A DNA stretch of 64,000 nt from an uncultured Acidobacteriota bacterium. GTDB taxonomy: Bacteria > Acidobacteriota > Vicinamibacteria > Vicinamibacterales > Fen-181. The position numbers and the translations under genes are program-made. The DNA lies in assembly GCA_963727765.1 (NCBI GenBank), contig CAVSGZ010000007.1, positions 82,826 to 146,825 of the forward strand, read 5' to 3'. How positions within the stretch are numbered: the stretch's first letter is position 1; the number at the start of each line of letters is the position of its first letter. This document shows, piece after piece, positions 1 through 64,000 of this stretch. The notes beneath the pieces are model-generated. The model saw nothing but the letters and a program-made list of their open reading frames with translations, was not told the origin of the DNA and searched no databases.

Positions 1-57
1 CCGTGTGACTGCCATCTCGTGATCGAACTCCGGGAGCAGGGCATCCTTCATGGCCAT
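1..57 (-). CDS. DinB-family protein, first 19 codons only (gene runs off the left edge)
   Basis: Minus-strand ATG at 57-55 preceded by AGGAGG (71-66). Reads MAMKDALLPEFDHEMAVTR, a typical DinB/YfiT-like N-terminus. Absent from the ORF track because it is truncated. Confidence 0.45.
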   Translation of the reverse strand, partial: MAMKDALLPEFDHEMAVTR

Positions 58-69
58 GGTGAAATCCTC

Positions 70-708
70 CTAGAACACGCCGTACACGAGGGCGAACGTG
101 ATGACGGTGGCGCTCAGGTTGACCCTGTCGGCCCGCGTGCCCGCCGGGCCGCTGGCCGTCAGCGTCGGCCTGGCCACCATGTACGCCACCGAGGCCGATG
201 CCGCCAGGTGGTGGCCCAGTTCGTACCAGAACGTGACGTTGGGCTCGACGGCCAGGCAGTTCGAGATCGAGACGCTGGCTCCCGGGATGCCCACTTGATT
301 GCCGTAGGCCGTGCGCTCGGCGTCCGACTGCGAGAGCGAGGTGAACGCCCAGCCGCCCACGATGCCCGCGCTGACGGCGTAGCGGTGGAACTGCTGGATG
401 TAGGAAACGCCGGCCATCAGCGGCTTGACGCTCATGCGACCGACCGGCGTCGGCTGTCCGCCGACGTTGACCCGGAGGTCGGAGGCGAACCAGTCCATGC
501 CGACCGTCGCACCCAGCCCCGACCCGCGCCGCAGCCGGCCGACGAGTCCCACGCCGGTCGGGTGGTTCGCGTCCGGGTTGGCAGGATCGTACAGCGTGAG
601 CGCCACACCAACGGCGATCGAGGAATCGGTCTGGGCGCAGACCGCGGGGCTGACGAGCAACAAGGCGGCGAGCGCGGCGAGCGCGGTCCCCACGAAGTTC
701 CGGGTCAC
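70..708 (-). CDS. small outer-membrane beta-barrel protein (OmpW/OmpA-like 8-strand type)
   Basis: C-terminal 212 codons of track ORF 70..2361. GTG start at 708. Signal peptide ALAALAALLLVSPAVCAQ. Alternating amphipathic strands, with a terminal ...FALVYGVF aromatic residue typical of OMPs. Confidence 0.6.
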   Translation of the reverse strand: MTRNFVGTALAALAALLLVSPAVCAQTDSSIAVGVALTLYDPANPDANHPTGVGLVGRLRRGSGLGATVGMDWFASDLRVNVGGQPTPVGRMSVKPLMAGVSYIQQFHRYAVSAGIVGGWAFTSLSQSDAERTAYGNQVGIPGASVSISNCLAVEPNVTFWYELGHHLAASASVAYMVARPTLTASGPAGTRADRVNLSATVITFALVYGVF

Positions 709-758
709 GCGAGCATCATAGCATCGGGCAGCAGGGCGCAGGCCTGAAGGCGTGAGGC

Positions 759-2486
759 TCAGCGCTCGAGGCTGCCGCCGATCCAGCGCACGCCCGGCCT
801 CAGCTCGGCGGGCCCCGTGTAACTGATGGCCAGCCCGACGAGGACGACGACGGCGGTGCCGACGAGGTTGTACCAGAGGTACGAGATCGAGGTCATCCTG
901 GCGACGGCCAGCACGGCCGCGAATCCCGCCAGCATCCCCCAGAAGGCGCCGCGCCCGGTGGCGCGCCGCGTGCCGATCGCCAGCACGAATCCCCCGAGCA
1001 GCGTGCCGTAGAAGAGCGACCCCACCTTGTTGACCACCTCGATGAGGGACCCGGCGCTGGCCGCGTAGACGGCGAACGCGCACGCGGTCAATCCCCAGAA
1101 CCCGGTCGCCACCTTCGCGACCGCCAGGTAGTGCGAGTCGGACGCGTCCTTGCGAACGTGGCGGCGGTAGATGTCGATGACCGTCGACGTGGCGAGGGCG
1201 TTCCACTCGCCGGCGCTGGCCGACATGGCGGCCGCGAAGATCGCAGCGATGATCAAGCCGACCAGCCCGACCGGCAACTGCGTGGTCACGAAGGTCGGGA
1301 ACACGTAGTTGACGTCGTTGTACGCCTTGTCGCCGGTCACCTCCTTCACCACCCTGACGGCGCCCGCTCGGATCCGTGCGAGCGCCGCGTCGGCGGTCCG
1401 AAACGCGTCGGTCGCCTGCGCGATGGAGGCCGCGTCGCCCCGCCGCCGGGCCTCGGTCGCCGTGAGGGCTGCCGCCCGGCGTGCCGCGAACGCGGACGAG
1501 AACTCGCGCTCGAGGCCGGCCAGCTCTCCCGCGCGCGGGCTCGCCTCGATCTCGGCGCGATGCGCGTTGTTGAAGAGCATCGGCGGCTCGGTGAACAGGT
1601 AGAACACGAAGACCAGGACGCCGGTCAGCAGGATGAGCGTCTGCAGCGGCACCTTGACGAACGCGCTGAGCAGCAGCGAGCTGCGCCCCTCGTCCTCGGA
1701 CTTCGCCGTCAGGTAGCGCTGCACCTGGCTCTGGTCGCAGCCGAAGTAGGCCAGCATCAGGAACACGCCCGCTAGCGCCCCCGACCAGAACGTGTAGTTG
1801 GTGGTCGGGTCGAAGGAGAAGTCCACGGTCTTCAGCCGGCCGGCCGCCCCGGCGATGTGCAGCGCGTCGGTGAACGAGACCTCGCGCGGCAGGCCGAGCA
1901 CCAGCAGGACCACCGCCGCGCACACGGCGGCCACGACGAGGCCCATCTGCTTGACGTCGGTCCACGCGACGGCCTGCACGCCGCCGAACATCGTGTACGC
2001 GGCCGTCGGCACGCCGATGGCGAGCACCGTCAGGGTGAGGTTCCAGCCGAGGACGATCGAGAGGATCACGGCCGGTGCGGCGATGATGACGCCGCAGGAG
2101 AGGCTTCGCGTCATCAGGAAGAGCAGGGCGGCCAGCATCCGCGTCTTCGAGTCGAACCGCTGCTCGAGGTACTCGTAGGCGGTGTAGACGCGGGCCCGAT
2201 AGAAAAAGGGGACGACGGTCACCGACAGGATCACCATCGCGAGCGGCAGGCCGAAGTAGAACTGCACGAACCGCATGCCGTCGGCGTAGCCCTGGCCGGT
2301 CGTGCCGACCAGCGTGATGGCGCTCATCTGCGTCGCCATCACCGAGAGGCCGGCCGCCCACCAGGGCAGGCTCCGCTTCGCGAGTAGATAACCGTCGATC
2401 TCGTTGGCCGCGCGTGTCCGCCTCAGGCCGTCGTACACGATCCAGACGAGGTAGACGCCGATGACGAGCCAGTCGATGGCATGCAT
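759..2486 (-). CDS. sodium:solute symporter (SSF) family transporter
   Basis: Track ORF 759..2777 trimmed to ATG 2486 ([15 protein letters not shown]...). Multi-TM protein with SSF-like N-terminus ...[33 protein letters not shown]. The upstream 97 codons are Arg/Pro-rich junk. Confidence 0.85.
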
Positions 2487-2634
2487 GGTGTCGCTTCGAG
2501 CCGTCGTCTCACGAACTGAAGTAACGCCCGAAGGTCCACAGCGCGGTGATGACGGCCGCGTGGAGTACGAGCACGAGCGCGTAGGTCCGGGCGCGTGAGC
2601 GCTGGTCTGCTGGGGCTCGAGGATTCTGGCGTCA

Positions 2635-4089
2635 TCAGAGGGCGGCCTTTCTCGCCGCCAGGCGGACGGCGGCGGCGGCCAGAGCCGAACGCGTGTCGGA
2701 GAGCCACCGGTGGTCGGCCTCAAGGCTCCGGATCGAGGCCTCGAGCGCCCGGCCGGTTTCCTCGGCCGCCGGTCCACCCAGCGTCCGCCTGACCTCCACG
2801 AAATGCCGCGGGCTCAGCAGCTCCTCGAGCGCCTGATCCGTGTACACGATCGGCGTCCCGACGATGCCCGCGGACACCTCCGCGAGCAGGGCGGCGCGAG
2901 AGCGGCCGGGTGCCGCCGCGGCCGCCTGGTTGAAGGCCGAGGCCACCCGGTGCCCGAGCTGGAACGGGACGCCGCGGTCCCGCGCGAGGACGTCGGCGAG
3001 CTCGGTCATCGTGATCCCATTCTGCGCGGCGCGGGCCTCGAGCTTCGCGCGGTCGAACTCGGCGCCGCGAAGCGCGGCAGCCAGCAGGGCTACCGCCCGC
3101 GTCGCGTCGTGCAGCGCCACGGACACGAGCGGCTGCAGGTCGTCCTCGGTGTCGACGATATCCCCGAACGGCGTGTTGTGGACCGCCACCACGACGCCCA
3201 GGAGCTCGCCGAGCGCACGGCTGGCAATGCTCCGCGCGTGCTCGACCGACACCGGGTTCCGCTTCTGCGGCATGATGCTGCTCGGCTGCACGAAGCCGTC
3301 GGCGAGCCGCAGGTAGCCGAATTCCATCATGCACCAGAGCAGGACGTCCTGGACGAAGCGGCCGAAGCCGGTGAGCGCGACCGCCGCCGCCGAGACGTTC
3401 TGGAGCAGGTAGTCCACCGACGCGATGCTGCCGTAGGTGTTGACCGTCGGGCCGAGGAACCCGAGCAGGTCGGAGGTGAGCTGGCGGTCGATGTCGAAAC
3501 CGGTCCCCGTGATGGCGCACGCGCCGAGCGGGTTGCGGTTGGTGGACTCGTAGGCGGCGCGCAGCCGGACCGCGTCTCGCTCGAGTTGCTCGATGACGGC
3601 CAGCAGGTAGTGCGCGATGGTAGAGGGCTGCGCTGGCTGCGTGTGCGTGTGCGCCGGGAACACCGTGTCCCGCGTGCGGCCGGCGATCTCGGCGAGCGTG
3701 TCGCGGAGGGCCAGCGTCGCCTCGAGCAGGCCGAGGACCAGTTCACGCTGGCGCATCCGGTAGAGCACCATGGCAATGTCGTTGCGGCTGCGCGCCGTGT
3801 GCAGCCGGCCCGCCACGTCCTCCCCGCAGGCCTCGACCAGCCGCCGCGTGATGTGGCAGAAGAGGTCCTCGTCGGCGCCGTCGAAGACGGCGTGCCGGAC
3901 CTGGTCGAGCGGCATGGCGTCGAGCGCGTCTCGGATGACGCGCGCGTCGGCGCGCCCGACGATGCCGCGCTCGGCGAGCATCACCAGGTGCGCGCCGTGC
4001 ATGGCCATCATCTCTTCGAGGAAGAGCCGCTTCCCGTCCTCGAAGTTCTCGCCGAGGACCAGCGACACGTACTCGGGTGCGAAGGGCAT
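2635..4089 (-). CDS. argininosuccinate-lyase / fumarate-lyase superfamily protein (divergent ArgH paralogue)
   Basis: 484 aa. Contains [18 protein letters not shown] and the lyase signature [10 protein letters not shown]. Lacks arginine-biosynthesis neighbours. Confidence 0.8.
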
Positions 4090-4230
4090 ATGGGTGTGCC
4101 TCGAGGTTCCGGATCCGCCGGCGGGCGCCGGCGCCGCGCGCCGGGCAGCAGGAGTCTACCGCAGATTCGCGGGGATCGCGAGACGGGATCTTGACACGAA
4201 TGTCGCCGGAAATGTAATTTATGCGCGCAG

Positions 4231-4251
4231 TTAATAATGTCTGTTAATTAA
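4231..4251. promoter_or_regulatory. AT-rich inverted repeat, candidate ROK-repressor operator in a divergent promoter region
   Basis: TTAATAATGTCTGTTAATTAA, i.e. TTAAT-N11-ATTAA. It is the only AT-rich patch in the 187-nt spacer between the argH-like gene (-) and the ROK gene (+). Confidence 0.3.
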
Positions 4252-4276
4252 GTGGGAGCCCGACCGGTCTCCACGT

Positions 4277-5602
4277 ATGGCACACCGACGCGCCGCCCTC
4301 GACCTCGAGCCGGACCAGTTCAGGACGATCGAGAAGATCGACCTCGCGGCGATGCGCCGCCTGAACGTGATCCGGATCCTGGACGCCGTGCGGAGCGACG
4401 GCCCCATCTCCCGCGCGAGCCTGGCCAAGCGCTCGGGCCTCAGCCCGCCCGCCGTGTCGGCGCTGGTCGACGACCTGATCGCCGGACGCGGCCTGCTCCG
4501 CGAGGTGGGCCGCGACGTGTCGACCGGCGGCCGCCGCGCGAGGCTCGTCAGCTTCGCGGCCGACCACGGCTGCGTCGTCGGCGTCGACATCGGGTCCACG
4601 AGGCTCCGCTACGCGGTCGCGGACCTCGACGGCCGCCTGCTCGGCCGGCTCGAGGAGCCGACCGGGAAGCCGTCGCCCTCCGCGCTGATCACCCAGCTGA
4701 GCGGCGGGATCCGCCGCGTCCTCGACGGCGCGCGCCGAAGCGGCCCGCTGGCCGCGATTGGAATCGGCGCGCCGGGGATGACCGACGTGCGAAAGGGCGT
4801 CGTCATCGAGGCCGCGAACCTCCGCGGGTGGACCGACATCGCCCTGCGGGAGCGCGTCTCCCGGCGGTTCGGCGTGCCAGTGGCCGTCGACAACGACGTC
4901 AACATGGCCGCGCTCGGCGAGTACTGGGTGGGCTGCGCGAGGCGCGTGCCCAATTTCGTCTTCATCGCGCTCGGCCGGGGCGTCGGCGCCGGCATCATGA
5001 TCGACGGCCGGGTTCACCGCGGGAGCCAGTGGTATGCGGGAGAGATCAGCCACCTGCTGCTGGACTACACGCAGTGGCGGCGCAATTTCTGGCCGCAGGG
5101 CTACCTGGAGCGGCACGTCGGCGCCGCTGCCATCGCCGGCAGCTGGCGGCAGGCGGGGCGCGACGGGAGAGGGTCGGCCGCGAACATCGCGGCCCTCTTC
5201 GCCGCGGCGCGTCAGGGGGACGCGGCCGCCGCCGGGATCGTGAGCGAAGCGGCCACGGTCCTCGGCGTGGCGGTGGCGAACATCGTCACCACGCTGGACC
5301 CGGCCCTGGTCGTGTTCGGGGGCGGCCTCGGCCAGGTGGGCGAGCAGCTGTTGAAGCCGGTCCGGCAGGTGGTGGGGCGCATCGTCCCCAATCGGCCGGT
5401 GATCCGGATGACGGCACTCAAAGGGGACGCCCAGGTGTACGGCAGCGTGCTCACGGCGCTCAGATTGGCCAACCGCGTGCTGTACGACGAAATCCTGGCC
5501 GACCAGGATCCGTCGCGAAAGACCGGATCGCGGAACCGACGAGGCCGCAGGACGACTCCGGCCGGACGGGAACGGCCGGCGTCGCGCTCCGGGTCGAGGT
5601 GA
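4277..5602 (+). CDS. ROK-family transcriptional regulator (NagC/Mlc/XylR-like)
   Basis: N-terminal wHTH (ISRASLAKRSGLSPPAVSALVDDL) followed by a ROK sugar-kinase-like core (GVDIGSTRLRYAVADLDG, GIGAPG, DNDVNMAALGE). The C-terminal 40 aa form an Arg-rich tail. Confidence 0.85.
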   Translation: MAHRRAALDLEPDQFRTIEKIDLAAMRRLNVIRILDAVRSDGPISRASLAKRSGLSPPAVSALVDDLIAGRGLLREVGRDVSTGGRRARLVSFAADHGCVVGVDIGSTRLRYAVADLDGRLLGRLEEPTGKPSPSALITQLSGGIRRVLDGARRSGPLAAIGIGAPGMTDVRKGVVIEAANLRGWTDIALRERVSRRFGVPVAVDNDVNMAALGEYWVGCARRVPNFVFIALGRGVGAGIMIDGRVHRGSQWYAGEISHLLLDYTQWRRNFWPQGYLERHVGAAAIAGSWRQAGRDGRGSAANIAALFAAARQGDAAAAGIVSEAATVLGVAVANIVTTLDPALVVFGGGLGQVGEQLLKPVRQVVGRIVPNRPVIRMTALKGDAQVYGSVLTALRLANRVLYDEILADQDPSRKTGSRNRRGRRTTPAGRERPASRSGSR

Positions 5603-5645
5603 GTGTCGGGCGGCGGAGTTGGAGAGGTGTTGACAGGCGGTCACT

Positions 5646-8416
5646 ATGAAACGACTTTGGATCCTCGCAGCAGCCGTCTTCGTCGCGGGCCTCGTCGTCG
5701 TGTCGCCACGGACGACCGAGGTCAGGGCCCAAGCGCGGCTGATGTCGCTGGTTTCGCAGGAGAACGGGCACGCGGCGCTCGGGCTCGCCCTGCGGCGACT
5801 GAATGTGAACGGCATCTTCCTCGAAACCGCGGCACATCCCGATGACGAGCACAATCAGCTCTACGCGCTGCTCACGCTCGGCCAGGGGATCCGCTCGGTG
5901 GACGTCCAGACGACCCGCGGCGAAGGCGGGCAGAACGAAATAGGCCCCGAGCTGTTTCGTGACATCGCGGTCCTCAGAACCTCCGAGCTGCTGTCGGCGC
6001 ACCGTCTCGACGGCGCCGAGCAGTGGTTCATCCGCGCCATCGATTACGGCTACTCGTTCGACCCCGCAGAGATCTACAGGGCCTGGGGGCGCGACGATGT
6101 CGTGGGCGACTTCGTCCGCATGATCCGGATGCACCGGCCCGACGTCGTGCTCACGATGTCGATCCAGGGCCGCGGCGGCGACCGCGCCCATGAAGCGACG
6201 GCCGTCCTGACGCGTGAGGCGTTCCGCGCGGCGGCCGACCCGGCGCGGTATCCCGAGCAGATCAGGGCGGGCCTGCGGCCCTGGCAGGCCAGGAAGCTGT
6301 ACTTCACGGGTGGTTCGGGCGTGATTGGCGGTCCGCCGCCGTCCACGCCGTCGTCCGAGCCGGCGGGGCACTTCGCCACCGTGGACTCGGGCGTGTACGA
6401 CCAGCTGCTCGGGCGAACCTACACCGACATCGGCAATGACGCTCGCAGCTACCACAAGTGCCAGGGCATGGGGCTGCTGCCGCTACTGGTTGGCGGGATC
6501 GGCGGCGGGCGCGGCCCGTCCGGGGCGTCGCGCTACCGGCTGGTGGACTCGAGCATTCCCGGCGAGATGGACAAGGACGAGATGTCGCTGTTCGAGGGCG
6601 TGGACACCAGCCTGGCGGGCCTCGCATCGTTTGCCGGCCCGAATCCGCCGCAGGGTCTGACCGCCGGACTCGCCGCGATCGCCGAGCAGGCGCGGCTGGC
6701 GCAGAGGACTTCCGACTCGGGCGACGACGCGGGGACGGCCGTCCCGGTGGTGGCGGGGCTGAACGCGGTGCGGGCCCTGCGCGCCGAGCTCGGTGCGATG
6801 CGGCTCGCCGAGACCGCGCGATTCGAGATCGACTTTCGCCTGAAGATCAAGGAGGCCGACTACGAGCGGGCCGCGCTGCTCGCGTCGGGCCTGGCGTTCG
6901 AGGCGGTTGCCGACGACGGGCTGGTCGTCGCCGGCCAGCCGGTGAAGCTCTCCTTCGCCGTGGCCAACAGGGGAGCGGTCGATGTCGCGGTGACCGGCGT
7001 CGGCGTGTCGGGTTTCGCGCAGCCCGCCGCGTGCGCCGCCGGCACCGCCAAGCCGCGGGCGGTGTTCACGTGCACGGTGGACGTCCGGGTCCCAGCCGAT
7101 GCCAGGCTCACCGAGCCCTACTGGACCGACCAGTACCTGGGACACTCGGCCGCCCAAGGCCGCGCTCAACATCTTCCCGTCAGACGTCGAGTTCGGCGCG
7201 CCGTTCCGGCCGTCGCCCTTCCGCGCCGCGTTCCGCGTGAAGGTCGGTGGCGTCGAGATCGTGAAGGACCTCGCCGTCCAGTATCGCTACGCGAAGGACA
7301 CCTTCGTGGGCGAGAAGCGTATGGAGTTGAACGTCGTCCCGGCCTTCTCGGTGAGGATGACGCCGGCAACCGCGGTGATTCCGGCCGTTCGCGCGGCCGG
7401 CGCGAAGACGATCGAACGCGACCTCTTCGTGTCGGTGACCAGCGGCGCGAAGGGACCGGAACAGGCGAACGTGTCGCTCGTGCTGCCGAAGGGCTGGACG
7501 GCCGTGCCGGCCGCGGCCGCGCTCAGCTTCTCGAACGAGGATGAGGCGCTCACGGCCCGCTTCCAGGTGACGGTGCCGGCGGCCGTCGGGACGGGGGAGT
7601 ACCAGGTCCGCGCAGTGGTGACCTCGACCGCGGTGGGGGCGACGAAGTTCGGCAGCGGCTACCAGGAGATCGACTACCCGCACATCGAGCGGCGGCAGGT
7701 CATCAAGCCCGCGGAGACCGACATCAAGGTGATCGACGTGAGGACGGTCCCGAACCTGCGCGTGGGGTACGTGGTCGGAGCGGGTGACCAGGTGCCGCCC
7801 GCGCTCGAGCAGCTCGGAGCCCGCGTCAGCTTCATCCAGCCCGACGAGCTGGCGTGGGGGGATTCTGTCGCGGTACGACGTGATCATGACCGGCGTGCGC
7901 GCCTATCTCAAGCGGCCCGACCTGCGGGCGTACAACCGGCGCCTGATCGACTTCGCGAGTCGCGGTGGGACGGTGATCGTCCAGTACAACAAGATGGAGT
8001 TCAACCAGGCACAGTTCGGGCCGTACCCGGCCAAGGTCGGCACCGGCCGGGTGACTGACGAGAACGCGCCGGTGAAGGTCCTGGTGCCGGGACATCCGGT
8101 CTTCAACTTCCCGAACCGGATCACCGACGCTGCGTGGAAGGGCTGGGTACAGGAACGAGGCCTGTACTTCCTCGGCGAGAAGGACCCGAAATACGTGGAC
8201 CTCGTCTCGATGGTAGATTCTGCGCCGGACAACCCGGGCGCCAAGCTCGGGGCGCTCGTCGACGCGCGCGTCGGCAAGGGGCACTGGATCTACCTCGGTC
8301 TCGGGCTGTGGCGGCAGCTGCCGGCGCAGACCGAAGGCGCGTATCAACTTCTGGCGAATCTCATCAGCCTGCCCAGGGCGCCGGCCGCGCCCGGGGCCGT
8401 CGGCAAGGACCACTGA
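5646..8416 (+). pseudogene. secreted PIG-L/LmbE-family deacetylase fused to a ThuA/GATase1-like C-terminal domain; two +1 frameshifts as read
   Basis: The coding signal continues through three track ORFs (5646..7544, 7099..8058, 7784..8416). Signal peptide, then AAHPDDE motif. Frame changes occur near 7139-7141 (G run, ...PYWTDQYLG/TRPPKAALNIFPSD...) and 7856-7864 (GGGGGG run, ...DELAWG/..LSRYDVIMTGVRAY...). Confidence 0.75.
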
Positions 8417-8501
8417 AGGCTCGACAGGTGACCACTGAGGGACGCGTGACGGCCGTGCCAGACCCGGGCGCTTGTGCCCCAATTCCGGAGGATCGCGAGA
8501 C

Positions 8502-11420
8502 ATGTATCGTGTGATGCTCGCAGCCGTGCTCGCTCTCGCGCTGGCTGCCGTTCCCGCCGCGGCTCAGTCGCAGGCGGCCAACGGCTCCATCGAGGGCTCG
8601 GTCGTCGACACCTCAGGCGGCGTGCTCCCGGGCGTCACGGTGACGGTGACCAACACCGACACCGGGGCCCAGCGCGTCGTCGTCAGCAACGAGGCCGGGC
8701 TCTTCCGCGCCCTCCTGCTGCCGCTCGGCACGTACAAGGTCGTGGCGGAACTCCAGGGATTCAAGAAGTACGAGGAGTTGGGGATCAAATTGAGCGTTGG
8801 CCAGACGGTGACGCTCAAGGTCACGATGGGCGTCGGGGCGGTGACCGAGACGGTGGAGGTCAACGCGGCCGACAAGCCGGCGCTCGAACTGGCCCGCATC
8901 GACATCGGCCACACGATGACCGACCAGGAGGTGCACGAGCTGCCGCTGGTCGCGCGCAACCCGTACAACTTCGCGCTCGTGCAGCCGGGCGTCACCGGTT
9001 ATGAGAACGTGGAGTTCGGCGTGCCCAGGCTCGCGGCCAACGGTGCGGCGATGCGCATCAATTACCAGATCGACGGCAACACGAACACCGAGAAAGACCG
9101 TGCGGGGCTGCGCCTGCTGCCGATGTCCGAGGTCATGATCCAGGAGGTCAAGGTCGTGACCACGGGCTTCGCGCCCGAGTTCGGCCAGACGATGGGCATG
9201 GTCTACAACGCCGTGACGCCGTCGGGCACGAACCAGTACCACGGCCAGGCGAGCTACCTGTTCCGCCGCAATCCATTCAGCGCGTTCCCGTTCTTCTTCG
9301 GGTGCGGCAGCACGACGCCGGCGGCCAACTGCCCGCCGATCTCGTCGACCGCCGTCCGCCCGGCGACCAAGGTCGACACGTTTACCGGCGATGTCGGCGG
9401 CCCGATCGTGAAGAACAAGCTGTTCTTCTACGGCGGATTCGAGCAGACCCGCCGCGACCTCTCGTCCACCTCACTCATCACCGTCAGCCCGGACATCGTG
9501 TCGCAGCTGGGCCTGCCGGCGCAGCCGGCCGCCGCGCCCAACGTGCAGACGGGGAAGTTCATCATCGCGAAGGCGGACTACCAGATCAACAACCACCACC
9601 GGTTCACCGGCCGCTGGCTGCAGTTCCACAACGACGCGCCCTACAACAGCGGCGGCGGCATCCTGACGCTGCAGCGCGCCACCAACTTCCTCGACGCGAT
9701 GGACTCGGTGTCCGGCCAGCTGGCGTCGACGTTCGGCTCGAACCTGCTCAACGAGTTCCGCGTGCAGTACGCGCACCGGCACCAAAGCTCGGTGGCCAAC
9801 TCCGACTCGGGGACGGGCCCGGCGATCCTGATCAGCGGCGTGATCGGGTTCGGCGGCCCGTGGTCAGCCACCGGCCAGGGGAACGCGGGGTTCGACTTCA
9901 AGCAGAACATCTCGCAGGTGATCGACAACGTCACCTACGTGTGGGGCGAGCACAGCTTCAAGGCCGGATTCGACCTCCAGCACATCTACGACGAGCGGAC
10001 CGCGGCGCCGCAGTTCCTCTACACGTTCCCGACGGTCGCCTCGTATCTAGCGGCCGAGGCCGGCACCGCTCCCATGGGCTATTCGTCGATGACGCAGCTG
10101 ACCGGGGACCGGACCTTCAACATGTCGACCAACATCATGAGCCTGTTCGTCCAGGACGACTGGCAGATCCGGCCGAATGTGAAGATGCTGTACGGCGTCC
10201 GGTACGACCTCTACCTCTATCCCTCGGGCCTGGCGAATGCGCCGCTGACGCAGACGCAGTCGTTCAACATCGACAAGAACAACTTCGGCCCGCGCGTTGG
10301 CGTGGCGTGGACGCTCAACCCGACCACCGTGCTGCGCGCGAGCACCGGGCTGATGTACGACCAGCCCATCCTCGGCGGCTACGAGCAGGCCCTGCAGCTC
10401 TCGGGCTCGCCGAAGGCGCCGATCTACACGTTCACCCCGACCTCGCAGGGCGCGCCGGCGTTTCCGAATGGCGTGACGACGGGCTCGCTCGCGCAGCAGT
10501 CGCCGTGGGCCGTGGATCCGAACTTCGTGGTCGGGCGCACGTGGCAGTCCAACGTCCAGATCGAGCACGCCTTCAGGCGTGACTTCTCGGTGTCCGCCGG
10601 GTTCATGTACGCCAGGGGCTACTCACTGCCGGTGGTCACCGACGTGAACCTGATTCCCACGGGCAGCACGCTGGCTGACGGCCGCCCGATCTATAGCGGG
10701 ACGGTCAACTCGACCACGCGCGTGAACCCGACCTTCAACCACATCTACGAGGTGCAGTCGATCGGCGACTCGACCTTCAAGTCGTTCACCCTGCAGGTGA
10801 CCAAGCGCTTCGCCCAGGGGCTGACCTTCAACATCCAGTACCAGCTCGGCAAGGGGACCGACGACACGCCGCTGCTCACGCAGTTGACCGTGCAGTCGGA
10901 GAGCGGCCGGTCCGACCCGAGCAACCTGCAGCGCGATACCGGCCCGAACCCGCTCGACATGCGCCAGAACTTCACGGGCAACATCGTGTGGGTGACGTCG
11001 AGCAACGCGTCGAATCGCATCGCCCGGGCCCTGCTCAGCGGCAACGAGATCGGCGTGCTGCTGCAGTTCAACAGCGGCCTGCCGGTGAACATCGCGGCCA
11101 ACCGGGACCTCAACGGGGACGGCGTGAGCAGCGACCGCCCGCTCTACGTCGCCCGCAACTCGCTCTACCTGCCGGCCCGGAAGAACGTGGACATGCGCTA
11201 CACGCGAATGGTCCCGATCCACGGGAGCGTCAAGGGCGAGGTCATCATGGAGCTCAAGAACGTCTTCAACACGCAGCAGATGGCGGGCATCAACACGACG
11301 GTGGCCGTGGACACGTCCGGCAACCCGACGGCGACGATCCCGACCGACCCGTATCAGTTCCCGAACCCCTCCGGTTACGAACAGCGGAAGTTCCAGCTCG
11401 GCTTCCGCGTCAGGTTCTAG
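8502..11420 (+). CDS. TonB-dependent receptor with N-terminal carboxypeptidase-regulatory-like domain
   Basis: ATG 8502 lies 9 nt after GGAGGA. Signal peptide AVPAAAQS. GSIEGSVVDTSGGVLPGVTVTVTNTDTG... (CarboxypepD_reg), then a plug and a long beta-barrel. Ends ...KFQLGFRVRF. Confidence 0.9.
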   Translation: MYRVMLAAVLALALAAVPAAAQSQAANGSIEGSVVDTSGGVLPGVTVTVTNTDTGAQRVVVSNEAGLFRALLLPLGTYKVVAELQGFKKYEELGIKLSVGQTVTLKVTMGVGAVTETVEVNAADKPALELARIDIGHTMTDQEVHELPLVARNPYNFALVQPGVTGYENVEFGVPRLAANGAAMRINYQIDGNTNTEKDRAGLRLLPMSEVMIQEVKVVTTGFAPEFGQTMGMVYNAVTPSGTNQYHGQASYLFRRNPFSAFPFFFGCGSTTPAANCPPISSTAVRPATKVDTFTGDVGGPIVKNKLFFYGGFEQTRRDLSSTSLITVSPDIVSQLGLPAQPAAAPNVQTGKFIIAKADYQINNHHRFTGRWLQFHNDAPYNSGGGILTLQRATNFLDAMDSVSGQLASTFGSNLLNEFRVQYAHRHQSSVANSDSGTGPAILISGVIGFGGPWSATGQGNAGFDFKQNISQVIDNVTYVWGEHSFKAGFDLQHIYDERTAAPQFLYTFPTVASYLAAEAGTAPMGYSSMTQLTGDRTFNMSTNIMSLFVQDDWQIRPNVKMLYGVRYDLYLYPSGLANAPLTQTQSFNIDKNNFGPRVGVAWTLNPTTVLRASTGLMYDQPILGGYEQALQLSGSPKAPIYTFTPTSQGAPAFPNGVTTGSLAQQSPWAVDPNFVVGRTWQSNVQIEHAFRRDFSVSAGFMYARGYSLPVVTDVNLIPTGSTLADGRPIYSGTVNSTTRVNPTFNHIYEVQSIGDSTFKSFTLQVTKRFAQGLTFNIQYQLGKGTDDTPLLTQLTVQSESGRSDPSNLQRDTGPNPLDMRQNFTGNIVWVTSSNASNRIARALLSGNEIGVLLQFNSGLPVNIAANRDLNGDGVSSDRPLYVARNSLYLPARKNVDMRYTRMVPIHGSVKGEVIMELKNVFNTQQMAGINTTVAVDTSGNPTATIPTDPYQFPNPSGYEQRKFQLGFRVRF

Positions 11421-11433
11421 AGACTCGAAAGGG

Positions 11434-11465
11434 CGGCCCGGTCCGGCGGAAGCCGGGCCGGGTCG
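11434..11465. terminator. GC-rich hairpin between convergent genes (bidirectional terminator candidate)
   Basis: CCCGGTCCGGC-GGAA-GCCGGGCCGGG (11 bp with one U.G pair), extendable by flanking pairs. Lies 14 nt after the receptor stop codon. Confidence 0.45.
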
Positions 11466-11500
11466 CCCCCTCGACTGCCCAATCCGGCGCCAGGCGCCGG

Positions 11501-11815
11501 CTATCTGTCGCTCAGCCTGTCCATCGTGTTCTGCAGGATTTTCCTCAGCTTCTCCGCGGCCCCGTCCACGGCCTCGTGCAGCGTGCCGGCCTGGTGGGTG
11601 ACCGCGATCGGCTGGAGGCCGCCAATCCTCGCCTCCAGCAGGCAGCGTTTGTCATCGGCGCCGCCCTTGTGACCGTTGATGTCGCTCAGGTGAACTTCGA
11701 CGCGCGTGATGCGCGGCGTCCATCGGCGCACAGCGCTCTCCACGGCCTCCTCGACCGTCTGCGCGAGGATCGCGTTTCCCTTGACGCTGCTGTCGGCATG
11801 CACCTGGACCTGCAT
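11501..11815 (-). CDS. HPF/RaiA-family ribosome-associated (hibernation) protein, short form
   Basis: ATG 11815 lies 8 nt after AGGAGG. MQVQVHADSS...ITRVEVHLSDINGHKGGADDKRCLLEARIGGLQPIAVTHQAGTLHEAVDGAAEKL matches the short HPF/RaiA family pattern. Confidence 0.8.
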   Translation of the reverse strand: MQVQVHADSSVKGNAILAQTVEEAVESAVRRWTPRITRVEVHLSDINGHKGGADDKRCLLEARIGGLQPIAVTHQAGTLHEAVDGAAEKLRKILQNTMDRLSDR

Positions 11816-11923
11816 CGATGTGTCCTCCTGTGGCCTAGGGGGTCTTCGTTCGCGAAAAGCCAATCAGCCCGAGTAGCACATCCTCGGCCTATCCTGAACC
11901 TCCCTCCTTCCTACCTCCTATTT

Positions 11924-11958
11924 CATACTTAGTACTTCATACTTCGCACTTCTAACTT
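11924..11958 (-). repeat. five tandem heptamers (NNNACTT on + strand; AAGTNNN on the hpf strand)
   Basis: CATACTT AGTACTT CATACTT CGCACTT CTAACTT. An AT-rich island in a GC-rich genome, ~110-140 nt upstream of the hpf start. Confidence 0.6.
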
Positions 11959-11982
11959 GTGAGACGCCGCCCTCTCGCGCAA

Positions 11983-12010
11983 GGCCGGACCGACTGACGC
12001 CGGTCCGGCC
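11983..12010 (-). terminator. hairpin downstream of asnA
   Basis: GGCCGGACCG-N8-CGGTCCGGCC, a perfect 10-bp stem, 23 nt beyond the asnA stop (12033). Confidence 0.5.
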
Positions 12011-12032
12011 TCGTCCGCCGCTTCCGAGGTCC

Positions 12033-13162
12033 CTATTCGAGGATGTGAATGTTGTGCCTGGCCGACACGTCCTTGAGCTGCTTCGGCCAGACCGACACGG
12101 TGACCTCGCCGAGGTGGGCCGTCCGCAGCAGGTACATGTAGGTCCGCGACTGCCCGATGCCGCCGCCGATGCTCAGCGGGATCTTGTCGTTCATGATCGC
12201 CTGGTGGTACGGCAGCGCGAGGTTCTCCATCAGGTTCGACGCCTCGAGCTGCTTGACCAGCGTGTCCTTGGTCACGCGGATGCCCATCGAGGTCAATTCG
12301 TGGCGCCGGTGGGTGACCGGGTTCCAGACCAGGATGTCGCCGTTGAGGCCGTGCGTCGGCTTGCCGGTCGCCTTCGAGGTGTCGGTGATCCAGTCGTCGT
12401 AGTCGGCGGCGCGCATCTCGTGCGGGTAGCCGTCGGCGAGCACGTACCCGATGCCGATGATGAAGACCGCAGGGTATTCCTGCAGGATGCGCGTCTCGCG
12501 CTCTTTCCTCGGCAGGTCGGGTACATCTCCAGAAGCTCCTCGGCGTGCAGGAACTTCAGCTCCTCGGGGAAGCCGTCGTACTTCGTGTTCGCCAGCTTGG
12601 GGAACATCTCCTGGGCCATCATGCCGGCGCCGCGGATGACCTTCCAGATCTTCGTGACCACGTCCTTCAGGAAGTCGAGGTTCCGCATGTCGGCCGTGAT
12701 CGCGCGCTCCCAGTCCCACTGGTCCACGTACGAGCTGTGGTCGTGGTCGAGGAAGTAGTCCTTACGAACCGCGCGCATGTCCGTGCAGATCCCCTGGCCG
12801 GGCTGGCAGCCGAACTGCGCCAGCGCGGGCCTCTTCCACTTGGTGGCCGCCTGCACGACCTGCGCGTTGAGCCGGCGCTCGAGGCCGAGACCGCACGGGA
12901 ATTCGACCGGCGTGCGCGAACCGTCGCGATCGAGCATGTCGTTGAGGCCGCTCTCCCGCTCCACGATCAACGGGACCTGCACCATCGTCAGGTTCAGGGC
13001 TTCGCAGAGGTGCTTTTCGATGTAGTCCTTGATGACGTAGAGCGCCCGCATCCGTTCGAGCGGGGGGAGGACCGCCTGGTAATCGTTCGGGAGAATCCGA
13101 TCCACCTCCTCGTAGGTGCTAATGCCCGGTCCCGCCAAATCCTGCTTCTTGTCTCGAACCAT
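12033..13162 (-). pseudogene. asnA: aspartate--ammonia ligase (asparagine synthetase A), single-nt frameshift as read
   Basis: Track ORFs 12293..13162 and 12033..12719 join as ...LHAEELLEMYP/DLPRKERETRILQEYPAVFIIGIG.... Contains GDILVWNP, SMGIRV and GGGIGQSR motifs. One base appears to be missing near 12518 (expected CCGGAC, observed CCGAC). Confidence 0.85.
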
Positions 13163-13317
13163 GAGTTCTCCGCTCCTTGTTGAGATGAGACAACGGCTCC
13201 GACTTCCAACGAGGCAAGCTTACACCCGCTGAGGCCGGCAGGAAAATCGTCTATGATGAAAAGACCCGGTCGGGTCGAGGGCGGTCGCGGACGCACCGGG
13301 TCGACAGGTCGGACTTC

Positions 13318-14430
13318 ATGCCGGGAGTACGTACTGTGGCTGCAATGCGCGAGATTCGTGGGAGCGCACGCGCGCTGCCGATGATGGGGTTGCTGGCGGC
13401 CGTGGCCGCCGGGTGCGGGGGGCGCCCCGCCGCCAGGTCGCCGGCGCCGCCGCCCACGTTGGTGCAGACGGCGGACGTGCGCCAGGTGCCGGTCGAGGAG
13501 AAGTCCGAGTACGTCGCGACGATCGAGTCGTTGTCGTCGACCGACATCAAGCCGGAGGTGAGCGGGGAACTGCGGGCGATCCTGGTGAAGCCGGGCGACC
13601 GCGTGGACCCGTCGACGCCGCTGTTCGAGATCGACCCGGCCCGCCAGCGGGCGACCGTGTCGAGCGAGGACGCCGCACGCGCCGCGCAGGTGGCTTCGAC
13701 GACATTCGCCAGGCAGCAGCTCGACCGCGCCCGGACGCTGTTCCAGGCCGGGGCCGGCAGCCAGCAGGACCTCGACCAGGCGCAGGCGAACTACGACGCC
13801 GCGGTGTCGCAGGTGAACTCGCTCGACGCGCGGGTCAAGCAGGAGCAGGTGACGCTGGGCTACTACGCCGTCCGGGCGCCGCTGACCGGCACGGTCGGCG
13901 ACATCCCGGTCCGCGTCGGCATGCACGTGACGTCGGACACGCTGCTGACCACCGTGGACCGCAACCAGGATCTCGACATCGACGTGAGCGTCCCCCTCGA
14001 GCACGGGGCCGACCTCAAAGTGGGGCTGCCGATCGAGGTGGTTGGCGTCGGGGGAGCCGTCATCGCGCGGACGTCGATCTACTTCGTGTCCCGGCGGGTC
14101 GATGACCAGACGCAGAGTGTGCTCGTCAAGGGCAAGGTGCCGCCGAGCGCGGGCGTCCGGTCGTCGCAGTACGTCCGGGCCCGCATCATCTGGCGCACGC
14201 GGCCGGGTCTCACGGTGCCGGTGCTGTCGGTGGTCCGCATCAACGGCCAGCCGTTCGTGTTCGTCGCCGAGCCGAAGGACGGCTCGCTGACCGTCCGCCA
14301 GCAGCGGATCGAGGTCGGTGACATCATCGGCGACGCCTTCGAGGTGCTCGGCGGGCTGACCGCCGGCCAGCAGATCGTTGTCTCGGGCGCCCAGAAGCTC
14401 GGCAACGGCATGCGTATCCGGACTTCGTAG
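13318..14430 (+). CDS. RND efflux periplasmic adaptor (membrane-fusion protein)
   Basis: Lipobox LLAAVAAGCGG. HlyD-like coiled-coil and beta-barrel regions. Alternative start at ATG 13345. Followed 5 nt later by the RND pump. Confidence 0.85.
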   Translation: MPGVRTVAAMREIRGSARALPMMGLLAAVAAGCGGRPAARSPAPPPTLVQTADVRQVPVEEKSEYVATIESLSSTDIKPEVSGELRAILVKPGDRVDPSTPLFEIDPARQRATVSSEDAARAAQVASTTFARQQLDRARTLFQAGAGSQQDLDQAQANYDAAVSQVNSLDARVKQEQVTLGYYAVRAPLTGTVGDIPVRVGMHVTSDTLLTTVDRNQDLDIDVSVPLEHGADLKVGLPIEVVGVGGAVIARTSIYFVSRRVDDQTQSVLVKGKVPPSAGVRSSQYVRARIIWRTRPGLTVPVLSVVRINGQPFVFVAEPKDGSLTVRQQRIEVGDIIGDAFEVLGGLTAGQQIVVSGAQKLGNGMRIRTS

Positions 14431-14435
14431 CCCAG

Positions 14436-17400
14436 ATGTTTGTCGACGTCTTCATTCGGCGCCCCGTCCTGACCGGCGTGTTCGCGGCCGTCATCGTCCT
14501 CGCCGGCGCCATCTCGATCCCCGTCCTGCCAGTCGCGCAGTTTCCCCAGCTGGCGGCGCCCCAGGTCAACGTCAGCACCGTCTACACGGGCGCCAACGCG
14601 GCCGTCGTCGAGACCGCGGTCACGCAGCCGCTGGAGCAGGCGATCAACGGCGTGCAGGGCATGACCTACATGACGTCGACCAGCGGGAACGACGGGTCGT
14701 GCACGATCACGGTCACCTTCGAGGTGACGCGCGATCCCGACCTGGCCGCCGTCGACGTGCAGAACCGGGTCAACATCGCCTCCGGGCGGCTGCCCCCCGA
14801 GGTGAAGAACGTCGGCGTCACGGTGAGCAAGTCGTCGAGCGGGTTCGTCTTCGGCGCCGCCATCTACTCGGACAACGGGCAGTACGACCCGCTGTTCATG
14901 AGCAACTATGCCGATGTCTACATCCGCGACGCGCTCAAGCGGGTCAACGGCGTCGCCGACGCGCTCATCTTCGGCGAGCGGAAGTACTCGATGCGGCTGT
15001 GGCTCGACGCCGACCGGCTGGCCAGCCGGCAGCTGACGGCCGACGACGTGGTCCGCGCCCTGAGTGATCAGAACGTCCAGGTGGCGGCCGGGCAGGTCGG
15101 GCAGCCGCCCGCCCGCCCCGGCCAGGCCTACCAGATCAGCGTGCGCGCCACGGGCCGGATGACCGACCCGCGGGAGTTCGAGGACATCATCCTCAAGCGC
15201 GGCACCGGGGGCGACCTGGTGCGCGTCAAGGACGTCGGCCGCGCGGAACTGGGCGCCGAGAGCTACACCTCGGAACTGCGGTTCAACGGCAAGCAGGCGG
15301 TCGGCTTCGGCATCACCCAACTACCCACGGCCAACGCCCTCACCGTCTACCGCGACGCGACGGCCGAGCTCCAGCGCCTCTCGAAACGGTTCCCTCCCGG
15401 GATGAAGTACGAGCTGGCCTTCGACAACACGATCATCGTGACCGAGTCGATCCGCGAGGTGCTCATCACGCTGCTCGAGGCGATCGGCCTGGTCGTGCTC
15501 GTGATGTTCCTGTTCCTGCAGGACTGGCGCGCCACGGTCATCCCGACCATCACCATCCCGGTCTCGCTCATCGGCACCTTCGCCTTCGCGCGGCTCCTCA
15601 ACTTCTCGATCAACACGCTGACGCTGTTCGGCATCACGCTGGCCACGGGCCTCGTCGTGGATGACGCAATCGTGGTGGTGGAGAACGTGCAGCGGCACCT
15701 GCACGAGTACGGGAAGAGCGCGCGCGAGGCGGCGTCGGAGGCGATGGCGGAGGTGGTCGGCCCCGTGATCGCCACCGCGCTCGTGCTGGCCGCCGTCTTC
15801 GTGCCGGTCGCGCTGTTCCCGGGGACCACCGGACGGCTCTACCAGCAGTTCGCGCTGACGATCGCCTTCTCGGTCCTCATCTCGGCGTTCAACGCGCTGA
15901 CGCTCACCCCGGCGCTCTCGGCGCTGCTGCTGAGGAGCGAGCGCGCGCCGAGCAGGTTCTTCAAGCCGATCAACTGGGCCATCGACAGCGGCACGAAGAC
16001 CTTCGTGGCCGTCGTGCGGCTCCTCATCAGGCACAGGGTCCCGGTGATCGGCGTGTTCGTTCTCGGCCTCTTCCTGACCTGGTTCGCGTGGACGCACGTT
16101 CCGACCGGGTTCGTCCCGGACGAAGACCCGGGCCTCTTCTACGTCACCGTCCAGGGGCCAAGCGGGGCGTCGCTCGGCTACACCTCGGAGGTGACCAGGC
16201 AGGTCGAGAAGATCCTCTTCGACAACGAGGAGATCAACGGCGTCTTCTGCGTCAACGGGTTCAGCTTCTTCGGGGCCGGCAGCAACCGGGCGACGATGTT
16301 CGTGCGTTTGCGGCCGTTCGGCGAGCGCCCCGGCGAAGAGCACTCGGCGATGGCGGTCATCCAGCGGCTCTACCGCCAGTTCGGCAAGGTGACCGGCGCG
16401 GTGGTGGTGCCGTTCCTGCCGCCCCCCATCCAGGGAATCGGCCGGTTCGGCGGCTTCCAGTTCGAGGTGCTCGACGAAACCAACGGCCCGATCGAAGACC
16501 TTGCGGCCGCCACCACCTCGCTGACCGCGACGGGCAACCACACGCCGGGCCTGATGGGCCTGCTCAATTCGTTCACGGTCGACGATCCCCAGCTGACGGT
16601 GACGGTGGACCGGGAGAAACTGCAGGCGCTCGGCCTGAAGTTCGGCGATGTCGCCGGCACCCTGCAGACGCTGATGGGGTCGAACTACGTCAACGACTTC
16701 GACTTCAACAACCGCTCCTACCGCGTCTACGTCCAGGCCGACCGCGACTTCCGGAGCGAGCCGGGCGACATCGGCCGCTACTACGTCCGCACGCCCGGCG
16801 GGCAGATGGTGCGCCTCGACTCGGTGGTGAAGGTGAAGCTGGGCACGGCGCCGCAGGTCATCAACCACTTCAACCTGTTCCGGTCCACCGAGATCAACGG
16901 GCGCTCGGCGCCGGGTTTCAGCTCAGGCCAGGCGCTGCAGTCGATGGAGACGCTGGCGCGGCAAACGCTGCCGAGCGGCATGACGTTCGCGTGGGCCGGG
17001 CTGTCACTCGAAGAAATCCAGTCGGGCGGGCAGGCGGCGGCGATCTTCGGTCTCGGCCTGCTGCTCGTGTACCTCACCCTGGCGGGGCAGTACGAGAGCC
17101 TGGTCCTGCCGTTCATCATCCTGCTTTCGGTGCCGCTGGCCGTGCTGGGCGCGCTGGGCGCCCAGTGGATTCGCGGTCTCATCAACGACGTCTACTGCCA
17201 GATCGGCCTGGTCATGCTCATCGGACTCGCGGCGAAGAACGGGATCCTCGTCGTCGAGTTCGCCGAGCAGCTGAGGGAGCGCGGGCTCAGCATCCCCGAG
17301 GCGGCCGTCGAAGCGGCGCGGATCCGGCTGCGGCCGATCCTGATGACCTCGTTCGCCTTCATCCTGGGCGTGATGCCGCTCGTGTTCGCGACCGGCGCCG

Positions 17401-17579
17401 GCCGGGCATCACGCCACTCGGTCGGCACCTCGGTGGCCGGCGGCATGCTGTTCTCCACCATGCTCAACGTCGTGATCATCCCCGTCCTCTACGTGGTCGT
17501 CCGCAGCATCGGCAGCGGCGGTGGCAGCCGCTCTGCCGTCCGCCCCGAGGCGGGCAGCGGGGGAGGCCACCATGCCTAG
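14436..17579 (+). CDS. RND efflux transporter permease (AcrB/HAE1-like)
   Basis: 1047 aa. N-terminus MFVDVFIRRPVLTGVFAAVIVLAGAISIP. 12-TM, two-large-loop architecture typical of AcrB-type pumps. Confidence 0.95.
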   Translation: MFVDVFIRRPVLTGVFAAVIVLAGAISIPVLPVAQFPQLAAPQVNVSTVYTGANAAVVETAVTQPLEQAINGVQGMTYMTSTSGNDGSCTITVTFEVTRDPDLAAVDVQNRVNIASGRLPPEVKNVGVTVSKSSSGFVFGAAIYSDNGQYDPLFMSNYADVYIRDALKRVNGVADALIFGERKYSMRLWLDADRLASRQLTADDVVRALSDQNVQVAAGQVGQPPARPGQAYQISVRATGRMTDPREFEDIILKRGTGGDLVRVKDVGRAELGAESYTSELRFNGKQAVGFGITQLPTANALTVYRDATAELQRLSKRFPPGMKYELAFDNTIIVTESIREVLITLLEAIGLVVLVMFLFLQDWRATVIPTITIPVSLIGTFAFARLLNFSINTLTLFGITLATGLVVDDAIVVVENVQRHLHEYGKSAREAASEAMAEVVGPVIATALVLAAVFVPVALFPGTTGRLYQQFALTIAFSVLISAFNALTLTPALSALLLRSERAPSRFFKPINWAIDSGTKTFVAVVRLLIRHRVPVIGVFVLGLFLTWFAWTHVPTGFVPDEDPGLFYVTVQGPSGASLGYTSEVTRQVEKILFDNEEINGVFCVNGFSFFGAGSNRATMFVRLRPFGERPGEEHSAMAVIQRLYRQFGKVTGAVVVPFLPPPIQGIGRFGGFQFEVLDETNGPIEDLAAATTSLTATGNHTPGLMGLLNSFTVDDPQLTVTVDREKLQALGLKFGDVAGTLQTLMGSNYVNDFDFNNRSYRVYVQADRDFRSEPGDIGRYYVRTPGGQMVRLDSVVKVKLGTAPQVINHFNLFRSTEINGRSAPGFSSGQALQSMETLARQTLPSGMTFAWAGLSLEEIQSGGQAAAIFGLGLLLVYLTLAGQYESLVLPFIILLSVPLAVLGALGAQWIRGLINDVYCQIGLVMLIGLAAKNGILVVEFAEQLRERGLSIPEAAVEAARIRLRPILMTSFAFILGVMPLVFATGAGRASRHSVGTSVAGGMLFSTMLNVVIIPVLYVVVRSIGSGGGSRSAVRPEAGSGGGHHA

Positions 17580-18906
17580 GCTTCCGCTCATGCTGCGGCG
17601 CGGTGCGCTCTCACTGGCCCTGATGGCCGTGCCGGTGGCCGGCGCCGCGCAGGCACCGCAGGCCGCGCCGCCGCCGGCCGCGACGATCGCGCCGCCCGGC
17701 ATGGTGCGCGTGACCTTCCAGCAGGCCATCACGATGGCCGTCGAGCGCAACCCGTCGGTGGCGCAGGCGGCGCAGGGGATCCTCCAGGCACAGGCGCTGC
17801 TGAACCAGGCGACCTCGCTCGCCAGGCCGAACGTGGTCGGGGGCGTGGCGGCCACGTTTCTCAGCCAGAGCGAGGTACTGAATGGCGTCGTGGCCACGAC
17901 GGCGAACCAGGCGGCGGGCACGCTCACCTTCTCCGCACCGCTCATTGCCCCCGTCCAGTGGGCGCTGCGGGTGCAGGCCTCCGACTCCAAGCGCGTCGCC
18001 GAGCTGGCAGCGGCTGACGTGCGGAAGCAGGTGGCGGTGTCGACGGCCCAGGCCTGCCTGGCGATCGTCGCGCTGCGCCAGGTGCTCGATGCCGATCTCC
18101 GCGCCCGCGACGTGGCCAGTGCCCACTACGAGGACACGAAGGAGCGGCGGTTGGCCGGGGCCAGTTCCCGACTGAACGAGTTGCGCGCGCAGCAGTCGCT
18201 GTCGGCCGACCAAGCGCTGGTCGAAGCGTCGCAGGCGGATCTGTACCGTGCTCAGGAAGCGCTCGGCGTCCTGCTGGCCGCGGAAGGGCCGGCCGATCTC
18301 GCCGACGAGCCCGTGCTCGCTGTACCGCCGTCGATCGACGCTGCGGTCGGGGCGCTGGCGTCGACGCGCACGGACCTGCGGTTGCTGTCGGGGCGTGAGC
18401 AGGCGGCCTCCCGCGTTCTCAGCGACAGCTGGAAGGACTGGTTGCCGTCAGTGAACGGCATGTTCACGCCGCAGGTCGAGGCACCGACGGCACTGTATCA
18501 GCCGAAGTTCAGCTGGATGGCGCAGGTCGTCGCGACCGTTCCCGTGTTCGACTTTGGTAACCGCAGTGCCCGAAAGGCCGAACGACAGGTCAACCTGAAC
18601 GAGGTCAAGATCACCGAGGAGGCGACCGTTCGGCAGGCGCGGTCGGACGTGCGCACGGCGCGTGAGGCGCTCGACGCGGCCGAGCGCGCGCTCGGCTTTG
18701 CCAGAGACGCCGCCAGCCAGGCCCACCAGGTGGTGGAGATGGTCCTCGTGTCATTCCACGTCGGCGCCTCGACCAACATCGAGGTAATCGACGCGCAGCG
18801 CGTGGCGCTCGATGCCGACACGGCGGTCGCGATGGCCGACCACGACGTGCGTCAGGCCAGGCTCAACCTGCTCGTTGCTTTGGGGTTGTTCCCCGGAAAA
18901 CCGTAG
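17572..18906 (+). CDS. TolC-family outer-membrane efflux channel
   Basis: ATG 17572 lies after GGGAGG and overlaps the pump stop (ATGCCTAG). Signal peptide ...AVPVAGAAQA. Two repeated coiled-coil/beta halves. Confidence 0.85.
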   Translation: MPRLPLMLRRGALSLALMAVPVAGAAQAPQAAPPPAATIAPPGMVRVTFQQAITMAVERNPSVAQAAQGILQAQALLNQATSLARPNVVGGVAATFLSQSEVLNGVVATTANQAAGTLTFSAPLIAPVQWALRVQASDSKRVAELAAADVRKQVAVSTAQACLAIVALRQVLDADLRARDVASAHYEDTKERRLAGASSRLNELRAQQSLSADQALVEASQADLYRAQEALGVLLAAEGPADLADEPVLAVPPSIDAAVGALASTRTDLRLLSGREQAASRVLSDSWKDWLPSVNGMFTPQVEAPTALYQPKFSWMAQVVATVPVFDFGNRSARKAERQVNLNEVKITEEATVRQARSDVRTAREALDAAERALGFARDAASQAHQVVEMVLVSFHVGASTNIEVIDAQRVALDADTAVAMADHDVRQARLNLLVALGLFPGKP

Positions 18907-18915
18907 GGCCTGCCG

Positions 18916-18950
18916 GGCGGACGGGCCCTTCCTCTGTCGGGCCCGCCGCC
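18916..18950. terminator. GC-rich hairpin between convergent genes
   Basis: GGCGGaCGGGCCC-N10-GGGCCCGCCGCC, 10 nt after the tolC-like stop. Confidence 0.45.
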
Positions 18951-18958
18951 GAAGCGCC

Positions 18959-19372
18959 CTAGATGTCGTCCTCGGTCGGGCGATCGGGTCCGGTCGCGGT
19001 CGTGGGCGCTCGCTGTGATCCTGAGGCGGGCGGTTTCTGCGGTCCCGGCGCAGGCGAGGCGGCCGTCGCGGCCGGGGTTGTTGCCTGGCGCTTCTTGGTC
19101 GTCGGCTTCCGGTTTCGCTTCCGGGGCAACGTCACCACTTCGACAATCATCTGACGTGGGATGAACGAGAGGCCGCGCAGGTTGTGGTCGTCGCCCTCCT
19201 CGCTCGCCAGCGTCACGCCCTGCTGGTCGTCCACCAGCAGGAGGCCGTACGTGGTGTAGCGGGCCGGATGGTGGAACTGGGTCCGCACCTCGTTCAAGTC
19301 GTATTCCACCACGGCCGTAGCCTTGGCATCGTCCCACACCACGGCGACGAGCGAATGAGTCGATTCCTTCAC
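18959..19372 (-). CDS. hypothetical protein (about 90-aa mixed-composition N-domain plus basic/Pro-Thr-Ala disordered tail)
   Basis: ATG 19372 lies after GGGAG. MKESTHSLVAVVWDDAKATAVVEYDLNEVRTQFHHPARYTTYGLLLVDDQQG.... I recognise no family. GC content looks lower than the neighbours. Confidence 0.5.
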   Translation of the reverse strand: MKESTHSLVAVVWDDAKATAVVEYDLNEVRTQFHHPARYTTYGLLLVDDQQGVTLASEEGDDHNLRGLSFIPRQMIVEVVTLPRKRNRKPTTKKRQATTPAATAASPAPGPQKPPASGSQRAPTTATGPDRPTEDDI

Positions 19373-19521
19373 ATGTGCTCCCGGGAGCCAGGCACAAGAG
19401 CCGTGCTGTTACATCCCTTGGACGCACTCTACCACGCCTGACAGGCCTTCGACACACCGGCCCCGGCGACCCGGTGCGACCGATGGCCGGGCCGGACCCT
19501 GCCCCAGGGGCTCGTGATGCG

Positions 19522-20019
19522 CTAAGCCTCATCGGCACAATCAGTTAACGTCTGTTCTGACAAGGCGACGTGGCTCTGGCTGGCGATGTCGTCGAAATGG
19601 ACGAACACCTTGCTGCCCCCCACTTGTCCGAGCGGGATACGGACGACCTCCGACTCCCCGGCCACTAGCCACCGGTCGACGAACCGCCGGACTTGCTCGC
19701 CTCCGGAGTCGGTCTCCATACGTACGCGGGTCAACCGCAGGCGGTGGGGGCCGCGATTGGTGATGGTGGTCTTCGAGACGAACGGCCGAGGCGGCTCACC
19801 GGCCGCAGGCGGCTCGGTGTTCGTGCAGTTCACCGTCCGGCACTCGATCTGCGGCACGACCGACAACGCGTAGGTCTTCCACGCCGTCTCGACCATCTCC
19901 CTGGTCGTCGACACCATCTCCTGCGTCGTCCCGAGCAGACGGCGGATGGTCCAGGCGTAGTACGCTGAGACCAGGATGAGCGCGCCGGTCAGGATGGCCA
20001 ACCAGGTAATCGGGTTCAT
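19522..20019 (-). CDS. hypothetical membrane-anchored protein (N-terminal TM helix)
   Basis: ATG 20019 lies 6 nt after GGAGG. MNPITWLAILTGALILVSAYYAW (TM helix), then a soluble, probably beta-rich domain. No recognisable motif. Confidence 0.55.
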   Translation of the reverse strand: MNPITWLAILTGALILVSAYYAWTIRRLLGTTQEMVSTTREMVETAWKTYALSVVPQIECRTVNCTNTEPPAAGEPPRPFVSKTTITNRGPHRLRLTRVRMETDSGGEQVRRFVDRWLVAGESEVVRIPLGQVGGSKVFVHFDDIASQSHVALSEQTLTDCADEA

Positions 20020-20159
20020 CGCCTGCCTCCGCTGGCTACCGGGTGAGCGGTGCTTGACGCCGCCCGCCAGCCACCTGCATCATCCGGCACGCACGTGACC
20101 AGTCGAGTATATCTTCGTCGGGCCAGCCACGACACCACGGATGCGAGGAGGGCACGCTC

Positions 20160-21131
20160 ATGAGAGCCATCGTCTATCACCGCTACGGTTCGCCCGACGT
20201 CCTGGAACTGGCCGAGGTCGAGATGCCGACGCCGGCGGACGGTGAAGTGCTGGTCAAGGTGCGGGCGGCTTCCGTCAATCCCCTCGACTGGCACTTCATG
20301 AGGGGTGCGCCGTACTTCCTTCGCCTGATGAGCGGATGGCGCAGGCCAAAGGTGGCGCGGCTCGGCACCGACGTGGCTGGCCAGGTGGAAGCGGTTGGCA
20401 GGAACGTCACCGAGTTCAAACCTGGCGACGAGGTGTTCGGCTCGTGCCGCGGGGCTTTTGCAGAGTATGCGTGCACGCCCGAATCGGCGCTGGTTCGAAG
20501 GCCTGGGGGCGTCACGTTCGAGCAGGCCGCGGCGGTGCCGGTGACTGCGTTCACCGCGCTGCAGTGTCTTCGTGACCGTGGACGGATTCAGCCCGGGCAG
20601 CAGGTCCTCATCAACGGCGCCGCCGGCGGCGTCGGCACGCTCGCCGTGCAGGTTGCGAAAGCGCTCGGCGCGGAGGTGACAGGCGTGTGCAGCACCAGGA
20701 ACGTTGAAATGGTCCGGTCGCTCGGCGCCGACCACGTCATCGACTATACGCGGGAGGACTTCACCAGGGGCGGCCCTCGATACGACGTGATTCTCGACCT
20801 CGTGACGAATCACTCGTTGTCCGCCTGCAGGCGCGTGCTGAAACCCGGCGGAACCTACCTCATGGTCGGAGGGGCGGACAACGGGTTGGTCGCTGTCGTT
20901 GCTGTCTCGATCCAGGCCGTGGTGCTGTCCTGGTTCACGGGCCAGACGCTGGGCCTGATGCTGGCCAAGCGCAGCAAGCAGGACCTCGTCGCGATTGCCG
21001 CGCTCATGGAGGCAGGGAAGGTGATGCCGGTGATCGACCGGCGGTACGCGCTCGCCGACGTCCCCGCGGCGATTCGCTACCTCGAAGAAGGGCATGCGAG
21101 AGGGAAGGTCGTCATCACGGTGGCGGCCTGA
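20160..21131 (+). CDS. NAD(P)-dependent medium-chain dehydrogenase/reductase (quinone oxidoreductase / Zn-ADH-like)
   Basis: GAGGAGGG RBS. MRAIVYHRYGSPDVLELAEVEMPTP..., Rossmann motif INGAAGGVGTLAVQVAK, C-terminus GHARGKVVI. Confidence 0.85.
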   Translation: MRAIVYHRYGSPDVLELAEVEMPTPADGEVLVKVRAASVNPLDWHFMRGAPYFLRLMSGWRRPKVARLGTDVAGQVEAVGRNVTEFKPGDEVFGSCRGAFAEYACTPESALVRRPGGVTFEQAAAVPVTAFTALQCLRDRGRIQPGQQVLINGAAGGVGTLAVQVAKALGAEVTGVCSTRNVEMVRSLGADHVIDYTREDFTRGGPRYDVILDLVTNHSLSACRRVLKPGGTYLMVGGADNGLVAVVAVSIQAVVLSWFTGQTLGLMLAKRSKQDLVAIAALMEAGKVMPVIDRRYALADVPAAIRYLEEGHARGKVVITVAA

Positions 21132-21136
21132 ACGTC

Positions 21137-21481
21137 TCAGCGCTCGCCGTCGATGTACGCCGCGATTTGCTCGCGGCTCCACCCGTGGTCGTCATTCAGA
21201 TGGATGATCAGCGAGTCGAGAAAGTGCTGCTTGATGCACCCCGGTTCGGGGCACCTGCGGACGCGGTCGTCCAGGCAGTTGAAGAACTTGTAGAGGCCCT
21301 TCGGGCGGATCCCAGTGGCGTCAGCGGGAAGTCGGTAGACCCCCTCGTAGGCCGCGCCGAATGCGTCGGATCGGTCCCGGCCCTCGAAGTAGGCCCCGAA
21401 CATCTGGTGCGGCCGGTGGCGGGATCCGTCGCGAATCGCCGCCGCGAGTTCGTGTTCGTCGGGACGGACGGGTCTGGTCAT
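21137..21481 (-). CDS. hypothetical small protein (114 aa) with a C-X8-C-X4-C cysteine cluster
   Basis: ATG 21481 lies after AAGGAGGAGG. ...KFFNCLDDRVRRCPEPGCIKQHFLDSLIIHLNDDHGW.... Unrecognised family. Confidence 0.5.
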   Translation of the reverse strand: MTRPVRPDEHELAAAIRDGSRHRPHQMFGAYFEGRDRSDAFGAAYEGVYRLPADATGIRPKGLYKFFNCLDDRVRRCPEPGCIKQHFLDSLIIHLNDDHGWSREQIAAYIDGER

Positions 21482-21691
21482 TTTCGCCTCCTCCTTGATC
21501 TCCGACAATCATAGGACGAGTTTGCGAGCTCGGAGGTTCGCTTTCGCGCCAGTGCTGAGGCCCCGTGAGGTAGTTTACCGCGACGCTGCCGACCGTCCCT
21601 CCGCCCTCCATCGGTGTCTAAGAGAGTAGGGGGCCGCGTCGAGCATCGAGGGTCACCCCGCCCGTATGGTCAGTCGCCTGGACAGGAGGCC

Positions 21692-21808
21692 ATGATGGTC
21701 AGGACCAATCGGTCACCCCTCATCACCCTGGGATGGCAGACCTGGTCGATTGTCGCGATCGTGTTCGCGCTCGTGATCGCGGCGGCGGCGTACCTGCTGC
21801 TCGGCTGA
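21692..21808 (+). CDS. possible 38-aa single-TM peptide
   Basis: ATG 21692 lies after AGGAGG. MMVRTNRSPLITLGWQTWSIVAIVFALVIAAAAYLLLG. Short, so weakly supported. Confidence 0.3.
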   Translation: MMVRTNRSPLITLGWQTWSIVAIVFALVIAAAAYLLLG

Positions 21809-21819
21809 GGGCGCTTCCC

Positions 21820-22861
21820 TCACTGTCTCTCGAGAGCACCGCGATAGGGGATGACCTGTCCCGGCTCGACCGTCACGTCCCACTCCATCGGACGGTAGCC
21901 GTCATGCTGGATCGCGATCCGGTGCTGACCCGGTTCGAGCGTCAACGGTTCGCTGCTCGGCCCGAAGTTCCCAACGACCCCGACGTACTGCCCATCCACG
22001 AACAGATTCGCATCGGCGGGCTGAATGTCGAAGCTCGCGCCGCCGTAACTCGGCGTCGAAGAATTCGGCAGCGGCTGGTAGTCGGCGTAGGTGTCGACGC
22101 CGAACACGGTCGGCTCGTAGCCGCCGAGGTAAACCCAGGGATACGGCACGGGGTAGCCGCACCACAGGCCGAACCCCAGGCTCAGCCACGGGGAGAACAC
22201 GTAGTAGGGCCGGGCGAAGCGGTAGGGGTTGTACGGCACCCAGCCGTACGGGCGGAAATACGCGCGCGAGAAGTAGGGGCGGATCATGCTCGAGTAGCCG
22301 CCATAGCCACGGTAGCCAGCCGACGCATAACCGTATCCGCGGCCGCCGCGATCGGCCGGCGAATTGTAACGGGGCACCGCTGCGCCACCCCTGTAGGAGC
22401 TGTTGCCGTAGGTCCGGGGCACCGAGGCTCCGGCCCGGTAGGATGTGTTGCCGTAGGTTCGGGGCACCGCTGCGCCGCCCCTGTAGGAGCTGTTGCCGTA
22501 AGTCCGGGGCACCGCCATGCCCGCGCGGGCGGAAGCGTTGCCGTATGACCGCGTCAGTGCCTGCGACCCGGAGTAGGAGCGATTCCCGGAGGCCCGAGGG
22601 AGCGCCTGCGCTGAATACGAGCGACTCCCGGACGTCCGTGACATGGTCCGCGGCGCCGAGTACCGAGGCGCGAGGCGAACTCTGCCGGGGCTGCGCTGAC
22701 GTTCCACGCGACGATTGGTGCGGCGCAGACTGACCAGACGAGGCATGCCCGCCGCCACGCGGCTGTCCGCTGTTCCGGTGAGCCTGCGCGGCAACCGGCG
22801 AGGCGCCCACGCTCATGGCAACCACGATGACGGCCGATGCGAGCGAGAATGTGTGCTTCAT
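21820..22861 (-). pseudogene. secreted repeat protein with C-terminal PEGA domain; frameshift between signal peptide and body as read
   Basis: The signal peptide MKHTFSLASAVIVVAMSVGASPVAAQA (ATG 22861) is in the frame of track ORF 21902..23107. The repeats, Tyr/Gly/Arg/Pro-rich region and PEGA domain (LFVDGQYVGV...HRIAIQHDGYRPMEWDVTVEPG) are in the frame of ORF 21820..22794. The junction is near 22640-22700. Confidence 0.65.
22371..22640 (-). repeat. six tandem 45-nt coding repeats (15-aa units, consensus AVPRTYGNSSYRGGA)
   Basis: Units begin at 22371, 22416, 22461, 22506, 22551 and 22596. The first and third differ by only two bases. Confidence 0.8.
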
Positions 22862-23178
22862 AGGATTCCCTCGTTGTCGACCGAGGCCTGCGCCAGGTGT
22901 CCGACGCCACTTGCTATCGCAACCACGATGCCAACGCGGATTGCATAGTTCTCTGGGAGTTTCCAGCGGATGGCCAGGCCCGACGACGAGAACGTCCCCA
23001 ATCGAGGACATCGATCGTTCGCAGCCTGGTCTGTGGTAGGAGACATTGCGGGGGATTTTCCCTTGGCCCGGAAATTGATCTTGCTCGAATGCGGTGGCTC
23101 GCTCCATTCTGGAGGACGAGCCAGTCTGTCACCGGAAGCGGAGTGCGGGACTAACAGCAGACAAGATAGCGAGGTCGT

Positions 23179-24333
23179 ATGAGGCACAGAGGAACCGTTC
23201 GTGAGGATCTGTCGCGCCGTCGTGGGCAAACGTCGAGGTGGTTGCCAGCGAGCCTGATGGCCGTGTTCGCGGTCGTGTTCGTGCTGGGAGTCACGCAGGG
23301 ACTTCTGGCCCAGGAGCACAGCGGTCAGCAGCCGTCGCAGAAGACACAACAACCTCAGGCACGTGCACAACAGCCGCAGCGAGCCGGTGGACAGATGCCT
23401 GCAGTCGGAGGCGGCCACATTCCTCAGCACGGGCCGGCGAAGACGCCGTCAACGGCCAAGCCGCAACCGCAGAGAGCGCAGGCGGGCGGGCAGCCACAGG
23501 CGCAGCGGGACCAAGCGGGGCATCCTGAGGCTCCGCACGTCCACGCGGCGAACGACCAGTGGGTTGGTCATGACATGGGGCGCAACGACGCTCGCTACCA
23601 TCTCGCTCACCCATGGGAACACGGGCGATTCAACGGACCGATCGGTCCCCAGCACGTATGGAGACTGCTCGGTGGCGGGTGGCAGCGGTTCAACATCGGG
23701 GGCTTCTTCTTCCAGGTTGCGGCTCTCGATGCCATGTTCGTGGCCGACTGGTTGTGGGACAGCGACGACATCGTCCTCTACGCGGACCCGGACCACGATG
23801 GCTACTACCTGGCGTACAACACGCGACTCGGCACCTACGTGCACGTGTTGTTCCTGGGGTATCGAGTCGAAGAACGGCCAGCGCGGAGGTCTGGGCTCGG
23901 GGGGCCATCTCGTCGGGGCTCGATGTCGGCTGCCCTGGACCGCTCGACGGGATGGTCCCAGGTCACGCGCCGGAGGCAGGGTTGCGGATTCAACAGAAGG
24001 AGACCGTATGCTGCATGTGCTCTGGATGCTCATCACGGGGTTCGTGGTGGGGTTGATCGCGCGGGCGGTGCTGCCGGGCGGCGACCAGATGGGTCTCATC
24101 TCCACGACGGTCCTCGGTATCGTGGGCTCCGTCGTCGGAGGATTCGTCGGTCGTCTCATCAAGAAGCCGGAGCCGGGATCCTCGTTCCACGCCGCCGGTT
24201 TCCTGATGTCCATCCTCGGCGCGATCCTCGTGCTATGGGTCTGGCGGATGGTCCGCTAGACCACTCGGCGGGCGGGACGTTCGCAGAGGGAGCGGGCCGG
24301 CTGTCTACTTCCTGGCGGCCGGGGCCGCAGTGA
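23179..24333 (+). CDS. secreted Gln/Pro-rich protein of unknown function; 3' end uncertain (no stop codon until 24333)
   Basis: ATG 23179 lies after GAGG. Signal/TM segment [21 protein letters not shown], a Q/P-rich linker, then a globular part ...[38 protein letters not shown]...[25 protein letters not shown] ending near 23859. The rest is Arg-rich, looks non-coding and overlaps the next gene. Confidence 0.5.
24008..24259 (+). CDS. GlsB/YeaQ/YmgE-family stress-response membrane protein
   Basis: ATG 24008 lies after [54 protein letters not shown]... (83 aa) matches the transglycosylase-associated/YeaQ family pattern. Confidence 0.8.
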
Positions 24334-24997
24334 AGACGACGAAGTACTGATACGGCAGGAACGTGTGTTCCTCCGCCAGGCGGAAGCCGTTCTGTTCGAA
24401 CTCGTTCACGACCTCTTCCCGCGACATTCTCATTTCGGCGGGCGGGCCGACGGCCATGGCCTTCTTCTGGAAATCGATGATCACGATCTGACCGCCGGGC
24501 TTCAGGGCCCGCTTCAGCCCGGCGAGGTATTGCGCGTGACCCTCGATGTGGTGCCACGTGTCGCAGATGAAGACCCGATCCACCGAAACCGCGGCCAGCA
24601 GGGGATCGTCCGGCAGAGCGAGAATCGTCCGGACGTTGTCGAGACCCGCGTCGCGGATGCGCTGATTCAGGTGGACGATCATGTCCGGATTGATGTCGAC
24701 GGCCAGCACCAGCCCCAGGGCGCCGACATGCTGGGCGAACCGCAGCGAGAAGTAGCCGCTGCCCGCCCCGATGTCCGCAATCCGCTCCCCCTCCTTGAGC
24801 CCGAGCGCCATCACCACCTCGTGCGGCTTCTGGTCGGCGTCACGAGCGGGGTCGTCGAGCATCGCGATGTAGGCCTTGGAGTCCTGGTGCAGCTTGTGCA
24901 TCTCCTGCATCGTGATCGGCTTCGACTGGCCGGACAGCCCGATCGGGAGACTGGCGAACGTGCACAGGACGGTGATGGCGAAGGAACGACATTTCAT
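24305..24997 (-). CDS. class I SAM-dependent methyltransferase with an N-terminal signal-like sequence
   Basis: ATG 24997 ([24 protein letters not shown]). Motif I is [12 protein letters not shown]. Also [12 protein letters not shown]. Confidence 0.8.
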
Positions 24998-25140
24998 CTC
25001 TGTGGTCCTCGTGAGCGGGTCGGGTTGCTGCGGTTCCGCCCGGCCGCACCGCACTACCACGCCGAGACACGGAACTCTCCTCCGCAGCGACTGAGGCCGT
25101 CAATTCCAGGAGCCCGCCTGCAGAACGCGCGGACGAACTC

Positions 25141-26327
25141 CTAGGAACCGACGAGAACCAGCTCCCGCTGCGGATTCGACAGCCATGCGGCACCCGAGTC
25201 GGTGACGACGGCCATCTCCTCGATCGTCACCACGCCTCGGCCGGGCACGGTGAGGCGCGGCTCGAGGGTAAAGACCATGCCGGGCTCCAGCGGCCGGAAG
25301 GGCTTGCCGGCGTACTTCTCCCAGGCCGGGCCGAGGAGGGCCGTCCCGTCGTGGGCAAACCGGCCGACCTGGTGGCCGAGGCCGTGGGGGAACTCCTCGT
25401 AGCCCGCCTCCGCGACAATCCTCCGGGCCACGGCGTCCACGTCGCGTCCGAGCGCGCCGGGCTTGAGGGCGGCGAAGGACTCCGCAACCGCCCTGACGAT
25501 CGTGGTGAAACCCTTGCGGACGTCTGCCGGCGGCTCTGTCTCGCTGGGTGCCAGGACGTAGAACGTCCGCTGCATGTCCGAGCAGTAGCCGTCGACGCGG
25601 ACGCCGAAGTCCATGTTGAGCACGTGGCCGGGCTCGACCGGCCGCCCGGTCGGTCCGTAGTGCGCCTGCGCCGTGTCGGGGCCGGTGAAGACGGCGGGAC
25701 AGGTGGCCTCGCCCCAGGCGGGGACGAGCCCGCGGCGGCTGACCTCCGCTTGCATGAACGCCGCGATCTCCCGCTCGGTCCGTCCCGGCCGGATGAAGCC
25801 CGCGACAAGACCGAAGATCTCCTGGGTGTGCCGAATCGCCTCGCGCATGCGCCCGAGCTCGTAGTCGGTCTTGCGCTCGCGCAGCGCGGAGACGAGCTTC
25901 TCGGCCGAGACGAGCCAATCGGCCATTCCGATTTCGCTGAGGACCTCGCGCAGGGTGAGGTACATGCCGTAGGTCAGGCCGTCGCAGATCTCGCTCCCTT
26001 GCGAGTAGTTGACGGCAATCGTCCTCGGGTCCGCCTCCTCATGAACTCCTGGAACGGCTCCTTGAACCCCGTGACGTAAGCGACGACGTCGTTCCAGACG
26101 CCCGCGTCCTGGACGGCCTTCTGGTCGTAGCGGCCGACAATCGCCCGCGTGCGGCCGTCGCGCAGGACGAGGAACGCCGAATGCCAGGTGACGTGGCTCG
26201 GCGCGAGGAAGGGCAGGACGGGATCGCCGTTGATCTCGCTCTCCCGGGTGAAGGTCAGCCAGCAGTCGAGGTCGAGCTCGCCGAGCAGGCCGACGGCCTG
26301 CCGGATTTTTTCCTCAATCAGGGACAT
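25141..26327 (-). pseudogene. M24-family metallopeptidase (Xaa-Pro aminopeptidase/creatinase-like), single-nt frameshift as read
   Basis: The N-domain ORF 25974..26327 (MSLIEEKIRQAV...) and catalytic ORF 25141..25965 (HGLGHQVG, TIEEM ligands) join as ...FQEFM..(E)ADPRTIAVNYSQGSEICDGLTYGMYLTL.... The frame changes within 26021-26043. Confidence 0.8.
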
Positions 26328-26345
26328 GATTCCTCCGACAAGCGC

Positions 26346-27629
26346 TCAGCCGGCGAAACGCCGTAGCGTCTTCTGGAACGCCGCCACCATCAATGCCGCC
26401 AGCCCGAGCAGGCCGGTCAGGATGAGAAAGAACTGGTGGTGGGGCAGCGCGCTGTACGACTTGCCCAGCAGTCCGGAGCCGTAGGAGCCGGTCGCCGTGG
26501 CGGCGAACCAGCCGCCCATCATCAGGCCGGCGAGCCGGGGCGGGGCGACCTTGGAAACGAAAGACAGGCCCATGGGCGAGATCAGGATCTCGGCCATGGT
26601 CACGAAGAAGTAGGTCCCGACGAGCCACGCCGGGGACATGATCGGCACGTCGCGATTGCCGCCCGCGAGCGAAGCGGCGACCATGACGAGCATCGATCCA
26701 GCCATGATGAGCAAGCCCAGGAAGATCTTGACCGGCGTGGAGGGCTCTCGGTCGGCAGTGTGCAGGCGGCCGAAGAGGGCCAGCAGCGGCGGCGTCAGGG
26801 CCAGGATGAAGGCCGGTTCGAAGAACTGGTACGTCTCGGGGCGCAGCCAGCCGAAGGCCCGCGTCGAGCGCTCGGCGAACAACGTCAGGGCGAAGGCGTT
26901 TTGATAGAACGCGACCCAGAAGAAGATGACGCTGAGGAAGAGGATGACGAGCGTGACGATGCGACGCCCGTCTTCGTCGGTGGTCGCGGCCGAACCGGGA
27001 GCGGAAGCCGGTGCCGCGGCGAGGCGGGGCACGGCCTTGAGGTCCGCCGCTGCCAGGCGCGTATGGCTCGCCTGGAGGATCGCCAGGGCCACGAGCAGCC
27101 CGGCCCCGCAGATCCAGAACGAGAGGTTGTAGCTCCCATAGCGGATGCTGACATAGGTGGCCAGCAGCGGGGCGATGGTCGCCCCGATGTTGACGCCCAT
27201 GTAGTAGATGTTGAACCCGGCGTCCCGGAGCTCGGGTTTGTCGACGTAGAGGTTGCCCACGAGCACCGCCATGTTGACCTTGAAGACGCCGGTGCCGATG
27301 CCAATCAGGAGGAGGCCGAGGAAGAAGGTCGCCGTCTGGGTGGGGGAGGACACGGCCAGACCCGCATAGCCCCCGGCCATGAGAACCGCGCCGATCTTGA
27401 TCGTCAGGCGCCGGCCGAGCCAGCGGTCGCCGATCCAGCCGCCGAGCAGGGGAACGAAATAGCACAGGGCCAGAAAGAGCCCGTACACGTCACCCTTGCG
27501 CGCGTCAGTCCAGCCGAGGACCTTGTCCATGTAGAGGACCAGGATGGCCATCAGCGTGTAGAATCCGACCCTCTCCCACATTTCGGCGAAGAAGATATAA
27601 GCAAGCGTCCGAGGGTGTCTCTTGAGCAT
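26346..27629 (-). CDS. POT/PTR2-family proton-dependent oligopeptide transporter (MFS)
   Basis: FAEMWERVGFY (ExxERFxYY-type motif), about 12 TM helices. Lies 18 nt upstream of the M24 peptidase gene. Confidence 0.85.
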   Translation of the reverse strand: MLKRHPRTLAYIFFAEMWERVGFYTLMAILVLYMDKVLGWTDARKGDVYGLFLALCYFVPLLGGWIGDRWLGRRLTIKIGAVLMAGGYAGLAVSSPTQTATFFLGLLLIGIGTGVFKVNMAVLVGNLYVDKPELRDAGFNIYYMGVNIGATIAPLLATYVSIRYGSYNLSFWICGAGLLVALAILQASHTRLAAADLKAVPRLAAAPASAPGSAATTDEDGRRIVTLVILFLSVIFFWVAFYQNAFALTLFAERSTRAFGWLRPETYQFFEPAFILALTPPLLALFGRLHTADREPSTPVKIFLGLLIMAGSMLVMVAASLAGGNRDVPIMSPAWLVGTYFFVTMAEILISPMGLSFVSKVAPPRLAGLMMGGWFAATATGSYGSGLLGKSYSALPHHQFFLILTGLLGLAALMVAAFQKTLRRFAG

Positions 27630-27760
27630 CGGCGGATCTGTCCTCGCGGACTATCCTATATTTCCTGGCCGGTTCCAACAACACGTGGGCAGCGCTAGGT
27701 TACAATCCCGCTGCCGGGGGAACCCGTGACCACGGATGACAGCGGCGACGGGCTGACCGA

Positions 27761-27792
27761 GGGCGCGGGACGAGGGGCGAGGGGACGAGGGG
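27761..27792 (+). other. G-quadruplex-type motif (five G3-4 runs with 3-4 nt loops) directly upstream of eda
   Basis: GGGcgcGGGacgaGGGGcgaGGGGacgaGGGG, ending 9 nt before ATG 27802. Confidence 0.4.
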
Positions 27793-27801
27793 CTTCATCC
27801 T

Positions 27802-28455
27802 ATGTCACAGCAGCGCGTGGAGACCGTTCGTGCCATCGAGGCGTGCGGCGTGGTGGCGGTTATTCGGATGCGCGAGACCGGAAGGCTCCGGGCCGTCGTG
27901 GATGCGCTCGGTGAGGGTGGCGTTCGGGCGATCGAAGTGACGATGACCGTGCCCGGCGCGATCGATCTGATCGGGCAGCTGGCGCCGACGCTGCCCAGGG
28001 GATTCATCCTGGGCGCCGGGACGATCCTCGACGCCGAGACGGCGCGACTGGCCATCCTCGCCGGCGCGCAGTTCATCGTCGGCCCGGTGTTCAGGCCGGA
28101 AGTCATCGCGATGTGCCACCAGCACGACATTGCGGCCATGCCGGGCTGCTTCACCCCCACCGAAATCCTCTCGGCCTGGGAGGCGGGCGCCGATGTCGTG
28201 AAGGTCTTCCCCGCCATGGCCCTCGGCCCCGGGTTCTTCAAGGATGTGCGCGGGCCGCTGCCGCAGGTGAAACTGATGCCGACCGGCGGGGTGTCGCTCG
28301 ACAACGCGGGCGACTGGATCGCCGCGGGTGCCGTGGCGGTCGGCGTCGGCACGGCGCTGCTCGACGCGGCGGCGATCGCGGCCGGCAACTACGCCGTGAT
28401 TACGGCGAACGCGAAGCGGATCGCCGGAAGCGTTGCGGCAGCCCGCGCAAAGTGA
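27802..28455 (+). CDS. eda: KDPG / 4-hydroxy-2-oxoglutarate aldolase
   Basis: VVAVIR, IEVT, GAGTILD, VKVFPA and MPTGGV motifs of class I KDPG aldolases. 217 aa. Confidence 0.9.
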   Translation: MSQQRVETVRAIEACGVVAVIRMRETGRLRAVVDALGEGGVRAIEVTMTVPGAIDLIGQLAPTLPRGFILGAGTILDAETARLAILAGAQFIVGPVFRPEVIAMCHQHDIAAMPGCFTPTEILSAWEAGADVVKVFPAMALGPGFFKDVRGPLPQVKLMPTGGVSLDNAGDWIAAGAVAVGVGTALLDAAAIAAGNYAVITANAKRIAGSVAAARAK

Positions 28456-28469
28456 CGAAGGGGACCTCG

Positions 28470-29498
28470 ATGGCCAAAGTCGTGACGTTCGGCGAGATCA
28501 TGCTGCGGCTCAGCCCGCCGGGATTCGAGCGCTTTCTTCAGTCGTCGGTCCTCGGCGCAACGTTCGGCGGGGGCGAGGCGAACGTCGCCGTCAGCCTGGC
28601 CCATTTCGGGCTCGAGAGCTACTTCGTCACCCGGCTGCCGACGCACGCGATCGGCGAAGCCGCCGTGAGGTCCGTGCGGGCCGAGGGGGTGCGCACCGAT
28701 TTCATCCAGCGCGGCGGCAGCCGCGTCGGCATCTACTTCGCCGAATCGGGAGCCAGCCAGCGCGGGTCGGCCGTCATCTACGATCGCGCGCACTCGTCGA
28801 TCGCGGAGATGCAGCCTGGCACGGTCGACTGGGCCAGGGTGTTCGAGGGCGCGGCCTGGTTCCACGTGACGGGGATCACGCCGGCGCTCGGCGCGAGCGC
28901 GGCGGGATGTACCCGCGAAGCCGTCGCCGCAGCCCGTGCGGCGGGTGCGCGCGTCAGCGTTGACCTCAACTACCGCAGGAAACTGTGGACCCAGGCCGAG
29001 GCGCAGTCAACGATGCGGCCGTTGATGGCGTCGGTCGACCTCGTGATGGCCAACGAGGAGGATCTGCAGTCGGCGCTCGGCCTGGACGTGCGCGGCACCG
29101 ACGTCACGGCGGGGCAGTTGAACCTGGCGGGCTACCGCGAGGTCGCCGAGCGGGTGACGCGGGATCTTGGGCCGAAGAAGGTGGCCATCACGCTGCGCGA
29201 GAGCCTGTCGGCCAGCGACAACGGTTGGAGCGCCGCGCTCTGGGATGCGGAAACTGGCGCCTTCCATCACAGTCAGCACTACACCGTGCGCCTGGTTGAC
29301 CGGATTGGCGGAGGCGACAGCTTTGCGGCCGGACTGATCTACTCGCTTCTCGACGGCCGCGCCCCGGAGGCGGCTTTGCGCTTCGCCGTCGCGGCCAGTG
29401 CCCTGAAGCAGACGATCCCGGGCGATTTCAACCGCGTGACGGTTGCCGAGGTGGACGCGCTCGCCAATGGGGACGCGTCGGGGCGGGTGGCGCGATGA
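28470..29498 (+). CDS. kdgK: 2-dehydro-3-deoxygluconokinase (PfkB family)
   Basis: ATG 28470 within track ORF 28113..29498. MAKVVTFGEIMLRLSPPGFERF...GGGEANVAVSLA. PfkB signature DRIGGGDSFAAG. Confidence 0.85.
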   Translation: MAKVVTFGEIMLRLSPPGFERFLQSSVLGATFGGGEANVAVSLAHFGLESYFVTRLPTHAIGEAAVRSVRAEGVRTDFIQRGGSRVGIYFAESGASQRGSAVIYDRAHSSIAEMQPGTVDWARVFEGAAWFHVTGITPALGASAAGCTREAVAAARAAGARVSVDLNYRRKLWTQAEAQSTMRPLMASVDLVMANEEDLQSALGLDVRGTDVTAGQLNLAGYREVAERVTRDLGPKKVAITLRESLSASDNGWSAALWDAETGAFHHSQHYTVRLVDRIGGGDSFAAGLIYSLLDGRAPEAALRFAVAASALKQTIPGDFNRVTVAEVDALANGDASGRVAR

Positions 29499-30871
29499 GG
29501 ATCGACTCGAAGGTGAGGCCAGCCGTGCTGGCCGCGAAGATCGACCGGCTCTGGGACTTGTCGGCGGCGAAGATCAGGGCCATCGAACGCCGTCACGGGT
29601 CGTCCAGAGAGACCCTCGTGCACACCGTCGATGGCCGCTACACCTCCCGCGGCTGGACGGAGTGGACGCTCGGCTTCCGGCACGGATCGGCGCTGCTCCA
29701 GTTCGACGCGACCGGCGACGAGCGGTTCCTCGATCTCGGACGGCGCCGCACGCTCGAGTCGATGGGCCCGCACCTCACGGACACCGGGGTCCACGACCAC
29801 GGCTTTACGATCGTCAGCACCTACGGCAATCTGCTGCGCCTGGCGCGCGAAGGGCGATTCGAGCATGACGCGTGGGAGCGGCGCTGCTACGAGACGGCGC
29901 TCGTCTGCTCGGCCGCCGTCCAGGCGCGGCGGTGGACGGCGCTCGGTGAGGGCGAGGGCTTCATTCACTCGTTCAACGGGCCGCAGTCGCTCTTTGTCGA
30001 TACGGTCCGCACGCTCCGGTCGCTCGCGCTCGGCCATCGCCTCGGGCACGTGCTGCTCGAAGAGGGCGGCCGGCGCGTATCGCTGCTCGACCGGCTCCTG
30101 ATGCACGCGCGATCGACGGCCCGGTTCCTCGTGTCGGATGGCCGCGGGCGCGACATCTACGCGGCGCGCGGGCGGGTGTCTCACGAGGCTATCTTCAATG
30201 TCACGGATCGCAGTTTCAGGTGCCTGAGCACGCAGCAGGGCTACTCCCCGTTCAGCACGTGGATGCGCGGCCTCGCCTGGGCGATGTGCGGCTTCGCCGA
30301 GCAGCTCGAGTTCATGACCACGGTGAGCGACCAGGAGATCGCCTCCGCGGGCGGGCGCCGGGCGACCGCCGCGTTCATGAAGCGGGCCGCAACCGCGGCG
30401 TGCGACTACTACCTTGCGAACACGCCGACCGACGGCGTCCCGTACTGGGACACCGGTGCGCCGGGTCTCCACCGCCTTGGCGACTATCTCGCGAAGCCCG
30501 CGGATCCGTTCAACCCGTACGAGCCGGTGGACAGCTCGGCGGCGGCAATCGCGGCGCAGGGTCTCCTTCGCCTCGGCCACTACCTCCGGCGGGACGAACC
30601 GGCGCGTGCGCGTCGGTACTGGCAGGCGGGGCTGACCGTCATGCGCACGCTCCTGGACGAGCCGTATCTCGGCGTCGACCGTCGCCACGAAGGCCTGCTC
30701 CTGCACTCGGTGTATCACCGGCCCAATGGCTGGGACGCCGTCCCGCCGGGCCGGACGGTGCCGTGCGGCGAGTCCAGCCTGTGGGGCGACTACCACATCC
30801 GCGAGGCGGCCCTCTACCTGCAGCGCGTCATCCGGCGCGAGCCGTACCTGACTTTCTGGGGACCCGCATGA
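29495..30871 (+). CDS. GH88-like unsaturated glucuronyl hydrolase family protein
   Basis: 458 aa, (alpha/alpha)6-like. DHGF, WMRGLAWAMCGF, DGVPYWD, VDSSAAAIAAQGLLRL and ESSLWGDYHIREAL resemble GH88/GH105 motifs. ATGA overlap with kdgK. Confidence 0.7.
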   Translation: MRIDSKVRPAVLAAKIDRLWDLSAAKIRAIERRHGSSRETLVHTVDGRYTSRGWTEWTLGFRHGSALLQFDATGDERFLDLGRRRTLESMGPHLTDTGVHDHGFTIVSTYGNLLRLAREGRFEHDAWERRCYETALVCSAAVQARRWTALGEGEGFIHSFNGPQSLFVDTVRTLRSLALGHRLGHVLLEEGGRRVSLLDRLLMHARSTARFLVSDGRGRDIYAARGRVSHEAIFNVTDRSFRCLSTQQGYSPFSTWMRGLAWAMCGFAEQLEFMTTVSDQEIASAGGRRATAAFMKRAATAACDYYLANTPTDGVPYWDTGAPGLHRLGDYLAKPADPFNPYEPVDSSAAAIAAQGLLRLGHYLRRDEPARARRYWQAGLTVMRTLLDEPYLGVDRRHEGLLLHSVYHRPNGWDAVPPGRTVPCGESSLWGDYHIREAALYLQRVIRREPYLTFWGPA

Positions 30872-31302
30872 CGATCATCGATCTCGCCGCCACTGAGGGA
30901 CGCCGCTTTCCCGCAGGACGCCGCACGAAGAACGTCATCGGCGGGCAAGCGCCGGCGCAGTCCGCTCATTTTGCAATGGGCGTGGTGACGCTCGACCCGG
31001 ACGGCGGGCAAGTGCCCTGGCACAGCCAGGAACAGGAAGAGGTGTATCTCATCGTCGAGGGCTCGGGCGAGATGTGCCTCGGCGGCGAGCGCGCAGTTCT
31101 CGGCGCGGGCCAGGCGGTTACGATTCCGCCCGGGGTCTTCCACCAGATCACCAATCTCGGACAGACGCCGCTGACGCTCGTCTACTGCTACGGCCCGGCC
31201 GGCGAGGTCGCGCACTGGCGGCAGGAGCTCGACGGCACGCTGCCGCGCGCCGGCGTCGACGCGCCGCCGCTGCCGGAGGGCGCTCGGCCGCAACGGGCGT
31301 AA
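30868..31302 (+). CDS. cupin-domain protein (KdgF-like role inferred from context)
   Basis: ATG 30868 overlaps the upstream stop (ATGA). Cupin_2 core: VPWHSQEQEEVYLIVEGSGEM...GQAVTIPPGVFHQITNLG. Confidence 0.7.
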   Translation: MTIIDLAATEGRRFPAGRRTKNVIGGQAPAQSAHFAMGVVTLDPDGGQVPWHSQEQEEVYLIVEGSGEMCLGGERAVLGAGQAVTIPPGVFHQITNLGQTPLTLVYCYGPAGEVAHWRQELDGTLPRAGVDAPPLPEGARPQRA

Positions 31303-31319
31303 GCGAGGGGGGACACGAC

Positions 31320-32471
31320 GTGACCACCTGGCGCATCGGCGTCATCATGAACGGCGTCACCGGCAGGATGGGCGCCAACCAGCATCTCCTGCGCTCGATC
31401 GATGCCATCCGCCGCGACGGCGGCATTGGTCTGCCCGACGGCAGCGTGATCGTGCCCACCCCAATTCTTGTCGGCCGCAACCCCGCGAAGCTCGAGGCGC
31501 TGGCTGCCCGTTCGGGAGGGCCGCCGTGGACCACCGATCTCGACACGGCGCTGGCCGACCCGGATTACGCTGTCTACTTCGACGCGCAGACCACCGACCG
31601 GCGCGCGGCCGCTGTCCGGCGCGCGATTGCCGCAGGAAAGCACGTCTACTGCGAGAAGCCCGCCGCGGCGACGCTCGCCGAGGCCCTCGACCTCTACCGA
31701 CTCGCCCGCGACGCGGGCGTCAAGCACGGCGTGGTTCAGGACAAGCTCTGGCTGCCGGGCATCATCGCCCTGAGGCGACTGTGCGCGAGCGGGTTTTTCG
31801 GGCGCATCCTGTCGGTCCGCGGCGAGTTCGGTTACTGGGTGTTCGAGGGAGACAGCATCCCCGCGCAGCGCCCGTCGTGGAACTACCGCGCCGAGGACGG
31901 CGGCGGGATCATCGCCGACATGTTCCCCCATTGGCGCTACCTGCTCGACGAAGTCTTCGGCCGGGTCACTGCCGTCTCGTGCCTCGGCGCCATGCACGTC
32001 GGCCGACGCTGGGACGAGGCCGGCCGGCCCTACGACTGCACCGCCGACGATGCGGCCTACGCGACGTTTGAACTCGAGGGCGGGATCATCGCCCAGTTCA
32101 ACTCGTCGTGGTGCGTCCGCGTTCGCCGCGATGACCTGCTGACCATCCAGGTGGATGGCACGAAGGGTTCGGCGGTGGCCGGCCTGCGAAACTGCTGGGT
32201 GCAACCCGCCGCTTCCACTCCGCGGCCCGTGTGGAATCCCGATGTCGCGACGCAGGGAGACTACCGCGCCGACTGGCAGCGGCTGCCCGAAGTCGAGGGC
32301 CTCGGGAACGCTTTCCGGGTTCAGTGGGAGCTGTTCCTGCGGCACGTCGCATGCGGCGATCCGTTCACCTGGGACCTGCTCGCGGGTGCGAGGGGTGTGC
32401 AACTGGCCGAGTTGGGGACCGAGTCCTGGCGAACGAGAAGCTGGGTGGCGGTGCCGCCGCTCAATCCGTGA
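31320..32471 (+). CDS. Gfo/Idh/MocA-family NAD(P)-dependent oxidoreductase
   Basis: GTG 31320 lies after GAGGGGGGA. Rossmann motif IGVIMNGVTGRMG and EKP motif VYCEKPAA. 383 aa. Confidence 0.8.
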   Translation: MTTWRIGVIMNGVTGRMGANQHLLRSIDAIRRDGGIGLPDGSVIVPTPILVGRNPAKLEALAARSGGPPWTTDLDTALADPDYAVYFDAQTTDRRAAAVRRAIAAGKHVYCEKPAAATLAEALDLYRLARDAGVKHGVVQDKLWLPGIIALRRLCASGFFGRILSVRGEFGYWVFEGDSIPAQRPSWNYRAEDGGGIIADMFPHWRYLLDEVFGRVTAVSCLGAMHVGRRWDEAGRPYDCTADDAAYATFELEGGIIAQFNSSWCVRVRRDDLLTIQVDGTKGSAVAGLRNCWVQPAASTPRPVWNPDVATQGDYRADWQRLPEVEGLGNAFRVQWELFLRHVACGDPFTWDLLAGARGVQLAELGTESWRTRSWVAVPPLNP

Positions 32472-32478
32472 GGAGACG

Positions 32479-33255
32479 ATGACACAGGCACGCGTGGCGC
32501 TTGTCACCGGGGGCACGCGCGGGATTGGCCTCGCCGTCGCCGAATGCCTGGCGCGCGAGCAGTTCGATCTGGCGGTGTGCGGGCGGCGGGAGGAGGAGGC
32601 TGTTGCCGGCGCCCTCCAGTCGCTGAGGCGCCAGGGCAGAGACGTTGTCTACTGCCGCTGCGACGTCGCAGACCGCGCGGCGCGCGAGGCGCTCGTGCAG
32701 TCGGTTCGCGACCGGTTCGGCCGCCTCCACGTCCTGGTCAACAACGCCGGGATCGCGCCGCCCGAGCGTCGCGATCTCCTCGAGGCCTCCGAGGACAGCT
32801 TCGAGGCCGTGCTGCGCACGAACCTCCAGGGGCCGTATTTCCTCACCCAGGCCGTGGCGCGGTGGATGATCGATCAGCGGCGCGCTGACGCGTCCTTTCG
32901 CGGCTGCATCGTCAACGTCTCGTCGATTTCGGCGACGACCGCGTCGGTGAACCGCGGCGAGTACTGCGTCGCCAAGGCGGGCCTGGCCATGGCGACCCAA
33001 CTCTGGGCGGCCAGGCTCGGCGAATGGAACATTCCGGTCTACGACGTCCGACCCGGCATCGTACGGACGGACATGAGCGCTGCAGCCGAGGCCAAGTACG
33101 ACCGCCTGATCGCCGACGGCCTGCTCGTCCAGCCGCGCTGGGGGCTGCCCGATGATGTTGGGCGCGCCGTAGCGATGCTCGCGCGGGGCGACCTGGCGTA
33201 CTCGACGGGCCAGGTGCTCATGATCGATGGCGGCTTCAACGTGCGCCGGCTGTGA
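32479..33255 (+). CDS. short-chain dehydrogenase/reductase (KduD/FabG-like)
   Basis: ATG 32479 lies after GAGGAG. TGGTRGIG, NNAG and YCVAKAG (YxxxK) motifs. Confidence 0.85.
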   Translation: MTQARVALVTGGTRGIGLAVAECLAREQFDLAVCGRREEEAVAGALQSLRRQGRDVVYCRCDVADRAAREALVQSVRDRFGRLHVLVNNAGIAPPERRDLLEASEDSFEAVLRTNLQGPYFLTQAVARWMIDQRRADASFRGCIVNVSSISATTASVNRGEYCVAKAGLAMATQLWAARLGEWNIPVYDVRPGIVRTDMSAAAEAKYDRLIADGLLVQPRWGLPDDVGRAVAMLARGDLAYSTGQVLMIDGGFNVRRL

Positions 33256-34369
33256 CGTCGCGCGGGGGATAAACGCACTCGCGCGCCTCGTCCGCGAACG
33301 CGCGCAGGAGGGCGTCGTCGGCCTCGAAGAAATGGTCGGACGGCGCCAGGATGTAGCCGCCCCCGCCTCCAGCATCTTCGAACAACCGGCGCACGGCCTG
33401 TCGGGTTTGGTTTTCCGGGCAGCCGACGAAATCGTTGAACTGGTCGAAGCCGCCGATCATGCACACGCGGGCGCCCACGAGCCGTTTCGCCTCTGCCATC
33501 CTCGTGTCTCCACCCATAGCCGGCGGAGTGAACGTCTCCATCGCGTCGGGGCCCATCTCCGCAATCCGCTCGAGAAATGGCATCATCCCCCCGCACGTGT
33601 GGTAGACGATGCGCAGGCCGGACTGGTGGGCGGCCGCGATGAGCGGGGCGTCGAACGGGGCGACGAAGCGGTCGAAGATCGGCGGCGAGATGACCGTGGA
33701 CGACGCGTCGCCGCCGCCGAGTTCGACAAGGTCGAACGCCGAGCCGCGGGCCGACTGGAGGAAGCGGAGCTTCGGGCGCTGGAGGAATGCCAGCAGCGCG
33801 CCGACCCAGCCTGCGTCGTTGAAGGTGGCGAGGATCAGCGGTTCAATTCCGAACAACACCGCCGCGTCCTGCCAGCAGCCGGGTTGACCGTAGACTGGGA
33901 ATCCCGGCACCGCGCCACGGACGATCCCACGATCGCCGAACTCGGCGGCGGCCGCGGCGACGGCCGCGACATCGCAGATGGGCTCCAGGTCGATCGCGGT
34001 GAGGACATCGAGGTCGCGCTTGTCTTTGAGCAGGCGCTCCCGCACCCAGGCCGTCCGGCCGTCGTCCTGCAGCAGGGTCGTGAGCGTGCCGCGCGGTGTC
34101 ACGAAGCGGTAGCGTGTCGTCTTGTAGTCGGGGTCGGCGACCTCCTCCGCCTCGAGGCGCCAGGCGGGGCCGCCGGCCTCGATCGGGCGGCGCAGCGGCG
34201 TCGTCCAGTGGATCGCATCGAGGCCGTAGCGGTCGAAGAACTCGATCTCGGTGGCGCAACCGGCCTGCCGGAGGAACGACGGCATCAGGTGGTGCGTCGT
34301 GGCCGGCAGACGGTCGGGGACGCCGCGATCGAGGGCGGTGAGCAGTCGCCGGCGAGACGTCCAGCTCAT
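33236..34369 (-). CDS. uroporphyrinogen-decarboxylase (URO-D) superfamily protein, paralogue 1
   Basis: 377 aa. TIM-barrel URO-D/MtaA-like pattern (...LVELGGGDASSTVISPPIFDRFV...VYHTCGGMMPFLERIAEMGPDAMETF...GGFDQ...). Its 3' end overlaps the convergent SDR gene by 20 nt. Confidence 0.65.
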   Translation of the reverse strand: MSWTSRRRLLTALDRGVPDRLPATTHHLMPSFLRQAGCATEIEFFDRYGLDAIHWTTPLRRPIEAGGPAWRLEAEEVADPDYKTTRYRFVTPRGTLTTLLQDDGRTAWVRERLLKDKRDLDVLTAIDLEPICDVAAVAAAAAEFGDRGIVRGAVPGFPVYGQPGCWQDAAVLFGIEPLILATFNDAGWVGALLAFLQRPKLRFLQSARGSAFDLVELGGGDASSTVISPPIFDRFVAPFDAPLIAAAHQSGLRIVYHTCGGMMPFLERIAEMGPDAMETFTPPAMGGDTRMAEAKRLVGARVCMIGGFDQFNDFVGCPENQTRQAVRRLFEDAGGGGGYILAPSDHFFEADDALLRAFADEARECVYPPRDVTAGAR

Positions 34370-36669
34370 CCCATCACCTGGCCGGCCATCCGCATCATGT
34401 AGTCGTGGTCGATGTAGGGGTCGTCGTCTTTGTGCCGCTCCATCAGCGCGAGCCGCGTGGTGAGGAGGGCGTGAAGGTTGCGGCCGTGAATCAGCGGCGA
34501 CTCGCCGAGGTCGGTCGTCGCCATGAACTCCACTGGGCCGTCGATAAGCGATAGCAGGCGCCGCGTGTTCTCCATCTCGCGCTCGATCGCGTCGGCGAGG
34601 CGGGCGCAGTGACGGGCCTTCGACGTGTCATCGGCAGCCTCGAGCCACCCGTAGACGCTCGCCACCCAGGCGGCGAGGTTGCGCTGCGTTTCGAGCCAGC
34701 AGCGGAGCGCCTTCAAGCGCGCCAGTTGGTCGGTGATGACGCCCGGCTTGCCGAGTTCCGCGGCCGCGCCGGAGAGCGGCTCGAGACGCGCGATCGCCGC
34801 GTCGAGCGGAGCGAAGACGCGGGCATCCATCCGCTCCACGTCCCTGCTCGCCTGCGCCGGCTCGATCAGGCGGAACAGCACGTCGCGGCTCAGGTCCACG
34901 TTGTTCGGGTTGTGCGGGGTGGTGCACATGAAGCGCTCGTAGTACGCGCGCTCCTCCGCGGGGATCGCCTCGATGTTCGGCACCAGCGGTCGCGCCCAGA
35001 GGCGGTACCACGCAAAGCCGATCGTCGAGTAGAGCGTGCAGATGTTCGGAAACGAGAGGATCGCGTCCTCGGCGAGGCGCCACGCATCGATGAGCGCCGG
35101 GGCATGTTCGTCGCCAGCCCAGGCGCGCGCTAGGCGGTCGATTTCGGCGTCGATGTCCATCCCGGGATCGAACTCGAAACGGCGGAGGATCTCGTGGTTG
35201 ACGTTGAACGGCACGATTTCGGGCGGACACGTGCCGCCAATCTGGGCGAGCTCCCGCACGCCGTTTCGATGGAGCAGGGCGAGGCGCGTGTGGGTCAGCG
35301 TCGGGTACGGCACGCCCAAGAGCGGCGCGAACATCTGGTGCGGGCCGACCGCGGTGTAGAAGTGAGCGGCGGACGACCGACCGCGAAGATCCGCCATCAG
35401 GGTCCGCTCACGCTCGTCGAACGCCTGCTGAAAAATCGTGCCGCTGTTGATCGAATGCGAATCGGGGTAGCGCGGGTGCGTGTAGGGCATCTGCCAGCCC
35501 CGAGCCACCAGCGACGTCGTCTCCACCTCCACGCCGTCGCCGAGACCCTTCCAGAGCGTGTCGTGCTCGCCCATGAACGACTCGAGGCGAGTGATCACGC
35601 GGAAGCCGGGCGACACGGTGCGGGCTGCGTCGCGGAGCGTGCGGAAGAAGAGGAGCGCGTGCTCGCCGGCGACGCGGGCGATGGCGTCGTGGTCGCGCCA
35701 TTCGCGGACCATGTAGGGGCCGCCGTTGCGCCCGACGTAGAGCGACGTCGTGTGCTCGAAGCCCGAGCCGCTGTCGTTGGTCCAGATGGTCAGGAACCCG
35801 AGATCCGGGACTTCCGCGAGCAGCTTCGTGAGCATCTCCGCGTAGTGGTCGCGGACCAGCGGGTGGGCCAGTGTCATCGTGTAGCGCGGCTTGAACGAGC
35901 GGAAGGGATGGTCCACGCGGGCGCCGCGGAGCATCGGGTACCTGGCGAAGAACTCCTCCGGCACCGACCGCGGTTCGAAGCAGAGCAGGCCCGGGATGAG
36001 GCCGTACTTGCGGGCCAGGGCGGCGTTTCGCTTGAGGAACGCCAGGTTCGCCGACAGGTAGTAGGGAGGATAGAGCCCGCAGTTCAGCGAGGAGTCGATG
36101 AACTGATCGAGCGCGGGGCAATAGGTATAGAACATCGGGTACACCTCGCCCTTGGGTCCTGTCTCGAGGCTCATGGGATAGGCGAGGCCGTTCACCTCGA
36201 TGTGGGTGAAGCCTGACGTGGCCAGGCGCCGCACGTAGGTATCTCGATTGAGGCCGTGCTGGATGCGGGCCTCTTGCGTCAGGAAGATGTCGTAGCACGA
36301 GCGGTTCCAGCTGAACGTCGGTTGGACCAGCAGCGCGCCGCCGGCAGGAAGCGGTTGTTCGCCGAGGACGTCAAAGACGTACATGGCGGCACCGAACAGG
36401 CCGGGAGCGGCTGTCGACTCGAGCAGGCCGGAGCCGTCCTCGCCGAACTCGGCCCGCACCGGCGCCGGGCCGTCGGAGGCGGCGCCCTGCGGCGCGCCCG
36501 CGACCCTGATGCGGAAAACTCCGGATTCGGCTCTGCCGGCTGTGGAGCCGACGGAGACCGGAGCACCGCTTCTCCGCTGCAGGTCCTCCGCCACCGTGCG
36601 GCACACGAGCGGGCAGCCCTCGTCGAGCGTGATCTCGCGAATGCGAGCGAGTGCTTCTGCGACTGTCAT
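34366..36669 (-). CDS. 767-aa conserved-looking protein of unknown function (possible TIM-barrel glycan-active enzyme)
   Basis: Long uninterrupted ORF with balanced composition. Segments GFTHIEVNGL, LLCFEPRSVPEEFF and LTIWTNDSGSGFEH suggest beta/alpha-barrel strands ending in acidic residues. No signal peptide. Confidence 0.7.
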   Translation of the reverse strand: MTVAEALARIREITLDEGCPLVCRTVAEDLQRRSGAPVSVGSTAGRAESGVFRIRVAGAPQGAASDGPAPVRAEFGEDGSGLLESTAAPGLFGAAMYVFDVLGEQPLPAGGALLVQPTFSWNRSCYDIFLTQEARIQHGLNRDTYVRRLATSGFTHIEVNGLAYPMSLETGPKGEVYPMFYTYCPALDQFIDSSLNCGLYPPYYLSANLAFLKRNAALARKYGLIPGLLCFEPRSVPEEFFARYPMLRGARVDHPFRSFKPRYTMTLAHPLVRDHYAEMLTKLLAEVPDLGFLTIWTNDSGSGFEHTTSLYVGRNGGPYMVREWRDHDAIARVAGEHALLFFRTLRDAARTVSPGFRVITRLESFMGEHDTLWKGLGDGVEVETTSLVARGWQMPYTHPRYPDSHSINSGTIFQQAFDERERTLMADLRGRSSAAHFYTAVGPHQMFAPLLGVPYPTLTHTRLALLHRNGVRELAQIGGTCPPEIVPFNVNHEILRRFEFDPGMDIDAEIDRLARAWAGDEHAPALIDAWRLAEDAILSFPNICTLYSTIGFAWYRLWARPLVPNIEAIPAEERAYYERFMCTTPHNPNNVDLSRDVLFRLIEPAQASRDVERMDARVFAPLDAAIARLEPLSGAAAELGKPGVITDQLARLKALRCWLETQRNLAAWVASVYGWLEAADDTSKARHCARLADAIEREMENTRRLLSLIDGPVEFMATTDLGESPLIHGRNLHALLTTRLALMERHKDDDPYIDHDYMMRMAGQVMG

Positions 36670-36687
36670 AACGTCAATCCGTCACAT

Positions 36688-36716
36688 CAGATAGCGCAGG
36701 GCTTCAGCCCTGCGCC
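36688..36716 (+). repeat. REP-like palindromic element, copy C
   Basis: CAGATAGCGCAGGGCTTCAGCCCTGCGCC, with stem GCGCAGGGC/GCCCTGCGC and loop TTCA. Nearly identical to the two copies at 45310-45387, in opposite genomic orientation. Contains the stop codon (36704-36706) of the PLP-enzyme gene. Confidence 0.75.
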
Positions 36717-37993
36717 TGGACCGCGACCTCCCTGATCAGCCTGTCCACTTCCGCGTCGGTGTTGCAGACGTGGAAGGACGCGCGAACGGCGTCGAGCCCC
36801 GCTTCGGTCACGCTGCGGACGCGGAGGCGTCGCCCGGTCAGCGCACCTGCCACCTGCCGGTTGTCGCGCCCGGGAATCCTGAACGTCACCATGGCCGATC
36901 GGGCCTCGGGCTCGGCCGGCGAGAGCAGGTCCACTGACTTCTGCGCCTGGAGCGCGCTGCGGAACCGCTCGGCCATCGCCTGGTTGTGCTGCCAGATCCT
37001 CGGCAGGCCGAGGGCCGCGACGAAGTCCATCGCCGATTCGATGCCGTAGATGAGCGCGGCGTTCTGTGTCCCGTACTCAAACCGCTGAGCCTCGGTTCGA
37101 AGCGTCAGCTTCCGTTCCGCCAGCGACGTCGCCTGGTCCGAGTAGGCGCCGAGGACGACCGACCCCACCTCCGGCAGGCGGTCCTTCCGGACGTACAGAA
37201 TGCCCGTCCGTTTCGGGCCCATCAGGAACTTGTGGCAGCTTGCGGCGTAGCAGTGTGCGCCGGTTGCCGCGATGTCGATCGGAAACTGCGCCAGCGACTG
37301 CGCGCCATCCAGGGCGAACCACACGCGCCGCTCGGCGGCGAGGCGGCCGATCTCGGCCACCGGCAGGATCTGCCCGGTCGTGCACGTCACGTGACTGACG
37401 AAGATCAGACGCGTGCGAGGCGTCAGCAGCGCGCGAATGCGTTCCACGCTGCCCGTCCGGGTGCCGAGGTCGGGCTCGAATGTCCGCACGACGATGCCGG
37501 CGGTGCTGATCTTGTGGAGCAGCGGGATGACCAGCGCCGGGTGTTCGTGCGTCGAGGTGATGACCTCGTCGCCAGCCTCGAGCGGCAGGCCGTTGAGGAC
37601 GATGTTGATGCCCTCGGTGGCCGTGCTCACCAGCGCGATTTCTCCTGCCGAGCACGAGGGCCCCAGCAGCGACGCGCACTTGCCGCGAATCCGCGTCCAG
37701 TCACTCTCGCTGTGGCCCGGGCTTGGAGACCGTTCCTCCCTGTCCATCTCCGACTTGACCCGGTCGCTGACCGCGCGCGGCGAGGCACCAAGTCCTGCGG
37801 TGTTGAAATACGCGTAGTCAGCCGGGAGTTGGAACTGCTGCCGAAGATCGCGCCACGGGTCTGACGTCGCCTGGAGGCGGTGCGCGACGTCACTCGCAAC
37901 AGTGCCGGCCGCATCGGGCGGGAGCATCAAGGCGCCGGCGGCAGCACCGAGGCCCGCCAGGAAGCCGCGTCGTTCGATCATCGTGTCCGCCAT
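36704..37993 (-). CDS. class V aminotransferase-fold PLP enzyme with twin-arginine (Tat) signal
   Basis: ATG 37993 within track ORF 36704..38284. MADTMIERRGFLAGLGAAAGALMLPP (RR motif). PLP-lysine motif ASCHKFLMGPKRTG. Cysteine-desulfurase/epimerase-like fold. Confidence 0.8.
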   Translation of the reverse strand: MADTMIERRGFLAGLGAAAGALMLPPDAAGTVASDVAHRLQATSDPWRDLRQQFQLPADYAYFNTAGLGASPRAVSDRVKSEMDREERSPSPGHSESDWTRIRGKCASLLGPSCSAGEIALVSTATEGINIVLNGLPLEAGDEVITSTHEHPALVIPLLHKISTAGIVVRTFEPDLGTRTGSVERIRALLTPRTRLIFVSHVTCTTGQILPVAEIGRLAAERRVWFALDGAQSLAQFPIDIAATGAHCYAASCHKFLMGPKRTGILYVRKDRLPEVGSVVLGAYSDQATSLAERKLTLRTEAQRFEYGTQNAALIYGIESAMDFVAALGLPRIWQHNQAMAERFRSALQAQKSVDLLSPAEPEARSAMVTFRIPGRDNRQVAGALTGRRLRVRSVTEAGLDAVRASFHVCNTDAEVDRLIREVAVQAQG

Positions 37994-39582
37994 CACTGAA
38001 GTGCGATCGTGAAGCCGGCGGTTCCGTCCACGTGAGTCTCGAAGTCGGCGTACCGGCTGGCCTCGACCACGGACTGGGCGAACGGCACATCGCGCGCGCC
38101 ATGCCGCACAGCGCAAACGTCTGAGCCGGCCGGGAGCAGCACGTGGAGCCGCACGTCGGCCGCGGCCGCCTCGACCTCGATATCGATCCGGTCGCCGGCG
38201 TGCCGGAACGAGTAGCCGATCCCCCGCCCCGACGCCGCGTAGCGGACCGACGCCTCCGCTTCGGAGAGGCCGGCGGCCACCCATCGCGGCGCCAGCGTCA
38301 CCGCGTCAAAACCGCAGCCGTCGTCCACGATCCCCGCGAGGCCTTCGACCAGCGCCCAGAGCATGGCGCTCGATCCCCACCCGTCGGTGGGCAGCGCCTC
38401 CGGGCTCGTGCTGGTCTCGACGCTGGCCGCGGCCCCGTCGGGGAAATACCACAGGTAGGTCTCGCCCTTCGGCGAGATGAGCCGGTGGTACTGCTCGAGG
38501 ATCTCGATGCCGTACGCTTCGAACCCGTGCTCGAAAGCCGCGCGGGCCAGCTCGCCGCCGACGAGCGGCATGATCCCGCCATTGCAGTAGGCCCCGGCGA
38601 CCAGGCGCTCGTCGCCGAAGATGCCGTCGGGAAACGGCGGGTCGATGGCAAACCACTCCGCGAACGCGCCGGTGGACTGGCGCCGGCGAAGGTACTCGCG
38701 GAGGATCGACGCCGCCTGCTCGTGGTCGGCCACCCCGCGGTTAACGTCCATCGGGTTGCTCAGGCTGAGCTGCGACGACTCGTCCACGCCCTCGATGGTG
38801 ACCGGCGTCAGCTTCACGAAGTGCGTGTAGAAGCGACCGTTCCAGCACGCCCGATTGAGGTTGGTCCGAATCTCGACCGCACGGTCTTCCCAATACGCGC
38901 CGCGCGCGGCGTCACCGAGGCGTCGGCAAAGCCTCGCCAACAGGCGATACGCCTCGTAGTAGCCGCTGTTGTCGCCGTGCATCAGGCCCCAGTACGTGTC
39001 GTCGGTAATCTGGAACTGCAGCCAGTCGTGCCGTCCTGCCGTGTACGCGAAATCCCAGGTGTCGATGGTGTAGGCCCGCTTCACGAGGCCGTGCGTCTCG
39101 TCCCAGTACCACGGGTGGTTCCGGATGTAGGCCATCGCCCGCTCGAGGCTGGGCAGCAGACCGCGAATCCAGGCGTCGTCGCCCGACGCCTGCCAGGCGA
39201 GGTAGGCGCCCTTGACGAAGCGATACTCGACGTCGGCCTCGACCGGGACGCGCACGTACTTCGTCCAGTTCTCGCGTTCGCTCGGCGGCTTCTCGGGAAA
39301 CGTCGTGTAGTAATCGAATACGCGACCCGTCGCGGCCTGCGTGTCGGCGAAGTGCTGCACGGCGCTCGTGAGGTCGGGCTCGAAGTACCGGAACCCGCGC
39401 ATCATGTCGCTGTGGTCGCGGATCCAGATCGACTTGGCGTCGGGCGTGCGGTAGCCGCGGATCCGCCGGCCGTCGATCGTCAGGTCCAGCCGGTCGTGCT
39501 CCAGGAACGCCCGGACCGCGGGGTAGAGGTCGTCGAACGCCGGCCGCCCGGTTCTGATCGAGACCTCACTTGCTTGGCGCAT
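37993..39582 (-). CDS. (alpha/alpha)6-barrel glycoside-hydrolase-like protein (family not assignable by eye)
   Basis: 529 aa, no signal peptide. ...AYCNGGIMPLVGGELARAAFEHG... and ...TDGWGSSAMLWALVEGLAGI... are typical of six-hairpin glycosidases. Its stop shares one base with the downstream start. Confidence 0.6.
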   Translation of the reverse strand: MRQASEVSIRTGRPAFDDLYPAVRAFLEHDRLDLTIDGRRIRGYRTPDAKSIWIRDHSDMMRGFRYFEPDLTSAVQHFADTQAATGRVFDYYTTFPEKPPSERENWTKYVRVPVEADVEYRFVKGAYLAWQASGDDAWIRGLLPSLERAMAYIRNHPWYWDETHGLVKRAYTIDTWDFAYTAGRHDWLQFQITDDTYWGLMHGDNSGYYEAYRLLARLCRRLGDAARGAYWEDRAVEIRTNLNRACWNGRFYTHFVKLTPVTIEGVDESSQLSLSNPMDVNRGVADHEQAASILREYLRRRQSTGAFAEWFAIDPPFPDGIFGDERLVAGAYCNGGIMPLVGGELARAAFEHGFEAYGIEILEQYHRLISPKGETYLWYFPDGAAASVETSTSPEALPTDGWGSSAMLWALVEGLAGIVDDGCGFDAVTLAPRWVAAGLSEAEASVRYAASGRGIGYSFRHAGDRIDIEVEAAAADVRLHVLLPAGSDVCAVRHGARDVPFAQSVVEASRYADFETHVDGTAGFTIALQ

Positions 39583-41986
39583 CGATGGTCACCGTGTCGC
39601 GGAAATACCGGACCTTGTCCACGCCGGCCGTGTCGGTCGAGGCGTCGAACGGGAGCCCGTGGAACGACAGCCCGTTCTGGAACAGCACGCGATCGCCATA
39701 CTGGGCGCGGGTCATGTTGACGATGCTGTAGGTGAGCTGGCGGCCTTCTTCCGAGAGAAAGACCAGGTCGCCGTCGGTCAGCACTGGCCCGTAGCCGATC
39801 TTGCCCTTCTCGAACAGGTAGCGCGGGCGCCGGTAGTCGCGCGCGATGTCGAGGCGGAGATCCTGCTTCGCGCCGATGATGATCCGTCGCCCGCCGGCCT
39901 CGATCTGGACCGCCAGGCCCGACGCGGTCGGCACGGTCTCGACCAGCGAAACCCGCCGGGCAAGCTCGGCCGGCGCCACGTCCTTGGCATGCGGGATGAG
40001 CACCGTCACCATTCCCTCGGTCTGGGTCGGCTCGAAGTGCCGCGCCACCGCCTGGTAGATCGCCAACTCGTCCTGGCCGTGGCGCTTCTGCGGTTCCACA
40101 CCTTCCATTCGGAAGTGGCTCTGTGGGAACACGATCAGCAGGCGCTTGGCATCCGGGAACGCCGTGGCTCCGACGACGTCGTACGCCGTGTCGTACCAGT
40201 GGTCCCCGCGCGCGACGATCTGGCGTGTGTGCCAGAGATTGGCCAGCGTGAAGTACTCCGTGGCCCTCGACTTGAACACGTCGAAGACGACGAACATCTC
40301 GGGGTCCTTCAGGTAGATGACCACGCGGTCGGCGTCGTAGCCCCAGCCATCATCGAGCAATCGTGTCCGCGCGTAGTCGAACTCCGGCTGCTGCAGGAAG
40401 TCCACCTTGCGCGTGCGCACGGGCCGGTACGAGCCCGCGTCGCGCATGAACTCGAGCAGCGGCTGCTGCGGGATGGGCCCCTTCTGGCTGTAGCGTTCCT
40501 CGTTCGCCTTCTGGCCCATCCAGATCTTCTCGGGGCGCACGCACAGGCGGTTGTGGAAGTAGTCCTGGCGATAGGCACCGTACGGGCCGCTCGGCATGTA
40601 GTCGCGGTACCCGCCGTCGTGGAGCAGCAGCGACCCGCCGCTCATCAGCATGGGGATGCTGTTCTCGTCGGCGTGGCCGTGCGTCATCTTCTCTTCCTCG
40701 ACCGGGATGCTGTCGCGGAGGTAGTCGCGGAAGTTCATCCCGCCGTCGCCCTCATCGCGATAGGTCAGCAGCAGGTAGGTGGAGTCGGGCTTCCAGCCGT
40801 TTCGAAAGACCACCTTCTTGCCCTGCACGTCCTCCATGACTTCGCCGCTCAGGCTCACGGGCGCGCGTGGGGCGATGTCGTCGCGGCCCCAGCGATACGC
40901 GTCGAGCAGGAAGCACCCGAGGCCGGCGCTGGTGGGCCTGGTCAGATCGACGTACCGCGCGGCGATGCGCTGGGCCGCCCACTTCAGCTCGGGGTCGTTC
41001 AGCCGGGCGGCCGCCGTTTCGAAGAACACCAGGAAGTGCTGCCAGTTCTGGGACCAGGCCGCGTCGCCGAAGTCAGGCACCATGTCGCCCGGCGACATCA
41101 GGTTGAGGAAGTACTGGGCGTAGTAGAACACCTCCGGGGTTCGGAAGAGGTCCCCGGTCCTGTCGAGCGCGTCCGCATAGCCGAGCAGCGAGTAGAGCCA
41201 GACGCCGTGGTAGATGGTGGCGTCCTCGATTTCCCAGTGGCCCCAGTTGTCGTCGCCGAGCGCGCGGCGCTGCAGTTCCCAGCGTGCGGCGCGGGGATGC
41301 TTCGGCATCGCGCGAACGGCCCACGCCAGCGTCTCCGCGCGCAGCATCGCGCGGTTCATGGCGCCCCACTCCGAGGTCTGCAGCAGGTAGTCGATGCTGT
41401 GGCCGGCCAGCGCCTCGATCTTCGCGGCCTCGGCCGGCGTGAGCTGACCGAGCCGGTGAAGCGTGTCGTAGGCCCGGAGGTAGCGCATGACGACGAAGAA
41501 GTCGGGGAGCGCGGGCACGCCGTTCGCGTAGTCGGGCCGCGCCTTCGCCGCCAACTCGGGGTACTGGGACCGGTAGTCGCCGTACGTGAGCAGCACGTGT
41601 TTGGTGCGCTCGGCGTAGACGGGGTTGCGCTCCAGCTCGTAGAGCGTCGAATAGATGGCGGCCAGGTCGATCAGGTCCCCCGGCCCCCGGTAGCCGAACG
41701 GGCTGGCCGGGTCGAACGTCTGCCGCCAGCGAGCGAGGTTTTCCTCGCGATGGTCCCAGGCGTAGTCAGCCGATGCGCGGGCGTAGGCCAGGTAGTCGGC
41801 GCGCGTGACGGCGATGCCCGGCGCCACGGCCGTTCGTGCTGCCGCGGCCTGTTTGCCCTTCGCCTGGGGCTTCTGCCCCGTTACCGATCCGACCGACGCT
41901 GCCGATTGTGCATCGAGGCTCCGGAGCGCGGCACCGGCCGCGACCACGAGAACGCCCGCCGCAATGAGTGTGCTGACGCCGCGCAT
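39566..41986 (-). CDS. secreted heparinase II/III-like (polysaccharide-lyase-like) protein
   Basis: Signal peptide MRGVSTLIAAGVLVVAAGAALRSLDAQS. An alpha/alpha toroid-like N-half, then THGHADENSIPMLMSGGSLLLHDGGY, which resembles the heparinase II/III C-domain motif. Confidence 0.6.
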   Translation of the reverse strand: MRGVSTLIAAGVLVVAAGAALRSLDAQSAASVGSVTGQKPQAKGKQAAAARTAVAPGIAVTRADYLAYARASADYAWDHREENLARWRQTFDPASPFGYRGPGDLIDLAAIYSTLYELERNPVYAERTKHVLLTYGDYRSQYPELAAKARPDYANGVPALPDFFVVMRYLRAYDTLHRLGQLTPAEAAKIEALAGHSIDYLLQTSEWGAMNRAMLRAETLAWAVRAMPKHPRAARWELQRRALGDDNWGHWEIEDATIYHGVWLYSLLGYADALDRTGDLFRTPEVFYYAQYFLNLMSPGDMVPDFGDAAWSQNWQHFLVFFETAAARLNDPELKWAAQRIAARYVDLTRPTSAGLGCFLLDAYRWGRDDIAPRAPVSLSGEVMEDVQGKKVVFRNGWKPDSTYLLLTYRDEGDGGMNFRDYLRDSIPVEEEKMTHGHADENSIPMLMSGGSLLLHDGGYRDYMPSGPYGAYRQDYFHNRLCVRPEKIWMGQKANEERYSQKGPIPQQPLLEFMRDAGSYRPVRTRKVDFLQQPEFDYARTRLLDDGWGYDADRVVIYLKDPEMFVVFDVFKSRATEYFTLANLWHTRQIVARGDHWYDTAYDVVGATAFPDAKRLLIVFPQSHFRMEGVEPQKRHGQDELAIYQAVARHFEPTQTEGMVTVLIPHAKDVAPAELARRVSLVETVPTASGLAVQIEAGGRRIIIGAKQDLRLDIARDYRRPRYLFEKGKIGYGPVLTDGDLVFLSEEGRQLTYSIVNMTRAQYGDRVLFQNGLSFHGLPFDASTDTAGVDKVRYFRDTVTIDAPSK

Positions 41987-41989
41987 GTC

Positions 41990-43000
41990 TCACCTCTCTC
42001 CATCGAACGCCTGCCAGCAGCTGAACACCTCGAGCACGTTTTCCGGACGGGCGCCGGGTCCGAACTCGCACTGGGCGATGACACCGCCGTTGGCGTAGAG
42101 GTACCGCTTCACGTCGCCGACCGCGCGCCTGACGTCCTCGAGCGATCCAAACGACAGGACCGCCTGCCGGTCGATCTCCCCCCAGAAGGTAATCTGTCCG
42201 CGGAACCGACTGAGGGCCTCGGCGCCCATGCAGGCCACCTGGCTGTTGATCGCGTGGACGCCGACCTCGATGAGATCGGGCAGGATGTCCACGATCCAGC
42301 CGTCGGAATGCATGAAGACGAACTTGCCGGCCCGCCGCGCAACGTCGCAGTACTGCCTGTAGATCGGTTTGTAGAGCTCGCGCCAGATAGCCGGCGACAC
42401 CAGCATGCGGTCCTGGGCGCCCCAGTCGTCCATCAGCACGATCGCATCGACATCGGTCGCCGCCCACGCTTCGACCTCGGCGAGGTAGTGATGGTGCAGG
42501 CGCTCGAACAAGTCCATGAAGCCGGGCGGACGGGTGAACAGGTCCACCAGGGCCCCTTCCATGGTCCTCAGAAAGCACAGCCGTTCGAACGGCCTGACCA
42601 GCGTGCCCGCCAGCACGAATTGGTCCGTCGAACGGCAGAACGCGTTCACCGCTCCGCGATCGATGGCCAGTGTGCACGCAGGCGTCTCGAAGCGCTCGAG
42701 GTCGCTCCATTCCCTGATCAACGGTTCGCGGACGATGCCGATCACCCCGCCGTGGACGTTGTCGAACCGGCAGCCCCACTCGTCGACGTAGAGGCCCTTC
42801 TGGTAGCGCTGGCCCACGACCGGCAGCGGCCGCAGGTAGAGGCCGGGCGACGTGACGATGTCGTCCGGAAATTCGGTCCTGAGACGGGTGACCTCCTCGG
42901 GGTAGCGCTCCTCGGCCCATGGCAGCACCCAAGCCTGGCGCGGCACGGCCGGCGGGGAAGCGAATTCGAGCGACTGTCGCACCAGGTCACGCCGCCTCAT
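41990..43000 (-). CDS. URO-D superfamily protein, paralogue 2
   Basis: 336 aa. ...DAIVLMDDWGAQDRMLVSPAIWRELYKPIYRQYCDVARRAGKFVFMHSDGWIVDILPDLIEVGVHAINS... (URO-D/MtaA-like). ATGA overlap with the upstream gene. Confidence 0.65.
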   Translation of the reverse strand: MRRRDLVRQSLEFASPPAVPRQAWVLPWAEERYPEEVTRLRTEFPDDIVTSPGLYLRPLPVVGQRYQKGLYVDEWGCRFDNVHGGVIGIVREPLIREWSDLERFETPACTLAIDRGAVNAFCRSTDQFVLAGTLVRPFERLCFLRTMEGALVDLFTRPPGFMDLFERLHHHYLAEVEAWAATDVDAIVLMDDWGAQDRMLVSPAIWRELYKPIYRQYCDVARRAGKFVFMHSDGWIVDILPDLIEVGVHAINSQVACMGAEALSRFRGQITFWGEIDRQAVLSFGSLEDVRRAVGDVKRYLYANGGVIAQCEFGPGARPENVLEVFSCWQAFDGER

Positions 43001-44251
43001 CGACTCCTCCCGCCCGCACGCCCAGGACCGCCGCGGGGATACGCGTCGTAGCCGTCGAGATCCACCGGCACACCGGCTCGCGCCCAGCTGATGTCCGCCT
43101 CGGACGGGAGCAGGTGCCGCTCATGGCATCGGCTCAGCGTCTCGTCCAATTCCGGCACGAAGCGTCGCCCCGCCTGGTCGTCGCTGACCACGACCGCATC
43201 CGGGAACGAGATCGGCTCGCACACCGATTCGTGCATGCCGTTGACGACCAGCGTCTGGGCCAGGGCCGCCTCCGGACCGCAGACGACCGTCGCCGGAGAT
43301 CGTATCGCGCTGACGGCATCGAACAGCTTCTTGAACTGCGGGCTGTCGTCTGGGGCGCCGTAGCGCTTGACGTGACCCGCCGCGTCGCGTGCGATGATAC
43401 CTCCCGCCATCGCGTCGAACGTCACCGATGCCGTTTCGAACTCGAGCGTGAAGCGCGGCTCGATGGCGGTCTCGGTGACGTGCGAGGCGTACATCAGGAC
43501 TTCCAGCCCGGTATCGGTCGTCACTCGACAGGCCGCGGTATCGCACGATTCGATTGGGTAGGCACGGTACAACTCGGCCTGCACGGTGCGCGGCCTGGCG
43601 CTCAGGTGGATGTCCGGGCCGCCGAGATAGAGCAGGTTGTGGAGAAAGTGGGCCATCGCGTTGTTCGCCGGTCCGTCGAGCACCCACCTGCCCGTCGCCG
43701 GGTCCCTCAGCCGTCCTGCCCACTGGTTCCGCTGATAGTACGACAGGTGACGTGGCCAGCAGCACAGTGTCGAGAAGCGGGCGGGGCGACCGAACAGCCC
43801 GGCGAGGATGTCTCGCTTCAGGGCCTGAATGGCCGTCGAGTACCGACCACTGGTAGCCGACCATCACGAAGCGGCCCGAGCGATCGCGCGTCGAGATCAG
43901 TTGCGTCGCCTCCTGCACGGTCGCGCCGAGCGGCTTGTCGCAGAGCACGTGAGACCCGTGCTCGAGCGCGGTGCAGGACTGGGGGACGTGATGTTGAATC
44001 GGGGACACGATGACCGCGAGGTCGGCCTCGTGTCCGGCCGCATAGAAATCGGCCACCTCGCCGAAGACCGGCACGCCTCGCGCCTCCACCCACGACCAGG
44101 CCCGCGACGCTCGCGCCTCCGGGTCCACCACTCCGGCCAGAATCGCCCGCTCCGCCGGAACCTCCTCGAGGAGCGTCTGCAGGTAGTAGTGGCCGTAGCC
44201 GCCAATCGCGACCATGAGCACCCGGACGGGGTTTTCCTTCCCGAGCATCAT
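42997..44251 (-). pseudogene. Gfo/Idh/MocA-family oxidoreductase, single-nt frameshift as read
   Basis: N-part from track ORF 43121..44251 (VLMVAIGGYGHYY, VLCDKPLG). C-part in the frame of ORF 42997..43683. Joins as ...FVMVGYQWS/YSTAIQALKRDILAGLFGRPARFSTLCCWPRHLSYYQRNQWAGRLRDPATGRWVLDGPANN.... One extra base near 43843-43846. Confidence 0.75.
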
Positions 44252-46767
44252 CGCGCGGCCCCCACGCGCTCGAGCAGGTCCGCGTTGCTGACGGCGTGCG
44301 TGGCGAAGTCCACGAGCAGCGTGCGGAGTTCGAATGGCCCGAGCGCCACGGGGAACTCGACGCCAAGCGCGGGGATGCGTACCCGCGTGTCGCGGGCTGT
44401 GCCCGTCGGCTCGAACAGCCGCAGCACGAGCGCACGGCCGTCATCGCTCAGCTTCAGCGCGGACAGCCTCGCCACGTCGTCGCCGAGGACGACACCGGAG
44501 AGCGCCGTCGGCCCGCCGCCCGACGGAAACGCGCACAGCGCCATCAGCTCCTCGGTCCTGACCGCTGCCTCGCGATCGACCGCCCGCAGGCGGTCAGCCC
44601 CCGGGCCGGCATTCAGCCAGAACCTGAACACGTGCTCGCCCTGGTCCTCCCGCGGCTCGAACCGGTCCTGTCTGACAATCGGCGTGACATCGTCCACGGG
44701 GTGGCCGGCGTAAGCCGGGGCGCGCAGGAGTGACAGCCGGACCTCGCCATCAGCCACGTCGAAGCCGTAGGTGGAGTCGTTGACGATCGTCAGCGCGCGC
44801 CCGCCATTGGGCGACAGGACCGCTAGCCAGCGGTGGCCGACCGCTTCTTCACCGCGGGGGCTCACGACCTCGACACCGTAGGCCGTCTGCGTCCGCACCT
44901 CGCCGCCAGCGAGTGTCGTCGGTAGCGCGAGCTTCAGCATCGTGTCCCGCTCGAACCACGACACGCGGACCTCGACCTCGATTTCGGTCCCGGTCGTCGG
45001 AACCATGTACCGGATCACGACCGCCGAGCGGCCGCAGGAGAGCAGCGACTCGATTGTGGTTCGGACCGGGCCGCTCTCGATCACACGAACCGGCGTCAGT
45101 TCGGCAGCCGCCACGCCGGCAAACGCCGCGGCCTCCGCCGCCGACATCAGCGTGAACTCGCCGACGACGTCACGGAACGCCCGCGTCTTCATGCCCCAGG
45201 GATCGGCAGTGTCCCTGACGAGCAGCGGGCGGAAGGCCGGGCCGCGCAGGTACTCCACGCCGTCGACCGCGAACCGCGAGAGCAGGCCGGACGATGACGA
45301 GATGTGAACGTGGGGCGCAGGGCTGAAACCCTGCGGTATCTGGTGATTCGGGCCGTGAGGCGCAGGGCTAAAGCCCTGCGCTATCTCGCGATCCTCGAGG
45401 CGACAGGAGAAGCGGGTGGTGCACGACGGCCGCAGGGACGCCCTGAACACGACGTGCTTCCGCTGGTCGTTCTGGATGTTGCAGCTCTCTTTCTCGAGCT
45501 GGAGAGGAACGTCATGTCCCTGCGCGTCGGTGATGCGCGGCTGCCAGAACACCTTCGGGTTGAAGTTCGGCTCCGGCGGCTGGAACTCGCAGGAGACGAC
45601 GTGGGTGACCGGGAAGGGGTGATGGTTGTGAACGAAGAGCGGGAGCTCGCCGTCGGCGGCGGCAGGCTGTCCACTGAGAAGCGCGAAGAACGCCCTGGCG
45701 CGCAGGCGGCTGACGATCTCGGCACCGTGGCCGAGCCGGTCGAGGGCCTGACGTTCGACTTCGCGAACCGCCTCGCCCGGGAGCACGTCGTGGAACTGAC
45801 AATAGAGCAGGTCTTCGAGGCTCGACCGCAGTTCGGCGCCCGGATAGGGAAGAAGACCCTGGACGGCCGCGTTGGCCAGCATCGACTCGGTGACGAACAG
45901 CAGGCGCTCGAGCCTGGCGTGCGCGCGCTTGACCGTCGCCATCGACGAATAGCACCCAACGGCCCACGGATTGAGGTCGTGGGCGTAGCGGGGAAGTCCG
46001 GCGTCGTCCCTCATGGCGTCGAAGTAGTCCTCTGGCCGCCCATGCTGGACGCGGAAACCGGAAATCACTCCCGGAGTGATTATCGCGGCCAGCGCTCGGA
46101 GGTCACGGCGTGAAGGTCCGCCGCCGTGGTTTCCGACACCCCAGAGCACCATCCCGCGTGGCTGGTCCTGGTGCGCGTCGAGCCAGCGCCGGACCTTGTC
46201 GGCTGCCTTGCCCAGCTCCGAATTGTAGTGCTCGGACGAGCGGTGAGCGAGGACGGTGGATCCGTCAAGTCCCACCCACACGAAGTCGTCCGACGGGAGC
46301 TCGAGCCAGCCGCGGTCGGGGCGGCAGAAGAGGTAGCCGTCGTAGCCCGACTTCGCCAGGATCTGCACGAGCCCGCGCGTGTGGCCGAAAGAGTCGAAGT
46401 TGGCGGCCACACGCGGTTCGACGCCGAACTTCTCCATGAAATAGCGCTTGCCGACGAGGATCTGCCGAACCAGCGACTCACCGGACGGGATGTTGCAGTC
46501 GGGCTGGAGGTACCAGCCGCCCATCACGTGCCAGCGCCCTTCCCGGACCAATTGCTGGATCCCGGCGAAGAGCGAGGGCTCGTACTGCTCGACCCACGAG
46601 TAGAGCAGGGCTTCGTTGTGGCAGAACACGAAGCCGTCGAACTCCCGGCACAGTTCGGCCGCGGCGCGGAAGGTGCCGAGCGTCGCGGCCAGGCCTTCCT
46701 CCCACGGCCACAGCCAGACGGGATCGATGTGGGAGTTGCAGACGAGGAAGACGGTCTTGTCAGCCAT
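44248..46767 (-). CDS. GH38-family alpha-mannosidase
   Basis: ATG 46767 within track ORF 44248..47322. MADKTVFLVCNSHIDPVWLWPWEEG..., GGWYLQPDCNIPSGESLVRQ, NFDSFGH. 839 aa. The upstream 185 codons of the track ORF are Arg/Gly junk overlapping the next gene. Confidence 0.85.
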   Translation of the reverse strand: MADKTVFLVCNSHIDPVWLWPWEEGLAATLGTFRAAAELCREFDGFVFCHNEALLYSWVEQYEPSLFAGIQQLVREGRWHVMGGWYLQPDCNIPSGESLVRQILVGKRYFMEKFGVEPRVAANFDSFGHTRGLVQILAKSGYDGYLFCRPDRGWLELPSDDFVWVGLDGSTVLAHRSSEHYNSELGKAADKVRRWLDAHQDQPRGMVLWGVGNHGGGPSRRDLRALAAIITPGVISGFRVQHGRPEDYFDAMRDDAGLPRYAHDLNPWAVGCYSSMATVKRAHARLERLLFVTESMLANAAVQGLLPYPGAELRSSLEDLLYCQFHDVLPGEAVREVERQALDRLGHGAEIVSRLRARAFFALLSGQPAAADGELPLFVHNHHPFPVTHVVSCEFQPPEPNFNPKVFWQPRITDAQGHDVPLQLEKESCNIQNDQRKHVVFRASLRPSCTTRFSCRLEDREIAQGFSPAPHGPNHQIPQGFSPAPHVHISSSSGLLSRFAVDGVEYLRGPAFRPLLVRDTADPWGMKTRAFRDVVGEFTLMSAAEAAAFAGVAAAELTPVRVIESGPVRTTIESLLSCGRSAVVIRYMVPTTGTEIEVEVRVSWFERDTMLKLALPTTLAGGEVRTQTAYGVEVVSPRGEEAVGHRWLAVLSPNGGRALTIVNDSTYGFDVADGEVRLSLLRAPAYAGHPVDDVTPIVRQDRFEPREDQGEHVFRFWLNAGPGADRLRAVDREAAVRTEELMALCAFPSGGGPTALSGVVLGDDVARLSALKLSDDGRALVLRLFEPTGTARDTRVRIPALGVEFPVALGPFELRTLLVDFATHAVSNADLLERVGAAR
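45310..45387 (-). repeat. two tandem REP-like palindromic elements (copies A and B) inside the GH38 coding sequence, in frame
   Basis: 78 nt (26 codons), read as EIAQGFSPAPHGPNHQIPQGFSPAPH. Each unit carries the GCGCAGGG(C/T)-TTYA-GCCCTGCG hairpin seen at 36688-36716. Confidence 0.75.
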
Positions 46768-46772
46768 CGGCG

Positions 46773-48800
46773 TCAACCACGCGGAAGCACGATCTCGACC
46801 TCGACTTCGTCGCCGCTCGCCGAGGCGTTGGGCACGGCGACTTCGCCGGAGACACGCTCGGCCACAACCCGACCGCCCACCTTGACCCGGGCCACCGGCG
46901 CTCGCGCGGCCTCGCGGCTGACCTTCACGTCCAGCGTCCCCGAGCCGTAGGGCATGCGCCCTGCTGCGTAATCGAGGCCGGGCAGCAGCGCCGGCCTGAC
47001 GGTCGGGCCGTCGGCCCCGGCACGCACGCCGAGGATCTGCTCGACCAGCAGGGCCAGCATCTCGGACCACGTCCAGGGAATGACGCCGACCTGGGGATAC
47101 GGCGGCGAGGATCGAGGACCGTAGAACTCGAACCACGAGCCCGCCGGCGCACCAGTGGCTCGGTCGAGCCACCGGAGGACCCGCCATGCCCGGTCCGGCA
47201 CGCCGCATTCCACCGCCGCCCGTGCCACGAAGATCGAGGCGAAGGGCCAACCGCCGGGCGAATCGGGCTCGGACGACGCATGGTAGCGGCCGTAGCCTCC
47301 GTCTTCCCACTCCTGATTCCACAACGGTTCGACGCTGTCGAGCGTCCGGCGAGCGAGCGGGGAGTCCGGAGCGACGAAACCCGTTACGATCGGCATTGTG
47401 ACGCAGGTGTCCGGATTCAGCCAGTGAGCGCCCGGTCGCAGCAGCGGCACACCCGCGGGCATCAGAGAACCCGGGACCGGCTCGATGCGGTCCTGCACGG
47501 TGCCGTCCAGGTTCTTGCGCTTCACGAGTACGCCATCGACGACCATGCCGTACCTCGGGTCCGTCAGCGTCGTGGCGCGGAGGCGCTCGGCATTCGACGC
47601 CCAGCGTGCCGCTCGCTCGGGCTGGCTCATCCTGACCGCGAGCCTCGAGGCCGCGCGCAGCCCGATCGACACGTACACCTGGTGGACCAGCTCCAGGCCG
47701 GGCCGGATGCCATGAATCCGGTGCCGTTCCCAGAACTCCCGCGCGTTCGAGAGCAGCCCGCTCTCCGGGTGGGCGAACTCCTCACGCAGCGGGTACTCCG
47801 CGAGGGCTTCGATCCGGGGCCAATGCGCCGAAACGAGCGAAAGGTCGCCGGTCCACCGGACGTACTGCTCCAGCGCGTTCAGGAGGACGCCGTTCTGATC
47901 GAGCTCGGCTTCGTCCGGCCCGCGCACCTCGCTCGAGTCCATCGCGCCGCCCTCGGGCGTGATGAACTCGCGGAGGAGACGGTCGAGCAGGCAGGCGGCG
48001 CCTTCGCGGTCGCCCGCCATCAGGAACCCGGTCGAGACAAACGCCTGGTCCCGAACCCACTCCCGGTTGTACTGCCAGATGCTCGCGTCCATCCGCCCGG
48101 CCGCCGATTTCGCAGCCGCCAACTGGCAGTGGCTGATGCGCGCGAAGCGATCGAGCAGCGGGTCACCGAACGTAAAGCGCGACGCACGCCCCCAGCGTTC
48201 GCGCGCCGCATCCGCGACAGGGCAGTTCTCGACATGCACCTCGACCCGCTCGGCCCCGGGAACGATCTCGTAGACGAAGCACGCCAGGGCGGCGCCGGCC
48301 TCCCTCTCGATGGCGGCCGTGCTGCCGCCGGCGCTGGTGCTCGCCCGGACCGGTCCGCAACCGGAGGAACAACGGACGCGAACCTCCCGGGCCAGCCGTG
48401 GCGAATTGGTGTCCGGGCAGAAGAACAGTTCGGAGACCTCGCCGCCGGACCAGCTCCAGACAGCCTCGATGGCGGGCACGCCGTCATGGGTCGTCCAGGT
48501 CACGCGTGTGGCGTTCGCCCTCGCACGATGTGACTCGCCGTTGGCCTCCACGCGGACCAGGGTGGCGTCAAGCCCCCGAGCCAGGTCCATCGTTAACGCT
48601 TCGCGCTTCTTCCCAAGCCGGTCGGGATCCATCAACAGCAGGCCCAGTGGCGTGCCCTCTTCGGACGGTGCCCACTGGACGGCCGCCTGGATGTGGCCGT
48701 TTCCGAGGAAGAAGTAGGAGACCTCCCGCAGCCGCGTCCGGACGTCCGGGTGGCCGAGGTTCGGGTCGTCGTCGTAGACGTGCTCTGACGGGTTGATCAT
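46773..48800 (-). CDS. GH15-like (glucoamylase/glucodextranase superfamily) glycoside hydrolase
   Basis: 675 aa. Beta-sandwich N-domain plus an (alpha/alpha)6 domain. WQYNREWVRDQAF and ELDQNGVLLNALEQYVRWTGD resemble GH15 motifs. Confidence 0.65.
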   Translation of the reverse strand: MINPSEHVYDDDPNLGHPDVRTRLREVSYFFLGNGHIQAAVQWAPSEEGTPLGLLLMDPDRLGKKREALTMDLARGLDATLVRVEANGESHRARANATRVTWTTHDGVPAIEAVWSWSGGEVSELFFCPDTNSPRLAREVRVRCSSGCGPVRASTSAGGSTAAIEREAGAALACFVYEIVPGAERVEVHVENCPVADAARERWGRASRFTFGDPLLDRFARISHCQLAAAKSAAGRMDASIWQYNREWVRDQAFVSTGFLMAGDREGAACLLDRLLREFITPEGGAMDSSEVRGPDEAELDQNGVLLNALEQYVRWTGDLSLVSAHWPRIEALAEYPLREEFAHPESGLLSNAREFWERHRIHGIRPGLELVHQVYVSIGLRAASRLAVRMSQPERAARWASNAERLRATTLTDPRYGMVVDGVLVKRKNLDGTVQDRIEPVPGSLMPAGVPLLRPGAHWLNPDTCVTMPIVTGFVAPDSPLARRTLDSVEPLWNQEWEDGGYGRYHASSEPDSPGGWPFASIFVARAAVECGVPDRAWRVLRWLDRATGAPAGSWFEFYGPRSSPPYPQVGVIPWTWSEMLALLVEQILGVRAGADGPTVRPALLPGLDYAAGRMPYGSGTLDVKVSREAARAPVARVKVGGRVVAERVSGEVAVPNASASGDEVEVEIVLPRG

Positions 48801-48812
48801 GGCGGTCTCGCG

Positions 48813-49832
48813 CTACAGGCTGCCCGCTGAGGCCGGGCGCCCTTCGACCAGGGCGGCGAGCGCAGCCAGGTCGGCGGCCATGCGGGCCTCGGCGACGCGC
48901 GGCCATTCTTCCCGCGGGAGGGGCCGGCTCGAAGGCTGCCGCGCCGTCTGCTCGGCGAGCGCGGTCAGGCTGGCGAACTCCCGCACCGTCAGGTCGGGGA
49001 ACTTTGACAGGAACGTCGGGTCAAACACCGGCAGCAGGAAGCTGCCTCCGTGGTCTTCGACCGACAAGTGCACGGGCCGGTCGAGCGACGCGACGAGATC
49101 GATGATGGCCGGAAGGTCGACAATCCCGGAGCCGAGCGGTGTCGTGAACGTCGTGAAGCCGGAGGAATCGAGGGCGATGGCGCCGTCCTTGATGTGCGTG
49201 CTGACCACCCACGGCAGCAGCCGTCTGGTGGCTGCCACGGGCTCTTCGAGCATCGTCAGCAGGTTCACCGTGTCGAGACAGACGCCCAGCCAGCCGCCCG
49301 GCGGCGCCTCGCACATGTCGAAGAGCCGGAGGAGTTCGTGCGAGGTGAACTCGAAATGCGTCTCGATGGCGAGCGTCACGCCCGCGTCCTGCCACATCGA
49401 CGCCTGCGCGCGCAGGGCGTGCGCCGTTTCGCCGAGCAGCGTTTCGGTCGTCGGCGCCTCGTCGTGCCACCGCATCAACCCGCCCGAGCACGACCTGACG
49501 ATGCGCGCGCCCAGGGCCAGCGCCTGCCGAATCGTCTGGCGGTTGCCATCGACGATGTCCTTGGGCAACCACGTGGTGAGATCCCGCGGGACGTGCTGCG
49601 CGCCGCCCCACTCGAGGTAGAGCCCGCGCTCTCCGGCGGAGTCCCTCAACCGTTCGAGCGCGGTGGCATCGAGGGCGGCCTCGTGTTCGGGCTGGAGCCC
49701 GGAGAAGGCGACTCCCTCGGCGCGGTGGGCCTCCGCCCATCGCAGCGTGGCGAGCGGAGTAAGGCTCAGCGGAAACAGACCGTAGTTGTCGATGCCGACC
49801 CGGTGCCGTCTCCTCGTGACGTTGGCGCTCAT
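48813..49832 (-). CDS. xylose-isomerase-like TIM-barrel protein (sugar phosphate isomerase/epimerase family)
   Basis: ATG 49832 (ATGA overlap with the SSF stop). Only the last 339 codons of track ORF 48813..51701 are used. ...VTLAIETHFE..., ...VVSTHIKDG.... Confidence 0.75.
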   Translation of the reverse strand: MSANVTRRRHRVGIDNYGLFPLSLTPLATLRWAEAHRAEGVAFSGLQPEHEAALDATALERLRDSAGERGLYLEWGGAQHVPRDLTTWLPKDIVDGNRQTIRQALALGARIVRSCSGGLMRWHDEAPTTETLLGETAHALRAQASMWQDAGVTLAIETHFEFTSHELLRLFDMCEAPPGGWLGVCLDTVNLLTMLEEPVAATRRLLPWVVSTHIKDGAIALDSSGFTTFTTPLGSGIVDLPAIIDLVASLDRPVHLSVEDHGGSFLLPVFDPTFLSKFPDLTVREFASLTALAEQTARQPSSRPLPREEWPRVAEARMAADLAALAALVEGRPASAGSL

Positions 49833-51937
49833 TGGACGTTCACCATCACCCACAGCAGCGCCAGGACCACTCCGACCAGGCCGCAGGTGCCGAAGAACCC
49901 GATGTAGTCGCTCGGCGCCGGCTTCAGGATCTCCCAGCCGGTGCCCGGGAAGAGCTTGTCCGAGTCGAACCTGCCGGGGTCGGCGTAGGACGCTTCGACC
50001 GCGGCCCGGTCGGCCTCGGCGGTCGCCTGGACCGGCGTGTGGACTCGCGCGAAGAAGCGATCGAGGGTCGGCTTGGGCACCGACGGCGTGACGTAGGAGA
50101 ACGCGACGAGCAGGACGAACGGGAAGAGCGCGTCGAAGAAGAACCGGACAGCCAGTAACTGCGGCTTGCTCGAATGGCTGAAGTCGGCGCCGAACCAAGT
50201 CAGGATCCAGACCTCGGCGTTGAACCGGCCGAGGCCGATCCGCGGCGAATCGGGATCGGCCGGATTCGTGCGTGCGACGCGGTCGAAGAAGATCCCCACC
50301 GGCGCCATTTGGAGAGTGCCCGTCACCGGGTCGCCGACGGCCGCTGCCCGGCCTTGGGCGACGTCGGCAGCCGTCGCCTTCGAGACCACCTGGACAGACC
50401 TGGCCGCCGTCTCGGCCAGGAAGGCGGGCCGGCGGCTGGCCCACTCCATCGACGAGAAGGCCGTCGGCACCAGCGCGTAGACGATCAGGCAGACCGCCAC
50501 CTGCAGGATGACGGCCGACTTGGTGACGCGCCGCCAGAGGAACCCGAGCCAGATCGACGCGCCGAAGATCGCCGGGATCGAGATGATGTACTGGAAGAGC
50601 CCGAGCAGACTGTCGGCGACCAGCGCCACCACGATGCCGCCCACCAGCGTGACCGCCACCATGATCCGCCCCACCACCAGGTAGTGCCGGTCGGACCGGT
50701 CGCGGACCCACGGCTTGTAGAGGTTGCGGATGAAGAGCGCGGAATGGGAGACCGCCGACGCGCCCAGCCAGGACATGCTGCCCGAGAGGACACCGACGAG
50801 CATCAGGCCGATGGCGCCCGGCCAGAGCAGGTCGCGCGTCATCACGCCCCAGATCAGGTCGGGATCGTGCAGGCCGTCGGCGTAGATCGCGATGGCCAGC
50901 AGTCCGGCAAACGCCCAGCACAGCATCAGGAGGCGCTTGAGGAACATGCCGCCGATCATCCCGACGCGCGCCGCGAACTCGTTGGTCGCCGATCCGGCCG
51001 TCTGCATTCCCGAGACGACCGCGACGATCGACACGAGATTGGCCAGCACCATCCCGACGATGGTGTACCACGCGTAGTCGCTCAGCGTGGCCGACCCGAA
51101 CAGCTGGAACAGGTGCGCGGGGACGCGCGCGTGAAGGCCTGCCAGCCCTCCGACGTGGGAAAGCCCGACCGGGATCAGCAGCACCGAGAAGATCACGATC
51201 AGCGTCCCCTGGATGGCGTCGGTCAGGGCCGCCGCCCGGAAGCCTCCGAGCATCGTGTAGATACCCACGATGAGCACGTACACGACGTAGAACCAGGTCT
51301 CGTCGACGTAGGACACGAACGACCGCAGTTCTCCGCGCTTCTCCTTTTCGCGCAGCTCGTCGGCACGGGCCCGTTGGGTGGTCGAGAGCGACAGTGCCGG
51401 GCGCGCCTCGAGCCCCCTGAGCTCCGCAAGTTCCGTGATGCTCTGGCGCTCGGCCGGCGTGCACAGTTCGACCGGCTTGGGTGTCATCGCCACGGCCGTC
51501 TTGGCCGCCACCAGATAGCCGATGCCGCCGCCGATCAGCGCCGACAGCACGAGCGTGAACACCGCGTAGGACGCCGCGAGGAACTGGCTCTCGAACCGCT
51601 CGGCGAAGTAGTCGCCCACCGTCGTGAGCCGCACGCGGCGGAAGAGCATCACCGTGAACCAGTAGAACGGCGTGAGGAAGAGCACCAGCGACTGGATCCA
51701 CATCCCGCCGATGCCCTGGCGATAGACCTCGCGCGAGACCGCCACGGCCTGGTCGGCATGCGTGGAGGTGCCGAAGTTCAGGAAGAACTGGAAGGCTTTC
51801 CCGAGCTTGCGGCCCGCCAGGAAGAAATCATCGAGCGTCGCGACGCGGGCGGCCGCCCGCTTGCCGAGCCAGAGGACGACGGCCAGGTAGACGACAACGA
51901 GCCCGAGGTCGATGGGGTGGAGGCCCCAGAGCTGCAT
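49829..51937 (-). CDS. sodium:solute symporter (SSF) family transporter, long form (702 aa)
   Basis: AGGAG RBS. MQLWGLHPIDLGLVVVYLAVVLWLGKRAA...DDFFLAGRKLG. Many TM helices, plus two large soluble insertions. Confidence 0.85.
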   Translation of the reverse strand: MQLWGLHPIDLGLVVVYLAVVLWLGKRAAARVATLDDFFLAGRKLGKAFQFFLNFGTSTHADQAVAVSREVYRQGIGGMWIQSLVLFLTPFYWFTVMLFRRVRLTTVGDYFAERFESQFLAASYAVFTLVLSALIGGGIGYLVAAKTAVAMTPKPVELCTPAERQSITELAELRGLEARPALSLSTTQRARADELREKEKRGELRSFVSYVDETWFYVVYVLIVGIYTMLGGFRAAALTDAIQGTLIVIFSVLLIPVGLSHVGGLAGLHARVPAHLFQLFGSATLSDYAWYTIVGMVLANLVSIVAVVSGMQTAGSATNEFAARVGMIGGMFLKRLLMLCWAFAGLLAIAIYADGLHDPDLIWGVMTRDLLWPGAIGLMLVGVLSGSMSWLGASAVSHSALFIRNLYKPWVRDRSDRHYLVVGRIMVAVTLVGGIVVALVADSLLGLFQYIISIPAIFGASIWLGFLWRRVTKSAVILQVAVCLIVYALVPTAFSSMEWASRRPAFLAETAARSVQVVSKATAADVAQGRAAAVGDPVTGTLQMAPVGIFFDRVARTNPADPDSPRIGLGRFNAEVWILTWFGADFSHSSKPQLLAVRFFFDALFPFVLLVAFSYVTPSVPKPTLDRFFARVHTPVQATAEADRAAVEASYADPGRFDSDKLFPGTGWEILKPAPSDYIGFFGTCGLVGVVLALLWVMVNVQ

Positions 51938-52203
51938 GCGGCTCCTGATGGAGAGGGCAGAGGGCGGAGTGATTCTCCCTGACGGGCAGGGACGGCGTCA
52001 ATCGAACTCGTCAGTCTGCTCGGGCGCCGACCGCTTCAGTGCCCGCCCGCGCCGGTTCCGCGGGCGCAACTAGCCGCGGCGGCGCGGTGCTACAATGCCG
52101 GCGGTCGTCTCATGCCCTTTTCAGCCGGCGCCCACCTCGGCCCGTACGAGATTGACTCAGCCGCCGCAATGCTCGCCGCCTGTCCGCAGGAGGGGTTCGC
52201 GCA

Positions 52204-54297
52204 ATGAGGCGCGTTCTCCTGTTGCTGCCCCTCCTGGTCGCGCTGTCCGGCGAGGAGTACTTCCAGATCACAGTGGTGGACCGGGCGACGGGGCGGGGTG
52301 TCCCGATGGTGGAATTGCAGGCGAATAACGCCGTCTCACGTTACACCGACAGCCAGGGGCACATTGCGTGGAACGAGCCGGGGCTGATGGACCGCCCGGT
52401 CTATTTCGAGGTGCGGAGTCATGGTTACCGGTACGGAGCAGGCGGTCTGCAGCTCACGACCACACGAGGCGGAAAGACGCGGATCGAGATCGACCGCGTG
52501 AACATCGCCGAGCGGCTGTACAGGGTCACGGGGCAGGGGATCTATCGCGACAGCGTTTTGCTGGGACTGCCGGTACCGCTTCGAGAGCCGGTGCTGAATG
52601 CCGAGGTGATGGGACAGGACACGGTGCTGGCAACGCCGTATAAGGGGAGGATTTTCTGGCTCTGGGACGACACGTCGCGGGCGGCATATCCGCTCGGGTC
52701 GCTGGCCGGGTCCGGGGCGACGTCGGAGCCGCCGGGACAGGGCGGCCTGGACCCGGCGGTGGGCGTGGACCTCACGTACTTCATCGACAAGAGCGGGTTC
52801 TCGAAGCCGATGACGCCGTTCGCGGTGCGGGGGATGAAGTGGAAGTCCTGGCTCGCGGTGGTCAAGGACAGAGAGGGGCGGGAGCGGCTGACGACACACT
52901 ACCGGAGCATGATGAGCTTGGCTGAGGTGGCGGAGAGCGGGCTGGCGGTGTTCAACGACGCGACCGAGGTGTTCGAGCCGTACAGCCGGTTCGAGCCGGG
53001 ATTTGGCATGGACGTTCCGGCGCACCCATTTCGCGTCGCATCGGGGAGGGACGAATACCTCTATTTCTCGCAGCCGCTGCCCGTGTGGCGGGCGCACGCC
53101 GTGCTCGAAGAACTGGCGGATGCCGCCATGTATGAAGGGTACACGCCACTCGTCGCCGGCAGTCGGTATGAAAAGACGGCCACCAGCCTCGACCGGGATC
53201 CGCACGGGCGGCTCATGTACGGGTGGAAGCGTGGCACGCCGCCACTCCGGGTCGAGCAGGAAGAGGAACTCGTGCGGCTCGGCCGGATGAAGCCGGAGGA
53301 GCGGCTCTGCCAGTTGCGGGATGTGGTGTCTGACGCGGCGGTCAAGCCGCACGCAGGCGGCGTGGCCTGGAACGCGTGGCGGCGGCGGTGGGTGATGGTT
53401 GTCGAAGAGGACCGCGGACTGGCCGACAACGGCGAGGTCTGGTACGCGGAAGCCGACACGCCGCCGGGCCCGTGGGTCTACGCCAGAAAGGTGGTGACTC
53501 ACGACAAGTACACCTTCTACAACCCGGTGCACCATCCGTTCTTCGACCAGGAGGGCGGACGGCTGATCTACTTCGAAGGCACGGTGTCGAACACGTTGTC
53601 CGGGAGCCTGGTCAAGATCCCCGCCTACGACTACAACCAGATGATGTACCGGCTCGCGCTCGACGATGCGCGGCTCACGCTGCCGGTGGCGGTGTATCGA
53701 CTGAAGGACGGGCGGTATCTGCTTCGGGAGGGAGTCGAGGCCGCCAAGGCATGGGCGGACGTAGAGGGCATCCCTTTCTTTGCACTGGAGCCGGGGCGAT
53801 GCGGCGGCACTGTACCGGCGGCGGGGATCTTCGATGCGCTGCCCGTGGAAATCCCGCCCGACGACTGGCTGAGCGGTCAGTGGACCTGCCACGAAAGCAA
53901 CGGATCGACGTTCGAGATGAGTCTGCAGCGTGAGGGTGAGGCGGTGCGCGGGTATGCGGATCGATGGCCGGTCCAGAACGGACGCGCGCGGGGAGGGAGG
54001 CTGGAGTTCGATGTGAACTTCGATGGGACGTCGCTGCGCGTCGATGCGACGGTCAACAGCAGCAGGCTGGAGGGTGCGTATCAGGGCGCTGGTGAGGTCG
54101 GCACATTCAAATGCCAGGCGGACGTCAAGCCGACATGGTTGCGGTCGCCTGCTCTGGTGCCGCTCTACGTTCAACGGACGCCGAATGGTGGCGTCGAATA
54201 CACCATCCAGGCGCCGCCGGGCGCAACACCAGTGGGACGCGTTTGGCGGAACCCGGTGCGGGCGGACGTCCTCGACAGGAACGCGAAAGCGCGGTGA
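52204..54297 (+). CDS. secreted 697-aa protein of unknown function
   Basis: AGGAGGGG RBS. Signal peptide MRRVLLLLPLLVALSG. An N-terminal Ig/CarboxypepD_reg-like segment (YFQITVVDRATGRGVPMVEL...), then a large globular region (...GEVWYAEADTPPGPWVYARKVVTHDKYTFYNPVHHPFF...IYFEGTVSNT). Unrecognised family. Confidence 0.7.
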   Translation: MRRVLLLLPLLVALSGEEYFQITVVDRATGRGVPMVELQANNAVSRYTDSQGHIAWNEPGLMDRPVYFEVRSHGYRYGAGGLQLTTTRGGKTRIEIDRVNIAERLYRVTGQGIYRDSVLLGLPVPLREPVLNAEVMGQDTVLATPYKGRIFWLWDDTSRAAYPLGSLAGSGATSEPPGQGGLDPAVGVDLTYFIDKSGFSKPMTPFAVRGMKWKSWLAVVKDREGRERLTTHYRSMMSLAEVAESGLAVFNDATEVFEPYSRFEPGFGMDVPAHPFRVASGRDEYLYFSQPLPVWRAHAVLEELADAAMYEGYTPLVAGSRYEKTATSLDRDPHGRLMYGWKRGTPPLRVEQEEELVRLGRMKPEERLCQLRDVVSDAAVKPHAGGVAWNAWRRRWVMVVEEDRGLADNGEVWYAEADTPPGPWVYARKVVTHDKYTFYNPVHHPFFDQEGGRLIYFEGTVSNTLSGSLVKIPAYDYNQMMYRLALDDARLTLPVAVYRLKDGRYLLREGVEAAKAWADVEGIPFFALEPGRCGGTVPAAGIFDALPVEIPPDDWLSGQWTCHESNGSTFEMSLQREGEAVRGYADRWPVQNGRARGGRLEFDVNFDGTSLRVDATVNSSRLEGAYQGAGEVGTFKCQADVKPTWLRSPALVPLYVQRTPNGGVEYTIQAPPGATPVGRVWRNPVRADVLDRNAKAR

Positions 54298-54375
54298 GCT
54301 GATGCTCGGCGAAGCGGGATGACCCGCTGGCCTGCCAGCCGTCGCTGGGCGAAGCCCTGTTGGCGCAGTTCCCCG

Positions 54376-54402
54376 GCTCGCACCATTTCGGATGGTGCGA
54401 GC
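54376..54402. terminator. perfect 11-bp hairpin between the convergent 52204 gene and tRNA-Leu
   Basis: GCTCGCACCAT-TTCGG-ATGGTGCGAGC. A second stem, GCACTTAGCC-N17-GGCTAAGTGC, follows at 54406-54442. Confidence 0.4.
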
Positions 54403-54455
54403 ATGCGCACTTAGCCTTCGTTGGGGAACACTCGGCTAAGTGCGAAGGGGAACCT

Positions 54456-54544
54456 TGGTGCCGGAGGAGGGAATTGAACCCACACTCCCCGTGAAGGGAA
54501 CGGGATTTTGAGTCCCGCGCGTCTGCCAGTTTCGCCACTCCGGC
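54456..54544 (-). tRNA. tRNA-Leu (anticodon CAA), CCA encoded
   Basis: GCCGGAG-TG-GCG-AAACTGGCAGA-CGC-G-CGGGA-CTCAAAA-TCCCG, then a long variable arm TTCCCTTCACGGGGAGT, then GTGGG-TTCAATT-CCCTC-CTCCGGC-A-CCA. 89 nt. There is one U:U mismatch in the T-stem. Confidence 0.85.
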
Positions 54545-54781
54545 ACTCGGAGAGGACCCTCAGTATAACCCGGGCCGGCCCAGCCACGAGTCAGCCACAA
54601 TTAGTGGTAGTCGCAAGCTCAGCAGCCACAAGTGCTGGCCCGCTCGAGGGGCATGCCAGCTCCGACCCTAAGTTGATGCGGACAAAGGAGAAACCCTGGC
54701 GACGAGCGTCGGCTCACCGCCCCCAGGCGCCAGTTCTACAGCGAAACAAAGGCAAAACTGATGCGCTTGTGGCCATTTTTC

Positions 54782-54810
54782 TTGAGAATTGTCTCGAGCT
54801 TCTGTATACT
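54782..54810 (+). promoter_or_regulatory. sigma70-type promoter candidate for carD
   Basis: TTGAGA-17 nt-TATACT. The -10 element ends 56 nt before the GTG start at 54867. Confidence 0.45.
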
Positions 54811-54866
54811 AATTTCCGGTTAGATCCAGAGCCTCCAGACAATTCCCTTCCTAGAACGGGGGACAC

Positions 54867-55448
54867 GTGACATTCCAGATCGGTGACAAGGTCATCTACC
54901 CGAATCACGGTCTCGGCGTCATCGAGCGCATCGAAGAGAAAACCATCCTCGGCACTACTTGCGGGTTCTACTCGCTCCGTATTGCATCGAACGAGACGAT
55001 GGTGCTCGTGCCGGTCGGGAACGCGGACAGCGTCGGGCTGCGTCGGGCCATTGTCGGCACGGAAGTCGACCGTCTCTTCCGCATCCTCGGTGACGGCAAG
55101 ATCGACAGCCAGCAGAACTGGAAAGGCCGCTTCAAGGACAACTCCGAGAAGATGCGCACCGGTTCGATCTACGACGTGGCCGATGTGCTGAAGAGCCTCA
55201 CGCTGCTCAGCAAGTCGAAGAACCTGTCGTTCCGCGAGAAGCGGATGCTCGACCGCGCCCGGTTCCTGGTGGTCTCCGAGATCACAGAGGTCCTGCACGA
55301 GGTCCAGGGGACTGTCGAGGCGCGCGTCGACCGCGCGCTCGATCGGTCGCTGTCGACCAAGACGCGCGTGGCCGTGAAGGCGAAGACCGCCAAGGTGCTG
55401 CCAATCGTCGCCCCGGCCGTCGCCCGCCGCGCCGTGCGTGCGTCGTAG
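54867..55448 (+). CDS. carD: CarD/CdnL-family RNA-polymerase-binding transcription regulator
   Basis: GTG start. MTFQIGDKVIYPNHGLGVIERIEEKTILG...MVLVPV...NWKGRFKDNSEKMRTGSIYDVADVLKSL matches CarD_CdnL_TRCF. Confidence 0.85.
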   Translation: MTFQIGDKVIYPNHGLGVIERIEEKTILGTTCGFYSLRIASNETMVLVPVGNADSVGLRRAIVGTEVDRLFRILGDGKIDSQQNWKGRFKDNSEKMRTGSIYDVADVLKSLTLLSKSKNLSFREKRMLDRARFLVVSEITEVLHEVQGTVEARVDRALDRSLSTKTRVAVKAKTAKVLPIVAPAVARRAVRAS

Positions 55449-55565
55449 CGCGGCGCAACCGCTCGGCGGGCCGCTCTTCGGCTGAAGATGACGGGCCTCG
55501 CGCCAAAAGCGTGAGGCTCGCGGACGGAAACCCAAGGCCTGGATCGCAGTCGGTCCGGGCCTTTC

Positions 55566-56381
55566 GTGTATCATGCCTCGATGATGCCGCCCGCCGGTGA
55601 CAGTCCGCAGGTGGCTTGCCCGGCGCCACCGCCACCGCGCCTGAAAGGAGCGGCGTGGCTGGTCGCCGCCGTCCGCTCGCTTGCAACCTACATCGCCATC
55701 TCGCTCTACGTCGTCCTGGTTGGCCCTCCCGGCGTGTGCTTCGCCTGGCTGTTCGACCAGCCGGGGCTCCTCTATGTGCTCTCGCACGGCGGCATTGCGC
55801 TTGGCCTCGCACTCTCTGGCATCTCGTACCGGCTGACCGGCGTCGAGCGGATTCCGCGCGGCCGCACGGCGGTCTACTGCGCCAACCACGCGAGCAACAT
55901 CGACGCCCCGCTGCTATTCCACCTCCTGCACCCGCGCCTCCACATGCTCTACAAGATGGAGTTCGGGAGAATGCCGATCCTCGGTCGCGCGGCGCCGCTG
56001 GCCGGCTTCATCCCGGTGGAGCGTCGGAACCACGACCAGTCGCAGCACGCCGTGGACCAGGCGGCGGCATCGGTCGCCTGCGGCCACTCGTTCCTCGTGT
56101 TCCCCGAGGGGACGCGAAGCCGGACGGGAGAGCTCTTGCCCTTCAAGAAGGGCGGCTTCATCATGGCGATCAAGGCCCAGGTGCCGATCGTGCCCGTGGC
56201 GATCCTCGGCGGCCGTGCCGCGATGTACAAGGGCAGCCGCCTGATCCACCCCGTGCGCGTCGACGTGCGCGTGGGTGTGCCGATTGAAACGGCCGGGATG
56301 ACGCTCGACGACCGCGACCGCCTGATCGCCAGGGCCCGCTGTCAGATCGAAGAGATGATCGCGACGGCGGCCGGAGGGTAG
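55566..56381 (+). CDS. plsC: 1-acyl-sn-glycerol-3-phosphate acyltransferase family protein
   Basis: HX4D motif NHASNIDA and FPEGTRS motif. Start is GTG 55566 or ATG 55581. Confidence 0.8.
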   Translation: MYHASMMPPAGDSPQVACPAPPPPRLKGAAWLVAAVRSLATYIAISLYVVLVGPPGVCFAWLFDQPGLLYVLSHGGIALGLALSGISYRLTGVERIPRGRTAVYCANHASNIDAPLLFHLLHPRLHMLYKMEFGRMPILGRAAPLAGFIPVERRNHDQSQHAVDQAAASVACGHSFLVFPEGTRSRTGELLPFKKGGFIMAIKAQVPIVPVAILGGRAAMYKGSRLIHPVRVDVRVGVPIETAGMTLDDRDRLIARARCQIEEMIATAAGG

Positions 56382-56411
56382 CGCCTGCTCCGCCTGGTTT
56401 CGAGGGTAGCT

Positions 56412-58529
56412 ATGTCGCCATCACCCGCGTCGCGCTCGCTCACCGCCATCACCGCCCGCTGCCTGGCAGCCACGCTCGTGGCCGCGCTCGGAGCCCTGGC
56501 GCTCGTGCAGGGGCAGCAGTCTCCGCCGGGCCAGCGGGGCCAGGGACGGCCGCCGGCCGCGCAGGAGCAGCCGCCGACGTTTCGCAGCGAGGTCAACTTC
56601 GTCCGCGTCGACGTCTACCCGACCGCCGACGGCAAGCCGGTGACCGACCTCGAGCAGCAGGATTTCGAGCTGTTCGAGGACAACGTCCCCCAGGAAGTCC
56701 GGACCTTCGAGCACATCGTGGTGCGGGCGCCGACGGCCGAGGAGGCGGCAGCGCGGCCCGAGCCGAACACGGTGGAGCAGTCGCGCCAGATGGCCGCCGA
56801 GTCCAAGGCGCGCCTGTTTGTCCTCTACCTCGACACCTACCACATCTCGCGGGGCGGCGCGATGTCGGTTCGCGACGCGCTCGTCCGCTTCCTCCGCAGG
56901 GCGCTCGGCCCCGACGACCTGATTGCCGTGACGACGCCGGAGATGCCGGCTTCCTCCGTCACGTTCGCGCGGCGCACCGGGAGCATCGAGGGCCTGGTCG
57001 ACCAGTTCTACCGTTGGAGCCGCCGCGATTCGATCACCGACTACGATCCGATCGAAGAGCAGTACATGCAGTGCTACCCGCCCGGCGCCAACGACCACAG
57101 CAGCGTATCCGCGATCGCCCGCGAGATGATCGAGCGGCGCCGGGAGCGGATCACCCTCGAGTCGCTCGGCGAACTGGTCGCGCACCTCGGCGCCATCCGC
57201 GAGGAGCGGAAGGCGGTGCTGGCGGTCAGCGAGGGCTGGGTGCTCTACCGGCAGAACTGGGCGCTGACCCAGACGACAGCCGGGCAGGCGAACCTCGGCA
57301 GCCAGTTCCAGTCGCGCTGTGACGGCGATCGGCAGGAACTCTCGATGGAAGACCACGAGCGCGACTTCCGGAATCTGATCGACGACGCCAACCGCGCGAA
57401 CGTGAGCTTCTACCCCCTCGACCCGCGCGGGCTGGTCGTGTTCGATCAGCCGCTGTCGGTCGGGCAACTCGACGTCATCACCGATTCGGCCAACCTCCGC
57501 TCGCGGCTCGACTCGCTGCAGACGCTCGCCGGCGCCACCGACGGCATCGCCATCGTCAACAGCAACGACATCGACCGGGGTCTGCGGCGCGTGGTCGACG
57601 ACCTGACCTCCTACTACCTGCTCGGCTACTACTCGACCAACACGAAGTTCGACGGACGGTTCCGCGCGATCAAGGTACGCGTGAAGCGGCCGGGCGTCGA
57701 CCTGAGATACAGGCGCGGGTACCGCGCGGCGACCAAGGAGGAAGTGGCCAGCCGCGCGGCCGGCGCCCCGACGCCGGGAGCCGCGCCCTCGCCCATGGCC
57801 ACCGCGATCTCCAGTCTGTCCAAGATCCGCGCCGACGCCGTCGTCCACGCGCAGGGGGGCTACACGTGGCAGGCGGCGCCAGGCGGCGCCCTGCGTCCGG
57901 TGATCTGGATCGTCGGCGAGTGGGACCCGGCGCTGGCGACGCGCGAGGAGCAGTGGAAGCCGGGTGCCGACGTCACTATCGTCGTGAACGCGCCGGACAG
58001 GACCGCGCTCGAGACGGTCCAAGAGACGCTGACGCACGACGTGCGGGCGTTCGACGTGCGGGTTCCGGTGCCGGCAGGACAGACGGCGGGGGATTACAGC
58101 GTCCGGATTACGACCAAACCCGCGGGGACGGTGCTCGGTTCCACCGAGATGTTGCACATCGTTGTTCCCAAGTGGCCTGCGGCCGGGACGTCGGCGGTCG
58201 GTCAGCCGGCGTTGTTCCGGCGAGGGCCGTTCACCGGCCCGGCGTGGGTGGCGGCGGGGGATATCAGGTTCCGCAGGCAGGAGCGGATCAGGGTGGAGGT
58301 GAGCGCCACCGGGCCGATGACGGGCAGCAGCGTCCGCCTGCTCGACCGCGCCGGGCACCCGCTGGCGATCCCCGTCACCTCTGCCGAACGCGACGACGGC
58401 GGCGCCCGCGTGGTGTCGGGCGAAGCCGTGCTCGCGCCGCTCAGCGCCGGCGATTATGTGCTCGAGATCACCATCAGGCAGGGTGAGACGACGCAGCAGG
58501 TGCTGGCGGCGTTTCGGATCATCCCGTAG
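56412..58529 (+). CDS. VWFA-related Acidobacterial-domain (TIGR03436-like) secreted protein
   Basis: Signal peptide. TFRSEVNFVRVDVYPTADGKPVTDLEQQDFELFEDNVPQEVRTFE is the characteristic N-terminal module, followed by a VWA-like region (LFVLYLDTYH...). 705 aa. Confidence 0.8.
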   Translation: MSPSPASRSLTAITARCLAATLVAALGALALVQGQQSPPGQRGQGRPPAAQEQPPTFRSEVNFVRVDVYPTADGKPVTDLEQQDFELFEDNVPQEVRTFEHIVVRAPTAEEAAARPEPNTVEQSRQMAAESKARLFVLYLDTYHISRGGAMSVRDALVRFLRRALGPDDLIAVTTPEMPASSVTFARRTGSIEGLVDQFYRWSRRDSITDYDPIEEQYMQCYPPGANDHSSVSAIAREMIERRRERITLESLGELVAHLGAIREERKAVLAVSEGWVLYRQNWALTQTTAGQANLGSQFQSRCDGDRQELSMEDHERDFRNLIDDANRANVSFYPLDPRGLVVFDQPLSVGQLDVITDSANLRSRLDSLQTLAGATDGIAIVNSNDIDRGLRRVVDDLTSYYLLGYYSTNTKFDGRFRAIKVRVKRPGVDLRYRRGYRAATKEEVASRAAGAPTPGAAPSPMATAISSLSKIRADAVVHAQGGYTWQAAPGGALRPVIWIVGEWDPALATREEQWKPGADVTIVVNAPDRTALETVQETLTHDVRAFDVRVPVPAGQTAGDYSVRITTKPAGTVLGSTEMLHIVVPKWPAAGTSAVGQPALFRRGPFTGPAWVAAGDIRFRRQERIRVEVSATGPMTGSSVRLLDRAGHPLAIPVTSAERDDGGARVVSGEAVLAPLSAGDYVLEITIRQGETTQQVLAAFRIIP

Positions 58530-58563
58530 GCGGGCGGCGGAAGGCGGGAGGCGGAGACAACGA

Positions 58564-58593
58564 GGGCCGGCGAGGAGTACTCCCCGCCGGCCC
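58564..58593. terminator. strong GC hairpin between convergent genes
   Basis: GGGCCGGCGaGGA-GTAC-TCCcCGCCGGCCC, 35 nt after the stop at 58529. Confidence 0.5.
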
Positions 58594-58690
58594 CTTGAGC
58601 CTTGAGCCTCTTGGCTTGAGCCCTGCCCGCCTTCGCGCGAAGCGCTTCGGCGGGTCCGCCATAGCCTTGGCGGAGGCGGAAGCCCTGAGC
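58594..58690. repeat. intergenic GC-rich element with short tandem CCTTGAG units and nested palindromes
   Basis: CTTGAGCCTTGAGCCTCTTGGCTTGAGCC, then CCCGCC-TTCGCGCGAAGCGCTTC-GGCGGG (contains the palindromes CTTCGCGCGAAG and GAAGCGCTTC), then CCGCCA-tagcct-TGGCGG. Confidence 0.55.
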
Positions 58691-60793
58691 CTACATTACC
58701 GCCACCGGCGGCGCGGGTTCGTCGGCGGCGCCCGCCTTCCGCAACGGCACCGCGACCAGGTACCACACCAGGAACGCCAGCACCGGGATGGCCATCCATG
58801 GGGCGTAGGTGTCGAACCCCGAGACGGACCAGAACTGGTGTCCGGAGCGGAAGCCGACCACGGCCGCGATGAACAGGCCGATGAGCGCTTCACCGGCAAT
58901 CAGCCCCGACGCGGCCAGCACTCCTGCGTTCTCGACTCGCGCCTTCTGGGCCGCGTTGTATCCGCGCTTGTCTCGGAACTTGTCCACCATGCCGCGCACC
59001 ATGCCGCCGACGAAGATGGCCGCCGTCGTCTCGAGCGGCAGATACATGCCGACCGAAAAGAGCATGGGGCTCCTGACCTTGATCAGGATGAACGAGATCC
59101 CCATCACGATCCCGACCAGGACGAGCGGCCACGCCATTTCTCCGCCGACGATGCCGTTGGAGAGGGCCGCCATCAGCCCGGCCTGCGGCGCCGGGTAGGT
59201 TTTGCCGCCGAAGCCGCCGAGCAGCGGGCCGAACTGCGCCACGTCGGAGGTGTGCATCAGGTAGAGCGGGAAGAACATCACCGCGCCGGCGCAGATGACG
59301 CCCATGACGTCGCCCACCTGCATCTTCCACGGCGTGCCGCCCAGGATGTGGCCGACCTTGAGATCCTGCAGCATCTCGCCTGCCACGGCCGACGAGACGC
59401 AGCCGATGGCCGCGACCGCCAGCACCGCGAGCACGCCCTCTTCCCCCTTCGCGCCGACGATGACCATCGTCAGGGCGGCGACGACGACGGTGGCCAGCGT
59501 CAGGCCCGACAGCGGGTTGTTCGACGACCCGATCATCCCGACGAGGTTGCCGGAGACCGCGGCGAAGAAGAACCCGGTGATGAACATGACGATCGCTGCG
59601 ACGCACGCCGCCAGCAGCGACTGCGTGAAGTAGAAGTACAGCGTCACCATCAGGGCCACGATGACCGCGACGACGAGGCCGACGATGCGCAGCGACAGGT
59701 CCTGCTGCGTCCGCCGCGTCGCCGCCTGGACCGCCGCCGTCTTCTTCACGTCCGCGATGCCGCGCTTGACGCCGAGGATCAGGTTCTTCCTCATCTTGAA
59801 GAGCGTGTAGCAGGCCCCGACGAGCATGCCGCCCACGGCGATCGGCCGCACGATGAACCGGTACAGATGCGCGACGATGCCCGCCCACGCCGCGGCTTCG
59901 TTGCCGTTGTTCAGCGCCATGTACTGATCGATGAGCGTGGGTCCCACGAAGTAGACGAGCAGCGGAACGAACAGCCCCCACGCCAGAAGTCCGCCGGCGA
60001 AGTTCAGTGCGCCCAGCTCGGGCCCGATGATGTAGCCGACGCCCAGGTAGGCGGGCGTGACGGCCGGGGCCGAGAAACTGGTGATGCCGCCGGTGGGCAC
60101 CTTGACGGACCCGCCGGTGAGGCCCAACCTGACGAAGCTCTGCTTGAGCGTGCCGACGCGGACCGTGAAGTCGTTCGACGAGCGGAAGATCCCAAACCCG
60201 TCCAGCAGCTTGACGACCGCGCCGACGCCCATCGCGCGGAACAGTTGCAGCGCCGCGTCGGCCCCCTTCTGGCCCGCCTTGTGAATCTCGCTGGCGGCCA
60301 CCGATTCGGGGAAGGGAAGCCCCGGGTCCTCGACCATGACGCGCCGGAGGATCGTGACGAACATGATCCCCAGGATCCCGCCGAGAATCATCAGGCAGGA
60401 GGCCAGGATGTACTCCTGGAACATGTGCGCCGAGTCGAACTTCCACAACTTCAGGATGACGAACGCCGGGATGGTGAAGATGGCGCCTGCGGCGACCGAT
60501 TCACCGATCGACCCGACGGTTCGGGCGAAATTCTCTTCGAGCACGCTGCCCTTGAAGAGCCTCAGCACGGCCATCCCGATGACGGCCGCCGGGTAAGTGG
60601 CGGCGATCGTCATGCCGGCCCGGAGGCCGAGGTAGGCGTTGGCCGCGCCGAGCACGACACACATGACGAGACCGAGGACGAGCGCGCGGAACGTGAACTC
60701 GTTCATCGTCGTGTCGTCAGGCACGAGCGGCTGGAACCCGGTCTTCTGCTGCTGGTCGGAAGGTGTCTGGTTCATGAGGGCGCATCTTAGCAT
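58691..60793 (-). CDS. OPT-superfamily oligopeptide transporter
   Basis: 700 aa, many TM helices. ...EFTFRALVLGLVMCVVLGAANAYLGLRAGMTIAATYPAAVIGMAVLR... is typical of bacterial OPT proteins. Alternative start at ATG 60775. Confidence 0.85.
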   Translation of the reverse strand: MLRCALMNQTPSDQQQKTGFQPLVPDDTTMNEFTFRALVLGLVMCVVLGAANAYLGLRAGMTIAATYPAAVIGMAVLRLFKGSVLEENFARTVGSIGESVAAGAIFTIPAFVILKLWKFDSAHMFQEYILASCLMILGGILGIMFVTILRRVMVEDPGLPFPESVAASEIHKAGQKGADAALQLFRAMGVGAVVKLLDGFGIFRSSNDFTVRVGTLKQSFVRLGLTGGSVKVPTGGITSFSAPAVTPAYLGVGYIIGPELGALNFAGGLLAWGLFVPLLVYFVGPTLIDQYMALNNGNEAAAWAGIVAHLYRFIVRPIAVGGMLVGACYTLFKMRKNLILGVKRGIADVKKTAAVQAATRRTQQDLSLRIVGLVVAVIVALMVTLYFYFTQSLLAACVAAIVMFITGFFFAAVSGNLVGMIGSSNNPLSGLTLATVVVAALTMVIVGAKGEEGVLAVLAVAAIGCVSSAVAGEMLQDLKVGHILGGTPWKMQVGDVMGVICAGAVMFFPLYLMHTSDVAQFGPLLGGFGGKTYPAPQAGLMAALSNGIVGGEMAWPLVLVGIVMGISFILIKVRSPMLFSVGMYLPLETTAAIFVGGMVRGMVDKFRDKRGYNAAQKARVENAGVLAASGLIAGEALIGLFIAAVVGFRSGHQFWSVSGFDTYAPWMAIPVLAFLVWYLVAVPLRKAGAADEPAPPVAVM

Positions 60794-60815
60794 GCGGCCG
60801 GACGATTTGGGCCAG

Positions 60816-60845
60816 CGCCTTCTCCTTGACCGCGGGGGAACGGGT
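60816..60845 (+). promoter_or_regulatory. sigma70-type promoter candidate for rex
   Basis: TTGACC-18 nt-TAGAAT, with the -10 element ending 22 nt before GTG 60868. Confidence 0.35.
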
Positions 60846-60867
60846 TCCGTAGAATCACGTCAAACCG

Positions 60868-61539
60868 GTGAAACCGCTTAACAGGAATAGTCCGGGCGCC
60901 GAGCAGGCGTCGGAACTGACGACCAACCGCCTGTCCATCTACCTGCGCTGCCTCGACCATTTGTCGACGGCGGGCGTGCGGACGGTGTCGTCGCACTCGA
61001 TGGCGTCCCAGTTCGGCCTCAACGCCGCGCAGATCCGCAAGGACCTCGCGTGGTTCGGCGAGTTCGGCGTCCGCGGCGTCGGCTATTCGGTCGACGGCCT
61101 CGCGGCCCACCTCCGCCAGATCCTCGGTCTCGGCGACCCGATCCGCGTGGCGGTGGTCGGGGCGGGCAACCTGGGGCAGGCGCTCGCGGACTATCCGGGC
61201 TTTCCGCGCGACGGCTTCGTGCCCGTCGCGCTCTTCGACCGGGCGACCAGCAAGGTCGGCGCGCGGTCGAGAGGCGGCGTCCCGATCTACCACGTCAAGC
61301 GACTTCCGGCGATCGTCCGCAAGGAGGGGATCCGCATCGCGATGATCGCGGTCCCGGCGCCGGCCGTGCAGCAGGTGGCGAACGCCGTGGTCGCCGCCGG
61401 TCTGCGCGCGATCCTCAACTTCACGCCCGGGACGATCACCGTGCCGCACGGCGTCAAGGTGAAGCACGTCGACCTCACGGTCTCGCTCGAAGGGCTCGCC
61501 TATCACCTGGCGAATACCGTTCATGCCAAAACCAACTAA
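60868..61539 (+). CDS. rex: redox-sensing transcriptional repressor Rex
   Basis: RLSIYLRCL...[35 protein letters not shown] (wHTH) followed by the Rossmann motif [14 protein letters not shown]. Confidence 0.85.
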
Positions 61540-62017
61540 GAAGACCGTGGCCCGCCTGTCTCACGTGGACGGCACGGGGCGGGTCCGGATGGTCGATGTC
61601 AGCCGCAAGGCTGTTACCGCACGCGAAGCGGTCGCCCGGGGGCACATCGCGATGTCGCCGGCCGCGATCGACGCCATCCGCACGGGCCGCGTCGCCAAGG
61701 GCGATCCGCTCCAGGCCGCGCGCCTGGCGGGCATCATGGGGGCCAAGCGGACCGCCGACCTCGTGCCGCTCTGCCACCCGCTGCCGCTCACGCACGTCGA
61801 CGTCGAGCTCGTCGCCACCTCAGACGGCTACGACATCGAGGCGCGCGCCCGCACGACCGCCCAGACGGGCGTCGAGATGGAGGCCTTGACGGCCGTCTCG
61901 GTGGCGGCGCTGACCGTCTACGACATGCTCAAGGCGGTCGACAAGACGATGGTCATCGGGGGGATCCGGCTGATGGAGAAGCGGGGCGGGCGTTCGGGGG
62001 AATGGCGGCGGGAATGA
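61523..62017 (+). CDS. moaC: cyclic pyranopterin monophosphate synthase
   Basis: [18 protein letters not shown]...[23 protein letters not shown]...[26 protein letters not shown]. 164 aa. Confidence 0.9.
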
Positions 62018-62985
62018 AGGTCGTCACGTCGGTCTACTCGGATCCCACCTGGACGATCCCGCTCGTCGAGGTCGAGAAACTTCAACGCGCGTTTCCGCAC
62101 CTCCGGATCGTCGATGCGCCGTCCCGGGAGGCACGCCTTTGTGAGCTGCCCGACGCGGACGTGGCGTTCTTATCGCAGCTCAAGCCCGACGAGTTCGCCG
62201 TCGCCTCGCGCCTTCGCTGGATTCAGAGCCCGGCGGCCGGCGTGGCCAGCCTGTTGTTCCCCGAACTTCGCGAGAGCGGAGTGGTCCTCACCAACTCGCG
62301 CGGCATCCACGGCGACGCGATGGCCGAGCACGTCATCGGCCTGGCGATCGTGCTCTTCCGCCAGATTCACACCGCGGTGCGGTACCAGGTCTCGCACGAG
62401 TGGAAGAAGCCGCCACAGTCCGCCTGCCGGATGCTCCGCGGTCACGTGATGGGTGTCGTCGGCCTGGGGGCGATTGGCACGGCGGTCGCCGAACGGGCGG
62501 CGGCCCTCGGCATGGACGTGATCGCCGTTCGGCGACGGGTGGACCAGCCGCGCCCGACCTGTGTGTCCGCCACCTACCCGCCGACGGAACTGGGCGCCGT
62601 CCTGGGCCGATCGGATGTGGTCGTCGTGACGGCGCCGCTGACCGGCGACACCCGGGGACTCATCGGCGGCGCCGAACTGCGGCAGATGCGGCCGCAAGCC
62701 GTCCTCATCAACGTCTCGCGGGGCAAGCTCGTGCGGGAAGAGGAACTGGCGGCCGAACTCGCGCGGGGCACGATCGGCGGCGCCGCGCTCGACGTGTTCG
62801 AGCACGAGCCGCTGTCGGCGGACAGCCCGCTGTGGGACCTGCCGAACCTGGTTATCACGCCCCACACGTCGGCGTTCCGGGAGGACTACTGGACGCTGGC
62901 GGTGGACCTGTTCGCGTCCAACCTCCGCCGCTTCGAGCGGGGCGAAGCGCTGGCGAATGTCGTGGACAAGCACATCGGTTACTGA
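62014..62985 (+). CDS. D-isomer-specific 2-hydroxyacid dehydrogenase family protein
   Basis: ATG 62014 overlaps the moaC stop (ATGA); alternative start at 62002. NAD motif [16 protein letters not shown]. Also INVSRG and the catalytic ITPHTSA. Confidence 0.85.
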
Positions 62986-63032
62986 TTTCTCATTTTGGGT
63001 TCGCCCGTCTTTTGAGTAGAATTCGCAATCCT

Positions 63033-64000
63033 GTGGAGACCAACCACCCGTTCACCCTGGCCGACCTGACATTCCGCTGCCTGGACCTGTTCTCCAAGGC
63101 CGATGTGCTGTGCCACTGCGACGAGCGCGGAGGCGACGCCCGTTCGACCGCACAGCTGTTTGAAGAGACCCGCGCGCTCAGCCTGGGCCTGCGCGCCATC
63201 GGCCTCGAGACCGGCGACCGCGTGGCCCTCATCAGCGACAGCCGGCCCGAATGGGTGATCAGCGATCTGGCCGTTCTGGCGGCCGGCGCGGTCACCGTGC
63301 CCGTTTATCCGACGCTGTCCTCGCCGCAGGCCTGGTTCATCCTGGCCGAGAGCGGGGCGCGCATCGCCGTCGTCGCCAACGCGTCGCAGGTGGACAAGAT
63401 CAACGAGGCCGTGCCGGACGCCTACGAGCTCGAGACGATCGTCGTCATGGATGGCGATGCGAAAGGCGGCCGGTTCCGGGTGCTGACGTTCGGCGAGGTG
63501 ATCGACCGCGGCAGAGCCGCGCTCGAGGCCGATCCCGCGGCGGCCGACCGGTACCGCGAAGCGGCCGCGGCCGTCCAACCGGAATCGCTCGCGACCATCG
63601 TCTACACGTCCGGGACGACGGGGGACCCGAAGGGGGTCATGCTGACCCACCGGAACATCGTCTCCAACGTGCTGGCGACGCAGGGGTGGCTCGGCCTCGA
63701 CCCGAGCGATCGGATCCTGTCGTTCCTGCCCCTCAGCCACGTGTTCGAGCGCGTGGTGCTCTTCCGCTGCCTGTACGACGGGGTGAGCATCTACTTCGCC
63801 GAGAGCATGGCCAGTGTGGCCCGCGACCTGCTGCGCGTGCGGCCCACGATCATGACAGGCGTGCCCCGGGCGTGGGAGAAGTTCTACCAGGCGATCCAGG
63901 ACGGCCTCAAGGCGCTCGGCGGTCCGCGAAAGAAGCTGGCCGACTGGGGCATCGGCGTCGGGTACGACTACGCGAAGCTGTGGCTGTCCGGCGGGAGGAT
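63033..64000 (+). CDS. AMP-dependent long-chain acyl-CoA synthetase (5' part; continues past the right edge)
   Basis: Open frame from GTG 63033 to the window end, not in the track because it has no stop. ...GDRVALISDSRPEWVISDLAVLAAGAVTVPVYPTL... and the AMP-binding motif IVYTSGTTGDPKGVMLTHRNI at 63597. Confidence 0.8.
   Translation, partial: METNHPFTLADLTFRCLDLFSKADVLCHCDERGGDARSTAQLFEETRALSLGLRAIGLETGDRVALISDSRPEWVISDLAVLAAGAVTVPVYPTLSSPQAWFILAESGARIAVVANASQVDKINEAVPDAYELETIVVMDGDAKGGRFRVLTFGEVIDRGRAALEADPAAADRYREAAAAVQPESLATIVYTSGTTGDPKGVMLTHRNIVSNVLATQGWLGLDPSDRILSFLPLSHVFERVVLFRCLYDGVSIYFAESMASVARDLLRVRPTIMTGVPRAWEKFYQAIQDGLKALGGPRKKLADWGIGVGYDYAKLWLSGGR

Follow-up and report, generated by a model that had tools for sequence, protein, structure and literature searches.

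Within the 64-kb window, which is the whole stretch of DNA analysed here, a tightly packed operon of eight minus-strand genes ends in a 377-residue protein of the uroporphyrinogen decarboxylase (URO-D) fold, referred to below as the target (Table 1). Successive gaps between the eight genes are -4, 120, 3, -17, -4, 34 and -4 nt, and the place of the target as the last of them agrees with its initial annotation as the end of a glycan operon. The translational coupling described there also holds: the ATG start of the target (34369-34367) and the TGA stop of a 767-aa ORF (34368-34366) share the tetranucleotide ATGA, a 4-nt overlap. A Shine-Dalgarno-like AGGTGA lies 4 nt 5′ of the target ATG, and at its other end the target overlaps the 3′ end of a convergent short-chain dehydrogenase (SDR) gene by 20 nt. 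That this is a genuine gene is confirmed; its GC content by codon position (0.70/0.51/0.87) follows the coding pattern of the host genome (68% GC). A plus-strand ORF that overlaps it (33227-34402) has the pattern of an antisense shadow (0.86/0.51/0.71). An apparent twin-arginine (TAT) signal, SRRRLL, was rejected, because that stretch is the N-terminal helix that URO-D family members conserve (TSRERLLAAL).

Table 1. Genes and active-site features around the target, in window coordinates.
Feature	Position	Strand	Description
KDPG/KHG aldolase and KDG-kinase-like PfkB kinase	27802..29498	+	End pathway for keto-deoxy sugar acids
Convergent genes	29495..33255	+	Protein of 458 aa with no assigned function, MocA oxidoreductase, SDR
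URO-D-fold paralogue 1 (target)	33236..34369	-	377 aa; ATG start; Pfam URO-D above threshold, AF2 model
A342-P-S-D345-H346-F-F codons	33326..33346	-	Asp345 at the third MtaA zinc-ligand position (Cys of APGCG)
Glu278 codon (AMETFTPP)	33536..33538	-	Candidate fourth metal ligand; invariant in 83/83 sequences
Y256-H257-T258-C259-G260-G261 codons	33587..33604	-	His-x-Cys aligns with the zinc ligands of MtaA (LHICG)
767-aa partner	34366..36669	-	Coupled to the target; probable glycoside hydrolase of GH138/GH115-like architecture, without a Pfam family (AF2 and Foldseek)
PLP enzyme of class-V aminotransferase fold	36704..37996	-	Twin-arginine-like N-terminus MADTMIERRGFLAGLGAAAG
529-aa protein	37993..39582	-	Weakly like MGH1/GH63-type (alpha/alpha)6 hydrolases (E=0.001, below threshold)
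806-aa protein	39566..41986	-	Weakly like heparinase II/III C-terminal domain (E=0.0012, below threshold); conserved in the operon
URO-D-fold paralogue 2	41990..43000	-	336 aa; 16% identity to paralogue 1; ligand positions His-x-Asp...Cys
Gfo/Idh/MocA oxidoreductase	43121..44251	-	Overlaps GH38 by 4 nt; fused to GH38 in locus L001
GH38 alpha-mannosidase	44248..47322	-	First operon gene as read here (Pfam)

The partner coupled to the target is probably a glycoside hydrolase, as judged from its AlphaFold2 model (pTM 0.85), whose best Foldseek match is the GH138 enzyme BP0997 with a query TM-score of 0.54-0.55. Its gene is accompanied by that of the 529-aa protein at 11 related loci, as well as at L086-L088 (L numbers denote loci in other genomes). 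The convergent plus-strand genes can be linked functionally to the target, because their homologues are co-directional with, and directly upstream of, the orthologue in the Bacteroidota locus L031. ORFs were scanned if they were long and had coding-like composition, which covers most of the 64 kb. Among them there is no haem-biosynthesis gene, and a search of the window for a B12-binding domain or corrinoid protein, a reactivation domain or a cobalamin riboswitch found none. The lack of haem neighbours and of a nearby corrinoid protein had been noted from the outset, and the second of these absences counts against a corrinoid-dependent reading. The same search of the window returned neither a lyxose-isomerase-like cupin nor a further URO-D paralogue, and the two URO-D-fold proteins are the only candidate components of a methyltransferase system within it. 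The GH88 mentioned in the initial annotation was not detected by Pfam in any window ORF scanned.

Membership of the target in the URO-D superfamily, as first proposed, is borne out by profile and fold alike, and the protein is a divergent member. The Pfam URO-D profile (PF01208) matches it with E=1.4e-12 and 47.7 bits, above the gathering score of 23.9, over residues 220-344 only; the same profile is present in all 120 target homologues among the matches listed. At the level of the predicted structure (pLDDT 95.5, pTM 0.93), the (beta/alpha)8 URO-D fold is confirmed for the whole protein. The 26 best Foldseek matches of this model are chains of the methyltransferase MtaA and of uroporphyrinogen decarboxylases (URODs), all with probability 1.00, at TM-scores of 0.61-0.72 (query or target length) and 10-18% identity, and MtaA (4ay7) ranks first. 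A single-sequence search of PDB sequences found nothing relevant, whereas a profile of the target family found MtaA 4ay7 (E=2.9e-22), UROD (best 1.8e-16) and the chloromethane methyltransferase CdmB (2e-10). MtaA is the closest solved relative by sequence profile as well as by fold. All NCBIfam matches lie far below their cutoffs and assign no name: the MtaA/CmuA family TIGR01463 scores 32.7 bits against a cutoff of 235.4, and the MtaA equivalog 26 bits against 400. The target family is large and uncharacterised, with at least 578 confirmed sites among genomes of 185,579 species, together with thousands of metagenomic relatives.

The positions that hold the metal in MtaA are occupied in the target by His257-x-Cys259, Glu278 and Asp345, and together these form a predicted metal site. 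In an alignment of 83 family sequences (82 orthologues from many phyla and the window protein), His257 and Cys259 are invariant (83/83), and Ser344, Asp345 and His346 are kept in all 82 sequences that have those columns. Glu278 would correspond to the Glu of MtaA by its spacing after the HxC motif, in a region that does not align cleanly; it is presumably comparable to Glu263 of MtaA and to the Glu ligand of MetE. The residue at the third zinc-ligand position, with His346 next to it, is Asp in the target and Cys in MtaA. Further invariant polar residues of pocket type are H26, D51, W108, R151, Q162, W166, Q167, D168, D213, E216, D288 and Q310. Of the zinc-ligand positions of MtaA, which the initial annotation had singled out along with the URO-D catalytic residues, His-x-Cys is kept and the third is altered, and the UROD Arg pair is replaced. 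The UROD motif MRQAGRYLPEY (4wsh, 6w2o, 3cyv) aligns to ihqlmpsflrkyl in the profile of the target family, where the window protein has TTHHLMPSFLRQ; MRQAGRY falls on TTHHLMPSF of the target, so that the Arg pair (Arg37/Arg41 of human UROD) becomes H27 and S31. In UROD this pair binds the carboxylates of the substrate. As for the region of human Asp86 and Tyr164, the N-terminal third of the target aligns too poorly for residue assignment, and there is no Asp at the expected +7 position after the conserved LDA motif.

With other residues in place of the Arg pair that binds the substrate, the target is not a uroporphyrinogen decarboxylase. The decarboxylation initially suggested for it is not supported, on the same account and because MtaA, a methyltransferase, outranks every UROD in the profile search. 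That the target is nonetheless a sugar-acid decarboxylase, or a true uroporphyrinogen decarboxylase (HemE), appears very improbable. Its Pfam family bears the URO-D name, UROD structures fit the model nearly as closely as that of MtaA (TM 0.61-0.72 over the UROD matches), and an end pathway for keto-deoxy sugar acids lies close by. Against this, UROD chemistry depends on protonation of a pyrrole ring, for which a uronate offers no equivalent, and UROD needs no metal, whereas the target family carries the invariant His/Cys/Glu/Asp cluster. The hemE model TIGR01464 is also absent from the NCBIfam matches of the target, and no haem gene occurs among the 25 recurrent neighbour families of the orthologues. 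Besides the fold, the target shares with HemE the conserved N-terminal motif PDR.P.

Among characterised proteins, two groups of methyltransferases stand close to the target. The first is that of the methylcobamide:coenzyme M methyltransferases MtaA and MtbA (4ay7; TIGR01463), which share with it the URO-D TIM barrel, a His-x-Cys pair at the equivalent position and an acidic residue on the next strand. They are linked to a corrinoid protein with a DxHxxG motif, as the target family is in some orthologue loci. The differences from MtaA are considerable: the two proteins are no more than 14% identical, Asp stands in for Cys at the third ligand position, and residues 69-110 of the target form a four-stranded beta insertion. 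The target family, moreover, is found in soil and sediment bacteria in sugar-catabolic rather than methanogenesis operons, where no coenzyme M context was seen. The second group comprises the MT-I proteins (OdmB, VdmB, MtvB, MtoB, CdmB 9rui and CmuA) of O-demethylases and dehalogenases that bacteria run with a corrinoid; these proteins belong to the UroD superfamily, and some of them contain zinc (PMC13222342). Like the target family, they occur as paralogue arrays that look substrate-specific, and the corrinoid protein, separate or fused, and the reactivation function of such systems are also found at target-family loci. By analogy, an MT-I system of this kind is most plausibly how the target works. 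The known substrates of these MT-I enzymes are aryl methyl ethers and methyl halides, used by anaerobic acetogens, organohalide respirers and methanogens, whereas in Acidobacteriota, Chloroflexota, Ignavibacteriota, Bacteroidota and Gemmatimonadota the target family is found among genes for glycoside hydrolases and sugar kinases. Reactivation differs as well: the partner is a MetH-type SAM-dependent domain (PF02965) in target-family cassettes and an ATP-dependent activator of RACo type in the known systems. Compared with the full set of MT-I, corrinoid protein, MT-II and activator, the orthologue cassettes supply a corrinoid protein and the MetH-type domain, and no MT-II was found in them.

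The genomic surroundings of the orthologues were compared at 84 fetched loci. The window-type operon was considered as a universal context of the family and rejected, the 767-aa gene being present in only 12 of the 84. The recurring neighbours include GH38, GH31, GH127 and GH172 (DUF2961) enzymes, sugar ABC transporters, xylose-isomerase-like TIM barrels, and MocA and SDR oxidoreductases; URO-D paralogues also occur in tandem, with as many as six in one array, as in the MT-I arrays of O-demethylases. A corrinoid protein or B12-binding domain with a DLHDIG motif lies in the fetched stretch at 11 of 80 species loci (~14%). At four of the loci (L042, L048, L026 and L082) a corrinoid protein comes first, then a Met_synt_B12 reactivation domain, a ribokinase (TIGR02152, 377.6 bits, cutoff 299.65), in some cases RbsD, and a cupin, with the orthologue after it; in L042 a monosaccharide ABC transporter comes next. 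In L066 the corrinoid protein, the reactivation domain and the orthologue are directly adjacent with nothing else. The Gemmatimonadales locus L088 has the same genes as the window operon, including a 767-aa gene that overlaps the orthologue by 4 nt, and its counterpart of paralogue 2 is a URO-D protein with an N-terminal B12-binding fusion, which shares 53% identity with paralogue 2 over a compared stretch of 155 C-terminal residues. Both paralogue families have a corrinoid linkage in other lineages. The initial annotation had allowed that the orthologues might always sit in haem or methyl-transfer contexts, and here the picture is mixed: haem contexts number zero, corrinoid neighbours are the minority just given, and all informative contexts, across many phyla, are carbohydrate loci.

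In the remaining 69 of the 80 loci (86%) no corrinoid gene was found in the fetched stretch, nor does a corrinoid protein, a reactivation domain or a cobalamin riboswitch lie within +/-10 kb at any of the Acidobacteriota loci (L001, L003, L005-L009 and L014). This distribution counts against a corrinoid-dependent reading and favours another, in which the target is a cobalamin-independent enzyme that has reused the URO-D barrel and metal site for a different sugar reaction (isomerisation, epimerisation, hydration or methyl ester hydrolysis), the corrinoid genes at some loci serving adjacent paralogues or being unrelated. The most frequent neighbours are indeed sugar isomerase-like, namely a cupin (18 loci) and the xylose-isomerase-like TIM barrel, and the His/Cys/Glu/Asp ligand set matches no characterised corrinoid methyltransferase. 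We consider such an enzyme unlikely, if still a contender of some weight. The characterised members of the superfamily, among them URO-D, MtaA, MT-I and MetE, are all decarboxylases or methyltransferases (see also PMC13222342), and the corrinoid protein, reactivation domain and target gene, adjacent in L066, share an operon in about 10 species of several phyla, far above expectation for a genomically rare type of protein.

A further alternative keeps the corrinoid and changes the partner of the reaction. The target would then be an MT-II-type enzyme, like its best solved relative MtaA, passing a methyl group from a methyl-corrinoid to a metal-activated thiol such as homocysteine, a CoM-like compound or another small thiol; paralogue 2 or further URO-D paralogues would be the sugar-specific MT-I. 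In an MtsA-like variant, both half-reactions would be carried out on a methylthio compound, for instance a methylthio-sugar. Thiols are classically activated at a metal site of His/Cys/acid type, as in MtaA and MetE, the corrinoid domain of L088 is fused to paralogue 2 and not to the target family, and two more URO-D paralogues follow the orthologue in L047 and L082. The evidence on the other side comes from five corrinoid cassettes whose flanks are long enough for a judgement (L011, L026, L042, L048 and L071). No methyltransferase candidate other than the orthologue lies in the fetched stretch there, and the orthologue sits inside an operon for sugar uptake and catabolism, the expected place of a substrate-specific component. 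The predicted pocket, with its many invariant Trp, Gln, Asp, Glu and His residues, is typical of sugar binding, and Asp takes the place of one of the two Cys ligands. Taken together, an MT-II role seems improbable.

The best explanation, about as likely as not, is that the neighbouring glycosidases release an O-methylated sugar and that the target demethylates it as a corrinoid-dependent methyltransferase. The target would be a cytoplasmic, metal-dependent enzyme of the MtaA/MT-I branch of the URO-D superfamily that uses a cobalamin (corrinoid) cofactor. Cytoplasmic glycosidases, namely GH38, the proteins resembling GH63 and heparinase, and the GH138-like 767-aa protein coupled to the target, would free the O-methylated sugar, which would enter the polar TIM-barrel pocket of the target. 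There, a predicted metal, held by His257, Cys259, Glu278 and Asp345, would polarise the methyl-bearing oxygen, and the Co(I) of a corrinoid protein would attack the methyl carbon to give methyl-Co(III) and the free sugar. The latter would proceed to ordinary catabolism through the adjacent oxidoreductases, kinase and aldolase, and the methyl group would pass to an acceptor, perhaps through paralogue 2. We infer that a sugar is the methyl donor, that transfer runs in this direction and that the corrinoid partner is encoded elsewhere in the host genome.

The methyl-ether removal on a sugar that the initial annotation had offered as its second option gains indirect support from the invariant MtaA ligand positions, from the orthologue operons that combine a corrinoid protein, a MetH-type domain and sugar genes, and from the fusion of a B12-binding domain to URO-D in L088. 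Its restriction to a sugar acid is not established, as the orthologous cassettes point to uronates no more than to ribose-type and other neutral sugars. With pocket residues that are identical, orthologues adjoin ribokinase and RbsD (ribose), GH38 (mannosides), GH31, GH127, GH172 or the KDG/KDPG end pathway (uronates), and these contexts (mannosidase, ribokinase, uronate-type end pathway) do not converge on one substrate although the pocket residues are invariant. Two further observations weigh against sugar demethylation by the target: a pterin-binding MT-II or other methyl acceptor enzyme was not seen in the loci or orthologous cassettes, and the literature yielded no described precedent for Co(I) cleavage of an aliphatic sugar methyl ether. 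Nor did literature searches turn up a paper on sugar demethylation with a corrinoid or on URO-D-fold proteins encoded at glycan loci, in line with the initial annotation, whose author was not aware of such a role having been described. The mlp cluster (PMC10418091) concerns methyl-sulfur and methyl-selenide metabolism and is probably unrelated to the target.

O-methylated sugars are common in nature. They include 4-O-methyl-glucuronate in xylans and arabinogalactans, 2-O-methyl-xylose and 2-O-methyl-fucose in rhamnogalacturonan II, and 3-O- and 6-O-methyl-mannose in algal, fungal and mycobacterial glycans. To our knowledge, the only sugar demethylase is an oxygen-dependent P450: Reisky and colleagues reportedly found in 2018 that a cytochrome P450 O-demethylates 6-O-methyl-D-galactose during porphyran utilisation. 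That enzyme resembles the proposed role of the target in removing a methyl ether for the catabolism of a glycan sugar and in belonging to a glycan-utilisation locus. It differs in its unrelated fold and in its oxidative chemistry, which depends on O2 and a redox partner and releases formaldehyde, whereas the target would transfer the methyl group to a corrinoid. The question bears on the use of O-methylated sugars in anoxic or micro-oxic soils, peat and sediments. If the proposed activity is real, aliphatic sugar methyl ethers would for the first time be seen to be cleaved by Co(I), and the known substrates of corrinoid methyltransferases, so far aryl ethers, methyl halides, amines and thiols, would come to include carbohydrates. 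The activity would also account for a class of proteins in glycan loci that are mis-annotated as uroporphyrinogen decarboxylases, and the 767-aa protein would define a new glycoside-hydrolase-like family. Glycan-derived methyl groups would then feed C1 metabolism, and part of soil polysaccharide degradation would be vitamin B12-dependent, tying polysaccharide turnover to cobalamin availability. More tentatively, and with doubt prevailing, URO-D-fold methyltransferases encoded in operons for glycan utilisation, in phyla that dominate soil, peat and sediment, may represent a widespread, hitherto unrecognised corrinoid-dependent pathway for the demethylation of O-methylated sugars. The phyla named in this connection are Acidobacteriota, Chloroflexota, Ignavibacteriota, Bacteroidota, Gemmatimonadota, Planctomycetota and Verrucomicrobiota.

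The URO-D-fold protein under study (paralogue 1, 377 codons) is best read as a corrinoid-dependent, metal-assisted methyltransferase working on a sugar, with moderate confidence in this specific chemistry. In a window of ~68% G+C, its codon-position G+C (0.70/0.51/0.87) is that of real genes of the same genome. It is the final gene of a tightly packed minus-strand operon, whose intergenic gaps from GH38 to paralogue 1 are -4, 120, 3, -17, -4, 34 and -4 nt. Its start ATG and the TGA that ends the 767-aa ORF overlap by 4 nt (ATGA), and an AGGTGA motif lies 4 nt 5′ of this ATG; the terminal, coupled URO-D-like gene of the initial annotation is confirmed. The end of a convergent SDR gene overlaps the 3′ end by 20 nt. 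The antisense ATG ORF is a shadow of this high-GC gene and not a gene, since its codon-position G+C (0.86/0.51/0.71) mirrors that of paralogue 1.

Table. Features of the window in coordinate order
Feature	Position	Strand	Remark
SSF-family sodium:solute symporter	759-2813	-	flanks sugar genes
CarboxypepD_reg-type TonB-dependent outer-membrane barrel	8439-11420	+	flanks sugar genes
Long ORF	21902-23107	-	no Pfam match
Long ORF	23179-24333	+	no Pfam match
KDPG/KHG aldolase ORF	27802-28455	+	
PfkB kinase ORF	28113-29498	+	open from 28113, domain from ~28470, region to 29498
458-aa ORF	29495-30871	+	no Pfam match, coding-like composition
Antisense ORF, 391 aa	33227-34402	+	shadow ORF
URO-D paralogue 1	33236-34369	-	start 34369; last in operon
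767-aa protein	34366-36669	-	directly before paralogue 1
Class-V aminotransferase-fold protein	36704-37996	-	after 529-aa gene
529-aa protein		-	weak likeness to MGH1/GH63 hydrolases; after 806-aa gene
806-aa protein		-	weak likeness to heparinase II/III; after paralogue 2
URO-D paralogue 2	41990-43000	-	after Gfo/Idh/MocA gene
Gfo/Idh/MocA oxidoreductase	43121-44251	-	after GH38
GH38	44248-47322	-	first in operon
Long ORF	46773-48812	-	no Pfam match, coding-like composition
SSF-family sodium:solute symporter	49829-51997	-	flanks sugar genes
Long ORF	52156-54297	+	no Pfam match, coding-like composition
tRNA gene	54459-54544	-	Rfam, 54.3 bits
Long ORF	56382-58529	+	no Pfam match, coding-like composition

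Paralogue 1 matches Pfam URO-D (PF01208) at 47.7 bits against a threshold of 23.9, over residues 220-344 only, while NCBIfam returns only weak MtaA/CmuA-type matches far under cutoff and a single-sequence search of PDB sequences found nothing. Its AlphaFold2 model (39-sequence alignment; pLDDT 95.5, pTM 0.93) carries a four-stranded beta insertion at residues 69-110. Foldseek pairs the model with the methylcobalamin:CoM methyltransferase MtaA (4ay7) and many uroporphyrinogen decarboxylases (URODs; TM 0.61-0.72, 10-18% identity), with cobalamin-independent methionine synthases further down the list. The family profile ranks MtaA best (E=2.9e-22), followed by URODs (E=1.8e-16 at best) and the chloromethane methyltransferase CdmB (E=2e-10). 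Likeness to URODs would suit the sugar-acid decarboxylation first proposed for this gene, but the decarboxylase signature is absent, because in profile alignments UROD MRQAGRY, whose two Arg bind substrate carboxylates, is replaced by TTHHLMPSF; a decarboxylase is highly improbable.

In paralogue 1, VYHTCGG aligns to the metal motif of MtaA, LHICG, so that the ligand positions of His257 and Cys259 are kept, but Asp345 of APSDHFF takes the place of the third ligand, the Cys of APGCG. Glu278, 19 residues past Cys259, may be equivalent to the Glu ligand of MtaA and MetE, judging by similar spacing only. H257, C259 and E278 are invariant in 83/83 aligned sequences (the window protein and 82 orthologues from genomes of many phyla), as are S344, D345 and H346 in the 82/82 having those columns. 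The family alignment also holds H26, D51, W108, R151, Q162, W166, Q167, D168, D213, E216, D288 and Q310 invariant, a polar set typical of a sugar pocket. An MtaA-like MT-II enzyme (methyl transfer from corrinoid to acceptor) methylating a thiol would fit the profile ranking and the retained His and Cys; set against Asp345 and the putative sugar pocket, it is unlikely. The departure from the MtaA ligand set also counts against a sugar-demethylating methyltransferase. Paralogue 2 is 16% identical to paralogue 1 and has a swapped ligand pattern, His-x-Asp ... Cys.

In line with the initial annotation, a scan of the long ORFs with coding-like composition, covering most of the window, turned up neither haem genes nor B12-binding domains, and the search for a cobalamin riboswitch was negative too. 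GH88, also named in the initial annotation, was detected in none of the scanned ORFs. Rfam found no riboswitch of any kind before the sugar operons; its sole match in the window is a tRNA gene. No corrinoid gene lies near any Acidobacteriota orthologue either, which speaks against a corrinoid-dependent enzyme; a cobalamin-independent sugar-converting enzyme on a URO-D scaffold is possible, if doubtful, and has the neighbourhoods of other lineages against it.

These neighbourhoods were surveyed by locating homologues of the operon genes in fetched loci of other genomes (L numbers), clustering neighbouring ORFs and naming recurrent families by Pfam and NCBIfam. Four patterns were seen, and no haem-biosynthesis family recurs among orthologue neighbours. 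Acidobacteriota carry the window-type operon (L001, L003, L005-L009, L014; partial in L016 and L072), made up of paralogue 2, 806-aa, 529-aa, optional aminotransferase, 767-aa and paralogue 1 genes. In Ignavibacteriota, Bacteroidota and Clostridia-like MAGs, the orthologue is the last gene of a corrinoid cassette, after a corrinoid protein (B12-binding_2 and B12-binding, DLHDIG motif), a MetH-type reactivation domain (PF02965), a ribokinase (TIGR02152, 377.6 bits against a cutoff of 299.65), in some loci RbsD, and a cupin with weak likeness to D-lyxose isomerase. A monosaccharide-type ABC transporter follows the cassette in L042, and corrinoid protein, reactivation domain and orthologue directly adjoin in L066. 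Chloroflexota orthologues neighbour GH38, GH31, sugar ABC transporters, MocA, beta-helix and GHL10-like proteins and two further URO-D paralogues. Other loci place the orthologue near GH172 (DUF2961), GH127 and xylose-isomerase-like TIM barrels. A B12-binding domain lies within the fetched stretch in 11/80 species (best 80 of at least 578 matches).

A Gemmatimonadales contig (Ga0373563_0000271; L085/L088), reached via distant 767-aa homologues, carries the same operon type: an SSF transporter, an aminotransferase, an 806-like protein (41% identity), an M20 peptidase, a 529-like protein (66%), the 767-aa homologue and, overlapping it by 4 nt, the paralogue 1 orthologue (57%), with GH38 and MocA downstream on the opposite strand. 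Its first gene, L088:1-1480 (+), encodes a 586-aa fusion of B12-binding_2, B12-binding (DLHDIG) and, after a Pro/Ala-rich linker, a URO-D domain (read from residue 94 on, the first 93 residues lying outside the retrieved part). This domain is 53% identical to paralogue 2 over the 155 C-terminal residues compared; closer relatives of paralogue 2 (63% identity and above) are all unfused and ~336 aa. This fusion and the orthologue cassettes therefore show that, in other lineages, each of the two URO-D families found in the window operon has a physical link to corrinoid modules.

The coupled 767-aa protein has >1,600 homologues annotated 'hypothetical' but neither a Pfam domain nor a match among PDB sequences. 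Its AlphaFold model (pLDDT 76, pTM 0.85) comprises an N-terminal alpha/beta domain, a barrel and a helical bundle, and in Foldseek best resembles GH138 BP0997 (query TM 0.54-0.55), an enzyme targeting pectin rhamnogalacturonan II, followed by GH84, GH20, GH89 and GH115. The protein most likely represents an undescribed glycoside hydrolase family, and the low-confidence loops of the model do not allow catalytic residues to be named.

In the most economical version of the methyltransferase reading, the operon glycosidases would release an O-methylated sugar, paralogue 1 would demethylate it in a corrinoid-dependent, metal-assisted step, and the product would pass to adjacent oxidoreductase, kinase and aldolase steps. 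We infer the sugar as methyl donor, and likewise the metal's identity, the acceptor and the corrinoid partner in this genome. This scheme follows the logic of bacterial O-demethylases, whose substrate-specific MT-I subunits (methyl transfer to corrinoid) belong to the UroD superfamily, come as arrays of paralogues and in some cases contain zinc (PMC13222342). In Chloroflexota MAGs, five to six different URO-D-fold paralogues stand in tandem (L070:2871-11155, L073:6703-12407, L018:1075-12252), and these arrays resemble MT-I gene arrays of O-demethylating acetogens; two GH38 genes are interleaved in L018, and a B12-binding domain lies immediately downstream in L070 (11418-11687). Against this reading, no precedent was found in which Co(I) attacks an aliphatic sugar methyl ether, and neighbour genes point to no single sugar. 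Neither URO-D-fold proteins in glycan loci nor corrinoid-dependent sugar demethylation was found described in the full texts searched, a set lacking many subscription papers, so this absence is no proof. If the reading is true, both the substrate class and the ecological setting are new for a corrinoid methyltransferase system.

The family is large and tight, with >3,000 matching proteins, the best 120 of them 66-91% identical; after clustering at 50%, only 64 clusters have scores below 1e-30. At least 578 matching stretches were confirmed when one genome per GTDB species was scanned. The best 80 are all from metagenome-assembled genomes (Acidobacteriota, Ignavibacteriota, Bacteroidota, Chloroflexota, Planctomycetota, Verrucomicrobiota, Clostridia and others), with best aligned segments 51-89% identical to paralogue 1; the closest among the matches listed is a fen Acidobacteria MAG (89%).

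Both L005 and L031 conserve the 458-aa ORF, one of six long window ORFs with no Pfam match, beside MocA and SDR genes. Because homologues of the window's convergent plus-strand 458-aa, MocA and SDR genes lie directly upstream of, and co-directional with, the orthologue in Bacteroidota L031, the plus-strand cluster and the adjacent KDG-kinase/KDPG-aldolase genes are tied to the same pathway. The aldolase and kinase ORFs overlap in different frames, and the kinase aligns with the C-terminal part (221-580) of the NCBIfam model 'KHG/KDPG aldolase/sugar kinase fusion protein' (522 bits, cutoff 700); either the two are neighbouring genes or a fusion gene has been split or frameshifted. In L016 and L072, homologues of the SSF symporter at 49829 adjoin the 529-aa, 767-aa and URO-D genes, and in L019 the orthologue; this symporter may import the pathway's substrate. 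GH38 and the Gfo/Idh/MocA oxidoreductase, two genes with a 4-nt overlap in the window (44248-44251), form a single 1193-aa protein on a related 1.28-Mb contig (L001:1-1093 (+)), suggesting that the oxidoreductase works on the substrate or product of the mannosidase. For the aminotransferase-fold gene, 37996 or 37993 is the most likely start, rather than the far-upstream ATG 38284. Its product then begins MADTMIERRGFLAGLGAAAG, a predicted twin-arginine-like export signal (Pfam TAT_signal, E=0.005, under threshold), and an exported PLP enzyme is odd within an otherwise cytoplasmic-looking sugar operon.

What the first reader, a model, noticed from the sequence alone, without database searches (positions are those of the whole stretch)
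34366..36669. 767-aa protein with no recognisable family inside the glycan operon
This is a long, compositionally normal ORF in the middle of CAZyme genes.

It has strand-like segments ending in Glu/Asp (FTHIEVN, LLCFEPRS, TIWTNDSGSGFEH), reminiscent of a (beta/alpha)8 glycosidase, followed by a long helical C-terminal half.

It is a candidate founding member of a new GH or PL family.
Basis: inference. Interest (0 to 1): 0.55.

Follow-up and report, generated by a model that had tools for sequence, protein, structure and literature searches.

The report
Unclassified glycosidase-like enzyme in lyase operon
This gene is real and belongs to a large, never-described protein family; its predicted shape matches known sugar-cleaving enzymes, and it sits in a widely conserved operon for breaking down an acidic polysaccharide, so it is a good but unproven candidate for a new glycoside hydrolase family.

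Summary
The ORF at 34366-36669 (minus strand, 767 aa) is a real gene. Its third-codon-position GC is 0.88, and homologues at 50-92% identity occur in at least 584 species-level genomes across many phyla.

It matches no Pfam, NCBIfam or PDB sequence, even with family profiles at E<=10. Every homologue found is labelled "hypothetical".

The AlphaFold2 model (pTM 0.88) has three parts: an N-terminal alpha/beta domain, a clean (beta/alpha)8 barrel and a C-terminal helical bundle. Foldseek matches GH138, GH67, GH89, GH20 and GH84 enzymes over the full length at 9-12% identity.

Asp299, at the end of barrel strand 4, is the only acidic residue invariant across the superfamily. R248, R251 and D253 are nearly invariant. 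The GH20 (D-E) and GH84 (D-D) catalytic pairs are absent.

The operon and its neighbour encode:
- a secreted heparinase-II/III-fold lyase-like protein
- a Tat-exported PLP enzyme
- an (alpha/alpha)6 GH94-like protein
- GH38
- two MtaA-like proteins
- an SSF transporter
- a converging Eda-KdgK-GH88-oxidoreductase operon

Best reading: a cytoplasmic exo-glycosidase of an undescribed family that acts on lyase-derived oligosaccharides. Substrate, stereochemistry and formal CAZy status remain untested.

The parts
34366..36669 (-). Target gene: 767-aa protein of an undescribed family, with no signal peptide
   Evidence: ORF and translation. GC3 is 0.88. No Pfam/NCBIfam/PDB sequence hit. Large homologue family.
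36325..36669 (-). N-terminal alpha/beta domain (aa 1-115), GH20b/GH67N/NAGLU_N-like
   Evidence: AF2 secondary structure with pLDDT ~90-97. Two of 40 family members give weak Glyco_hydro_20b hits, best E 3.3e-4. Full-length Foldseek matches to GH138/67/89/20/84.
35230..36318 (-). (beta/alpha)8 barrel (aa ~118-480). Strands: b1 121-125, b2 156-158, b3 225-231, b4 292-296, b5 357-361, b6 380-384, b7 435-439, b8 473-477
   Evidence: DSSP on the AF2 model. Conserved residues cluster at the C-terminal strand ends.
34369..35202 (-). C-terminal all-helical domain (aa 490-767), with conserved loops 546-553 and 582-594
   Evidence: AF2 model. Conservation of E698, N491 and the PHNPNNVD loop.
35773..35775 (-). 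Codon of Asp299 (end of strand b4): the only invariant acidic residue and the proposed catalytic acid
   Evidence: 40/40 in A2 and 72/72 in the non-redundant superfamily alignment. Codon position verified. The catalytic role is inferred.
35911..35928 (-). R248-G-A-R251-V-D253 motif in the b3-a3 loop: proposed anion (carboxylate or phosphate) binding site and second-carboxylate candidate
   Evidence: R248 71/72, R251 70/72, D253 69/72. Codons verified. The role is inferred.
35968..35976 (-). E232-P233-R234 at the end of strand b3
   Evidence: P233 72/72, R234 65/72, E232 62/72.
35566..35568 (-). Codon of Glu368 (b5-a5 loop): candidate second catalytic carboxylate
   Evidence: E 62/72 plus D 2/72.
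33236..34369 (-). URO-D/MtaA-like protein (377 aa), translationally coupled to the target by an ATGA overlap
   Evidence: Pfam URO-D 1.4e-12. Weak MtaA/CmuA NCBIfam hits. Invariant Y-H257-T-C259-G-G motif. ATGA overlap. Directly downstream of the target in 26/83 loci.
36704..37993 (-). Class-V PLP enzyme (PvdN/SufS-like) with a twin-arginine signal peptide
   Evidence: Aminotran_5 1.3e-53. PvdN model matched at 130 bits over nearly its full length, below its 650-bit cutoff. RRGFLAGLG N-terminus. The RR-type pattern was matched in 17/29 homologues, and most of the other 12 (mostly Bacteroidota) start with a similar N-R-N-x-F-L sequence. Adjacent to the target in 44/83 loci.
37993..39582 (-). 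529-aa protein of an undescribed family, (alpha/alpha)6 GH94/GH116-like; the most constant partner of the target
   Evidence: No Pfam/NCBIfam hit. Profile vs PDB: exo-beta-D-arabinanase 8ic6 E 2.2e-4, GH94 chitobiose phosphorylase 8bou E 3.5e-3. Present in 54/83 loci.
39566..41986 (-). 806-aa secreted protein of an undescribed family with a heparinase II/III-type polysaccharide-lyase fold
   Evidence: No Pfam/NCBIfam hit. Sec-type signal peptide. AF2 model has pTM 0.63. Foldseek: PL39 6jp4 E 7e-14, PL17, PL12 heparinase III, PL15, PL8 xanthan lyase. Present in 26/83 loci.
41990..43000 (-). Second URO-D/MtaA-like protein (336 aa)
   Evidence: Pfam URO-D 8.7e-15. Present in 16/83 loci.
43121..44251 (-). 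GFO/IDH/MocA oxidoreductase
   Evidence: Pfam and NCBIfam.
44248..47322 (-). GH38 alpha-mannosidase. This is the maximal ORF; the true start is probably near 46.8 kb.
   Evidence: Glyco_hydro_38N 4.8e-56, starting at aa 190 of the ORF, plus the GH38 middle and C-terminal domains. Present in 23/83 loci.
46773..48800 (-). 675-aa protein with weak GH15/trehalase-like similarity
   Evidence: NCBIfam trehalase_H1 2e-7, far below its cutoff. Present in 17/83 loci.
49829..51937 (-). Sodium:solute symporter (SSF), probable oligosaccharide importer
   Evidence: Pfam SSF and NCBIfam. Present in 25/83 loci at 55-63% identity.
27802..33255 (+). Converging operon: Eda (27802-28455), KDG kinase (~28460-29498), GH88-like unsaturated glucuronyl hydrolase (29495-30871), GFO/IDH/MocA (31074-32471), SDR (~32480-33255)
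   Evidence: Pfam. NCBIfam KDG/KDGal kinase and Eda models. PDB 1vd5 unsaturated glucuronyl hydrolase E 9.6e-13 over aa 43-446.

Best explanation
The gene encodes a cytoplasmic exo-acting glycoside hydrolase of a sequence family that has not been described. It has the three-domain build of GH20, GH67, GH84, GH89 and GH138 enzymes: an N-terminal alpha/beta domain, a (beta/alpha)8 catalytic barrel and a C-terminal helical bundle.

Proposed pathway (inferred from context):
1. A secreted heparinase-II/III-fold lyase (39566-41986) cuts an acidic, uronate- and mannose-containing polysaccharide, for example a xanthan-like bacterial exopolysaccharide.
2. A Tat-exported PLP enzyme may trim a substituent in the periplasm.
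3. The SSF symporter imports the oligosaccharides.
4. In the cytoplasm, the GH88-like hydrolase removes the unsaturated uronate, which enters the SDR / KDG kinase / Eda route.
5. GH38, the (alpha/alpha)6 protein and this enzyme remove the remaining sugars one by one.

Proposed catalysis (inferred): Asp299 at the C-terminal end of strand b4 acts as general acid. A second carboxylate (Asp253, Glu368 or Glu232) acts as base or nucleophile. Arg234, Arg248 and Arg251 hold an anionic group of the substrate, most likely a uronate carboxylate.

Shown: gene reality, family size, absence from family libraries, predicted fold, conservation pattern and gene neighbourhood. Inferred: hydrolase activity, residue roles, substrate class and cellular location (from the absence of a signal peptide).
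For: Fold:
- AF2 gives pTM 0.88 with a regular eight-fold beta/alpha pattern.
- There are 84 Foldseek PDB hits at E<=1e-3. The top 50 are all glycoside hydrolases aligned over ~750-860 columns: GH138 6hze E 5e-13 (TM 0.55), GH67 1h41/1mqq, GH89 4xwh/2vca, GH20 2epn/5a6b, GH84 2vvn.
- Weak sequence echoes support this: Glyco_hydro_20b in 2/40 members (3.3e-4) and the NAGLU barrel in 1/40 (0.016).

Active-site pattern:
- Conserved residues sit at the C-terminal ends of the barrel strands.
- D299 is 72/72, R248 71/72, R251 70/72, D253 69/72, N315 and Y311 71/72.

Location: no signal peptide, and the N-terminal domain folds from residue 1 with pLDDT >90.

Context in the window:
- lyase-fold neighbour with a signal peptide
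- GH88-like, KDG kinase, Eda and SDR genes
- GH38
- (alpha/alpha)6 GH94-like partner
- SSF transporter

The u529-PLP-target core is kept across phyla.

Distant family members (22-40% identity) again sit next to Pfam Hepar_II_III or DSE-like_N proteins, sugar transporters, GFO oxidoreductases and GH95.

A lyase + GH88 + GH38 + GH94 enzyme set is the documented xanthan pathway (PMC10881899).
Against: - No activity data exist for any family member.
- Sequence identity to all structural matches is 9-12%, and TM-scores are only 0.4-0.55.
- The most conserved loops (aa 169-182, 252-261, 298-324, 582-594) are exactly the low-confidence parts of the model, so the active-site geometry is unknown.
- No residue-level superposition on known catalytic residues could be made.
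- Only one acidic residue is strictly invariant, which also fits a phosphorylase or another chemistry.
- The operon holds enzymes not expected in a simple glycan pathway: two MtaA-like proteins and a Tat-PLP enzyme here; OYE, FAD and acyl-CoA dehydrogenase genes in Bacteroidota locus L079; CN_hydrolase and creatininase next to distant members.
- The substrate is not identified.
Confidence: 0.55

Rival explanations
1. Same fold and pathway position, but the enzyme is a glycoside phosphorylase (or transglycosylase) rather than a hydrolase. Asp299 is the single catalytic acid, and the Arg234/Arg248/Arg251 cluster binds inorganic phosphate, which replaces water as the nucleophile.
For: - Only one acidic residue is invariant (D299 72/72), while three arginines are 90-99% conserved.
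- The protein is cytoplasmic, as phosphorylases are.
- Its most constant partner resembles GH94 phosphorylases.
Against: - None of the top 50 listed fold relatives (GH138, 67, 89, 20, 84) is described as a phosphorylase.
- D253 (96%), E368 (89%) and E232 (86%) are conserved enough to supply a second carboxylate; the shortfalls may be alignment error.
- The arginines are equally explained by a uronate substrate, which the lyase/GH88/KDG context predicts.
Confidence: 0.13
2. It is a glycosidase that already belongs to an existing CAZy family which has no Pfam or NCBIfam model and no solved structure. On this reading it is a new member, not a new family.
For: - CAZy/dbCAN could not be searched here.
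- Some CAZy families lack Pfam models and structures.
- The fold is a common GH one.
Against: - Profile searches against all PDB sequences (copy of 2026) at E<=10 returned no CAZyme.
- Pfam 2025 and NCBIfam 2026 gave nothing.
- Over 200 listed homologues, including distant ones, all carry either 'hypothetical protein' or no name.
- Almost all carriers are uncultured MAGs, which makes prior biochemical characterisation unlikely.
Confidence: 0.15
3. It is a non-glycosidic enzyme built on the same scaffold, for example an amidase/deacylase, an isomerase/epimerase or an eliminase. It would act on a substituted sugar or sugar-amino-acid conjugate rather than on a glycosidic bond.
For: - Distant members are flanked by CN_hydrolase, Amidohydro_2, creatininase, PIG-L, and DegT or class-V aminotransferases.
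- The close subfamily is fused into an operon with a Tat-PLP enzyme and MtaA-like proteins.
- In L079 the gene is followed by a xylose-isomerase-like TIM barrel and by OYE and FAD enzymes.
- The canonical GH20 and GH84 catalytic pairs are absent.
Against: - Every significant full-length fold match in the top 50 is a glycoside hydrolase.
- To my knowledge the N-domain + barrel + helical bundle combination is known only from glycosidases.
- The neighbouring amidase-type genes can themselves account for deacylation steps.
Confidence: 0.12
4. It is a catalytically inactive scaffold or sugar-binding protein.
For: No canonical catalytic pair could be mapped.
Against: - There is very strong conservation of polar residues at the strand ends: 30 positions are >=90% identical across <62%-identity sequences from many phyla.
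- Sequences from different phyla keep 50-60% identity.
- The gene is embedded in a catabolic operon.
Confidence: 0.03

Closest known systems
GH138 (BT0997, alpha-galacturonidase acting on rhamnogalacturonan II; PDB 6hze/6hzf)
   Same: It is the best Foldseek match: E 5e-13, TM 0.55 normalised to the query, ~836-860 aligned columns. Both have a (beta/alpha)8 catalytic barrel with flanking domains. Both occur in loci for acidic glycans; the uronate specificity of BT0997 is from my own knowledge of the 2019 JBC paper, which could not be read here.
   Different: Identity is 9-10%. HMMER profiles of the family do not retrieve 6hze even at E<=10. BT0997 is longer, with a different domain count (856 aa).
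GH67 alpha-glucuronidases (1h41, 1mqq, 1l8n)
   Same: The same three-domain order: N alpha/beta, barrel, C-terminal helical. Foldseek E 7e-12 to 1.5e-10. The target's conserved arginines would suit the anionic uronate substrate of these enzymes (inference).
   Different: No Pfam Glyco_hydro_67N/M/C hit in any of 40 members. Identity is 11-12%. Catalytic residue equivalence was not established.
GH89 alpha-N-acetylglucosaminidase (human NAGLU 4xwh; CpGH89 2vca/2vc9)
   Same: The same three-domain build. Foldseek E 1.3e-11 for 4xwh. One distant member gives a weak NAGLU barrel hit, E 0.016. Like NAGLU, the family is associated with heparinase-type enzymes.
   Different: The hit is far below the Pfam threshold and occurs in only 1 of 40 members. 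Identity is 8-11%.
GH20 / GH84 beta-hexosaminidases (GcnA 2epn, GH20C 5a6b, BtGH84 2vvn)
   Same: Same fold and domain order. There are weak Glyco_hydro_20b hits to the N-domain in 2/40 members.
   Different: The adjacent D-E (GH20) or D-D (GH84) pair after strand b4 is absent. The motif here is N298-D299-S300, where 298 is variable (N 23/40) and 300 is Ser in 38/40. Substrate-assisted hexosaminidase chemistry is therefore unlikely.
Lyase-initiated xanthan-type utilisation loci (Bacillus sp. GL1; Ruminococcaceae R.UCG13: PL8, GH88, GH38, GH94)
   Same: The window holds a lyase-fold protein, a GH88-like gene, GH38 and a GH94-like (alpha/alpha)6 protein, plus KDG kinase and Eda. This is the same enzyme logic described in PMC10881899.
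   Different: The lyase-like and (alpha/alpha)6 proteins belong to undescribed families. The locus adds the target, two MtaA-like proteins and a Tat-PLP enzyme that have no counterpart in the xanthan loci. The substrate is unknown.

Membership tests
GH138 | Sequence similarity to BT0997-type proteins detectable by profile methods | tested here: not met
   Profiles A1 and A2 searched against all PDB sequences (which include 6hze/6hzf) at E<=10 did not return them. Only fold similarity was found.
GH138 | (beta/alpha)8 catalytic barrel with accessory domains | tested here: met
   AF2 model. Foldseek top hit 6hze, TM 0.55.
GH67 | Match to Pfam Glyco_hydro_67N/67M/67C | tested here: not met
   No hit at E<=10 in the target or in any of 40 family members.
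GH89 | Match to Pfam NAGLU_N/NAGLU/NAGLU_C above the gathering score | tested here: not met
   Only one distant member (P0206) hits NAGLU, at E 0.016 and 14.6 bits against a cutoff of 25.5. The target itself gives none.
GH20 | Adjacent Asp-Glu catalytic pair after strand b4, and a Pfam Glyco_hydro_20 match | tested here: not met
   The motif after b4 is N-D299-S, with residue 300 Ser in 38/40. There is no Glyco_hydro_20 hit; only weak Glyco_hydro_20b (N-domain) hits in 2/40 members.
GH84 | Adjacent Asp-Asp pair after strand b4, and a Pfam NAGidase match | tested here: not met
   Position 298 is variable (N 23, Q 6, G 3, H 3 of 40) and D299 is followed by Ser. There is no Pfam hit.
Any existing CAZy GH family | Score above threshold against CAZy/dbCAN family HMMs | not testable with these tools
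   No dbCAN or CAZy library is available. The proxies were all negative: Pfam, NCBIfam and all PDB sequences.
Glycoside hydrolase (functional class) | Two suitably spaced carboxylates at the barrel's C-terminal face, and measurable glycosidase activity | tested here: inconclusive
   D299 is invariant, and D253, E368 and E232 are 86-96% conserved at strand ends or loops. Their spatial distances could not be measured: no model coordinates were available and those loops have low pLDDT. Activity is not testable here.

The most novel reading that the evidence does not exclude
The protein founds a new CAZy glycoside hydrolase family with a specificity not covered by GH67, GH89 or GH138. It would act inside a cross-phylum operon that combines at least three undescribed CAZyme-like families with a Tat-exported PLP enzyme and MtaA-like zinc proteins. 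On this reading the operon encodes a so-far unknown route for degrading a substituted (amino-, acyl- or methyl-decorated) acidic polysaccharide that is common in soils and sediments.
Probability: 0.45. Interest if true: 0.65.

Novelty: new variant of a known kind. Interest (0 to 1): 0.5.

Why it matters
If the activity is confirmed, it would define a new glycoside hydrolase family present in hundreds of mostly uncultured species: Acidobacteriota, Gemmatimonadota, Bacteroidota, KSB1, Armatimonadota and the PVC group.

It would also anchor the annotation of a conserved operon in which most large proteins are currently 'hypothetical'. That operon probably handles an abundant acidic exopolysaccharide in soil and sediment carbon turnover, so its substrate and chemistry are a directly testable question.

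It would not overturn any concept. New GH families with this fold are found regularly.

Tried and rejected
- **Paralogy with the other two large unknown ORFs in the operon (806 aa, 529 aa).** BLASTP shows no similarity.
- **Sequence link to solved structures.** phmmer with the target and with a distant member, and hmmsearch with two family profiles, gave only noise: OpuC, trypanin, PARP1, designed helical bundles.
- **Pfam scan of 40 diverse members at E<=10.** Only sub-threshold Glyco_hydro_20b hits (2 members) and a NAGLU hit (1 member).
- **Names or accessions of distant cluster members.** All are hypothetical or unnamed.
- **Genome scan with the diverse alignment A2.** It failed because no stretch was conserved enough. 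A1 was used instead.
- **Reading the GH138 structure paper to map catalytic residues.** It is not held in the library. Literature searches for a described family of this type returned nothing relevant.
- **Substrate-assisted hexosaminidase mechanism.** Rejected, because the D-E and D-D pairs are absent.
- **Polysaccharide lyase reading for the target.** Rejected as unlikely. All of its significant fold matches are GH barrels, while the lyase fold belongs to the neighbour at 39566-41986.
- **Mapping catalytic residues from the model.** Model coordinates and residue-level structural alignments were not available, so catalytic equivalences remain inferred.

Full report
**1. The observation**

The window is ~68% GC. 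It carries an ATG-initiated ORF on the minus strand at 34366-36669 that encodes 767 aa.

High-GC DNA produces many spurious long ORFs; 78 ORFs of >=100 aa overlap 24-46 kb. This one has the coding signature GC1/2/3 = 0.67/0.48/0.88, like its neighbours. Its stop codon overlaps the start of the next gene (ATGA).

Homologues are abundant:
- More than 1653 clusters at 90% identity; the listed best 120 are 59-92% identical and nearly all cover about the full length.
- 458 representatives at 50% identity with E<=1e-3, of which 120 score <=1e-30.
- Relatives in at least 584 GTDB species genomes.

The gene is real and under strong constraint.

**2. No known family by sequence**

- Pfam-A and NCBIfam gave zero hits at E<=10.
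- phmmer against all PDB sequences gave only noise.
- So did hmmsearch with a 49-sequence profile (A1) and a 40-sequence profile reaching 22% identity (A2).
- Scanning all 40 diverse members against Pfam at E<=10 gave only sub-threshold hints: Glyco_hydro_20b in two members (best 3.3e-4) and the NAGLU barrel in one (0.016).
- No homologue, close or distant, has a precomputed Pfam domain or any name except 'hypothetical protein'.

**3. Fold**

AlphaFold2 on A1 gave mean pLDDT 81 and pTM 0.88. The model has three parts:
- An alpha/beta domain at aa 1-115.
- A regular (beta/alpha)8 barrel, with strands at 121-125, 156-158, 225-231, 292-296, 357-361, 380-384, 435-439 and 473-477, each followed by a helix.
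- An all-helical domain at aa 490-767.

Foldseek against the PDB gave 84 hits at E<=1e-3. The top 50 are all glycoside hydrolases aligned over ~540-900 columns:

| Family | Example entries | Foldseek E | Note |
|---|---|---|---|
| GH138 | BT0997, 6hze | 5e-13 | TM 0.55 |
| GH67 alpha-glucuronidases | 1h41, 1mqq | ~1e-11 | |
| GH89 | NAGLU 4xwh; 2vca | 1.3e-11 (4xwh); 3.1e-8 (2vca) | |
| GH20 | GcnA 2epn; GH20C 5a6b | 2e-11 to 1e-9 | |
| GH84 | 2vvn | 1e-8 | |

Identity to all of them is 9-12%. These families share exactly this N-domain / barrel / helical-bundle order.

One caveat: the most conserved loops (169-182, 252-261, 298-324, 582-594) are the least confident parts of the model.

**4. 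Conservation and the likely active site**

In the close subfamily, invariant residues crowd the C-terminal ends of the barrel strands:
- b1: R123, Y126, D127
- b2: H156, E158, N160
- b3: E232, P233, R234
- b4: W296, N298, D299
- b5: R361, E363
- b6: E383
- b7: H436, Y438

I then aligned 72 sequences made non-redundant at 62% identity, spanning the whole superfamily:

| Residue | Conservation (of 72) |
|---|---|
| D299 | 72, the only invariant acid |
| R248 | 71 |
| N315, Y311 | 71 each |
| R251, N208, H275 | 70 each |
| D253, N160 | 69 each |
| Y177 | 68 |
| R234 | 65 |
| E232, D188 | 62 each |
| E368 | 62, plus 2 Asp |

The residues flanking D299 exclude the adjacent D-E (GH20) and D-D (GH84) pairs. 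Position 298 varies, and position 300 is Ser in 38/40.

My mechanistic reading is inference, not demonstration. D299 on b4 would be the general acid. D253, E368 or E232 would be the second carboxylate. The arginine trio would bind an anionic group of the substrate.

**5. Genomic context in the window**

The minus-strand operon, in transcription order:

| Gene | Coordinates | Evidence |
|---|---|---|
| SSF symporter | 49829-51937 | |
| Weak GH15-like 675-aa protein | 46773-48800 | |
| GH38 | 44248-47322 (maximal ORF) | |
| GFO/IDH/MocA oxidoreductase | 43121-44251 | |
| URO-D/MtaA-like | 41990-43000 | |
| 806-aa unknown | 39566-41986 | see below |
| 529-aa unknown | 37993-39582 | see below |
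| Class-V PLP enzyme | 36704-37993 | see below |
| Target | 34366-36669 | |
| URO-D/MtaA-like | 33236-34369 | |

- **The 806-aa protein** has a Sec-type signal peptide. Its AF2 model matches PL39, PL17, PL12 (heparinase III), PL15 and PL8 lyases at E 7e-14 to 5e-8.
- **The 529-aa protein** resembles (alpha/alpha)6 enzymes: 8ic6 at E 2.2e-4 and the GH94 entry 8bou at 3.5e-3.
- **The PLP enzyme** aligns over almost the whole length of the PvdN model, though well below its cutoff (130 vs 650 bits). It carries a twin-arginine signal; the RR-type pattern was matched in 17 of 29 homologues, and most of the rest (mostly Bacteroidota) begin with a similar N-R-N-x-F-L sequence.
- **The target, the 529-aa protein and the URO-D-like proteins** lack signal peptides.

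A plus-strand operon converges on this one:
- Eda (27802-28455)
- KDG kinase (to 29498)
- a GH88-like unsaturated glucuronyl hydrolase (29495-30871; PDB 1vd5, E 9.6e-13)
- a GFO oxidoreductase
- an SDR

This is the standard route for unsaturated uronates released after lyase action. It makes the lyase assignment of the 806-aa protein functionally coherent.

The combination lyase + GH88 + GH38 + GH94-like mirrors the documented xanthan pathways (PMC10881899).

**6. Context elsewhere**

I searched 83 loci carrying close homologues by tblastn, 81 of them from the 80 GTDB species genomes kept. Partners found within 10 kb:

| Partner | Loci (of 83) |
|---|---|
| 529-aa protein | 54 |
| PLP enzyme | 44 |
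| 806-aa protein | 26 |
| Downstream URO-D-like gene | 26 |
| SSF | 25 |
| GH38 | 23 |

Many of these loci are short contigs, so the counts are lower bounds. The core 529-aa / PLP / target arrangement is collinear in Acidobacteriota, Gemmatimonadota, Bacteroidota and several unclassified MAGs.

Ten contexts of distant members (22-40% identity) again show:
- Pfam Hepar_II_III_N/C proteins directly adjacent or nearby (P0163, P0240, P0425), and a DSE-like_N protein (P0206).
- SSF, ABC or MFS sugar transporters, GFO oxidoreductases, DegT aminotransferases and GH95.
- Amide hydrolases: CN_hydrolase, Amidohydro_2, creatininase and PIG-L.

The recurrent lyase link supports a role downstream of lyase-type depolymerisation. 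The amide-hydrolase and aminotransferase links suggest amino- or acyl-substituted sugars in the substrates.

**7. Comparison with known families, and membership**

The protein works like, and is built like, GH138, GH67 and GH89 enzymes. It fails every sequence-based membership test that could be run:
- No Pfam GH67, NAGLU, GH20 or GH84 match.
- No HMMER-detectable similarity to any PDB chain, including 6hze.
- No GH20 or GH84 catalytic pair.

CAZy/dbCAN itself could not be queried, so membership of a structure-less, Pfam-less CAZy family cannot be excluded. I put that at ~0.15.

**8. Rivals**

- A phosphorylase using the same scaffold fits 'one invariant acid plus conserved arginines' and the cytoplasmic location. 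But no listed fold relative is described as a phosphorylase, and a uronate explains the arginines equally well.
- A non-glycosidic enzyme, such as a deacylase or an eliminase on a decorated sugar, is suggested by the unusual partners. It is not supported by any fold match.
- An inactive scaffold is very unlikely given the conservation.

**9. Verdict**

This is a solid and moderately interesting lead. The enzyme class is familiar, but the sequence family is undescribed and widespread. It sits in a conserved operon where at least three other large proteins are equally unclassified.

Noticed in passing
window 39566-41986 (-): An 806-aa secreted protein with no Pfam or NCBIfam family. Its predicted fold matches heparinase II/III-type lyases (PL39, PL17, PL12, PL15, PL8). 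It has over 1278 homologues, all 'hypothetical' or unnamed among the 120 listed. It is itself a candidate new PL family.
   Followed up: partly
window 37993-39582 (-): A 529-aa protein with no family. It shows weak profile similarity to (alpha/alpha)6 enzymes (exo-beta-D-arabinanase 8ic6, GH94 8bou). It is the most constant neighbour of the target (54/83 loci).
   Followed up: partly
window 36704-37993 (-): A class-V PLP enzyme resembling the periplasmic pyoverdine-tailoring enzyme PvdN, with a twin-arginine signal (RRGFLAGLG). The RR-type pattern was matched in 17/29 homologues. An exported PLP enzyme inside a glycan operon is unusual and unexplained.
   Followed up: partly
window 33236-34369 (-) and 41990-43000 (-): Two URO-D/MtaA-CmuA-like proteins in the operon. 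The downstream one has an invariant Y-H-T-C-G-G motif that resembles the zinc HxC site of MtaA/MetE-type methyltransferases. No corrinoid protein was seen nearby. A role in removing methyl groups from sugars is pure speculation.
   Followed up: partly
window 36694-36715 (-): A perfect 9-bp GC-rich inverted repeat (GCGCAGGGC-TGAA-GCCCTGCGC), which RNAfold extends to a 10-bp stem, with the stop codon of the PLP gene in its loop. It lies 25 nt upstream of the target's ATG. The 66-nt region folds at -29.6 kcal/mol (z = -3.2). There is no T-run, so it is not a classic terminator; it may be a processing or stability element.
   Followed up: partly
window 27802-33255 (+): An operon of Eda, KDG kinase, a GH88-like unsaturated glucuronyl hydrolase (no Pfam hit, but PDB 1vd5 at E 1e-12), a GFO oxidoreductase and an SDR. 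It converges on the target operon, and the two 3' ends overlap by 20 bp (33236-33255).
   Followed up: partly
window 759-7544: A second small cluster: SSF symporter, argininosuccinate-lyase-like Lyase_1, ROK regulator and a 632-aa PIG-L/Mca-like deacetylase. The same families (Lyase_1, SSF, PIG-L) flank distant homologues of the target in other genomes (L084, L094).
   Followed up: no
L079 12284-19017 (Bacteroidota chromosome OW818688.1): Here the target homologue is followed by a xylose-isomerase-like TIM barrel, an OYE-type FMN oxidoreductase, an FAD_binding_2 flavoprotein, an SDR and an acyl-CoA-dehydrogenase-like protein, before GH38 and GFO. This is more redox chemistry than a plain glycan pathway needs.
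   Followed up: no
window 46773-48800 (-), 52204-54297 (+), 23179-24333 (+): Further sizeable ORFs with a coding signature but no Pfam family. The 675-aa one has only a weak GH15/trehalase-like NCBIfam hit, and it co-occurs with the target in 17/83 loci.
   Followed up: no
window 56412-58529 (+) and 8472-11420 (+): An acidobacterial VWFA-domain protein (TIGR03436) and a CarboxypepD_reg + OMP_b-brl_4 outer-membrane protein. Both fit an Acidobacteriota (Vicinamibacteria-like) origin, in line with the best homologues of the target.
   Followed up: no

Follow-up and report, generated by a model that had tools for sequence, protein, structure and literature searches.

The 64-kb window analysed here, by which we mean the whole stretch of DNA under study, comes from an Acidobacteriota bacterium of the Vicinamibacteria type. 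Its minus strand carries, at 44248-46767, the gene for a GH38 alpha-mannosidase of 839 aa with the start MADKTVF, as delineated by Pfam, synteny, alignment and AlphaFold2; the longer ORF at 44248-47322 is a high-GC over-extension of this gene, whose real start lies 6 nt after the end of the upstream gene. All Pfam domains of the protein scored above their cut-offs (Glyco_hydro_38N 191.1, Alpha-mann_mid 49.7 and Glyco_hydro_38C 56.4 bits), and solved GH38 structures matched it at E 7e-54 in a PDB sequence search. The gene is located mid-operon, in the order SSF transporter, AP_endonuc_2, a 675-aa protein, GH38, GFO_IDH_MocA, a URO-D-like protein, and proteins of 805 and 529 aa, and the operon is syntenic with that of relatives.

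Two tagged palindromes lie inside the GH38 gene as direct repeats, at 45309-45347 and 45354-45392, with a start-to-start distance of 45 nt and 85% identity over 39 nt. The general form of a unit is GCGCAGGGCT-NN-AGCCCTGCGC followed by TATCTG-NN-GAT; the plus strand reads GCGCAGGGCTGAAACCCTGCGG at 45315-45336 and then TATCTG, and GCGCAGGGCTAAAGCCCTGCGC at 45360-45381 and then TATCTC. Unit 1, the 5′ one in the mRNA sense (45354-45392, minus strand), was defined by sequence, repeat comparison and folding. Its core (45360-45381) is a perfect 10+10 bp palindrome with a 2-nt centre that matches the family core at 22 of 22 positions, and on the plus strand it is followed by the tag TATCTC (45382-45387) and the extension GCGAT (45388-45392). 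In the mRNA sense unit 1 reads GAUCGCGAGAUA-GCGCAGGGCUUUAGCCCUGCGC-C and codes for R460-H471 (REIAQGFSPAPH). Unit 2, the 3′ one (45309-45347, minus strand), was defined by sequence, folding and AlphaFold secondary structure; its core (45315-45336) has two mismatches to the pattern GCGCAGGGCTNNAGCCCTGCGC and pairs over 8-9 bp, with the tag TATCTG at 45337-45342 and the extension GTGAT at 45343-45347. It codes for Q476-H486 (QIPQGFSPAPH) and continues into the beta-strand HVH (487-489). With cores of 22 nt, both units correspond to the short (20-40 nt), GC-rich imperfect palindrome with a stable stem-loop that is typical of REPs.

The stretch 45310-45387 comprises exactly the codons E461-H486, EIAQGFSPAPHGPNHQIPQGFSPAPH, and the reading frame is kept. 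This clearly bears out the original prediction of two REP-type repeated palindromes in frame within a GH38 gene whose sequence resumes on both sides. The gene looks intact: the operon is syntenic, and the columns invariant in a 108-sequence alignment are all kept in the host protein (as they are by definition). Both units run tag-first, an orientation that reads IAQGFSPAP in frame, and the opposite orientation in this frame would put the TGA of the loop in frame.

The REP pattern occurs three times in the window against 0.06 matches expected, and three or more were reached in 0 of 100 shuffles; besides the two units of the GH38 gene, the only copy lies at 36.7 kb. According to sequence and pattern match, this third copy is placed tag first on the plus strand at 36688-36716 and reads CAGATA-GCGCAGGGCTTCAGCCCTGCGC-C (cagata 36688-36693, perfect core 36694-36715), in the orientation opposite to that of the doublet. 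It is situated between two minus-strand genes and ends 19 nt before the ATG (36669) of the next one. The upstream Tat-signal aminotransferase-like ORF, 36704-38284(-), takes its stop codon from this copy: the TGA lies in the hairpin loop (36704-36706, minus strand), and the last residues of the ORF, ...QAQG*, are REP-coded. The third copy is thus present as predicted, but it is not purely intergenic.

In the AlphaFold model, the REP-coded segment (aa 460-488) connects strand 449-461 with strand 487-489, just ahead of where the Glyco_hydro_38C domain is expected to begin. It is the part of the model with the lowest pLDDT (56 at residues 461-470, 65 at 471-480 and below 50 at 466-473, vs. 90.8 overall), and no GH38 structure aligned across this loop in the PDB sequence search. 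The invariant anchors C455 and G494 are 38 aa apart here, compared with 35 aa as the commonest distance among distant homologues (58 of 95), which suggests that the REP-coded residues replace native loop residues and are not added on top of them. The predicted insertion of 26 aa is thus not a net one. A simple insertion would have required a concurrent loss of native residues, because the loop is, on balance, about as long here as in homologues without the REP. The possibility that the REP peptide was recruited for the function of GH38, e.g., as a Pro-rich, flexible linker or a contact within an oligomer, appears very unlikely. The motif SPAPH(V/L)H is indeed kept across the close clade, and residues 481-490, leading into the beta-strand, are modelled confidently (block mean 94); however, outside this motif the segment is hypervariable in both length (28-47 aa) and sequence among orthologues at 76-87% identity and includes the residues of the poorest pLDDT, and distant homologues bear unrelated sequence at this place.

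The palindromes of the GH38 gene are members of a REP family. An exact match to the core, with the family motif written as GATAGCGCAGGGCTTCAGCCCTGCGC or, for the comparison of landing sites, GCGCAGGGC, was found in at least 107 stretches of the contigs searched; the matches listed come mostly from the Acidobacteriota MAGs MFD05942.bin.1.436, MFD01872.bin.1.18 and MFD05684.bin.2.83, as well as from other Vicinamibacteria. The motif, predicted to recur elsewhere, is therefore massively repeated in related genomes. The copies share the flank TATCTG-NN-GATC, replaced in MFD05684 by TACG, which is GTAG on the other strand, so that the tag is (C)AGATA-GCGC, i.e., ATAG, in the window, MFD05942 and MFD01872, and CGTA-GCGC (GTAG) in MFD05684; over the family copies, TATC was counted 115 times and TAC 44 times. 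GTAG is the classic REP tag. Close pairs of copies are mostly inverted dimers with the tags facing each other (39 of 47, spaced 42-53 nt start-to-start), three pairs have their tags outward, and five are direct (four spaced 43-45 nt, the fifth 90 nt). Inverted dimers are therefore frequent in the family, whereas the doublet of the GH38 gene shows the minority, direct arrangement. Coding-like ORFs span only 6 of 187 evaluable copies (5 sites), and the remaining 181 (about 97%) have none; in other words, the family consists of many dispersed, mainly extragenic copies in related genomes, with three of them in the 64 kb of the window itself. The other intragenic copies are also situated in inter-domain linkers, namely, of an MTTase, an ABC exporter and an AMP-binding/hydrolase fusion. 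When a protein set of 5.8 billion was searched with a 44-aa synthetic triple REP-coded unit, no candidates were obtained.

The site has been occupied by REP-type sequence in orthologues too, and its content differs from one to another. The orthologue P0001 bears two REP units like the window. P0002 bears a single unit, whose left flank is that of window unit 1 and whose right flank is that of window unit 2, and which is split by an in-frame insert of 72 nt, a repeat from a second family (about 70 nt) nested exactly in the REP hairpin loop; relatives of this insert were found in L002, L029 and at about 58.6 kb of the window. In P0005, P0004 and P0012 the hairpins are mutated yet still paired, with stem variants of the GCACAGGGCT..AGCCCTGTGC type that recur nowhere else in the fetched DNA (mostly from other genomes). 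The window shares its two-unit architecture with P0001, P0004 and P0012, in which the first unit is divergent, of the type CAGGGCGCTCA...GCCCTG. In P0006 and P0011 the hairpins have decayed: that of P0006 folds at −2.9 kcal/mol (z +0.3), and P0011 forms a different weak fold. P0013 and P0010 bear a different palindromic cluster, GAAAATGGYGACASTTCCC, at the same site, and beyond the GH38 sites of L112 and L116 the P0013-type unit GAAAATGGYGACASTTCCCRTTTC gave a single match, with two mismatches, in L095. Judging from these alignments, three palindromic repeat types appear to use one short run of codons, depending on the orthologue. A metagenome scan added four close loci: L115 and L127, with an identical loop of the P0003 type, L116 and L118. 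P0007 is a REP-poor orthologue.

REP-derived sequence is found at this position even in orthologues of only 76% identity, which points to an old occupation by REPs and not to one that took place recently in this genome. Distant orthologues (68% identity or less) lack the 26 residues and bear unrelated sequence there, just as expected if orthologues without the repeat do not carry these residues. Putative REP remnants in the group at 66-68% identity (PLSPNPGIE; L119) gave too weak a signal to be called. When the window was compared with L108 by megablast, about 13.7 kb were aligned at 88-90% identity in two pieces meeting at 45325/45371, i.e., at the REP site. The explanation of the doublet as an artefact of assembly or sequencing, arising from repeat-induced mis-joining, can practically be dismissed. 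Close to the site, the window does have at least one probable 1-nt error or frameshift, namely, a surplus G at about 43842, within GFO_IDH_MocA, but the frame is intact across the REP site, and independent assemblies (ENA, NCBI, JGI) carry REP-derived sequence at the same codons.

Two units in direct order, with the spacing and identity given above, might have resulted from one insertion followed by a tandem duplication in situ, either by 45-nt slippage or by unequal recombination. The single unit of P0002, with flanks that fit the gain or loss of units by recombination, and the direct arrays with a 43-45 nt period found elsewhere in the family (L052, L090) are consistent with such an origin, which we nevertheless consider possible rather than likely. 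The two-unit architecture shared with P0001, P0004 and P0012 means that the duplication would have to be old, and window unit 1, which agrees with the family core at every position, gives the impression of having been renewed or inserted again and not copied from unit 2; moreover, each unit possesses the full family tag and extension, so that the two may have been inserted independently. The duplication concerns history alone and is compatible with a tolerated selfish insertion.

The hairpins are stable according to RNA folding: unit 1 folds at −19.8 kcal/mol (z −5.6), unit 2 at −14.4 kcal/mol (z −4.7), and the whole site at −46.6 kcal/mol over 111 nt (z −4.1). The pair might be a selected cis element of the operon: either an mRNA decay barrier or RNase site that would uncouple the upstream transporter, isomerase and 675-aa protein from the downstream genes, or a translational pause site at the domain boundary, with which the site coincides. 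Besides the strong predicted fold, stem pairs at three positions have changed on both sides among orthologues (compensatory G-C to A-U). Pairing in the orthologous unit amounts to 85% vs. 79% in column shuffles, and the pairing and covariation scores were each reached by 1 of 500 shuffles; however, these scores come from eight related sequences, which can beat shuffles without any structure, and the covariation may stem from quasi-palindrome correction or gene conversion. In E. coli, intergenic REPs stabilise the upstream mRNA, which also speaks for a cis element. The roles of intergenic REPs in mRNA stability are reviewed in the paper on GTAG/CGTC REPs discussed below (PMC3733652).

Several observations make such a role improbable. 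The hairpin is gone in P0006 and P0011, while their GH38 ORFs are intact, and the P0006 locus keeps the neighbouring operon gene order as well; the content of the site is radically different in P0013 and P0010 (another element) and in P0002 (nested insert); and an mRNA 3′ end within the translated ORF would give a non-stop mRNA. No terminator-like sites were found on either strand between 44200 and 47000: the hairpins are followed by CUCACGG and CCCACGU without a U run, so that an intrinsic (Rho-independent) terminator was rejected, and a promoter scan revealed nothing at the REP site. No Rfam family reached its threshold there, the matches being spurious miRNA hairpins and, as the best match of unit 1 (plus strand, 45361-45392), Acido-Lenti-1 (RF01687). 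The latter resembles the unit in its GC-rich hairpin followed by GCUA and its occurrence in Acidobacteria, but membership was rejected at 22.2 bits vs. a gathering score of 37 and with the second hairpin absent; none of eight REP-rich loci matched this family. The suggestion that the hairpin pair serves as a point of mRNA processing or stability mid-operon is thus not supported.

REPs are non-autonomous and are thought to be moved on single-stranded DNA by RAYT, an IS200-like Y1/HUH transposase that recognises the hairpin and the tag. One of the fetched loci, L091, encodes a RAYT at 7224-7670 (PF01797 at 24.6 bits, with a cut-off of 23; the sources of its homologues call them RayT), first seen as a weak tblastn match to an E. 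coli RAYT sequence. A second one (P0132) lies at 1201-1653 of L195, from the same assembly as P0002, and tblastn detected no further RAYT in the window or the other fetched loci. The REPs that flank these two genes, both from related MAGs, belong to further families, GTAGCGCCGGCCTCCTGGCCGGCC and GGTGGGGCAGGCGYCTCGCCTGCCC.

Taken together, the data suggest that the REP doublet is a selfish element tolerated in a permissive linker of GH38 and mobilised by a RAYT-type transposase, which we regard as the likely explanation. Following established REP/RAYT biology, such a transposase would have mobilised the units, and an ancestor of the GH38 clade would have gained REP sequence in the linker ahead of Glyco_hydro_38C. 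Selection would have kept only an insertion free of stops whose length is a multiple of three and which sits in a loop that can accommodate it structurally. The site may afterwards have behaved as unconstrained, recombination-prone DNA, where the number of units changed and a second repeat family entered the hairpin loop of one orthologue. In some lineages the hairpins would have decayed; in others their pairing would have been retained or restored, perhaps through gene conversion with REP copies of the genome or through templated quasi-palindrome correction. Most likely, the doublet has no present role and affects the mRNA, if at all, only incidentally. Pairing better than in shuffles and the near-perfect units of the window, P0001 and P0002, despite a 10-12% difference in the flanking DNA, could mean selection on the hairpin and thus speak against neutrality. 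We consider it rather unlikely that the GH38 linker is a long-lived landing pad where hairpin DNA draws further hairpin-targeting elements into a coding sequence, a view that the three repeat types at one place and the compensatory changes in the stem would fit. Were insertion structure-directed, or the stem selected as an intra-operon RNA or DNA signal, the orthologues would provide a natural series for the study of REP/RAYT target choice and of the absorption of REPs by proteins.

The REPIN/RAYT systems (Bertels and Rainey 2011, PLoS Genet 7:e1002132; PMC3116915) resemble the family described here in the inverted dimers 42-53 nt apart, in the presence of several REP families in one genome and in the RAYT-type Y1 transposases flanked by REP arrays that related genomes encode. 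Unlike in those systems, no RAYT flanked by the GH38-type REP was found in the window or the fetched loci, which counts against the explanation preferred here, as do the non-canonical ATAG tag, the near-equal length of the loop in REP-free homologues and the occurrence of only three copies in the 64 kb of the window. Being a direct doublet inside a gene, the GH38 element is probably an immobile remnant.

A close precedent is the description of GTAG/CGTC REPs inside genes (Di Nocera, De Gregorio, Rocco 2013, BMC Genomics 14:522; PMC3733652), which likewise deals with short GC-rich palindromes that bear a tag, occur in many copies and lie mainly between genes. According to its main text, some copies lie inside genes for known proteins, and more than half of the intragenic ones are dimers or groups encoding 20-30 aa, into which the 26 aa found here fit; some also overlap ORF ends, as the third copy at 36.7 kb does. 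The differences are the tag (ATAG here vs. GTAG), the direct and not inverted doublet, the glycoside hydrolase as a host gene vs. the DNA-repair genes stressed in that text, and the Acidobacteriota host: the main text names Acidobacteria once, in passages that concern only the TIR repeats of Koribacter versatilis. The RPEs of Rickettsia (Ogata et al. 2000, reviewed in PMC10969869 and cited in PMC3733652) are, as reviewed there, also selfish palindromes inserted in frame into genes that remain functional, at positions compatible with the protein fold, selection filtering the frame and the permissive site. The GH38 doublet shares the in-frame insertion into an intact ORF, as evidenced by frame, invariant columns and synteny. 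However, RPEs are elements of about 100-150 bp encoding a conserved 30-50 aa peptide, vs. a unit of 33-45 nt in an Acidobacteriota host, their sequences and lineage are unrelated, and RPE-1 has no established RAYT link in these accounts. The REPs of the GH38 gene work like RPEs but are not members of that family.

In-frame REPs tolerated in genes are thus already known from other bacteria, and the GH38 case reveals no new mechanism. The original prediction that an intragenic, frame-preserving REP is uncommon holds for its frequency, about 3% of copies, but the phenomenon itself is documented in the sources cited above. What the locus offers is a well-resolved orthologue series of REPs becoming protein in a phylum where REP/RAYT systems are little described, and it indicates that REP sites in genes can persist and turn over for long through unit gain and loss, nested insertion and decay. 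For gene callers and homology tools, this means that REP-coded loops resembling low-complexity sequence are to be expected in these genomes, as are stop codons supplied by REP loops, and that alignment breaks at REP sites are not to be taken for assembly errors.

The REP-like pair originally noted in the GH38 alpha-mannosidase gene was found in the sequence as described. In the plus-strand reading, the palindromes are GCGCAGGGCTGAAACCCTGCGG in unit 2 (45315-45336) and GCGCAGGGCTAAAGCCCTGCGC in unit 1 (45360-45381), each directly followed by TATCT, and the 39-nt units 45309-45347 and 45354-45392 form direct repeats spaced by 45 nt and 85% identical. The host gene lies on the minus strand, where the listed ORF (44248-47322) extends too far, as is typical of DNA with 68-70% GC; the true start is the ATG at 46767 (MADKTVF), located 6 nt past the end of the upstream gene for a 675-aa protein, exactly as at orthologous loci. 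The 839-aa product matches Pfam families Glyco_hydro_38N (191 bits), Alpha-mann_mid and Glyco_hydro_38C as well as solved GH38 structures, and bears all invariant columns of a 108-sequence alignment. The pair is indeed in frame, since 45310-45387 corresponds to codons E461-H486, encoding EIAQGFSPAPHGPNHQIPQGFSPAPH. The surrounding operon (SSF transporter, AP_endonuc_2, 675-aa protein, GH38, GFO_IDH_MocA, URO-D-like, 805-aa protein, 529-aa protein) is conserved in relatives with 82-90% nucleotide identity.

A search for GCGCAGGGCTNNAGCCCTGCGC allowing up to three mismatches gave 3 matches in the window vs. 0.06 expected, a number reached in none of 100 shuffles, and the de novo list of perfect hairpins held no further repeated palindrome families in the window. 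The third copy, perfect and opposite in orientation to the GH38 pair, is at 36694-36715. It had been taken for intergenic, which is only partly right: the TGA stop (TCA on the plus strand, 36704-36706) of the minus-strand ORF 36704-38284 sits in its loop. This ORF encodes an aminotransferase-like protein with a Tat signal whose final residues (...VQAQG*) are REP-coded; its native C-terminus may have been replaced or shortened by the REP.

The motif is also repeated outside the window. In a scan with each species represented by one genome, the exact core occurred in at least 107 stretches; among the matches listed, most were in MFD05942.bin.1.436, MFD01872.bin.1.18 and MFD05684.bin.2.83 (all three long-read MAGs of Acidobacteriota) and in other Vicinamibacteria/Acidobacteria MAGs, with a few unrelated, chance-like ones in Pseudomonas and others. 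The flank is conserved asymmetrically, reading GCGCAGGGCTGAAGCCCTGCGC-TATCTG-NN-GATC in aligned copies from the window and two MAGs; the MFD05684 copies have the flank ...GCGC-TACG, that is, GTAG-CGCAGGGC on the other strand, GTAG being the classic REP head. Among 47 close neighbour pairs, 39 are inverted dimers with facing tags, spaced mostly by 42-53 nt, which is the REPIN arrangement, and only five are direct (four at 43-45 nt, namely two in locus L052, one in L090 and that of the window, and one at 90 nt).

Related genomes also carry genes for RAYT-type transposases. One is at 7224-7670 of locus L091 (PF01797, 24.6 bits vs. a cut-off of 23), with homologues named "REP element-mobilizing transposase RayT" in their sources; another, P0132 of locus L195, shares its assembly with the closest genomic orthologue. 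In the regions L091 6960-7800 and L195 700-1700, the two Y1_Tnp genes lie between arrays of their own REP families, GTAGCGCCGGCCTCCTGGCCGGCC and GGTGGGGCAGGCGYCTCGCCTGCCC, which differ from the GH38-type REP; the number of REP families in these related MAGs is thus three or more. The RAYT of the GH38-type REP itself was not located, both of these RAYTs adjoining other families. Taken together, the copies in related genomes, their flanks, the inverted dimers and the RAYTs with other families allow us to conclude that the GH38 element is a REP belonging to a multi-family REP/RAYT genome.

The GH38 site has a history of its own. Between the invariant residues C455 and G494, sequences of the close clade are hypervariable (28-47 aa) and those of more distant homologues uniform (mode 35 aa, 58 of 95). 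In the window this stretch comprises 38 aa, 26-29 of them REP-coded, so that the REP sequence replaces native residues: the REP-coded residues of the predicted 26-aa insertion are present, but not as an addition of 26. The orthologue P0001 (87% aa identity) has two direct units, the first with a widened loop and the second perfect. P0002 from MFD01872 (86%) has a single unit, whose left flank is that of window unit 1 and whose right flank is that of window unit 2. A 72-nt insert, in frame and itself palindromic, lies exactly in the loop of this unit's hairpin and splits it (within 7402-7495 of locus L108), and the REP stem is lengthened to 22-nt arms, 91% complementary, around the inner palindrome; this is a repeat nested in a repeat nested in a coding sequence. 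The 72-nt sequence is a member of a second repeat family that also occurs at L002, at L029 and, as a GC-rich composite repeat (…GCCCGCCTTCGCGCGAAGCGCTTCGGCGGG…) within the intergenic region 58560-58700, at ~58.62-58.69 kb of the window. In P0005, P0004 and P0012 the stems are mutated with pairing still possible, and P0006, P0009 and P0011 keep decayed remnants encoding QDFSPAPH. P0013 and P0010 bear another, AT-richer palindromic cluster in the same loop (GAAAATGGYGACASTTCCCRTTTC; L112 2413-2522 and L116 ~4400-4470), encoding GDTS-type peptides; in P0013, a 1193-aa protein in which GH38 is fused to the product of the downstream GFO_IDH_MocA gene, it consists of three units of 22-24 nt, one of them inverted relative to the two direct ones. 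A megablast of the window against L108 aligned ~13.7 kb in two pieces meeting at the REP site (45325/45371). This break and the orthologue DNA indicate that REP-derived sequence at this site is older than the split of orthologues at ≥76% identity and has undergone repeated turnover since.

In the AlphaFold2 model built on the 108-sequence alignment (mean pLDDT 90.8, pTM 0.93), the lowest block means fall at residues 461-470 (56) and 471-480 (65), dropping below 50 at 466-473; residues 461-480 form a coil between strands 449-461 and 487-489. By profile coordinates, the REP-coded segment would lie just before the N-terminal edge of Glyco_hydro_38C. Six of 187 evaluable copies of the family (5 sites) are spanned by a coding-like ORF (open, GC3 above 0.8, at least 60 codons either side), and three of the four other intragenic sites are in inter-domain linkers, L019 having no Pfam match by which to be placed. 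Single REP-like copies separate UPF0004 from Radical_SAM in a MiaB/RimO-type MTTase (L002 4032-4057) and AMP-binding_C from the hydrolase domain in an AMP-binding/alpha-beta-hydrolase fusion (L093 5394-5419), both translated in another frame (…RRALALR…, …RRAGLEP…). In MFD05942.bin.1.436, an inverted dimer (L006 6140-6203, …ASAQGSSPALSGDGQIAQAFRPAP…) lies in frame between ABC_membrane and ABC_tran of an ABC exporter.

Most probably, a selfish element of the REP/REPIN type, moved by a RAYT working on hairpin ssDNA, would have landed in a permissive GH38 linker and been retained because it was stop-free and of a length divisible by three; we infer the RAYT step from established REP/RAYT biology (PMC3116915, PMC3733652). 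Later, units would have recombined with one another, received a nested insertion, decayed and been homogenised. The tag-first orientation is open in the frame used (GCG CAG GGC TTC AGC CCT GCG), and the opposite one brings a loop TGA in frame, as directly seen at the 36.7-kb copy, where it ends the upstream ORF. L006 provides a second instance: its stop-prone unit has the loop TCAA vs. TGAA in the family, the TGA having been mutated to TCA. This stop may explain why the GH38 doublet is direct, unlike the usual inverted dimer.

Intragenic REPs and in-frame palindromic insertions are already documented. PMC3733652 reports intragenic REPs from many bacteria, more than half being dimers or groups encoding 20-30 aa, a description that the GH38 case matches closely; Rickettsia RPEs (PMC10969869) are the classic in-frame palindromic insertions, and the GH38 REP works like an RPE but is not one. 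New here are only the lineage and family, namely a Vicinamibacteria-type REP whose head is ATAG/GTAG, the gene that hosts it, and a series of orthologues in which one linker has been re-used repeatedly.

A role in mRNA processing or stability, also proposed from the sequence, is unsupported. As RNA, the 111-nt REP region has a folding energy of -46.6 kcal/mol (z -4.1), whether as two hairpins or in a cross-paired form; single units give -19.8 kcal/mol for window unit 1 and P0001, -14.4 for window unit 2, -18.7 for P0005, -11.8 for P0004 and -11.4 for P0012, and only -7.9 for P0011 (another fold) and -2.9 for P0006 (z +0.3). Across eight orthologous units, pairing was kept in 85% of cells vs. 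79% in shuffled ones, a level reached by 1 of 500 shuffles, with both-sided changes at three stem pairs. This signal is modest, comes from few related sequences, and could equally well stem from gene conversion by the REP pool or from templated quasi-palindrome correction. Several orthologues do without the hairpin, so that a dedicated RNA function, though possible, lacks support. The GH38 gene contained no terminator-like site, and the sole Rfam match was a sub-threshold one to Acido-Lenti-1 RNA (45361-45392, plus strand; 22.2 bits vs. a gathering score of 37), covering the first hairpin and GCUA, with the second hairpin absent; this is probably a chance likeness of GC-rich hairpins.

Two neighbouring genes show irregularities. 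In the minus-strand GFO_IDH_MocA-like gene (42998-44251), the tblastn frame relative to the L108 orthologue changes between aa 136 and 137 at ~43842, where the window has one G too many (tggtcGGtactc vs. tggtcGtactc in L108); either the extra base is a sequencing error, or the oxidoreductase gene immediately downstream of GH38 has become a pseudogene. At the P0006 locus (L110 9782-10793), the URO-D-like gene, whose product has 336 aa in L108 and L109, is split between two calls of 218 and 107 aa, which points to a frameshift or an error in the assembly.
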